32,000 bases of DNA from Okeania sp. (GCF_035285525.1 NZ_JAYKGW010000039.1:60001-92000); one strand, 5' to 3'; shown: positions 1-32,000, counted from the stretch's first letter. Program-made: numbers and translations. Notes: a model not told the origin generated them from the sequence alone.

Positions 1-191
1 TGGTAATAGGCGATCGCTTTAGTAAACTGTTGTTGCTCCTTTGCTACCATACCTAGATGGCTATAAGAAATAGCCACACTCCAAAAATCTTTGGCATTTT
101 CACGGATATGCAAAGCTTTTTGGAAATAGGCGATCGCCTTGGTAAACTCTCGTTGCTCCTTTGCTACTACACCCAAGTTGAATAGTGTCCT
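1..191 (-). CDS. TPR-repeat protein, partial; continues past the window start, and the N-terminal end is unclear or possibly disrupted
   Basis: The minus-strand frame reads ...LGVVAKEQREFTKAIAYFQKALHIRENAKDFWSVAISYSHLGMVAKEQQQFTKAIAYY, two 40-aa TPR-like units. The units are encoded by near-identical 120-bp DNA repeats (1-60 vs 121-180). This frame is closed by a stop at 192-194 and has no ATG. The nearby ATG at 225-223 is in another frame and stops after about 41 codons. Confidence 0.4.
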
Positions 192-334
192 CTACATGGT
201 TGATGACTAATCTATTTTTGGCCATATTTTTTTAGCGATCGTTTTTTGCATGAGGGCGGGTTTGTTTCATTTTAGTTCGAGTATTGAATTTTTGGCTACA
301 AACCCGTCCTATTGGAGTGTTTTATTTGAAACAG

Positions 335-474
335 TGTATTAGGGAGTAAGGTTGTTGTTGGGTTTCGTTCCTCAACCCAACCTACATTTACTGGAGGCTT
401 TCATTTAAAATAGTCTATTCGGGATAAAGATTATTGTTGGGTTTCGTTCCTCAACCCAACCTACGTTTATTGCT
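335..474. repeat. Two tandem copies (about 77-bp period) of an element containing the hairpin GTTGGGTT-TCGTTCCTC-AACCCAAC
   Basis: ttgttgggtttcgttcctcaacccaacctac occurs at about 354-395 and about 432-465, with similar flanks. Confidence 0.8.
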
Positions 475-480
475 CCTGCG

Positions 481-545
481 AAGAGAGGGGAGAAAAACTC
501 CCCCTTCCCTTGCAGGGAAGGGGGTTGGGGGGTTAGGTTTTCGCG
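481..545. repeat. GC-rich double-hairpin element (ggggag-aaaaa-ctcccc; cccttccc-ttgca-gggaaggg; ggttggggggttagg)
   Basis: Read directly from the sequence. A related motif in the opposite orientation lies at 30775-30815 (ccacccctaacccctcccaggaggggaa). Confidence 0.7.
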
Positions 546-637
546 CCTCATATTTTCAAGCTTGAGACACCAGTAGGTTAGAGACGTTGTATCGAACGTC
601 CCTAAATAGTTATCATTTTTTGATTAACAACTCCTAG

Positions 638-669
638 CTGATAACTGATAACTGATAACTGATAACTGA
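638..669. repeat. STRR-type heptamer array (CTGATAA) x4.5, directly abutting the rlmN stop codon
   Basis: ctgataactgataactgataactgataactga. The rlmN stop (TAG on the minus strand) is at 670-672. Confidence 0.9.
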
Positions 670-1686
670 CTAAGCTCGCGACGCTCGCAACTGTCCACAA
701 GCTGCATCAGCTTCTAAACCACGAGAATAACGAACGCTAACAGCAATATGTTGGTCTTCGAGAGCATTAACAAAAGATTTTATCTGTTCCTGAGTAGGTC
801 GTTGATAATCAACTTCACTAATCGGATTATAGGGTATTAAATTCACATGACACTGAAACCCCCGCAGATTTTTGGCTAATTCTCTAGCATGATCTGGTAG
901 ATCGTTAAAACCTGCTAACAAAATATATTCAAAACTAATTCTCCGTTTTGTTACCTTGACATATTCACGACATTCTGCTACCAAATCACTTAAAGGATAA
1001 GACTTAGCACTAGGAATCAGATGTTCGCGCAATCTTTGATTGGAAGCGTGGAGACTAACAGCAAGAGTTACTTGCAATTTCTGTTCTGCTAATTGTCGGA
1101 TGCGATCGCGAATCCCTACAGTTGAGATAGTTATTAAACGTTGTCCAATACCCACATCTTGATTTAGAGACTTAACTGCAGCTAACACATTTTTAGTATT
1201 TAGCAGAGGTTCCCCCATTCCCATAAACACAATATGACTAACCCGACGTTGAAAATCTTCTTGCACCGTCAACACCTGATCGATAATTTCCCGTGCTTCC
1301 AGGTTGCGGATAAAACCACCCTTACCAGTAGCGCAAAAATCACAATTCATTGGGCAACCAACCTGAGAGGAAACACAAACAGTTAACCGTTTATAACTAG
1401 GGATACCCACAGTTTCAATAATGTTACCATCTGAAAGTTGGAGTAAATATTTAACAGTCTCGTCTGGAGCAACAGAGCGATGATTTATGACGGACCGTCC
1501 AATCGGAAAATCACCAATTTCTTGACGCCATTGTTTAGAAAATACAGTAATATCTCCCAGAGATTTAGCTCCTTTTTGATAAATCCATTGATGTAATTGT
1601 TTACCTCGATAAGCAGGTTGTCCTTGCTGTTGTACCCAGTCTGTTAACTCAGTTAAGGATAAACCGAGGAGAGGAGTTTGAGTCAT
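670..1686 (-). CDS. rlmN: 23S rRNA/tRNA adenine-C2 methyltransferase RlmN (radical SAM)
   Basis: 338-aa ORF. Radical-SAM cluster motif [13 protein letters not shown]-terminal ...[12 protein letters not shown]..., C-terminal ...DAACGQL, all typical of RlmN/Cfr-family enzymes. Confidence 0.9.
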
Positions 1687-1688
1687 TT

Positions 1689-1719
1689 CAGTTATAAGTT
1701 ATAAGTTATCAATTATCAG
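1689..1719. repeat. Degenerate heptamer array (CAGTTAT/AAGTTAT), inverted relative to the 638-669 array, starting 3 nt upstream of the rlmN start codon
   Basis: cagttataagttataagttatcaattatcag. On the coding strand this reads ...ataactgaaATGact. Confidence 0.8.
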
Positions 1720-1929
1720 TACCTCATAGCTGTTGCCAGAGGCTTAAAATTCAGTTATCAGTTATTAGTACCTTAAATAAGTTAGTCTGTAATTGTAGCA
1801 TAGGTTTCCAGCTTGTTATATTAAATCCGGTAGTATCGGTATAAAAAAAAGCGTAGAAACCGGGTTTATCTAAAATATGGGTTGTCAGATTTGAGCGTAG
1901 AGTTTTGGTCTATAAATCTCTTAGCGCTT

Positions 1930-1980
1930 AGGTTTGGAGACCAAACCCCTACAGTTTTCTCACCAATGATTTCTTATTGG
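1930..1980. mobile_element. Small repeat family B (core TTGGAGACCAAACCCCTACAGTTTTTCTCA..AATGATTT)
   Basis: Related copies lie at 6001-6040 (reverse orientation), 19434-19487, 20692-20735 (partial) and 22141-22180. Confidence 0.7.
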
Positions 1981-1981
1981 T

Positions 1982-2071
1982 CAGGACTTACGCAAAGGTG
2001 CTATATATAGACTCAAAAACTATTGCGTATGGGGTTTTCAGCACCATATCTAGGGTTGCTGCATAAGTCCC
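1982..2071. mobile_element. MITE-like element, family A (terminal inverted repeats CAGGACTTACGCAAAG / ...GCATAAGTCCC)
   Basis: About 90 bp with imperfect terminal inverted repeats and an internal ctatatatag...aaaactattgcg core shared with the copies at 26844-26935 and in 29895-30705. Confidence 0.7.
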
Positions 2072-2080
2072 GTTGGTATA

Positions 2081-2231
2081 ATATCATATCCGGATAATCA
2101 GTGATAAAAAAATTTTTTCTCTTCTACCTTCTGTCTTCTACCTTCTGTCTTCTACCTTCTTTCTGCCTTCTACCTTTAGCATAGTTGCCTTACTTCCTCT
2201 ACAGTGTAAGTATTCAACTGGACATGATATA
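2081..2231. mobile_element. MITE-like element, family C (ends ATATCATATCCGGATAATCAGTGAT ... CAACTGGACATGATAT, with a CT-rich tandem core)
   Basis: Terminal inverted repeat atatcatatccgg / ctggacatgatat. Core (ttctaccttctgtc)n. Other copies lie at 3367-3564 and 29663-29770. Confidence 0.7.
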
Positions 2232-2269
2232 ACATAAAAAAATATCAAAGCTAAAAAGTGGATTTGAAT

Positions 2270-3361
2270 ATGACATCAACACTGACCAATCAATTAAATA
2301 ATTCTTTCACTCTTTTTCTCAGCTTATTGGTAGAAGCAATGCCATTTTTGCTCTTAGGGGTAGTTTTCTCTGGAATATTACAATGGTTTATTAATGAACG
2401 GAAATTAATCACAATCCTACCTGACAACCCCCTTTTAGGTGCATTTGTAGGCAGTTTAATTGGTTTTTTGTTCCCAGTGTGTGAATGTGGTAATGTTCCA
2501 GTTGCCAGACGTTTATTAATGCAAGGTATTCCTATTTCCGTATCAATTGGATTTTTATTAGCAGCTCCAACCATTAATCCCATAGTTATTTGGGCAACTT
2601 GGACAGCATTTAGAGATCAACCAGAAATTGTGGTGTTACGAGTAGTATTTTCTTTAGCTATAGCTACAATTATTGGTTGGGTATTCAGCGCTCAGAAAGA
2701 TATACGACAAATTCTGCAACCGACAACTGCTCGTTTATTACCTAGACCTCAACCAAAGTTGGAAACTTCTCCTCTTCTACAATCAGGAACATTTTTTTTA
2801 GGTCAATCTGCTACATCAATGCCCTTAGAATCTATGGGACTTTTCTCAGAATCAATGACAACATCTATTGCTCAAGGTCAATCTCTGGGATTTAGCGAGC
2901 AAACAGTTGCTAACCAAGGTATGAATGGAACATCTCTTTTTCTTGCACCTAATAAACAAAGACTTTTATCTTTATTGAATAGTATGATGCAAGAGTTACG
3001 AGAATTAGGAGGAGTATTAGTAATTGGTAGTGCGATCGCTGCCATTATTCAAGTTGCTGCCCCCCGTGAACTTATTTTGAATCTTGGTCAAAGTCCAGTA
3101 ACTTCAATTCTTGCTATGTTAACATTAGCAGCGGTGGTTTCGATTTGCTCTACTGTAGATGCTTTTTTTGCCCTGTCGTTTGCTGCAACTTTCACCAGTG
3201 GTTCTCTATTAGCTTTTTTGGTTTTTGGACCAATGATTGATATTAAAGCTGTTGGTTTATTGTTATCAGTTTTTCGCTCACGAGCTGTGATTTATTTGAT
3301 GGTTTTGGCAGCACAGTTGACTTTTATTATGGCTTTTGCTGTGAATTTATATTTAAATTAA
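2270..3361 (+). CDS. Predicted permease, COG0701 / PF03773 (ArsP_1/DUF318)-type, usually paired with a TIGR03943 protein
   Basis: Polytopic membrane ORF with the family-typical FPVCECGNVPVARRL motif. The ATG at 2270 is preferred over the track's GTG at 2258. A DUF1980/TIGR03943-like gene follows. Confidence 0.75.
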   Translation: MTSTLTNQLNNSFTLFLSLLVEAMPFLLLGVVFSGILQWFINERKLITILPDNPLLGAFVGSLIGFLFPVCECGNVPVARRLLMQGIPISVSIGFLLAAPTINPIVIWATWTAFRDQPEIVVLRVVFSLAIATIIGWVFSAQKDIRQILQPTTARLLPRPQPKLETSPLLQSGTFFLGQSATSMPLESMGLFSESMTTSIAQGQSLGFSEQTVANQGMNGTSLFLAPNKQRLLSLLNSMMQELRELGGVLVIGSAIAAIIQVAAPRELILNLGQSPVTSILAMLTLAAVVSICSTVDAFFALSFAATFTSGSLLAFLVFGPMIDIKAVGLLLSVFRSRAVIYLMVLAAQLTFIMAFAVNLYLN

Positions 3362-3366
3362 CTGTC

Positions 3367-3564
3367 ATATTATGTCTGGATAATTAATGATAAAAACTTT
3401 TTTCCTTTTGAATCTTTCTTTTCCTTGTGCCTTATTTCCTCTTATTCCCTGGATCAAAAACTTTCCCTTTGAATCTTTCTTTTCCTTCTACCTACCTTCC
3501 TTCTGTTCTACCAATTTGAAAAAAGAATGTCACACATAGTTTCAAACTTTAGATGTCGAATAAT
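3367..3564. mobile_element. MITE-like element, family C, copy 2 (internal 62-bp duplication, degenerate right end)
   Basis: The left end atattatgtctggataattaatgataaaaa matches copies 1 and 3. tttgaatctttcttttcctt occurs twice (about 3407-3426 and about 3469-3488). Confidence 0.6.
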
Positions 3565-3697
3565 TTGCTGAAGTTATTCAAGTATCAAAGTTTTGATTTA
3601 TAAAATCATAATGCATGACTTTTGACTTTTGAATTCCGTGAAACGGTATTCCCTGTTCCCTGTTCCCTTTTTCCACACAGAAATAATTTTTTTTACT

Positions 3698-4507
3698 ATG
3701 AAAGTTAGCAAATCATCTTCTCTATTTAAACAATTTGAACCTTGGTTAGATATCGCAGCAATTTTAGCTTGGGGTTTTTTATTAATACATTATTGGAAAA
3801 CAGAAAAATTATATATATTAATTCATCCTCGTTATTTTGGTCTAACTATTGGTGCTGGAATCAGTTTATTAATATTAGGTAGCTGCAAAACATTGGAGTT
3901 ACTATATAATATCAGCAAAAATCGTCAACGTTCCCGGCAATCAAAATCAGAAATTAGTACAGTTCAAAATCAACAACATATTAACTTTTTTCCTCCTGGT
4001 TGGAGTAGTATGTTATTATTAATATCTGCTGTACTAGCTTTAACAATTACTCCTCAAGTTTTTGCCAGTCAAACTGCATTACAAAGAGGATTAACAGAAT
4101 CTTTACCAGTAACCAGAGTCCAACCTCAAGAATTTGGTCGTGCTAAAAAACCAGAAGAGCGATCGCTAATTGAATGGATTAGGACTTTAAATGTTTATCC
4201 AGAACCAGATGCTTATAACGATCAGAAAGTTAATGTAACTGGATTTGTACTTTATCCCATAGGATTATCTGACCAATATTTTTGGATATCTAGATTTATT
4301 TTGACTTGTTGTGCTGCTGATGCTTATCCAGTAGGATTACCAGTTAAATTACCAGCAAGCAAAAACCGGAGTAACTATCCTCAAGATAGTTGGTTGAAAA
4401 TAGAAGGAAAAATGATTACTGATGAGTTAAATGGTCAACGTAAATTAACAATTTTTCCCGACAAAATAGAGCCTATTTCTAGGCCAAAAAATCCTTATGA
4501 TTATTAA
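3698..4507 (+). CDS. TIGR03943/DUF1980-family membrane protein (partner subunit of the upstream permease)
   Basis: N-terminal TM helices and the C-terminal motif SRFILTCCAADAYPVGLPVK typical of DUF1980. The ATG at 3698 (MKVSKSS...) is preferred over the track's TTG at 3629, which lies in repeat sequence. Confidence 0.7.
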   Translation: MKVSKSSSLFKQFEPWLDIAAILAWGFLLIHYWKTEKLYILIHPRYFGLTIGAGISLLILGSCKTLELLYNISKNRQRSRQSKSEISTVQNQQHINFFPPGWSSMLLLISAVLALTITPQVFASQTALQRGLTESLPVTRVQPQEFGRAKKPEERSLIEWIRTLNVYPEPDAYNDQKVNVTGFVLYPIGLSDQYFWISRFILTCCAADAYPVGLPVKLPASKNRSNYPQDSWLKIEGKMITDELNGQRKLTIFPDKIEPISRPKNPYDY

Positions 4508-4513
4508 TCAGGT

Positions 4514-4540
4514 TAGGGAGTAGGGAGTAGGGAGTAGGCA
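4514..4540. repeat. STRR-type heptamer array (GGGAGTA) x3-4, immediately after the stop of the 3698-4507 gene
   Basis: agggagtagggagtagggagtagg. The same heptamer array occurs at 14510-14545, and reverse-complemented at about 11086-11120. Confidence 0.85.
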
Positions 4541-4642
4541 GTAGTTAAGAGGAATAGGGAGTTGTATAGAAGGTACACGGTTCCGGAGAAATCAGAAAAA
4601 ATTATCCCTTGCCCAACTCTTACCTAAATAGCTATTGGTAGT

Positions 4643-4854
4643 GGACTGTTTCATCTTAAATAGTGCATGGGGTAGGGGCGGGTTTATGCGACAATTTTGA
4701 TACTACTCTAAGATTTATACAAACCCGCCCCGGAAACGTTGGCTTATATCACTGGGGGCGGGTTTATCTAGTTGACTTGTAAAACTCGTTAACTCACTTG
4801 TAAAACCCGCCCCTACGGTGTCTTCCTATTGCACTATTTTAGACGAAACAATCC
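4643..4854. repeat. Nested palindromic element: outer arms (ggactgtttcatc...aaatagtgca / tgcactattt...gacgaaacaatcc) enclosing two GGGGCGGGTTT...AAACCCGCCCC hairpins
   Basis: Inverted repeats read directly from the sequence. It lies between convergent genes, so it probably also acts as a bidirectional terminator. A single related hairpin is at about 250-310. Confidence 0.7.
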
Positions 4855-4942
4855 AGTAGGGTGTGTTAGCGCACAACGCACAACGCACCAAAACTCTATA
4901 TGTAGTTTCTTTGCCTAAGTCCTGATTATTCATAAAAATCTG

Positions 4943-5560
4943 TTATTTTTTACTTCGATAACGACTCCCTGAACCAACAACTTTTGCAGAACTAGATTTA
5001 CGAGTGGACTTACGTCGTCGCTTTTGCAGCTTAATTTCAGGAAGTAAACCAGATAAACCCTTGGCTTTATAACGTTTGTAAGCAGAACTACTCCAGTCAC
5101 TCACAGAATGACTCATGGCCCCAACTTCAAGGCCAACTAATAAAGCAATTACTTCTGGATAATGTTGGGAAAGCGATCGCCACAAACCTACTACAAATTC
5201 TAAAGTCCTTCCTTCTAAACCCAATAACTGATCTATAATCAAACCCAATACTACTAAAACTGACAACCAAGTTAATAAATACAACAGCCGTAGTGCAGTA
5301 CCAATTATCGGTCCATGAGATAAAAAGGAACGATGGTGAAGACTTTTTTGGTAAGGTCGCCAAAGCCACTTCAACCAACCCCAACGTTGAAATTGACGGG
5401 AATAGATATCTAAGTCCGGCCCAAACATTAGGCCACTAAATAAAAAACCCCCAGATACAAATAGGGTCAAGTGGGTACTACGAAGCAACCCAAAACTTAA
5501 GCCTGTCACAATGGGCAAACTCCATAAGGTTATCCGATCATGGTTACTACCACTAGGCAT
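4943..5560 (-). CDS. DUF2227-like membrane 'metal-binding' protein (conserved hypothetical)
   Basis: 205-aa ORF. MPSGSNHDRITLW...GPDLDIYSRQFQRWGW...HHRSFLSHGPIIGT matches my memory of the DUF2227/COG2389 family. Basic C-terminal tail. Confidence 0.55.
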   Translation of the reverse strand: MPSGSNHDRITLWSLPIVTGLSFGLLRSTHLTLFVSGGFLFSGLMFGPDLDIYSRQFQRWGWLKWLWRPYQKSLHHRSFLSHGPIIGTALRLLYLLTWLSVLVVLGLIIDQLLGLEGRTLEFVVGLWRSLSQHYPEVIALLVGLEVGAMSHSVSDWSSSAYKRYKAKGLSGLLPEIKLQKRRRKSTRKSSSAKVVGSGSRYRSKK

Positions 5561-5673
5561 AGGAAATTCAATTTAGGCCAAACAATATATAAGTTATATT
5601 TATCATATATACTAGATTATACAATTTTTTTTAAGTTGCATTTTTAGTAATCTATGTTATATTAGTAAAAGTC

Positions 5674-5745
5674 GGGCGATTAGCTCAGTGGTAGAGCGCC
5701 TGCCTTACAAGCAGGATGCCACTGGTTCAAATCCAGTATCGCCCA
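5674..5745 (+). tRNA. tRNA-Val (anticodon UAC), no encoded CCA
   Basis: Acceptor stem gggcgat/atcgccc, D-arm agctcagtggtagagc, anticodon stem cctgc/gcagg with loop cuUACaa, T-arm ctggttcaaatccag, discriminator A. Confidence 0.9.
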
Positions 5746-6000
5746 TATTTTAAACTAAAGAAGTCTTTTTTTGAACTAACGGTATAGCATTCAGGCAAGG
5801 GATAGATATTTGCGGAAAAGGTAGCTCCGGTCTCTTATTTCCTGTTTCTCTAAAATAAAAATTTATCCCGCACTCTATCTCTATTCTATACAGTACAACA
5901 CTTTCCGTTGTTATGATTTAGATTCCATGGGGGCAAGATGCCAGAACTACAATGTTTTCACTATTTACCCTGTACATCATTTACCTGAAACCTGCTGTAA

Positions 6001-6040
6001 AATGATTTGTGAGAAAAAAACTGTAGGGGTTTGGTCTCCC
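6001..6040. mobile_element. Repeat family B copy (reverse orientation)
   Basis: aatgatttgtgagaaaaaaactgtaggggtttggtctcc is the reverse complement of the family B core. Confidence 0.6.
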
Positions 6041-6387
6041 AACCCTCTACCAACTAGAAATTTTCGCTCTTTTCTAATAGCATAAGGTTATTCTCCAAAG
6101 CACGCAGATTTGATATAATTCTTACTACTACCTCCTCTATAATTTCCATTCATCCTGACTCCTACCCCAACAAAAAGACTTTAGGGAATAGCAAAATATA
6201 GATTATTCCAATTTTCTATTCTATCGTTAACTGATTGCTGTATAATCCCCGTAGGGACCTTGCATAACAAAAATGCGTTTCATGTCGCGCAGCGATATGT
6301 CCGTACTACTCCCTATCTTCATAACTAACGGGATATTCTTTTACTTGGAATTCCCTTATTCAGCAAACTCTAATTATTAATTATTAA

Positions 6388-7953
6388 TTATTCTATCTCG
6401 TCTCCTGTCTTTTCTTGAACTCCCTGAATAATTCTGGACAGCTCACTTTTCTCATTTACTGTAATGCGAGTTGGAGAACCACTAATAATTCCTTCATAAC
6501 TACGGAAAGAGTCTTTAATATCTGGACCTTGGGCAGTAATTGTATATTCTCTAATACCTTTATCATGCCATGAACCACGCATTTTAAAGACATTAATTGC
6601 GCGAGACATTTCACCACGAATTTCTACATATTGCAGCATGAGAATTGTATCAGTAATTGTAGAAATATGGGAATCTGTAATAGAATTAGACCCCATAAAC
6701 TGATCGGTAGTATTAGTAAAAAATCCAGTTATTTCTTCTTGTTTGGCAAAACCAGTTACACCAATCACAAATTGTCTAAAAGCATTATTACTTACTCCCC
6801 TTGCTAAAGCAGATAAAGAATCAATAGCTATTCTCGATGGTTTAAAATCGGCAATTTCTGATTTAATAATTTGTAAGTGGTCTTCTAAACCGGCAGATTC
6901 TGGATAGCTACATAAAATTCTTAATAATCCTTTTTTTTCTAATTCTTCAAAATCTATACCCCAAGAAGAAGCATTACGGAATAATTGTGCCCTAGATTCT
7001 TCATAAGCAAAAAGCATCGCAGGTTCATTATTCATACAACCATTTTCGATAAATTTACTAACTAGCAAAGTTTTTCCTGTACCTGTAGCGCCAGTTGCTA
7101 ATATAATAGAATCTTTAAAGAAACCTCCTCCACACATTTGGTCAAGAATTTTATCCCCAGAAGAAACCCTAACATTAGAAGACCTTTGAGTTAAACGCAT
7201 CGCTCCCAGTGGGAATATATTTACACCATCATTAGTAATAGTAAATGGATATTCTCCTTTCATGTGAGTTGTCCCCCTCAGTTTCAGGATTTCCATTGTC
7301 CGACGTCTACGTTCACCTTCCAGAGCATTACGCACTATCACAACATTATCAGAGACAAATTCTTCTACTCCAAATCTGGCCACAGGGCCATATTCTTCTA
7401 CCCTTTCTGTAGTCATAATAGTTGTGGCCCCAACTTGTTTAAGTCGGGCAACTAAACGAAATATTTCTCTTCTGACTACCGAAGCAGCATCATATTGTTG
7501 AAATACAGCAGTTACAGAATCAATAGAAACTCTTCTAGCTTTATATTTACGAATAGCATATTGAATTCTTTCTATTAAAGCAGATAAGTCAAAATTGCCA
7601 ACTATGTCTTGTCCCTCTGGATCGGGAGAAGCATCTAAGATAAATAATTTGCCATCATCAACTAATTGCTGTAAGTTCCAACCAAAACTGTAGGCATTTT
7701 TAATAATATCCTGGGGAGACTCTTCAAAAGTGACAAATACTCCAGGTTCTTCAAAATAGGTAATCCCATTATAAAGAAACTGAATAGCAAACAATGTTTT
7801 ACCAGTTCCAGATGTACCGCTGACTAAGGTTGTTCTGCCAACTGGCATTCCTCCATGACTGATGTCGTCAAAACCCTCAATCATGGTCTTAATTTTTTCA
7901 ACTCCTACGGTTGCTATTCGATCTTTTCTAATAGACTCACTATTTTCATTCAT
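6388..7953 (-). CDS. kaiC: Circadian clock protein KaiC (double RecA-like ATPase/autokinase)
   Basis: 521 aa with two Walker A motifs (GTSGTGKT and GATGTGKT). The sequence is KaiC-like throughout (...KIKTMIEGFDDISHGGMPVGRTTLVSG...). The stop codon is embedded in a TAATTAT x3 array (6371-6391). Confidence 0.97.
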   Translation of the reverse strand: MNENSESIRKDRIATVGVEKIKTMIEGFDDISHGGMPVGRTTLVSGTSGTGKTLFAIQFLYNGITYFEEPGVFVTFEESPQDIIKNAYSFGWNLQQLVDDGKLFILDASPDPEGQDIVGNFDLSALIERIQYAIRKYKARRVSIDSVTAVFQQYDAASVVRREIFRLVARLKQVGATTIMTTERVEEYGPVARFGVEEFVSDNVVIVRNALEGERRRRTMEILKLRGTTHMKGEYPFTITNDGVNIFPLGAMRLTQRSSNVRVSSGDKILDQMCGGGFFKDSIILATGATGTGKTLLVSKFIENGCMNNEPAMLFAYEESRAQLFRNASSWGIDFEELEKKGLLRILCSYPESAGLEDHLQIIKSEIADFKPSRIAIDSLSALARGVSNNAFRQFVIGVTGFAKQEEITGFFTNTTDQFMGSNSITDSHISTITDTILMLQYVEIRGEMSRAINVFKMRGSWHDKGIREYTITAQGPDIKDSFRSYEGIISGSPTRITVNEKSELSRIIQGVQEKTGDEIE

Positions 7954-8162
7954 ACCTTTAATCTTCTTTTGGAAAAATTTAGCTATCCACGAATATGTTT
8001 ATTCCGGCCTTGTCGCCTCAAGATGTTATATGTCCTCAACATTTATATCACAAAATAGTTCATAAAAATATAGTTACAACATTAGACATCTCCTTGTAAG
8101 GATAGGCTTTAGAGGAGGATTAATTATTAATTATCAATTATCCATTATTAATTATCCATTAT

Positions 8163-8477
8163 TTAGAGATTATATTCATCTTCGCTAAGTTCTTCATAAA
8201 GCAAGTCTAATCCAATTAATACCTTTTCCCGGTCTGAAAGGTCGCCAATAATTTTTCTGACAGGTGGAGGTAATATTTTAGACAAAGTTGGCGTGGCCAA
8301 AATTTTATCTTCTTCTGCTAACTGAGGATTTTTTAATACGTCTATTACTTTTAAGGCATAAACTCCTTGAAATTCTTGTTCGAGAATGTCTTTGAGTGTT
8401 TTTAATGCTCGAACAGAATTAGGAGTATTTCCAGCAACGTATAATTTTAAAACATAGGTTTTTTTCAGAGGAGTCAT
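8163..8477 (-). CDS. kaiB: Circadian clock protein KaiB
   Basis: [33 protein letters not shown]...[33 protein letters not shown] is canonical KaiB. The ATG at 8477 is preferred over the track's TTG at 8489. Confidence 0.95.
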
Positions 8478-8779
8478 AGTTATTCTCAAGTAGTTTTTTC
8501 AGATTGTTTGAATAGTTTTTCTGGAATGAACAGCCGATTTAATAATACTTAAAACTCAATTAAAACCAATTTTTTGGGTGCATCTCAATTTTGGATAAAG
8601 CCAAAAAATTACCGCTTTTAGGGAACACTTAACTGGGAACAGGGAACAGATATGGAAGGAATGGGTATGGAGGAAAAAAGTATTTTGGTAAATTAAAGAT
8701 GAGATGTACCAATTTTTGTGTTTAGGAATTAATTGATTGGTTAAATATATTAACGTAATATTTCAGCTTGTCTTAGGGA

Positions 8780-9000
8780 ATGCTATGCAAACAGCTTCTG
8801 GAAAAAATCAAGCAATTACTAAAGTTTAGATGATGACTTTTTTCTGATTAACTTTTACAGCAGATTCCAAGTATATAAAGTACAAATATTAACGATGAAA
8901 TTTTTGTATAATAGGCATTCTTATGTTATATAAAATGCCTAAATCTTGATGAAATGCCCTGTAATTAATTATTTTTTTTGGAGAATAATTCCTTCTTCCC
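8780..9000. repeat. Module A of a diverged duplication inside the kaiA-kaiB spacer
   Basis: It shares ordered motifs with 9191-9370: atgct..gcaaacagct, aagcaatt, agtt(t)ag(a/c)tgatgac, tacagcagattcca, attattttt..ga..taattccttctt. Confidence 0.55.
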
Positions 9001-9190
9001 TAATAAAGTAATCCTAAATAAGCTGCAATATTTTATCCTAGTTTTTTCGCTCCGAATCAGATATTTGCTTCGATTTAGAAACCAAAATTCTACAATTTTT
9101 GACAAATCATTATTTAGGGTTATTATTATTAAATTTTAACTCGTGAATGATAGGTAGTAAGTAACAACTTTTGTAAGCATTTCCTGGGTC

Positions 9191-9370
9191 ATGCTGCGCA
9201 AACAGCTATTAGCATTTAGCATTTTTTGTGGAATGCACTTGCATTCAGATTTGGTAAATAATTAAGCAATTTAAAAGTTAGCTGATGACCAATTTCATGG
9301 ATAACTTTTAATTATTTTTAGAAGTTAATTCCTTCTTGAATTTTATAGTAAGTTAATACAGCAGATTCCA
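9191..9370. repeat. Module B of the diverged duplication inside the kaiA-kaiB spacer
   Basis: See module A. The order of two motifs differs, so the copies have been rearranged. Confidence 0.55.
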
Positions 9371-9802
9371 CAGCCATGAAGTAAATCCATCGCGGGCAAG
9401 AATCCCCCCTACTTGTGAACATTGAATTTTGAATATCTGTACTTCATGTACTTGGAATTTGTTGTAACTCAAATTTGATAGCTGAATTGCGCAGTTCCTC
9501 TGCAAGAGCCTAGCTGACGACTTTTTGCCGAGCATTAGGAAATACTTACCAGCTATTTGACTAGAGTTAAGCAGGAAATACCTAACATATATATTGCTCG
9601 AAAAAAGTATTAAACTTTATTATTAAGAATAAAATCATATTTGGAATGGATAGTAAATTTTAAGTTAAATAAAAATTATTTATCTATTTTTTTATGAGAT
9701 ACTTTAAAGTTATTAACCTAAATTATTCCTACATAAAAAATTACACTAACATTAACCTATCTGAATTTTTAGCCAGTTAATTTTTATTTAATAATTTATT
9801 TA

Positions 9803-10774
9803 TTAAGATTCTCTAGGAATAGAACGTCGATACATTTCACACAAATGTGCTATTGTATCTATCAGGGTTAATCGATAATCTAGCAACATTTCTTCACTAC
9901 GTCCTTCTAACTTTAGTTGTTTAGCAAATTCATCCATTAATTCCATGTGAATTTCGACAATTTGGGTTACAGGAATATCTGAGAAAAAACAGAGGTTAAC
10001 AAACTCGTCTATTTTATTGTTAATAGAATTATCTTGAGAAAAATATTTCAGAACAATATAACGGTATTCTAACTTAAGTTCATCTACAAACTTACGACGC
10101 TCCAGGGGAGCCATATTCCTAATAAAATTAGCGGGATTCCTTTTATAATACACACCTAGGTATCCTAATCTTTCCCTTAATTTTGCATATAATCTGTGTT
10201 GCTGTTGATGAAGTTTATTGTTAGCAAATTCATCATTAGGTTGATGAGATATTTGAGATTTATCTTTGGCATAACTAGCAGGAGAAAGGGTGAGAAATTT
10301 TTGAACTGCCTGCTCAATATAAAAATCTATTTGGCCTAGTTGATTAATTAATAATGGAAGTTCTGCTTGATGATAAATAAAATTTTCATAATTATTTTGT
10401 GTACTATATTGAGTTAAATCATTATCGACTAACTGCTGAGTTTCTAAAGAATTTTCAGATTTAGATTGTTTAATAATTACAGTAGGTAATAAAATAGATT
10501 TATTGTGTAATTGATTTATTAAAGAAGTTAATTCAGAATATTCTTGAAAGAGAAGACAATCTATGTTATTGTTCTCTTCAATAAGTTGGATAAATTCTCG
10601 TTCAGAGTTGGTTAATGCCACAAGGTAGCGATCCCTACTCAGTAGCTTAGTTACTGAAGTAGCAAATTTATCATCATGTAAATATATACAAATAAATAGT
10701 TGAGTAGACAAAATGTTAGGTACAGTAGCTAAATTTGGGTTGGGTGGAAAATCTGTAATCTGACAAATCTCCAT
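9803..10774 (-). CDS. kaiA: Circadian clock protein KaiA, full-length form (N-terminal pseudo-receiver plus C-terminal KaiC-binding domain)
   Basis: The C-terminus ...VEIHMELMDEFAKQLKLEGRSEEMLLDYRLTLIDTIAHLCEMYRRSIPRES is the KaiA signature. The N-terminal half (LFICIYLHDD...SRDRYLVALTNSEREFIQLIEENNNIDCLLF) aligns by eye to the Synechococcus elongatus KaiA pseudo-receiver. The exact start is uncertain, with an extension of about 20 aa over S. elongatus. Confidence 0.9.
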   Translation of the reverse strand: MEICQITDFPPNPNLATVPNILSTQLFICIYLHDDKFATSVTKLLSRDRYLVALTNSEREFIQLIEENNNIDCLLFQEYSELTSLINQLHNKSILLPTVIIKQSKSENSLETQQLVDNDLTQYSTQNNYENFIYHQAELPLLINQLGQIDFYIEQAVQKFLTLSPASYAKDKSQISHQPNDEFANNKLHQQQHRLYAKLRERLGYLGVYYKRNPANFIRNMAPLERRKFVDELKLEYRYIVLKYFSQDNSINNKIDEFVNLCFFSDIPVTQIVEIHMELMDEFAKQLKLEGRSEEMLLDYRLTLIDTIAHLCEMYRRSIPRES

Positions 10775-11125
10775 GACAAAATAATTTTATTATACTAAAT
10801 ATTTAAACATATACTGTAACAAATATTAACACGGAGCGGCTCTAGATTTTTTGAGTCCGCAAGATAGGATGAAGAGGTTCTATCAGTTATCAGTTAACAG
10901 TTATCAGTTATCAGTAGACAGCTCCGAAAATAAAAAAGATGAAGAGGTGTTGTTGAGATATAAATAATAGACATCTCCGGAAGAGAGGGAACAGGTATGG
11001 AGGGGGGTAAAAGTCAACCCCTAATGCGATCACAACGCAGAAACCCCAGAAACCGGGTTTCTCTGTTACGGGTTTCTCTGTTTCTGTTCCTACTCCCTAC
11101 TCCCCACTCCCTACTCCCTATTAAA

Positions 11126-14100
11126 ATGAATTATTTCAACTTAAATACCCGAACTGTTATGTTAATACCCTACACAACTCTAAAAAAATTTATATCTCCG
11201 ATACCAGTATGCTTAGAAACAGAAAATTTGCAAGTAGTCTGGTCAATTTTCTCTAGGGAAAAATGTAGTGAGTTAGTAGTAGTAAATGCTCGACAACAAC
11301 CATTAGGATTAATTTACTTACATAGTTTAATTCCTTATCTCATTTCTAACTCAGAAACCCAAAAACTTCCAACTAATCCTGCTATAAAAAATTGGCAACA
11401 ACCTCTACCTCCAATCAGTTCTTTGATATTAAATAGTTTGATGATCTTATCAGCAAATTTAACTGTTGATAAATTATGGTCATATCTCCAATCTCAATCT
11501 AAAAAGCAGCAAATTAATCAAGAATATTCTAGTTTACCTATCGCTCTTGTAGATAGAAAAGGTAAATTTTTAGGTTTATTAGATAGTTGGCAGTTATTAG
11601 AATTTATTTCTAAAACTGAAGACCAAAAGCCAAATAGCTCTAAACAAAAAAAATCCTCAGAAACGCAGCAAATAATTACAAAAGATTTTGTTAGTCTAGG
11701 AAAAGTAGAGACCTCTTCTTATCTTTCTTCATTAATAAAGCTTTTAGAAAAATTACCTTTACCTCTAATGTTGCAGAATAATGAAGGTAAAGTAATAAAT
11801 CAGAATTTAGCATGGCGTTCTGAGATAGAAAAAGAATCAGAATTAAGAGAAATTGTAGATACAGTTGTCAGTTTATCTACAAATAATATTAAACAACAGC
11901 CGAGCCAAGTAAAAATGCCAGACTCTCTAGCTATTTTTAGAGATGGCATAACATTTTCCTGTCCTACAACAACTGATTGGAAAATTTCCCCCACGACACT
12001 TTTAGAAGAAAGAGCCAAAATACCAAAACCAAATTCTAATTCTAGTTGGTGTTATTATACTCAACCAGATACTTATGTTTGTACTTGTCCTCAGCAAAAT
12101 GGTCCAGAACGAGTATGGCAATTTAGTAGTCAAGAATTGTTTGACCTAACATTAGTATTAGCTCAGGATGTTACAGAACAACATTTAGTGGCAAAAGAAT
12201 TACAAGCTAAAAATGCTGACTTAATTCAGCTTAACCGACTTAAAGATGAATTTTTGGCTTGTATTAGTCATGAACTAAAAACACCTTTAACTGCTGTACT
12301 GGGTTTATCTAGTTTATTGAAAGAAAAGACTTTGGGAAGTCTGAATGAACGTCAAAGTCGTTATGCTCAACTGATTCATCAAAGTGGCCGTCATTTGATG
12401 GCGGTTGTGAATGATATTCTAGATTTGACTCGGATGGAAACTGGACAAATGGAGTTGAACCCAGGAAAAGTTGACATTCGGAGAGTTTGTGACTTTGCTT
12501 TTCAGGAAGCTTTACAACTTCAATATAAGCATCCTGAAAGTAAATCTTCTGCTATCTTTCCTGATTCTCTACGAGCCAAATATACTTTGGAGATAGAGAC
12601 TGATCTTAATATTATAGTCGCAGATGAGTTACGTTTGCGCCAGATGTTAGTAAATTTATTATCTAATGCTTTGAAGTTTACTCCCGCAGATGGCAAGATG
12701 GGGTTAAAAGTAGCTAGATGGGAAAAGTGGATAACTTTTACTGTTTGGGATTTGGGGATTGGTATTCCACCTGATAAACAACATTTGATTTTTCAGAAGT
12801 TTCAACAATTAGAAAATCCTCTAAGTCGTGAGTTTGAAGGAACTGGTTTGGGTTTAGTATTGACTCAACGTTTAGCTCGTTTACATGGTGGGGATATTAC
12901 TTTTATTTCTCAGGAAAATAAGGGGAGTGAGTTTACTTTAATTTTACCACCAAGTCCTCCTCCAAAAGATTTAGAAATTGCAGGATGGGAAACGAATGAT
13001 TATTTGAAAAAACAAGGATTAATTCCTAGTAAACCCAGTGAAGTAGCAAGTAAGAAAGAGAGGAAGTTATCGGTTAATAATTGTCAATTACCTTTAGTTA
13101 ATTATTCATCTCGTTTAGTTTTAATTGTGGAGGCAGTTCCGCGATTTATTGAAGATTTGACAAATAAATTAACAGGTTTAGGTTATCGAGTAGTTATTGC
13201 TCGTTCTGGTACGGAAGCGGTGGAAAAGGCAAGAAAGTTACAACCAAAGTTAATATTTCTGAATCCATTTTTGCCTCTTTTATCTGGTTGGGATGTTTTA
13301 ACTTTATTAAAAACTGATAATGATACTTGTCAGATTCCTGTAGTGATAACTTCTACTATTGGAGAGAAAGAAAGAGGGATAATTTATGGAGCAAATAAGT
13401 TTTTAAGTTTACCTGTAGAACAGTTAGCATTAGAAAAAATATTAACAGAATTTACTAATGCTCCATCACAAAAAGAGAGCTATCAAAAATTAATAATTCT
13501 TCGTTTAATTCCTGGTAAATACAAGTTTGATAATCCCACTACAGAAGAATCTATTTATGAGAATAAATTTCTTTCTCTTCCAGTTGAATATAGAATTATA
13601 GAAGCAGATGATTTAGGTCAAGCTAATTTACTTGCTAAAATTTGGCATCCTCATGTAATTTTGATAGAAAGAATTTCTAATTCTATTACTCCTGTTAAAT
13701 TTATTCAAAGTTTAAGTCAATATTCTACTTTAGCTGCTATTCCTTTAGTAACTCTTGATTCGGAAACTACTCAAGCAGCTAATCAAATTAAACAATTATC
13801 TGTATTTCCTTGTTTAGCTTTTGAAAAAAATGATAATAATTTAACCGAAACCAAAGTTGATGATGAATCTTTAACATCTGCATTGTCGCAAGTAATTTCT
13901 ATTGCTGCGGGTGTGAGTTGGGTGCCAACTATATTAGTTATGGATGTGGCGAATATTAAAGATTTTACAGTACCTTTAACAGATATTTTGTCTAAGGAAA
14001 CTGTGGCTAATTTTTCAGATTTTGCATCAGAAAAAAAGGGGAAAGAGTTAGGAAATAATACTTTTAATTTTTCAACTTTTCCGGCTTTTATTTCTGATTT

Positions 14101-14503
14101 AGAAGCAACCGAGAAAAATTCGCAAAATTGTGAATCCACAAAATTACCAATTGATAGTACACAAGTTTTAGTTCAGTATATTCAAACTTCTGGATTTAAA
14201 GGTTTAATTGCTAAATCTTGGGTAGAGGTTTTATCACAATTGCAAAATCATAGTGTAGATTTATTATTAATTTGTTTAAGGGGAAATTTACCTCTTGGTT
14301 TCGATAAAAGATTATCTGATTTAGAGAAAATTTTAACAAAACCTCCTATATTAGTTTGGGAACATTCTGATTATCAATTACCAAGAAATCTTACACGAAA
14401 AAATCTAAATTTAGTTTTGAATAAGATTGCGACAAAAATTTTGCCTTCTGATTTATCAATAGTAGATTTATTGACAGAAATTAAGAGTCATTTGATATTT
14501 TAG
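11126..14503 (+). CDS. Sensor histidine kinase: CBS pair, PAS-like region, HisKA, HATPase_c and three degenerate receiver-like modules
   Basis: H-box FLACISHELKTPLTAV (His codon 12269-12271), N/G boxes LVNLLSNALKFT, WDLGIGIP, EGTGLGLVL. A receiver-like fold follows with Asn (13262-13264) in place of the phospho-acceptor Asp. The start is moved to the ATG at 11126 because the first 43 codons of the track ORF are read through a GGGAGTA STRR array. Confidence 0.85.
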   Translation: MNYFNLNTRTVMLIPYTTLKKFISPIPVCLETENLQVVWSIFSREKCSELVVVNARQQPLGLIYLHSLIPYLISNSETQKLPTNPAIKNWQQPLPPISSLILNSLMILSANLTVDKLWSYLQSQSKKQQINQEYSSLPIALVDRKGKFLGLLDSWQLLEFISKTEDQKPNSSKQKKSSETQQIITKDFVSLGKVETSSYLSSLIKLLEKLPLPLMLQNNEGKVINQNLAWRSEIEKESELREIVDTVVSLSTNNIKQQPSQVKMPDSLAIFRDGITFSCPTTTDWKISPTTLLEERAKIPKPNSNSSWCYYTQPDTYVCTCPQQNGPERVWQFSSQELFDLTLVLAQDVTEQHLVAKELQAKNADLIQLNRLKDEFLACISHELKTPLTAVLGLSSLLKEKTLGSLNERQSRYAQLIHQSGRHLMAVVNDILDLTRMETGQMELNPGKVDIRRVCDFAFQEALQLQYKHPESKSSAIFPDSLRAKYTLEIETDLNIIVADELRLRQMLVNLLSNALKFTPADGKMGLKVARWEKWITFTVWDLGIGIPPDKQHLIFQKFQQLENPLSREFEGTGLGLVLTQRLARLHGGDITFISQENKGSEFTLILPPSPPPKDLEIAGWETNDYLKKQGLIPSKPSEVASKKERKLSVNNCQLPLVNYSSRLVLIVEAVPRFIEDLTNKLTGLGYRVVIARSGTEAVEKARKLQPKLIFLNPFLPLLSGWDVLTLLKTDNDTCQIPVVITSTIGEKERGIIYGANKFLSLPVEQLALEKILTEFTNAPSQKESYQKLIILRLIPGKYKFDNPTTEESIYENKFLSLPVEYRIIEADDLGQANLLAKIWHPHVILIERISNSITPVKFIQSLSQYSTLAAIPLVTLDSETTQAANQIKQLSVFPCLAFEKNDNNLTETKVDDESLTSALSQVISIAAGVSWVPTILVMDVANIKDFTVPLTDILSKETVANFSDFASEKKGKELGNNTFNFSTFPAFISDLEATEKNSQNCESTKLPIDSTQVLVQYIQTSGFKGLIAKSWVEVLSQLQNHSVDLLLICLRGNLPLGFDKRLSDLEKILTKPPILVWEHSDYQLPRNLTRKNLNLVLNKIATKILPSDLSIVDLLTEIKSHLIF

Positions 14504-14509
14504 AAATTA

Positions 14510-14545
14510 GGGAGTAGGGAGTAGGGAGTAGGGAGTAGGGAGTAG
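14510..14545. repeat. STRR-type heptamer array (GGGAGTA) x5, starting 7 nt after the kinase stop codon
   Basis: gggagtagggagtagggagtagggagtagggagtag. Confidence 0.9.
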
Positions 14546-14561
14546 TTTTTTAATTTTTAAT

Positions 14562-14587
14562 GCAGTGGAAAAACCACTGCTTTTTTT
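14562..14587 (+). terminator. Rho-independent terminator of the kinase gene
   Basis: Stem gcagtgg / ccactgc, loop aaaaa, followed by T7 (14581-14587). Confidence 0.8.
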
Positions 14588-14613
14588 ATATCAGCTACAT
14601 AGAAAATAATCAC

Positions 14614-14672
14614 CCAACAAAAATTGCTTTTTTTGGGCAACATTTATTGGGTTTTATGACAATATTTGTTGG
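14614..14672. promoter_or_regulatory. Inverted pair CCAACAAAAATTG (14614-14626) / CAATATTTGTTGG (14660-14672); candidate operator upstream of the first island ORF
   Basis: The two arms match at 12 of 13 positions when one is reverse-complemented. The half-site CCAACAA recurs in the perfect palindrome at 15060-15071. Confidence 0.3.
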
Positions 14673-14746
14673 TTTTATTTTAAATAAATAGGCTATATAT
14701 TAGTTAAATAATCCACAGACTAAATTCTAATTTGGAGACTAATATA

Positions 14747-14947
14747 ATGTCTAAAAAAACTAAAAAATCTAAAATTATTAAGTATTTGTATATCAACTGC
14801 GCTGAAAGAATTGCTATTTTAAAATTGAATTTATGGGGCAGTGTCTTGAGTGTGTCGTTGAAGCAGGAAAAGAATATCTATTTAAAGTATTTAAAACCCA
14901 TAAAGATGCTGATATGGAGACTTATAATTCTGAAATATCTACAATAA
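14747..14947 (+). CDS. Hypothetical small basic protein (66 aa from the ATG at 14747); coding status uncertain
   Basis: GGAG lies 9 nt upstream of the ATG at 14747 (tttGGAGactaatataATG). The sequence is very AT-rich. An overlapping alternative frame (14833-15003, MGQCLECVVEAGKEYLFKVFKTHKDAD...) ends just before the 15014 hairpin and cannot be excluded. Confidence 0.3.
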   Translation: MSKKTKKSKIIKYLYINCAERIAILKLNLWGSVLSVSLKQEKNIYLKYLKPIKMLIWRLIILKYLQ

Positions 14948-15013
14948 TTTTGTTCGTTAGGGTGCCTTGTCGTCGGTTTATTTTATCAAAATTTACTCCG
15001 TAAATAAGACGAT

Positions 15014-15056
15014 TTCCAATTAGATATACATAATAAATTTATCTAATTGGAATTTT
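15014..15056 (+). terminator. Hairpin with T-tract (13-bp perfect stem ttccaattagata / tatctaattggaa, 13-nt loop, then TTTT)
   Basis: Read directly: arms at 15014-15026 and 15040-15052, followed by ttttg. Confidence 0.6.
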
Positions 15057-15059
15057 GTA

Positions 15060-15071
15060 CAACAATTGTTG
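15060..15071. promoter_or_regulatory. Perfect 12-bp palindrome CAACAATTGTTG; candidate operator
   Basis: Read directly. It lies about 170 bp upstream of the 15242 ORF and is related to the 14614/14660 half-sites. Confidence 0.3.
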
Positions 15072-15241
15072 GTTGTCTTTTGGGAAGATACTGTTATGAT
15101 GTTTATTACATAATTAGCTGATGCTGTAAACTTGCTGTTTAAAATGGGAGGAAATTCTTAAATTGAGAAAATAATCTGCTAAATCAAAATATGTTTTTTT
15201 CAACGTTACCCTACCTAAATTATGATGCAAAGTGAGGTTAT

Positions 15242-15517
15242 ATGCACCGAAAAGATTTTAATACCCCCTCTTATATTGATGAAGTGAAAAAACTAGCAAG
15301 CGATCGCAATATCAATGTTCTAGAAGTTGATAATTTATTAGATGCAATAGAGAAAATTTTCAAAGTTTCTATTTCTGAAAAGTATAAAATGATGATTTAC
15401 TTAGCAATAAGAAGTTTCTTTAAGATAGAAGATATGGGTGAAATAACTGAAAACAATATATGTTATTTTCAATGTTATGCTACTAAATTATGGAGCAAAG
15501 TGAGGTTATATGCCTAG
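15242..15517 (+). CDS. Hypothetical small protein (91 aa), copy 1 of a tandem duplication
   Basis: A GAGG Shine-Dalgarno sits 4 nt upstream of the ATG (aaagtGAGGttatATG). The frame is intact and contains a HIP1 site (15300-15307). I recognise no family. Confidence 0.5.
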   Translation: MHRKDFNTPSYIDEVKKLASDRNINVLEVDNLLDAIEKIFKVSISEKYKMMIYLAIRSFFKIEDMGEITENNICYFQCYATKLWSKVRLYA

Positions 15518-15710
15518 GAAAGACTTTAATTCTAACTCTTCTATTGATGAAGTCAAAAAAGAAGCGAATTATTACAAGATCAATGTTTGATAAGTTGATA
15601 ATTTATTAAACGAAATAGAGGAAAATTTCAAAATTTCTATTTCTGAAAAGTATAGAATTATGCTCTACTTAGGGATGGCTGGTTTGTATACAAAGAAAGA
15701 GCTAAAGTAA
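15510..15710 (+). pseudogene. Copy 2 of the small ORF, interrupted by two adjacent in-frame stops (TGA TAA at 15588-15593)
   Basis: The same SD-plus-ATG context (aaagtGAGGttatATG). MPRKDFNSNSSIDEVKKEANYYKINV**VDNLLNEIEENFKISISEKYRIM... aligns with copy 1, MHRKDFNTPSYIDEVKKLASDRNINVLEVDNLLDAIEKIFKVSISEKYKMM... Confidence 0.6.
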
Positions 15711-15799
15711 CTGGACACACTTACAGAAATATACATTCTGATTTCAACAAAAATCTAGGTTGGTATCTGAAAGAATATTTTTATCCTTAATCACAAGAT

Positions 15800-15982
15800 A
15801 TGCGTTTTGGTATCACTTCTTTAAGAAGAACTATTTATTCTTTATATCTAAAATGTTTTGATCAATATAATGATGATAATTTAACTAACATTTTACCTAG
15901 CCGTGTGCAAGAAAATTTAGAAGTTAAAGAAGATTCAAAAGTTGATGAAAATATTGACGATAATCGCCTAATTACTGACTAA
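15800..15982 (+). CDS. Hypothetical 60-aa acidic ORF; weak support
   Basis: The only support is an open frame. There is no Shine-Dalgarno and no recognisable motif. Confidence 0.2.
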   Translation: MRFGITSLRRTIYSLYLKCFDQYNDDNLTNILPSRVQENLEVKEDSKVDENIDDNRLITD

Positions 15983-16038
15983 TCAATTTTTTCCATTTTC
16001 CAAGACCAAACACTATAATATAAGAAACGAATCAATTT

Positions 16039-17040
16039 ATGAAAAGAGAATCATCTAATCAAATATTATCCAAATATAGTTTAATTGAGACTTCTAAATT
16101 AACCGCATTACTACAACAAAAATGCGATGAAGACGAACGTGCTAATTGGATTAGAGAATTAGGTGAACTTATTGAACCAGAAGTAATTAAATTTTTGTGG
16201 AATTTAAGAAATAATATGGAAAATGAAGACCCTTTTGTTCAATATGAAATAAAGCTTAGTCTTCACAAAATTACAAGTCATCCTCATGTTGATATTGATA
16301 TATTTCTTGAAAATTTATCAGTATTCCAAACCCAAGAAAAAAATTCCCAAGCTCCTAAAATTCTAATTGACTCTAACATACTTGAAGAATTTTTATTAAG
16401 AAATAAAACTACTACTAGCCAAGATGTTACTAGAGTAGTTGAATGGGTTTTATCTGAAAAGATTAATCCCTATCTTGGTAAAAAGGGATTAGAAAATCTT
16501 TGGTCAAGGGCTGAAAATTTGAGAGGAAAAGAATATGCTAACCGTCTTATTATAGAAATTATAAGTCAATTTAATATTTGTGAAATTGACTTGAAAGAAA
16601 TCGATCTGGAAAAATATCCCACTGTCAATATACCAACTATTATTCAACTTGAATGTGCTAAGAAATATGATTTGAATGCCATCATTACTTTAAGGGATAG
16701 GGATTTTATAGGTAGTGATTGGCCTTATATTTATTCACCAGCATTATTCTTAGATTATGTAGAGTCTCAAAAGTTTGATTTATCTCCTGAATCTTTCAGA
16801 GAAAAAGAAGCTCAAAAATATATTGAGAAAACGAGAGAAAAACTATCCAAGATTTGGAATCAAGAACTGAAAAAAAATACTCATTTTGAGGACAGATTAC
16901 TCCTTTTTCAAGGTTGGAGTATTCAAAAGTTTGAGCTTCTTTGTACCAAAGGAGACCTAACTTCTGCTACTTTTATTTTACAAGATAAGTCTGGAAAAGA
17001 ACATTCTCAAAAGTCTGGTTTCAAAAGAGGTTCAATATAA
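16039..17040 (+). CDS. HEAT-like repeat plus PIN-domain protein; probably the 5' part of a longer frameshift-split gene
   Basis: aa 30-80, DERANWIRELGELIEPEVIKFLWNLRNNMENEDPFVQYEIKLSLHKI, is HEAT-like. aa about 106-242 has a PIN-like layout: KILIDSNIL (Asp111), VVEWVLSEK (Glu), NAIITLRDRDF...IYSPALFL (Asp220/222, the T-x-D-x-D-F / P-x-x-F-L ending common in VapC-type PINs). The C-terminal 40 aa begin a LeuA-dimer-like domain that continues in the next frame. Confidence 0.6.
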   Translation: MKRESSNQILSKYSLIETSKLTALLQQKCDEDERANWIRELGELIEPEVIKFLWNLRNNMENEDPFVQYEIKLSLHKITSHPHVDIDIFLENLSVFQTQEKNSQAPKILIDSNILEEFLLRNKTTTSQDVTRVVEWVLSEKINPYLGKKGLENLWSRAENLRGKEYANRLIIEIISQFNICEIDLKEIDLEKYPTVNIPTIIQLECAKKYDLNAIITLRDRDFIGSDWPYIYSPALFLDYVESQKFDLSPESFREKEAQKYIEKTREKLSKIWNQELKKNTHFEDRLLLFQGWSIQKFELLCTKGDLTSATFILQDKSGKEHSQKSGFKRGSI

Positions 17041-17155
17041 TGCACTTTTTACCGCTTTTGATAAGGCTTTATCTCATATAGTTGAGATTAAACATGAACT
17101 AAAATTTATCTACATAGCTAATTTAAAGCCAGGTAAAGAAGGTTATGTAACTGTT

Positions 17156-18124
17156 ATGGCTTCTGTAAAATATGGCGAGGAAGAAGTCATTAAAATTTAT
17201 AGCCATGAAAGTATAATTAAAGCGTATCTATTTGCTTATGTTAAAGCAATTATTGCCATTTATGCTCCTCACGAATGTTCTCAAGATACTTATAAAGAAA
17301 ACGAATTAATGAGTCTATATAAAATAGGAGTTAGAGACTTTTATAAGTTAAATTTCAGCAAGGTAGATTTAAGTGACAATGAAGCTAATCTCTCAGAATC
17401 TACTTTGATAGAGTGTGATTTTAGTAATGCTAATCTTTCAGGCGCGAATCTCACAAAAGCTGATTTAACTAGAGCAAATTTAACTAATGCAAATTTAACT
17501 AATGCAAATTTGACTGAAGTTAAGTTAGACAAAAATAATCAAACTCTCTTTGAGGATACAATTTTGACTAATACTATTATGCCGGAAATAAAAATTTCCG
17601 TTAGTAGACGGTCACGAATAAATATAATAGTTAGATTATTAGAACAAATTGATTTTCAAGAAAGTAAATGTCAGTTATTAATAGTTCATAGAATGACTAC
17701 TCCTATATGGTGGTCTAGCGATTTGGGTATGTATTTTTGGGAAATAAATAAAAAAATACTTCAAAAAGGTATTCTGATAAAAAGAGTTTTTATACTTCCT
17801 GAATCTCCCACACCAGAGCATCTACAAATACTTCGAGAACAAGCAGAATTTGGTATAGAGATAAGATATATTTGCTATACTAAAGCAGAAAATGTTGATA
17901 ACTATGATTTGCATAATACTAACTTAATGGTTTCCGAAAATTTGTCCGTCGAAAGAAACTCTTTTACAAGTAGAATATTAATCAATAAAGAGGAGGAAAA
18001 AGGTTATATCTCTTATCAAGAAATAGATTTGAAAACTGATAAAGAACTTTTCTATTCCATTTGGAAAGAGGCAGAAACTTACAGTTGTTCTGTATCAATC
18101 CCGAATGAATCTTTGAAAAAATAA
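17156..18124 (+). CDS. Pentapeptide-repeat protein with an unassigned 170-aa C-terminal module; the frame is open from 16961 with no start codon before 17156
   Basis: A(D/N)LXX pentapeptide repeats: ANLSESTLIECDFSNANLSGANLTKADLTRANLTNANLTNANLTEVKL (about 17348-17576). The first ATG lies in the middle of a predicted domain (…GYVTVMASVKYGEEE…). Confidence 0.6.
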   Translation: MASVKYGEEEVIKIYSHESIIKAYLFAYVKAIIAIYAPHECSQDTYKENELMSLYKIGVRDFYKLNFSKVDLSDNEANLSESTLIECDFSNANLSGANLTKADLTRANLTNANLTNANLTEVKLDKNNQTLFEDTILTNTIMPEIKISVSRRSRINIIVRLLEQIDFQESKCQLLIVHRMTTPIWWSSDLGMYFWEINKKILQKGILIKRVFILPESPTPEHLQILREQAEFGIEIRYICYTKAENVDNYDLHNTNLMVSENLSVERNSFTSRILINKEEEKGYISYQEIDLKTDKELFYSIWKEAETYSCSVSIPNESLKK

Positions 18125-18184
18125 CGTAAGCATTTAGCAGTTAGTAATAGTTGCTCACTCTGTCCGCTCAAAAATGATCATGCT

Positions 18185-18212
18185 GTAGGGACGTTGCATC
18201 CAACGTCCCTAC
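18185..18212. terminator. Palindromic hairpin GTAGGGACGTT-gcatcc-AACGTCCCTAC between convergent genes (bidirectional terminator and/or repeat element)
   Basis: 11-bp perfect stem. A degenerate relative lies at about 581-605, downstream of rlmN. Confidence 0.65.
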
Positions 18213-18215
18213 TTT

Positions 18216-19064
18216 CTACTTCCTACCCTCTACGGAATCAATTAATTTGTCTAATTCTTGCTGCATTTCCGTGAGAACTCTTTGATAGCAAGCATCAACA
18301 TAACTGCGATCGCTAGCTGCTTTCCGTCCATAACGTTCAAAAACAATGGGAGGACAAACCCGAGTATGAATCTGTACTGGGAAAGGGAAATTAGGCAAAG
18401 GTCCGATAGCTAGTCCCCAAGGCAAACCTATATAAATAGGAAACACTTCCGGGTCAGCATCAAATAACCACGGCATTCCCCACTGATGGAGTTGCTTTAT
18501 TTGTTCATAAAAATCAGCCAATATAATTAGAGTATCATGGGCGCCATGAGAAATCATCGGTACAATCGGAACTTCTTCCCGCAAAGCCAACTTGATAAAA
18601 CCTTTACGTCCGGCAAAATAGATTTTATTTCGCATAGAATAGGGGCGAAAAACATCAAGACCTCCACCAGGATAAACAGCTACAGAAGCATTTCTAGCAA
18701 AAGCAGCGATCGCCATTCTTGGGTGCGCTCTAACTGCTCCACATTGTACTGGGGTAGATGAAGTTGGGAAAACTGACCACGCATTCTGGTGCATTAGTCC
18801 ATAAGCTAAACGTTCTGTACCAAATCTCTTAAACCAGTCATACATACACATGTGCATATCTGGAGCAGCTAAACCACCATTATGAGAACCAACTATGAGA
18901 ACTTTCTCATCAGGAATATGATGCCAACCATCAGTTTGAACGCGGAAGTAATAGCGATAAAACCATTCCCATAGTGGCATCATTGATTTAATTACTTCTG
19001 GATCGCGGTCATCTAATGACCAACCGTCAAAAGGTTTACGGATATTTTGTTGATTAGCAGTCAT
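18216..19064 (-). CDS. Glycerolipid acyltransferase (PlsC/LPLAT-superfamily-like)
   Basis: 282 aa. ...VLIVGSHNGGLAAPD..., FAGRKGFIKLALREEVPIVPMISHGAHDT resemble acyltransferase blocks. Higher GC than the adjacent island. The exact subfamily was not determined. Confidence 0.6.
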   Translation of the reverse strand: MTANQQNIRKPFDGWSLDDRDPEVIKSMMPLWEWFYRYYFRVQTDGWHHIPDEKVLIVGSHNGGLAAPDMHMCMYDWFKRFGTERLAYGLMHQNAWSVFPTSSTPVQCGAVRAHPRMAIAAFARNASVAVYPGGGLDVFRPYSMRNKIYFAGRKGFIKLALREEVPIVPMISHGAHDTLIILADFYEQIKQLHQWGMPWLFDADPEVFPIYIGLPWGLAIGPLPNFPFPVQIHTRVCPPIVFERYGRKAASDRSYVDACYQRVLTEMQQELDKLIDSVEGRK

Positions 19065-19090
19065 TTCAGTTATCAGTTATCAGTTATCAG
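19065..19090. repeat. Heptamer array (CAGTTAT) x3.5 beginning at position -1 of the acyltransferase start codon
   Basis: The coding strand reads ctgataactgataactgataactgaaATGac, the same ...ataactgaaATGac context as at rlmN. Confidence 0.9.
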
Positions 19091-19103
19091 CACTTCCTTT
19101 CAG

Positions 19104-19137
19104 TAATTAATAATTAATAATTAATAATTAATAATTA
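19104..19137. repeat. Heptamer array (AATTAAT/TAATTAT class) x about 5
   Basis: taattaataattaataattaataattaataattat. The same class occurs at 6371-6391, 8120-8162 and 20318-20350. Confidence 0.85.
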
Positions 19138-19526
19138 TCTCTTCTTATAAATGAAGAGGATTGGATAAAAGGAATTTTTTTCTTTTTTCTCCATAAATGG
19201 AGAGGGTTTATACCTTAATTTTTCGGTAATAGGGAGGCTAGGAAAATCAGTTATTAGTTATCAGTACTTCCTCCAGAAATCGAAAATTTACTTTTTTGTA
19301 TTCCTGAAAGGAGAAAGTTGATACCTTATTTATTTATTGGCCATAACTTGTACTTATTTTCGGTTAGTATTTACTGAATTATAGCGGATTAAAATTTATT
19401 TGATTATATTCCGTTACCAAACTGAAGTGCCAAAGGATTTGGAGACCAAATCCCTACAGTTTTTCCTCAGAAATGATTTGATATTGCTATAGCTGAATGC
19501 TTACTGTCCATAAGTCTTAATTTTTA

Positions 19527-20051
19527 CTATTTAGTGGTAGAAAATGGAAATTTTTTTGGTGGATTAAATAATGTTTTACCAAACCTAGATTGAATTTTTA
19601 AATTGCAGTTTAATGGAGCAGTTTCAAAGTCACAAAAATAAGCAGCAACTGGTTTTTTTTGAGCTGGTTGACATATTTGTAAATTATAACCATATTCTCT
19701 GGCTACGCTACCGAAATGATTGATAAATTTGTAAATATCTATATATTCTTGCTTTTCCCAAGTTAATTGATTTACTACTAAAATTACCCATGTATCATCG
19801 GGGTTAATAAACCAAGTTTCAAGTAGTTCAACACCAAAGAAATCTTTAGTTAGCCATAGACTAGGAATGCTTGGTTTAGTTTGAGATAAAGGAGGTTTAG
19901 GTAGTTCAGAAATTGGATTTATTGGACAGGTGGGAAAAATAATTTTAGGTGTTGCATTTGCAGGTGGAAGGAAGATGGAAGATGGCAGAAGGAAGAAGGA
20001 AGATGGCAGAAGGAAGAAGGGAAAATATAGTAATAATTTTAGATGCAACAT
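19527..20051 (-). CDS. Conserved cyanobacterial hypothetical protein, secreted/exported (signal-peptide-like N-terminus)
   Basis: 174 aa. ...PSLWLTKDFFGVELLETWFINPDDTWVILVVNQLTWEK..YKFINHFGSVAREYGYNLQIC.. resembles a widespread cyanobacterial family I cannot name. The N-terminus FFLLPSSFFLLPSSIF is encoded by a 21-bp tandem repeat. Confidence 0.55.
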   Translation of the reverse strand: MLHLKLLLYFPFFLLPSSFFLLPSSIFLPPANATPKIIFPTCPINPISELPKPPLSQTKPSIPSLWLTKDFFGVELLETWFINPDDTWVILVVNQLTWEKQEYIDIYKFINHFGSVAREYGYNLQICQPAQKKPVAAYFCDFETAPLNCNLKIQSRFGKTLFNPPKKFPFSTTK

Positions 20052-20357
20052 ATTAAGGAAGAATTCATTAATGGATAATTGATAATTACTTCTGTTTAAA
20101 ACCGTTCTTGATTGAATCTAAGGAAATATTCTTTCTTTTTATCAGCGAAACTACCGCTTTTTATCCTTAAAAGGAAAGGCTTTATCTCTTGATTTTTTGG
20201 TAATAAGAATCAGGAAGAATAGGAAATATTTTGGATAAATTAAATAATTATCAGGACTTACGCAAAATTACCATCTTTTGGTCGATTAGCCAATCCTATT
20301 CTTTGTAAGAAGAAGTAATTATTAATTATTAATTATTAATTGTTAATTATTGAAAGC

Positions 20358-20514
20358 AGATTTCTAGCAAATAATGTACAAGGCGAATAGTGAAAATTTT
20401 TTAGTGCGGGAATCTTGCCCGCGATGGGTATACTTGAGATTTCTAGCAAATCATATACTAGACGAATAGTGAAAATTTTTTAGTGCGGAATCTTGCCCGC
20501 GATGAGTATACCTC
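20358..20514. repeat. Tandem direct repeat, 2 x about 79 bp, each unit containing the hairpin GCGGG-aatcttg-CCCGC
   Basis: agatttctagcaaat..t.tac.a.gcgaatagtgaaaattttttagtgcgg(g)aatcttgcccgcgatg.gtatac occurs twice. The core cttgcccgcgatgg is also found reverse-complemented at about 9388-9401. Confidence 0.85.
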
Positions 20515-20862
20515 ATCACAAAATACGGTTTATTTAAGATGAAAAATTATAAGATATGGAAACATTATATAAGCTTTTCAGATTACAGAAGTACAAGAAA
20601 AATCCTTAACTGAACTGTATTGCGTCATAACAATATCAAGCACTTTATATCAGTATTATTGGTAACATTATCTCACTTTTGCTTGAGTTTTAAAACCAAA
20701 CCCCTATAGTTTTTTTTGCAAATAATTTTAAATTTTCCAATACTTACCCAGAAACCGGATTTCTTGGCGGAAATTTTATGATTTGAACAACTATATTTTC
20801 CCAACTAATATCTGTTTATTAGGAAATTAACTAATAGCTGACAGTTCAACGTTAAATGGTTA

Positions 20863-22008
20863 TTATAAATTCTTTTGATAACGCATTCCTGGTAATTGAA
20901 TTACTAATCCTAATAATTCTAATTGTAGGAGAGAACTAGAAACTTCCCCCGATGATAAACCTGTTTTTTGAATAATTAAATCTAACATTATAGGTTCACT
21001 AGAAATATGTTGAAAAATCTGAGCTAATATAGGTTCTAAATCTGGTATAAAATTCTCTTTTTTCTCCTCAAATAAAGATAACTGTTCAGCAGATTCTTCC
21101 ACATCAATATCTAAAGGTGGCATGGCTCCTAACATTTCTAATAATCTATCCATTGTAATCGGAATTACCTCCGCGCCTTTATTAATTAACTGTAAACAAC
21201 CATGAGATTTTTCGTCATCTAAACGAGCCGGTAAAACATACACATCTCGACAAAATTCATTAGCTATATCTGCTGTAATTAAAGCACCAGATTTTTCCGG
21301 AGCTTCCATAATTAAAATTGCTCTACTTAATCCGGCAATAATTCTATTTCGTTGGGGAAAATGTTGTTTATTTGGCTTCGTTACAGCCGGATATTCACTA
21401 ACAACTAATCCCTGTTTAATGACCTGTTCAGCTAAACTTTTATTTTCCCTTGGATAAACCATATCAACCCCGTTTCCAAAGACCGCAATAGTCCGACCCC
21501 CTGCTTCTAAACAAGCACCATGAGCTTCCGTGTCAATTCCTGCTGCTAATCCCGAAACAATTGTAAACCCACTTTTGGCTAAAATTGTACTTATTTTTCG
21601 AGTCCAACGACGACCATATTCCGAGGGATGTCTCGTACCAACTATGCCTACTGTGGGAGTAATACCTAATATTTCTTGGGAGTCTACTATGCCTCGATAA
21701 TATAACACAGGCGGAGGTGTGGGAATTTCTTGGAGGAGACGGGGATAGTCTGGGTCTGCTGGTGTCCAAAAATAAGGATTTTTCTCAATATGTTCTTTCA
21801 GGAGTTCTTCTGGGTTAATACGCGATCGCTCTTCGACTATTTTTCCTATTTTTTGAGGGCCTAAACCTGAGACGTGGCCTAATTCTAGGGGAGTTGCTGT
21901 CCAAGCTCTGGCCAGGGTCTGGAATTGTTGTTTGAGGTTTTGGAGGGCAATTGGACCTATACCGCTAATTTTTGCCCATGCTAACCAATAGGCACGTTCT
22001 TCAGTCAA
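20863..22008 (-). CDS. dprA: DNA-processing protein DprA (Smf)
   Basis: 381 aa. N-terminal SAM/HhH-like region (AYWLAWAKISGIGP), Rossmann core VSGLAAGIDTEAHGACLEAGGRTIAVFGNGVDMVYPREN, and a C-terminal winged-helix-like tail. Confidence 0.9.
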   Translation of the reverse strand: MTEERAYWLAWAKISGIGPIALQNLKQQFQTLARAWTATPLELGHVSGLGPQKIGKIVEERSRINPEELLKEHIEKNPYFWTPADPDYPRLLQEIPTPPPVLYYRGIVDSQEILGITPTVGIVGTRHPSEYGRRWTRKISTILAKSGFTIVSGLAAGIDTEAHGACLEAGGRTIAVFGNGVDMVYPRENKSLAEQVIKQGLVVSEYPAVTKPNKQHFPQRNRIIAGLSRAILIMEAPEKSGALITADIANEFCRDVYVLPARLDDEKSHGCLQLINKGAEVIPITMDRLLEMLGAMPPLDIDVEESAEQLSLFEEKKENFIPDLEPILAQIFQHISSEPIMLDLIIQKTGLSSGEVSSSLLQLELLGLVIQLPGMRYQKNL

Positions 22009-22104
22009 TTATTTTGTCCTCTTGAGGAATGATTAGTTTTGAAATTATTGTAAGCCCTTGTTGTTCCCGTTAGGGTTGCAGAGCATGGAACGTTAAGAAG
22101 AGGG

Positions 22105-22158
22105 GGTAGACATTGGAGACAAGGTAGACATTGGAGACAAGGTAGACATTGGAGACCA
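22105..22158. repeat. 18-bp tandem repeat (GGTAGACATTGGAGACAA) x3, an expansion of the end of a family B element
   Basis: Units at 22105-22122, 22123-22140 and 22141-22158. The last unit runs into ...ggagaccaaaaccctacgg. Confidence 0.9.
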
Positions 22159-22369
22159 AAACCCTACGGTTACTTTTTTTATTTTCACTATTGATGTTTT
22201 CTTCAATATTAGCCAAAATCTAGATTTAGATATAGAAAAGAAAAGAAAGGTTTCAAACCTTACTAATTTATCTGATAACTGATAACTGAAATAACTTGTG
22301 GAAGCTAATTTATAGGTTTAAACTCCAGGATTTTTCGTGGAATTTTTGTCAAAAATTGGAGTAGAAAAT

Positions 22370-22581
22370 ATGACTAATAATTATAGAAGTAGTTTTCAGT
22401 TTTGACACAACTGGCAGTGTATCCTTGCCTAACTCAAGTACATCGAAAAATTAAAAGTACCGTAACTCAATTAATTTCAGAAATTCCCGGTATTCAGATT
22501 GGAATAATTGCTCATGGAGATTATTGCGATCGCTGCTCTAGTTCTGGAAATAAAAAGGTTACAGCATATTCTTTATATTGA
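22370..22581 (+). pseudogene. Remnant of a vWA-domain protein gene (N-terminal about 60 codons, two frameshifts, 3' truncation)
   Basis: The three frames read MTNNYRS.. (frame of the ATG at 22370), then ..VVFSFDTTGS.. (+1), then ..YPCLTQVHRKIKSTVTQLISEIPGIQIGIIAHGDYCD.. (+1). Joined, they give the VFSFDTTGS(M)YPCLTQV...IGIIAHGDYCD N-terminus I recall from a bacterial vWA family. Recognisable sequence ends around the HIP1 site at 22526-22533, and the frame stops at 22579-22581, 2 nt from the vapC stop. Confidence 0.5.
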
Positions 22582-22583
22582 CT

Positions 22584-22973
22584 TCAATCCCATAATCTTT
22601 GAATAGGATAATCATTAAACTTGATATCTCGACTAATCAAAATAAGAGAATTATTGATAGCTTGAACAATTAACATTCTATCAAATGGATCGCGGTGATT
22701 TGAGGGAAAAGGCAGTCCTGCATATAATTCAATATCTTTGTCTGTAATAGGTAAGATGGAAATATCCATGTATTCCAATTCTTTAGATAAATCTTCAATA
22801 GTTTGATTAATTTCCAACTTACCTATATTAATTTTAATAGCAATTTCCCAAAGACTAACTATACTAAAATATAAGTTTTCTTTACTGTCAATAATATTCT
22901 TGACTTTAATCGATATATTATTATTTCCTAGTAAATACCAAATAAAAACATGAGTATCCAAAATATATTTCAT
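22584..22973 (-). CDS. vapC: Type II toxin, PIN-domain VapC family
   Basis: MKYILDTHVFIWYL...SIVSLWEIAIKINIGKL...HRDPFDRMLIVQAINNSLILISRDIKF is the classic PIN/VapC layout. Its start lies 1 nt from the upstream gene's stop codon. Confidence 0.85.
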   Translation of the reverse strand: MKYILDTHVFIWYLLGNNNISIKVKNIIDSKENLYFSIVSLWEIAIKINIGKLEINQTIEDLSKELEYMDISILPITDKDIELYAGLPFPSNHRDPFDRMLIVQAINNSLILISRDIKFNDYPIQRLWD

Positions 22974-22974
22974 A

Positions 22975-23196
22975 TTACATATATTCCGTCAAATCTTCTA
23001 ATGGTTCATCAAAATCATCTGACATAAAAATTTTACCTGCCCAACTACCATAACGTCCAACAGTTTCTATCTTTTCCTGGGATTGCTTATTATTTGGATA
23101 TTTTTCTTGTAGATATTCTGCATAATGCAATACTTCAGTCTTCAGAGATTCAGGTAGATTAATGACAATTTTCCACAAAGCTAACTCAATATTCAT
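22975..23196 (-). CDS. DUF2281-type antitoxin partner of VapC
   Basis: From the internal ATG at 23196: MNIELALWKIVINLPESLKTEVLHYAEYLQEKY...GSWAGKIFMSDDFDEPLEDLTEYM, with the DUF2281-typical C-terminal DDFDEPLED motif. The track's longer start at 23235 adds a low-complexity leader. Confidence 0.7.
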   Translation of the reverse strand: MNIELALWKIVINLPESLKTEVLHYAEYLQEKYPNNKQSQEKIETVGRYGSWAGKIFMSDDFDEPLEDLTEYM

Positions 23197-23240
23197 AATT
23201 TTTATTAGAAACAACTTATTTAAAAATAATATCATATTTT

Positions 23241-23468
23241 TTACTCAATAATCTCATCATACAGATTGTTATCCTCTTCTACTTGCGGTTTCATAGAAGT
23301 CAGAATTTCCTCTAATGGAATTTGATCTAACAACTGATGACGCTCTTGGGTGTAGTCTCCATAACTGGAACTATAGTATTGAAGAAACCGGATTGTATCA
23401 ACAACTCCTAAAGAATAAATTAACGCTCTATGTCCTTTTCTGATAATTTTCTCTTGGGTTTGACTCAT
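23241..23468 (-). CDS. Small conserved cyanobacterial protein, antitoxin-like (75 aa), with no cognate toxin recognised
   Basis: ...KGHRALIYSLGVVDTIRFLQYYSSSYGDYTQERHQLLDQIPLEEI... matches a short family I recall as common in cyanobacterial TA-rich regions. I cannot name the family. Confidence 0.5.
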   Translation of the reverse strand: MSQTQEKIIRKGHRALIYSLGVVDTIRFLQYYSSSYGDYTQERHQLLDQIPLEEILTSMKPQVEEDNNLYDEIIE

Positions 23469-23613
23469 TATTATTCTCCATTTACATATATTTCATTAGC
23501 CAACTTCCAGGATTATTAACTCCTACATTAATAACCTCAAGATTTCCTTGCACATTGTACTGTTATTTGCTATATAAGGTAAGCTTTATTATAGAAATAA
23601 ACTTATATAAAAC

Positions 23614-25521
23614 ATGATAAAACTCAAAAAATGGCAATTAATAATACTCGCTATTCCTCCTCTTGCTGTAGTCGCTTTCCTAATGATATCCGCTGGCAAA
23701 CAAATTAATAATTGGGGTCTCAACTGGCTCTGGGGAATATTCATCCTGGTTTTTGTGGGATGGCGTTGGTTACTTGTCAAATGGACTCGCACCACAGTTG
23801 CCCAAATGGAAGCAGTAATAGCAGAAGTTCACCAACAGATTCCGACCATAGACAACACAATAACCGCACCCGTAGAAAATGAAACTACCCAAAAACTGGA
23901 AACCACCCTCCAAGAAATTCTCAAATCATGCCGTAACGACCCCCCATTCTGGGAAAACTGGCAAATATTCTGGCAACGTTGTCAAGAAGTAATAACTGCT
24001 GTTGCTCATGCTTACCATCCCGAAGTCAAATATCCCCTACTCAATATTTACATCCCTCAAGCTTACAGTTTAATTCGAGGTACTGTTGATGACGTAGATA
24101 GATGGATGCAAAAATTATCCCCTACCCTCAATCAAATAACTATCGGTCAAGCATATCAGGGATATGAAATATACCGTAAATTAGAACCTTCCGCTCGGAA
24201 ACTTTTCCAAGCTTGGGGTTGGGCACAATGGTTACTAAATCCGGTGGCAGCAGCAGCAAAATTCGCTAGTCAGCGTTACAGCGAACAAGCAAACCAGCAG
24301 TTGTTAGTCAATTTTAGTCAAGTATTGCGGGAAGTGGCGTTGCGAAATTTGTCTCGACAGGCGATCGCTCTCTATGGAGGTAAGAATCTAGAGTTTTCTG
24401 ATTCTGCTATTCCAACTCCCAGTCTCCCAAAAGCAGAAACTCAAACTCTGGAACAAATTCTGGCAAAAGCTGAACCTGTAGAAACTGTCGAGCAAAAACC
24501 TGTTAATATTTTATTGGTAGGACGCACCGGAGCTGGAAAAAGTAGTTTAATTAATACTCTGTTTCAAGCAGACCTTGCGGAAGTCGATGTGTTGCCAAGT
24601 ACGGATAAAATTAAAAATTATCAGTGGCAAGCAAACATGGGAGAAACTCTTAATCTTTGGGATACCCCCGGTTATGAACAAGCTAACCGCACTGACTTAC
24701 GAGAATTAGTGCTTGACTATGCTCAAACTGCCGATTTATTATTATTAGTTACCCCCGCTCTCGATCCTGCGTTACAAATGGATGTAGATTTTCTCCAAGA
24801 CATGAAACAGGAAATTACAGATTTGCCTGCTATTGTGATCATTACCCAAGTCGATCGTTTACGTCCGCTCCGGGAATGGCAACCACCTTATGATTGGGTA
24901 TTTGGCAAACGTCCGAAGGAAAAATCTATTCGGGAAGCAACTCAATATCGAGCCGAAATATTGGGAGATTTTTGTAATCAAGTTTTGCCTGTGGTGACGG
25001 CCGATATTAAAAATAATAATAGAAATCCTTGGAATGTTGATGCTATATCATTATCTTTAGTAGAAGCTATTGCTCCTGCTAAACAACTACGTCTAGCTCG
25101 GTTTTTGCGCGCTCGCGAAGCTCGTTCTGTAGCAGCAGCTAAAATTATTGACCATTATACTTTTCAAATGGCAACTACTCAGGGTTTAACTGCTTTATTC
25201 AAAAGTCCGGTGTTGCAATTTATTTCTACTTTGACCACAGGTTCCCCAACTTTAGCATATTTGCTCGCAGAAAAAATTCCGGTGGAAGAGTTGCCTGTAG
25301 TTATTGGTAAATTACAAATGGCTTATGATTTGTTCTCCCTATTGAGTGAGGATGGAAATGTGGGTAGTTTTGACCTGTTAGCATTATGGCCTTTGTTATT
25401 AGAAAATCCTTCCACACCAGACCGCAATGCTTGGGCATTTGGTCACGCTTTGGTAGAATATTGGATGCAGGATTTGAGTATTGTTCAGTTGCGCGAGCGC
25501 TTTGAGAATTATCAGGACTAA
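23614..25521 (+). CDS. Membrane-anchored P-loop GTPase (MMR_HSR1-type G domain with long helical flanks)
   Basis: Two N-terminal TM helices. G1 GRTGAGKSSLINTLF, G3 WDTPGY, G4-like TQVDR. Confidence 0.75.
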   Translation: MIKLKKWQLIILAIPPLAVVAFLMISAGKQINNWGLNWLWGIFILVFVGWRWLLVKWTRTTVAQMEAVIAEVHQQIPTIDNTITAPVENETTQKLETTLQEILKSCRNDPPFWENWQIFWQRCQEVITAVAHAYHPEVKYPLLNIYIPQAYSLIRGTVDDVDRWMQKLSPTLNQITIGQAYQGYEIYRKLEPSARKLFQAWGWAQWLLNPVAAAAKFASQRYSEQANQQLLVNFSQVLREVALRNLSRQAIALYGGKNLEFSDSAIPTPSLPKAETQTLEQILAKAEPVETVEQKPVNILLVGRTGAGKSSLINTLFQADLAEVDVLPSTDKIKNYQWQANMGETLNLWDTPGYEQANRTDLRELVLDYAQTADLLLLVTPALDPALQMDVDFLQDMKQEITDLPAIVIITQVDRLRPLREWQPPYDWVFGKRPKEKSIREATQYRAEILGDFCNQVLPVVTADIKNNNRNPWNVDAISLSLVEAIAPAKQLRLARFLRAREARSVAAAKIIDHYTFQMATTQGLTALFKSPVLQFISTLTTGSPTLAYLLAEKIPVEELPVVIGKLQMAYDLFSLLSEDGNVGSFDLLALWPLLLENPSTPDRNAWAFGHALVEYWMQDLSIVQLRERFENYQD

Positions 25522-25651
25522 AGCCACGGGAACCCAGAAACCCGGTTTCTTTGCGTAAGTCCTGATACAGAAAAAAGGAAGAATAAGAAAAAAAACACTT
25601 CTTACTCTTCCCCTATTCTCCATGCTCTCAACATTCCCGATCGATATCTGC

Positions 25652-26227
25652 TTAAACAATCTGGAAACTATCAGATGTCAACTCACCTTCATGTCTGATG
25701 GCAAGTGTATCAGTACCTAAGTTAAGAATAGATAAAAAGTGATTATCGGTATCATTATCCATAAATCCTAATTCAATGGTAGAGACCTGACTCACTGCTT
25801 GTTCTGCAGTAATACCAAAATTTGCTGATAACTGTAGGATATCCTCCCCAACAACGAAGTCTCTAACCCAATCAACTTCACTCCCGATGTTGAAGACAAA
25901 AGTATCTTGTCCATCACCACCATGAAGTTGGTCTATTCCTGAGCTACCTGTTAAGATGTCATTACCATCACCACCATAGAGGTAATCGTTTCCTGCATCT
26001 CCAGTTAATCCATCGTTTCCATTACCACCATTGATGTAATCGTTTTCTGCATCTCCATTTAATATATCGTTTCCATCATCACCAAAAATTCTATCGCTTC
26101 CTGTTGTACCAGTTAGAGTTTCATCTCCTTCAGTACCTTGTATTTCATTGAAGTCATTGAAAAATCCTTGTCTTCCAAAAAAACCATACTCTCCTCTGCC
26201 ACCAGAATGATGATGTCCTCTGCTCAT
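25652..26227 (-). CDS. RTX/hemolysin-type calcium-binding repeat protein
   Basis: Consecutive GGxGxD nonapeptide repeats: FGDDGNDILNGDAENDYINGGNGNDGLTGDAGNDYLYGGDGNDILTGSSGIDQLHGGDGQDTFVF. No N-terminal signal peptide. Confidence 0.85.
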   Translation of the reverse strand: MSRGHHHSGGRGEYGFFGRQGFFNDFNEIQGTEGDETLTGTTGSDRIFGDDGNDILNGDAENDYINGGNGNDGLTGDAGNDYLYGGDGNDILTGSSGIDQLHGGDGQDTFVFNIGSEVDWVRDFVVGEDILQLSANFGITAEQAVSQVSTIELGFMDNDTDNHFLSILNLGTDTLAIRHEGELTSDSFQIV

Positions 26228-26843
26228 AGTTAATTTGCTCCTTTTTAATATTATGATTTACTAGATGTGCGATCGCTCAACAATTCTTTGAATAAAGAAT
26301 ACCAAATCCGCTAGATTCAGGAAATACTCAAAAAAGTAAAAATCTCGATCAGAGAAGGATGAAAATATTTAAGTTATTACCTGGCAATAACTGGACTTGG
26401 TATGTTTGCTAAAAATTACTTACTAGAGAAAAAAATGATTGAGCTAGAAATTTAACAGAACATTACTCTACTTAAAGTTAGAGAGCTATTAAACTTTTCT
26501 ATTCTCTTTCAAGTTATTCACTTAAGTTATATAGTAACTAGATGTAACTTAAATGTCAAGTGTTTGGAGAAAAATTTTTTTTTCTATCAATAAGTTTAGA
26601 CAGTACAAAACTTTGGGTTAATTGCTAGTCAAGGCTTTCAGCTATCCAAATGTGAGAAACTCTCCCCAAACGAGCTGTAGCTACTGTAAGCTTTTACCAG
26701 TAATACTTGCAGCCTTGAAAGTCAGTCCTTTTTTATCAGAATTTTCTAATCTCTAGCTTTCACATCAAGACTTCATCACTTAAGTTTTAAAGTGATGAAA
26801 AAGAAATTGTCAAGGGGTAATTTGAGTTATCAGTTATCAGTAC

Positions 26844-26935
26844 CAGGACTTACGCAAAGTTACTATATATAGAGTTAAAAAACTATTGCACAATAGTTTT
26901 GAACGCTACATATATGGTCTCTGCGTAAATCCTAA
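26844..26935. mobile_element. MITE-like element, family A
   Basis: caggacttacgcaaag...ctatatatag...aaaactattgcacaatagtttt...ctgcgtaaatcct; imperfect terminal inverted repeats. Confidence 0.7.
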
Positions 26936-26973
26936 GTACCTCTGGCTAAACCCAAAGGCTGGAAATACTGAAG

Positions 26974-27086
26974 CAGGACTTACGCTAAACCACTATATAT
27001 AGTAGGGCTGCACTTCGAGCTTGGCGCCAGCCAATGGCATTCACCCTCTACAAATAACCTTTTTCTAAGGATTTGCCTAAGTCCTG
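26974..27086. mobile_element. MITE-like element, family A (different internal sequence)
   Basis: Left end caggacttacgctaaaccactatatatag, right end tttgcctaagtcctg. Confidence 0.65.
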
Positions 27087-27306
27087 ATTTATGAAGCTTT
27101 AAAAAAAGGAAAGACCTTAATTTTTACACAAACGATACCAACGGATATAATATGACTTTTATAGCAGCCGCCAAGGCCGTTAGCACATGGACTGATGATG
27201 AATCAAAGACCACGGAAACACTTGAACAACTGTTCCCTGTTCCCAGTTAAGTGTTCCCAGTTAAGTGTTCCCTGCTATAATTTTTAATTTTTCACTTCTG
27301 ACTTGC

Positions 27307-28761
27307 CTATGGCACTATATCGTCCCATCCCCACCAAGGACTCACTTCCAACACACCTGTGGGACTTAAAATGACCCTAAATAATCCCAGTTGCTTTTGT
27401 TTTTCAGAAACAGATTTATTTTTAGTAAAATTAACTAGCCTGGGTAGGGGAGTTTCCAATACATAATTTTGAGCAGATTGATTCATCGGTTCATAACTAG
27501 CGATCGCTCCATCACCATCTACTTTGACCAGATATTCCAAATCTTCATACCAAATAGGCGTTGTTTGCCAGCTCTGATTGATTTGGTCATACAACTTTTG
27601 ATTCAACTCTTCTAGCTTCCCTGCTTCATAAATTTCTGGAAAAATCATTTTAGGTTTGGCCTGACACTCATTACTGTCGCATTCATCATTGGTCACATTT
27701 AACTGGGGAGATGATTTCCTGGCCGAGACAGACCATAGCTTAATAGTTTCATCTGCACTACCGCTAGCCAAAGTCTCCCCATCCGGACTAAAACCAACAG
27801 ACCAAACTGGTTTAGTATGACTTTGATATGTTTCGATTAATTTCTGATTTTCCACTTGCCACAGATAGATTTTTTTGTCGTAACTACCACTAGCTAAAGT
27901 CTCCCCATCCGGACTAAAGGCAACAGACAAAACTGCTTTTGAATGCCCATCAAAAGTTCCAATTTCCTGACCAGTATCTGTTTTCCATAACTTGATAGTT
28001 CCATCCTGACTGCCACTAGCCAAAGTTTTGGCCTTGGGGTTGTATGCGATCGCCCAAATAGGACGAGAATGAGCTTTTAAAATATATTGTTCTGTTCCAG
28101 TTTTCACATCCCAGATTTTAAGTTTGCCATTTTTGCCACCACTAGCTAAAGTTTTCCCATCCGGGCTAAAAGCTAAAGAAATTACAGGACTAGAATGGTG
28201 CAAACGCAAGATTTCGGTTCCAGTTTTTAGACTCAGTAACTTAATAATACCGCTGTAACTACCAATACCGATAGTTTCTCCATCGGGAGAGATAGTAACT
28301 GCTTTAATATCATCAGCATTAACATTGATAGTGCTAACCAGGTTTCCGTTACTAAAATTCCATAATTTTACGCAATCATCCCAACCACCAGTAACCATAA
28401 TTTTTCCATCAGGAGTTATTGCCATAGACTGAACTGCATCAGCATGAGCTGCAATAGTATGGGTTAATTTCCCGCTAGGTAAATCCCAAATTTTTACTGT
28501 GCCGTCATAACTGCTACTAGCTAGGGTTTTTCCATCTGAACTCATTGCAACTGCATAAACCCAAGTTGAATGACCAGACAAAGTTTTTAGAGGCTGTTTT
28601 TTTTCTGTTAATTTATGGTTTGTTTCTGGGATTTTTGTTGATAGTAACTGCTGCCAATTTATTCGTTCTGTACTTTTAATTACAACGGTTGTTGTGAAGG
28701 CTGTAATTAATGCTGTCATGGCTATTGTGGTGGATGTCTGAGTAATTTGTTTGGATTGCAT
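27307..28761 (-). CDS. WD40-repeat protein with an N-terminal membrane anchor and an unassigned about 130-aa C-terminal domain
   Basis: Seven repeats of the type GH...V.SVAFSPDGKTLASGS.D.TIKLW. TM segment TSTTIAMTALITAFTTTVVI. Confidence 0.85.
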   Translation of the reverse strand: MQSKQITQTSTTIAMTALITAFTTTVVIKSTERINWQQLLSTKIPETNHKLTEKKQPLKTLSGHSTWVYAVAMSSDGKTLASSSYDGTVKIWDLPSGKLTHTIAAHADAVQSMAITPDGKIMVTGGWDDCVKLWNFSNGNLVSTINVNADDIKAVTISPDGETIGIGSYSGIIKLLSLKTGTEILRLHHSSPVISLAFSPDGKTLASGGKNGKLKIWDVKTGTEQYILKAHSRPIWAIAYNPKAKTLASGSQDGTIKLWKTDTGQEIGTFDGHSKAVLSVAFSPDGETLASGSYDKKIYLWQVENQKLIETYQSHTKPVWSVGFSPDGETLASGSADETIKLWSVSARKSSPQLNVTNDECDSNECQAKPKMIFPEIYEAGKLEELNQKLYDQINQSWQTTPIWYEDLEYLVKVDGDGAIASYEPMNQSAQNYVLETPLPRLVNFTKNKSVSEKQKQLGLFRVILSPTGVLEVSPWWGWDDIVP

Positions 28762-29103
28762 AATTTTTTTTATTGAAGTACATGACTATGAGTTATTAAC
28801 TCATTAGAAATAGGGAACGGGGCACAGAAAATAACTTGTATTCTTAGTTTCAAGGAAATAGTATTGACTTGAAGACTTGACTTTTTTAAGAATGTTACTA
28901 CTTCTACACCACTACCGATTATTTTGGTATGAGGAATTAGTTTCTCAGGAGAATTAAATATGTTAAAATTGACAATTTTACCGAAAAATCAAGGGAAAAT
29001 TATTCTGGTTACTTCTTCTATGATTCTTATTCCTTCTGGATTCTGGCTTCTGGCTTCTCCCCTGAAAAAAAGACTTATTCAGCAAGCCTTAATTATTCAT
29101 TAT

Positions 29104-29634
29104 TTACCCTGATTTTAATGACTTTTTCTTGTATTCAATCCACTTTCTCATCAAGAATAAAACAATAATAACTATACTAGCGACAATTCCTAATGGAGTC
29201 ACATAAGTCCAATGCCCAAACATTTTTTCACTAATATGCCACATCAAAAGAAACATTAATAAATAAGTTAATTGGTGAATTTTTCTCCAATTTTTCTTGA
29301 GTTTTTTCACACTCCAGTCATTAGAAGTAATAGCTAATAAGGCAAAAATCCCTAATATAACTATTCCTTGTGAATAAACTAAATAAGCTTTTAAGTCAAA
29401 GACATCAAAGTTTCTTTTCGTAAATAATAAAATTCCATGACCTGCACCCAATAGAAATGAAATAACCCCGATTTCACGGCGATATTTAAGTAATATTTTC
29501 GGAACATTGGTTTTATTTGTACTAGGAAAAACTTTTCTCAGAATGGTTGGTAACAAAGTAATAATATAGGCAAGTAAAGCTAAAAATCCTAGATAACTAG
29601 CAAAATTTGGTGTGTTAATCATGAAGTTTTCCAT
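29104..29634 (-). CDS. Ferric-reductase-like transmembrane domain protein (MsrQ/YedZ-like heme-b membrane protein)
   Basis: 176 aa with 5-6 TM helices and conserved-looking His residues in the helices (GAGHGILLF; IHQLTYLLMFLLMWHI). Confidence 0.5.
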   Translation of the reverse strand: MENFMINTPNFASYLGFLALLAYIITLLPTILRKVFPSTNKTNVPKILLKYRREIGVISFLLGAGHGILLFTKRNFDVFDLKAYLVYSQGIVILGIFALLAITSNDWSVKKLKKNWRKIHQLTYLLMFLLMWHISEKMFGHWTYVTPLGIVASIVIIVLFLMRKWIEYKKKSLKSG

Positions 29635-29662
29635 TTTCGTAATTCCCTCATTTTGACAATTT

Positions 29663-29770
29663 ATATTATGTCCGGATAATCAGTGATGAAAAAAATTTCT
29701 CCCTTCTAACCTTTTCTTTTCTCTTGTCTTTCTTCCTGCAAAGTGTAACTATTCAAACGGCCATGATATC
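29663..29770. mobile_element. MITE-like element, family C, copy 3, about 29 bp upstream of the ferric-reductase-like gene start
   Basis: atattatgtccggataatcagtgatgaaaaaaa...CT-rich core...agtgtaactattcaaacggccatgatatc. Confidence 0.7.
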
Positions 29771-29894
29771 AGTTTGATTGAATAGCTTTGAACCGATGAA
29801 TATACAATGGCTCAGACCTAGATATATAGCACTAAGTTTTTTAGTTAGGAAAATAAACTTTGATTCTGAAGAAACAGAGAATATTAGAACATTT

Positions 29895-30705
29895 AGGATT
29901 TACCCATAGACCATAGATATAGTACTCAAAACTATTGCGCAATAGTTTTTTTAACTCTATATACAGCAGATTTTGGGCAAATGATTTACGGGGTAAATAG
30001 TAAAAACATTGTAGTGCAGGCCGGAAAGCACACAAAAGTATACCTCATAAGAACGAAAAGCGCTGTATAGTATCTTTGCGTAAGTCCTGATTAAACAAAT
30101 TTTTTCTCTAGATTAGGGGACATGTATCACTAAAGTGTTAATATCTATCTCTATATTATACATAAGTGATAAAAACGACAACTAAATCTATGAAAAATTT
30201 TTCTAGTTTATTAGGACTAACGGATGAACGCTATTGGTAGGGTATATTAGGGTAGCGTAACGGAACAAGACTCCTTATATAGTGCCTTTGCGTAAGTCCT
30301 GTTTATCAAGAGGGTGTAAAATACTTGACAATAGATATCAACTATGTGAGGTTTATTAGGGCTTGCTAATTAAATGCTATAGCAACTCCCATACTTGTGA
30401 GGTACAAAATTCCTGATTTTAGGGAACAGGAAACACAGAAGGTGGGAACAGGAAAAATGTGGTTCGTCAAGAGTGAAAAGCGCTGTCAAACTATTGCGCA
30501 ATAGTTTTTTTTGACTTTATATATATAGGACTTACCTATGGACGCTATCTGTAGGGTGCGTTTTGCGTTCCGCAAAGCTCGGCTTTATATGTCGGCTCGC
30601 CGAAACCCTACGCGACATGGAAAGCGGAGCATTCCCTATACGAAAAAGCGTATCTAGTAACTGAGCCAGACTCTATATATAGTGCCTCCCGCGTAAGTCC
30701 TGATA
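29895..30705. mobile_element. Cluster of at least four whole or partial family A MITE-like copies
   Basis: Family A ends (AGGACTTAC... / ...GCGTAAGTCCTG) lie at about 29896, 30078-30090, 30212, 30289-30301, 30529 and 30692-30705. The core aaactattgcgcaatagttttt occurs at about 29929 and about 30491. Confidence 0.7.
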
Positions 30706-30843
30706 TATATAGAACCCCTAACCTTATCTTTACAAAGGTGTGTTTTTTTTGCCAAAGAAGTAAGTCAGGAGTCAACCCACCCCTAACCCCTCCCAGGAGG
30801 GGAAATAGGGAAAAAGCTAGAAAGAATTAGAGCCTTATATTCA

Positions 30844-30897
30844 CCATCTCCCCATCTCCCCATCTCCCCATCTCCCCATCTCCCCATCTCCCCATCT
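30844..30897. repeat. Octamer tandem array (CCATCTCC) x about 6.5
   Basis: ccatctccccatctcc..., with seven ATCT cores counted. Confidence 0.9.
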
Positions 30898-31339
30898 TCT
30901 AAAACTGAAAAACTTAATAGTATTCCAAAATTAACTAAAAATTAATCTGATTTTAATTACTGTTGACTAAAGTAGGAATTAAGTTGACATATATACCACA
31001 ATAATTCACTAAAGAGCAATGAACTTATATTATCGAATTTTATTAGGTAAAATCTCAATATTAGCCAGTTTATTTATCACTAACTTAAGCGTCTTAGCAT
31101 CTACCAAAGAAACCAGTCTTTTGATTGAAAATAATAATAACTATTCCTATAAAAGTTTAGTAGAACAAAAACAAATCAATACTATTACACAATCAAACTA
31201 TCTCTATAAAATTAATAAATTTAATTGCAATATTTTAATTTTAACTCCAATCAAATCTGTGATTCATAAATATTTGCAAATATTTGATTTTTTTCTAATT
31301 AATTAATCAATCTATTAACCAAATTTAAACTAATAATAA

Positions 31340-32000
31340 ACTTATGGAGATATAGTATTTGAGGCAGAATTAAATAGATATAAATTTAGGTCAAAAATAC
31401 TGCCATTAATACACCAAAAATCACTATCTACCGCTTCTCAACAGAGTAGTGTATCTATTGCTTATACCGATAATGCATCAGGTGGAGATGGATATCCAGA
31501 TTCCAGAGTCTTTGTTGTTAGTAAATACTCCTCAGATGTTAACGCCATTCAACAGTTTGACAGTATCTACCGAATTATTGAAACCAACAGTGATGATACA
31601 AGTACCACCTTTACCTGGTCAGTTTTTGAGCATAGTGGAGAAGATGGTGCTATTAACGGTGCAGGTTTTGCTAATGTAGATAACCTAGAAATTGATACTC
31701 TGGGTAACATCTGGGACGTAACCGATATGTCTACTAGAACTCATAATGGTTTTGATACTGGTATTGCAGGATCTCTAGACGAGATTGACCATAATCCTAC
31801 TGGAAATATTGGCGACTTGACAGGAGTATTTGGTAATAACTGGGTGTTCTATATTCCTGTTGTTGGACCAAATGCTGGATTAGTTGTACCTTTTGCTTAT
31901 GGTTCTCCTCGTTACCAAATTACTAGACCATACTTTATCAGAAATAGTAGTGGTGTAGATGACACTCTACTATTAGCTGTACAACACCCTGGTGAAAGTT
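31340..32000 (+). CDS. PhoX/DUF839-like protein, C-terminal region only; runs off the window, has no start codon in frame, and may be a 5'-truncated remnant
   Basis: Frame 2 reads ...FTWSVFEHSGEDGAINGAGFANVDNLEIDTLGNIWDVTDMS...GNNWVFYIPVVGPNAG...DDTLLLAVQHPGES. This resembles the PhoX C-terminus (PDNL.fD..GNLWI.TD ... FVNIQHPGE). The frame is open from 31340, after TAA x3, but has no ATG/GTG/TTG before 31727. Confidence 0.45.

Follow-up and report, generated by a model that had tools for sequence, protein, structure and literature searches.

The window analysed here is a 32,000-nucleotide stretch of DNA from a metagenome-assembled genome (MAG) of Okeania sp. (NZ_JAYKGW010000039.1:60001-92000). 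Between a histidine kinase gene and an acyltransferase gene, it contains an AT-rich block of small ORFs followed by a large interrupted gene. The original prediction described this block as orphan genes forming a candidate PIN-based system and suggested a comparison with related Nostocales genomes; the host, Okeania, belongs to Oscillatoriales. The block and its features are listed below.

14548-18124, + strand: whole cassette block, defined as the span that aligns at the DNA level with A-B-C cassettes of other Okeania genomes
14562-14587 (hairpin 14562-14580), + strand: terminator-like hairpin with a T-run (terminator scan)
14747-15003, + strand: gene A, pseudogene of the DUF1830 family, about 85 aa (DNA alignment, repaired ORF, Pfam)
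15016-15050, + strand: AT-rich inverted repeat (ccaattagata...tatctaattgg) in the interval between genes A and B (read from sequence and alignment)
15242-15517, + strand: 91-aa ORF, additional copy of gene B on the 5' side (repeat family, tblastn, HIP1 site)
15510-15982, + strand: ancestral copy of gene B, pseudogene, about 150 aa (pairwise alignment to gene B of locus L004, tblastn)
16039-18124, + strand: gene C, pseudogene, encoding 694 aa after repair (translation, alignment to intact 700-aa homologues)
16087-16326, + strand: HEAT-like helical repeats, aa 17-96 of C (Pfam HEAT_2, E=8e-4, under the gathering score)
16351-16773, + strand: PIN_3-type domain, aa 105-245, with D111 at 16369-16371, T200 at 16636-16638 and D222 at 16702-16704 (Pfam, family profile, Foldseek, motif alignments)
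16894-17254, + strand: LeuA-type allosteric (LeuA_dimer) domain, aa ~286-405 (PF08502, Foldseek)
17366-17540, + strand: pentapeptide repeats (PF00805, E=2e-23)
17573-18094, + strand: C-terminal PLD-fold domain of about 170 aa without the HKD motif (Foldseek)
18185-18212, no strand: palindromic G+C-rich hairpin with a 12-bp stem (terminator scan)

The block proved to be a discrete multi-gene unit between the terminator and the palindromic hairpin, with the ORFs that had been predicted. Employing blastn against loci L005 and L003, we found matches to 14548-15457 and 15451-18124 at 76-82% identity, whereas the flanks were unmatched; DNA homology with the other Okeania genomes ended at 14548 and 18124. 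The terminator is located 3' of the kinase gene, inside the region homologous to relatives. The right-hand hairpin lies between gene C and the convergent acyltransferase gene and occurs only once in the window, but it is a repeated element with copies at other Okeania loci (6807-6837 in L004 and 6208-6246 in L002). The GC content of the block (28.5%) is below that of the window (34.3%), the kinase gene (32.4%) and the acyltransferase gene (41.9%), which places it with the most GC-poor 3.6-kb spans in the window. Equally low-GC spans start from about 12900, the kinase gene being as AT-rich as the block towards its 3' end. The HIP1 site at 15300-15307, inside the 91-aa ORF, was also confirmed and is lineage-specific.

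The large gene C is annotated as two pieces (ORFs 16039-17040 and 17156-18124), which PGAP treats as two separate proteins. It is a single reading frame split by a 1-nt insertion in 'atataa', with frame +1 open from 16961. Because intact homologues read ...SGFKRGSINALFTAFDKAL..., the insertion was placed at 17037/17038, inside the interval 17023-17040 suggested earlier. Once repaired, the protein matched intact proteins of about 700 aa (75-84% identity in Okeania, ~53% in Microcystis, E=0). Pfam, AlphaFold2 and Foldseek bore out the domain order that had been read by eye. In the AlphaFold2 model of a homologue (P0001), the HEAT-like region forms stacked helices with pLDDT ~90. The LeuA-type domain, within which the frameshift falls, was detected by PF08502 above the gathering score in Microcystis P0079 (E=6e-9) and with E=1e-4 in P0001; Foldseek aligned it with LeuA and the LiCMS regulatory domain (TM 0.59-0.63). 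The pentapeptide region gave PDB sequence matches to Np275/276, All3740 and related proteins, and the C-terminal domain resembled Nuc (1byr, TM 0.67), the C-terminal domain of TrmBL2, PLD3 and BfiI.

Upstream of gene C, a tandem duplication with a period of 268 nt (15215-15404 versus 15483-15672, 82% identity) accounts for the predicted pair of 91-aa ORFs with an inactivated second copy, the pseudogene at 15510-15982. The 91-aa ORF arose through this duplication and consists of the intact N-terminal ~72 codons of gene B and a tail derived from the junction; by tblastn, it is 55-60% identical to the N-terminus of Okeania B. The ancestral copy carries three in-frame stops (TGA TAA at 15588-15593 and TAA at 15788-15790) and, as aligned to gene B of L004, a 4-nt deletion near 15692. 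A Microcystis 147-aa protein matched 15531-15704 and 15677-15961 in different frames. The 60-aa ORF at 15800-15982, whose coding status had been doubted, is the 3' third of the ancestral gene and retains a conserved RFGITSLRR motif. The 91-aa and 60-aa ORFs are therefore not separate genes; they represent two pieces of one ~150-aa ancestral gene, and their counterparts in relatives form a single ORF. The B protein is all-helical and weakly HTH-like. With weak Sigma70_r4_2 matches in 9 of 50 members, it is possibly a sigma-70-region-4-like HTH protein; Foldseek found no significant structural neighbour for B (best E-value ~1). B always lies directly upstream of and adjacent to C, and the two are fused in at least one sequence: the N-terminus of P0010 fits the B profile (probability 98%, E=9e-14). 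Another relative, P0423, fuses PIN_3 to Sigma70_r4.

At 14747-15003, one or two tiny ORFs had been predicted. The ORFs are present, but they belong to one frameshifted DUF1830 gene. DNA alignment revealed a frame-shifting 1-nt deletion in the A-run at 14821-14824 (A5 to A4); the gene also has an in-frame 9-nt duplication at 14879-14896. Adding one A restored a clean 85-aa ORF resembling an Okeania protein. DUF1830 was detected in the L002 orthologue with E=5e-18 (65 bits, gathering score 25), and the fragment in the window scored only 18.5 bits. The inverted repeat downstream is partly conserved among relatives; its scarcity of G-C pairs explains why the terminator scan did not pick it up. The DUF1830 proteins studied to date, PirC and PirN, are metabolic regulators (PMC13205821, PMC6603209). 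Gene A shares this Pfam domain with PirC/CfrA (Sll0944) and PirN of Synechocystis, but binding to PII, PGAM or PsbO is not indicated for it. It also differs in being only loosely tied to B-C: many Microcystis loci lack it, and one has it inverted.

None of the genes is an orphan. A cassette of A (DUF1830, ~85 aa), B (all-helical, ~150 aa) and C (~700 aa) is present and intact in other Okeania, Microcystis, Woronichinia and Crocosphaera genomes, and the order A, B, C is identical in 15 genome loci. C falls within a broader cyanobacterial clade that shares a PIN_3 + LeuA_dimer core, to which pentapeptide repeats and the PLD-like domain may or may not be added. Occurrence across cyanobacteria is patchy; within Okeania and within Microcystis the cassette occupies one chromosomal locus, fixed in each genus, and one relative is carried by a Geminocystis plasmid. 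As predicted for small ORFs tightly linked to the large gene, the cassette evolves rapidly, with dN/dS of B and C around 0.3-0.4 versus 0.03-0.10 for flanking genes. In Microcystis, C showed 0.37 and B ~0.4 or higher, whereas TrkA and NadD, at similar dS, gave 0.03 and 0.10; Okeania values were 0.28-0.41. Gene C is 4-8 GC points under its flanks in every host. Toxin-antitoxin (TA) genes (RES/Xre, YoeB, Uma2) adjoin the cassette in Microcystis and Woronichinia, and clade members without the PLD-like domain have CHAT-like genes downstream. In Okeania, a 362-aa His-box protein is encoded divergently upstream; it is 48% identical to a protein upstream of a Nostoc relative, which is also adjoined by IlvD, and remnants of it occur in Woronichinia.

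The block is very probably the decayed form of a cassette that is conserved, and so far uncharacterised, in cyanobacteria. Each of the three genes is disabled in the window, which leaves the locus non-functional here and rules out an active system. For A and C, the single-nucleotide indels were read from MAG sequence. That they are assembly or consensus errors, both genes being intact in the organism, we consider quite unlikely. Each gene has one lesion and becomes a clean ORF upon single-base repair, the lesion in A lies within a homopolymer run, and dN/dS of C shows no relaxation; however, the insertion in C is outside a homopolymer, the four or more independent lesions in B are impossible as consensus errors, and C is also frameshifted in Okeania KiyG1, an independent isolate genome. 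As dN/dS of the window's C (0.29-0.34) is not above that of relatives, any inactivation was recent.

Alternatively, the block could be a foreign island that entered recently between the kinase and acyltransferase genes. Homology to relatives stops exactly at its borders, it is low in GC, the cassette lies at another locus in five further Okeania genomes (TetR - HAD - 362-aa gene - A-B-C - M3 peptidase), and the acyltransferase orthologues in Dapis and Okeania SIO3I5 are followed by RlmN instead. We nevertheless regard recent acquisition as unlikely. In all its hosts the cassette has a lower GC content than the host itself, which makes its composition a property of the genes and not a sign of recent arrival, and the kinase gene is just as AT-rich towards its 3' end. 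The block has no integrase, transposase or flanking direct repeat, a lineage-specific HIP1 site arose within it, dS to other Okeania copies (~0.4) fits vertical divergence with genome rearrangement, and relatives yielded no 'empty' kinase-acyltransferase junction.

The PIN homology of C is real. PIN_3 was found in 12 of 13 diverse family members (best E 6e-5), the family profile matched stand-alone PIN_3 proteins with E ~1e-8 among 1.8 billion proteins, and the region superposes on VapC (TM 0.61-0.70). The predicted active site (D111, E135/E140, D220/D222) held in part. In motif alignments, D111 and D222 occupy canonical PIN positions; E135/E140 are not conserved, and T200 stands in for the canonical Asp of the 'DFED' motif, which reads 'NIPT' or 'NLKT' in the family, with no second acid conserved. 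The original prediction had staked its case on acids placed as in a PIN active site, and two of the four are; the tetrad is incomplete across the whole C family. Likewise, the HxK motif of the PLD-fold domain was absent from 16 of 16 aligned relatives. With two canonical PIN acids and the HKD motif absent, it is uncertain whether C is catalytic, and both domains may be binding or sensor modules.

The combination corresponds to no named system: none of A, B and C matched PADLOC at E<=1, NCBIfam contains no model specific to the family, literature searches gave no match, and no viral relatives were found. Among known systems, VapBC type II TA modules with PIN_3 (PF13470) toxins share with C the homologous ~140-aa domain, its first Asp, the Q/A helix and 'T..D/E-F' motifs, and a small co-oriented gene directly upstream. 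C differs as a five-module protein of 700 aa that lacks the 'DFED' acidic motif, and B is unlike any known antitoxin fold. The LeuA-type domain matches the regulatory domain (PF08502) of M. tuberculosis LeuA (2-isopropylmalate synthase) and Leptospira citramalate synthase in fold and, in relatives, above the Pfam gathering score; in C it lacks the catalytic TIM-barrel, is fused to PIN_3 and has only a putative ligand. C shares the right-handed quadrilateral beta-helix repeats of Np275/276, HetL and Qnr/MfpA, but has only ~15-18 of them, embedded in a multi-domain protein, and gyrase mimicry as in Qnr/MfpA is not indicated. The C-terminal 170 aa resemble the PLD superfamily (Nuc, BfiI and PLD3 nucleases; TrmBL2, Foldseek probability 1.0) at fold level; since HxK(x)4D is found in no family member, the domain resembles the non-catalytic TrmB type, not a nuclease. 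The cyanobacterial conflict systems of Kaur et al. 2020 (PMC7159879) combine a constant module with variable effectors. C has a constant PIN_3-LeuA_dimer core with variable additions (pentapeptide, PLD-like, HEAT, a downstream CHAT-like gene) in a fast-evolving cyanobacterial clade; unlike those systems, the cassette has no NTPase (STAND, MoxR or vWA). A search of that article by term did not find the C architecture.

As a whole, the locus is probably best explained by a pseudogenised copy of this cassette together with the following function for intact copies. C would be a ligand-sensing protein with the LeuA-type domain as sensor, and its PIN_3 module may bind or cut RNA. B would control or partner C, as a regulator or antitoxin-like protein, and A may be an optional modulator. 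The cassette would then be an accessory stress or conflict module, not a housekeeping one. Its accessory character is supported by dN/dS, low GC, patchy spread, the plasmid copy, and the TA and CHAT-like neighbours. A conflict or TA-like role as such we propose tentatively. Against it stand the incomplete PIN tetrad, the PLD fold without HxK, the blank PADLOC result and B without a structural neighbour; the fixed chromosomal locus within genera and the lack of an integrase or transposase of the cassette's own; and the metabolic roles of studied DUF1830 proteins, the LeuA-type domain likewise pointing to metabolism.

Intact copies could instead be a metabolic or regulatory module lost in the window's lineage. 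C would be a non-catalytic metabolite-sensing scaffold, with an amino or keto acid sensed by its LeuA-type domain and the degenerate PIN and PLD folds serving as binding modules; it would work with a PirC/PirN-like DUF1830 regulator and the divergent His-box membrane enzyme. The degenerate motifs in both nuclease-like folds, a bona fide DUF1830 protein (the domain of carbon/nitrogen regulators), the His-box gene conserved near the Nostoc relative, IlvD beside it and the fixed position within genera all agree with such a module. It is rather unlikely nonetheless, given dN/dS 4-12 times that of flanking housekeeping genes, patchy spread, disruption in two Okeania genomes, GC under the flanks in every host, the frequent absence of gene A in Microcystis, and CHAT-like genes paired with clade members, one on a plasmid. 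An active, undescribed PIN-nuclease TA or abortive-infection system operating in this genome, as first proposed, is very improbable. The PIN fold, the linked small genes upstream, the lack of a named match and the unrelaxed dN/dS of C, which makes any inactivation recent, agree with the predicted layout; activity at this locus is contradicted by the stops, deletion and duplication in B and the frameshifts in A and C, and the tetrad is incomplete family-wide.

For the preferred reading, a decayed copy of an accessory cassette, a TA or anti-phage function is inferred from layout and evolutionary rate, and a conflict or stress role is plausible, unproven. The window's copy is dead, and it belongs to an unstudied family of PIN-LeuA-pentapeptide proteins.

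The AT-rich block at 14548-18124, between the histidine kinase gene and the acyltransferase gene, holds a decayed version of a conserved three-gene cassette: A (a DUF1830 protein of ~85 aa), B (an all-helical protein of ~150 aa) and C (a multi-domain protein of ~700 aa). DNA homology to other Okeania genomes began at 14548 and ended with the large gene's stop codon, at 18124. The GC content was 28.5% in the block, 34.3% in the window, 32.4% in the kinase gene and 41.9% in the acyltransferase gene; the block ranked among the window's lowest-GC 3.6-kb spans, and the 3' part of the kinase gene was as AT-rich. Together with the hairpins that flank the block, these limits and GC figures bore out the discrete AT-rich block of the original prediction, whose list of ORFs was reproduced as given and whose anatomy of the block was largely correct. 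An Rfam scan of the block gave just a sub-threshold chance match to a snoRNA.

Features of the block and its flanks
14562-14580: terminator-like hairpin followed by a T-run, left flank (terminator scan)
14747-15003: gene A
15215-15404 and 15483-15672: tandem duplication of the 5' part of gene B, period 268 nt, 82% identity
15300-15307: HIP1 site, one of 15 in the window
18185-18212: palindromic hairpin with a 12-bp stem, right flank, downstream of gene C (terminator scan)

HIP1 (GCGATCGC) was absent over ~10 kb (5181-15299, the whole kinase gene included), the window average being one per 2.1 kb. The hairpin at 18185-18212 is a dispersed element with other copies in two related loci (L004 6807-6837 and L002 6208-6246), the L004 copy lying just past the 3' end of a 362-aa gene encoding His-box motifs; its appearance is that of a shared bidirectional terminator or a REP-like repeat. 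Intergenic tandem heptamers of the STRR type, (AGGGAGT)n, were found at 14510-14545, 10881-10915, 19064-19090 and ~605-676, and arrays of the same heptamer were carried by the Microcystis loci. A WD40-type repeat coding region at 27660-28610 resembled repeat genes of loci L001 and L005 and was unrelated to the cassette.

As had been proposed, the large coding region is one frameshifted gene. Its frame +1 was open from 16961, and the fused conceptual C aligned end to end with intact ~700-aa proteins, with identities of 84%, 80% and 77% to metagenomic proteins, 74-76% to those of Okeania and a related MAG, 56% to that of Crocosphaera chwakensis and ~53% to hundreds of Microcystis proteins. At the frameshift site, intact C proteins read ...SGFKRGSINALFTAFDKAL..., whereas ggt tca ata TAA tgc stands in the window; there is therefore one extra base inside 'atataa', at 17037/17038, and the frameshift cuts the LeuA_dimer domain of the window copy. 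The NCBI pipeline treated each half as a protein of its own, in an Okeania sp. MAG and on a 112-kb contig, the one that carries MEB3339992-MEB3339995; from this record, the host belongs to the Oscillatoriales and not, as previously assumed, to the Nostocales. Since the dN/dS of the window C relative to other Okeania copies (0.29-0.34) was not above that among intact copies (0.28-0.41), inactivation of C was recent. In the isolate genome of Okeania sp. KiyG1 (L005/L017), C carried an independent frameshift near its 3' end (11727-11776), which split it into 609 + 125 aa (annotated as 592 aa and 66 aa) and suggests that Okeania has lost the cassette repeatedly. Programmed frameshifting was ruled out: relatives are unshifted at the site, and KiyG1 is broken elsewhere.

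The small ORFs had been regarded as orphans. Employing tblastn against 15 related genome loci, we found that all of them are conserved directly upstream of the large gene. The region 14747-15003 corresponds to a single 79-87-aa gene A in relatives, a genuine DUF1830 (PF08865) gene scoring 65.2 bits in the Okeania orthologue at L002 and 60.9 bits in the Microcystis orthologue (gathering score, 25 bits). The frameshifted fragment in the window scored 18.5 bits; one A was missing from an A5 run at 14821-14824, and adding the base back gave a clean 85-aa ORF. The '91-aa' and '60-aa' ORFs represent opposite ends of one gene B, 143-159 aa long in relatives. After the duplication of the 5' part of B, its downstream (ancestral) copy in the window gained TGA TAA at 15588-15593 and TAA at 15788-15790 and lost 4 nt near 15692. 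The single-base indels in A and C were read from the MAG assembly alone; for the lesions in B, consensus error is ruled out as the cause. With lesions in each of A, B and C, all three genes are disrupted, and the window copy is dead. In Okeania sp. SIO1I7 (L001, 9368-10748), gene B and a 5' fragment of C were tandemly duplicated upstream of an intact C, a second, independent event at the spot of the window's duplication.

The cassette occupies other positions in relatives. Five other Okeania genomes shared the locus TetR - HAD hydrolase - 362-aa gene (opposite strand) - A - B - C - M3 peptidase, and none of these flanking genes was found in the window. Orthologues of the acyltransferase gene in Dapis and Okeania SIO3I5 kept the DprA side with RlmN downstream, so the kinase-acyltransferase junction of the window is a synteny break; these orthologues provided no empty site, and no clean insertion site could be defined from them. 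In Microcystis, the cassette lay at a fixed locus, NadD - (RES/Xre toxin-antitoxin pair) - (A) - B - C - (Uma2) - TrkA, and the setting in Woronichinia was similar. B-C is the invariant core; many Microcystis loci lacked A, and one had it inverted. In Microcystis and Woronichinia (L016 5335-6365, L018 6241-7253 and other Microcystis loci), the cassette was adjoined by a RES-toxin gene and a ~146-aa gene, both in divergent orientation; the RES gene was truncated or missing in some strains. Intact loci include those of Microcystis KW (MVGR01000006, 143-161 kb) and Okeania SIO3B5.

A gene for a 362-394-aa protein with three His-box motifs lay divergently upstream of the Okeania cassette (362 aa; L003 2744-3829, L004 6871-7956, L005/L017 7699-8784) and of a Nostoc clade member (L024 3882-5066; 48% identity), and remnants of the gene lay beside the Woronichinia cassette (L018 5927-6214). 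The protein had no Pfam match, and the gene is absent from the window; by our own reading of the motifs, it may be desaturase-like. A Geminocystis DUF6014 gene was compared with the Okeania 362-aa gene and was not the same.

The modules of C were examined in an AlphaFold2 model of an intact homologue of 84% identity, searched with Foldseek against the PDB. The mean pLDDT was 69.5, with values of 70-94 in the HEAT-like, PIN-like and C-terminal parts (70-90 in the C-terminal PLD-fold region), and four modules were matched.

Structural matches of the modules of C (Foldseek against the PDB)
PIN-like module: VapC PIN toxins, TM 0.61-0.70
LeuA-like module: LeuA and LiCMS regulatory domains, TM 0.59-0.63
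Pentapeptide module: pentapeptide-repeat proteins
C-terminal 170 aa: PLD fold (Nuc 1byr, TrmBL2 C-domain, PLD3, BfiI), TM 0.67 for Nuc

The VapC matches were 5ecw (TM 0.70), 6ifc (0.68) and 5x3t (0.61), each with probability 1.0. At the sequence level, the pentapeptide repeats (PF00805) in ORF2 of the window exceeded the gathering score (81.8 bits, E=2e-23). LeuA_dimer (PF08502; gathering score, 24.9 bits) exceeded its threshold in Microcystis relatives; the homologues P0079 and P0015 scored 36.3 and 31.1 bits, P0001 lay slightly under the threshold (22.5 bits), and clade relatives reached up to 80 bits. Matches of C to HEAT_2 and PIN_3 were sub-threshold only. PIN_3 (PF13470; gathering score, 27 bits) scored 19.3 bits (E=0.002) in ORF1 of the window and was the top weak Pfam match in 12 of 13 diverse members, with a best E of 6e-5 covering profile positions 1-111 of 115; relatives of the same architecture exceeded the threshold (P0380, 39.7 bits; P0392, 37.0; P0409, 34.9; P0374, 30.1; P0367, 29.9). 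A profile of the N-terminal 412 residues of C, searched against 1.8 billion representative proteins, retrieved dozens of stand-alone ~140-aa proteins (E 1e-8 to 1e-4), and all five sampled were PIN_3 proteins (E 1e-12 to 1e-25). A profile of the PIN region gave no PIN match among PDB sequences, the relationship being invisible at that level. The PIN fold predicted for C is thus borne out by the VapC matches and confirmed at the sequence level by profile homology to stand-alone PIN_3 proteins.

We aligned the C family to these stand-alone proteins, which carry the motifs 'lDtN..lD', 'DFEDAvQ...A' and 'TRn.kDF'. C proteins keep D111, E117 (replacing D), Q203, A207, T217, D/E222 and F223. 'DFED' is replaced by N-I-P-T in Okeania or N-L-K-T in Microcystis, with an invariant T200 at the expected Asp position, where the entire PIN_3-LeuA_dimer clade has S, T or N; no conserved acid was found at the second PIN position in this alignment. 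Of the acidic residues originally proposed as a PIN active site, D111 and D222 (as D/E222) are kept, but E135 and E140 are not conserved, and the canonical set of four is incomplete in the C family. The PLD-fold segment reads [HD]-N-T-N-L-M-V-x-E-N-x-x-V-x-R-N-S-F-T. The motif HxK(x)4D(x)6GSxN is absent from it: its His position varies, and its Lys was missing in 16 of 16 aligned relatives, so that the domain resembles the non-catalytic TrmB-type version. The incomplete PIN tetrad and the lack of an HxK motif make nuclease activity of C uncertain. As a speculation, the family-invariant residues E165, N168, R169, E173 and E205 might form an alternative site.

B lay directly upstream of C, 40-100 nt away and co-oriented, in all Okeania and Microcystis loci and was confined to taxa that have C. 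In the metagenomic protein P0010 (814 aa), a B-like segment (residues 17-124) was fused in frame to the N-terminus of C; hhalign related this N-terminus to B with a probability of 98% (E=9e-14). P0019 showed a shorter B-like N-terminal extension. B had no match in Pfam, NCBIfam or PADLOC. Its AF2 model consisted of seven helices (pLDDT ~95 over aa 10-120) and had no significant structural neighbour in Foldseek (best E ~1); the insignificant top matches were sigma region 4, AraC and MarR HTH modules. Weak matches to Sigma70_r4_2 were found in 9 of 50 B members, and one clade relative fuses PIN_3 to Sigma70_r4. On the evidence of adjacency and fusion, B is a dedicated partner of C, possibly a DNA-binding one. 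Small ORFs upstream of distant clade members (L022, L024) were tested as B homologues and were not homologous; at L022 (2702-3835), P0392 is preceded by a 35-aa ORF and by a pair of small paralogues (144 and 201 aa, 55% mutual identity) that have no detectable relation to B.

C belongs to an undescribed PIN_3-LeuA_dimer clade, the core of which is common to ~60 clusters (50% identity) retrieved by the search of 1.8 billion proteins, several of them above the Pfam threshold for PIN_3; the clade has members in Nostoc, Crocosphaera and a Geminocystis plasmid (L025, pGM3709_01). In members without the PLD-like domain, a 710-732-aa gene, homologous from one member to the other, comes after the PIN_3-LeuA_dimer-pentapeptide gene; it has caspase-like His/Cys motifs (GGHS / NSC) and a weak CHAT match (L022 5991-8123 and L025 8972-11170; 29% identity, E=1e-70). 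In every host, the GC content of C was 4-8 points under that of its flanks. Evolutionary rates were compared within Microcystis at similar dS (~0.09-0.1), and cassette and flanking genes proved sharply different in dN/dS.

dN/dS of cassette and neighbouring genes in Microcystis
B: ~0.4 or higher, one allele just 37% identical
C: 0.37
Xre-like gene: 0.20
NadD: 0.10
TrkA: 0.03

Rates were similar throughout C, and dN/dS taken domain by domain singled out none of them.

The A-B-C cassette fits no named defence or TA family. For intact A, B and C of Okeania and Microcystis, PADLOC-DB v2.0 gave no family at E<=1, in line with the original view, which recognised no named system in the combination, and scans with PADLOC, NCBIfam and PHROGs recovered just pentapeptide and LeuA pieces. 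A scan of viral contigs did not find relatives. Literature searches for the architecture found no relevant paper and none on the cassette, and a term search of the eLife conflict-systems paper met no description of the architecture.

We infer that intact C senses a ligand and has B as its partner. The purpose of the cassette can be read in two ways. The original prediction was of a PIN-based toxin-antitoxin or anti-phage system, and a role as an accessory conflict or stress module is a tentative possibility, favoured by the evolutionary rate, the compositional offset, the patchy distribution, the repeated loss, the adjoining TA genes and the variable modules on a constant core. A metabolic-regulatory module, which we consider only slightly less likely, would fit the degenerate catalytic motifs, the fixed chromosomal loci, the LeuA-type domain in C and the DUF1830 partner, whose characterised Synechocystis relatives PirC and PirN regulate metabolism (PMC13205821, PMC6603209). 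Binding of PII, PGAM or PsbO is known solely from experiments on those Synechocystis proteins (PMC13205821, PMC6603209).

The conflict or stress reading can be extended to a mechanism that is improbable when all of its parts are taken together. PIN_3-LeuA_dimer proteins would then represent a class of cyanobacterial conflict or stress systems that are gated by a ligand and were not recognised before. A metabolite-sensing domain of the LeuA type would control a remodelled PIN module, and this core would take on exchangeable parts for output or recognition, such as pentapeptide repeats, a PLD fold lacking HKD or a CHAT protease encoded downstream. B, as a dedicated HTH-like partner, would keep C in check in the Okeania/Microcystis branch. 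A DUF1830 protein of the PirC/PirN kind would modulate C, linking it to carbon/nitrogen status.

The relic itself is of little interest for its genome, except as a concrete case of step-wise cassette decay (duplication, stop codons, frameshifts) in the gene-poor genomes of the Okeania/Trichodesmium type. It points to a conserved, apparently unstudied cyanobacterial clade in which a PIN_3 fold is linked to the allosteric domain known from leucine-pathway enzymes; one branch of this clade, which has a dedicated, fast-evolving partner gene in addition, occurs in many bloom-forming Microcystis genomes. The C family is a moderately interesting, testable unknown among multi-domain proteins with PIN domains, and intact Microcystis and Okeania alleles make the gating idea directly testable. 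Should an RNA-directed activity be gated by the LeuA-type domain, metabolite levels would be coupled in a new way to RNA fate or to cell-suicide/defence decisions in ecologically important cyanobacteria.
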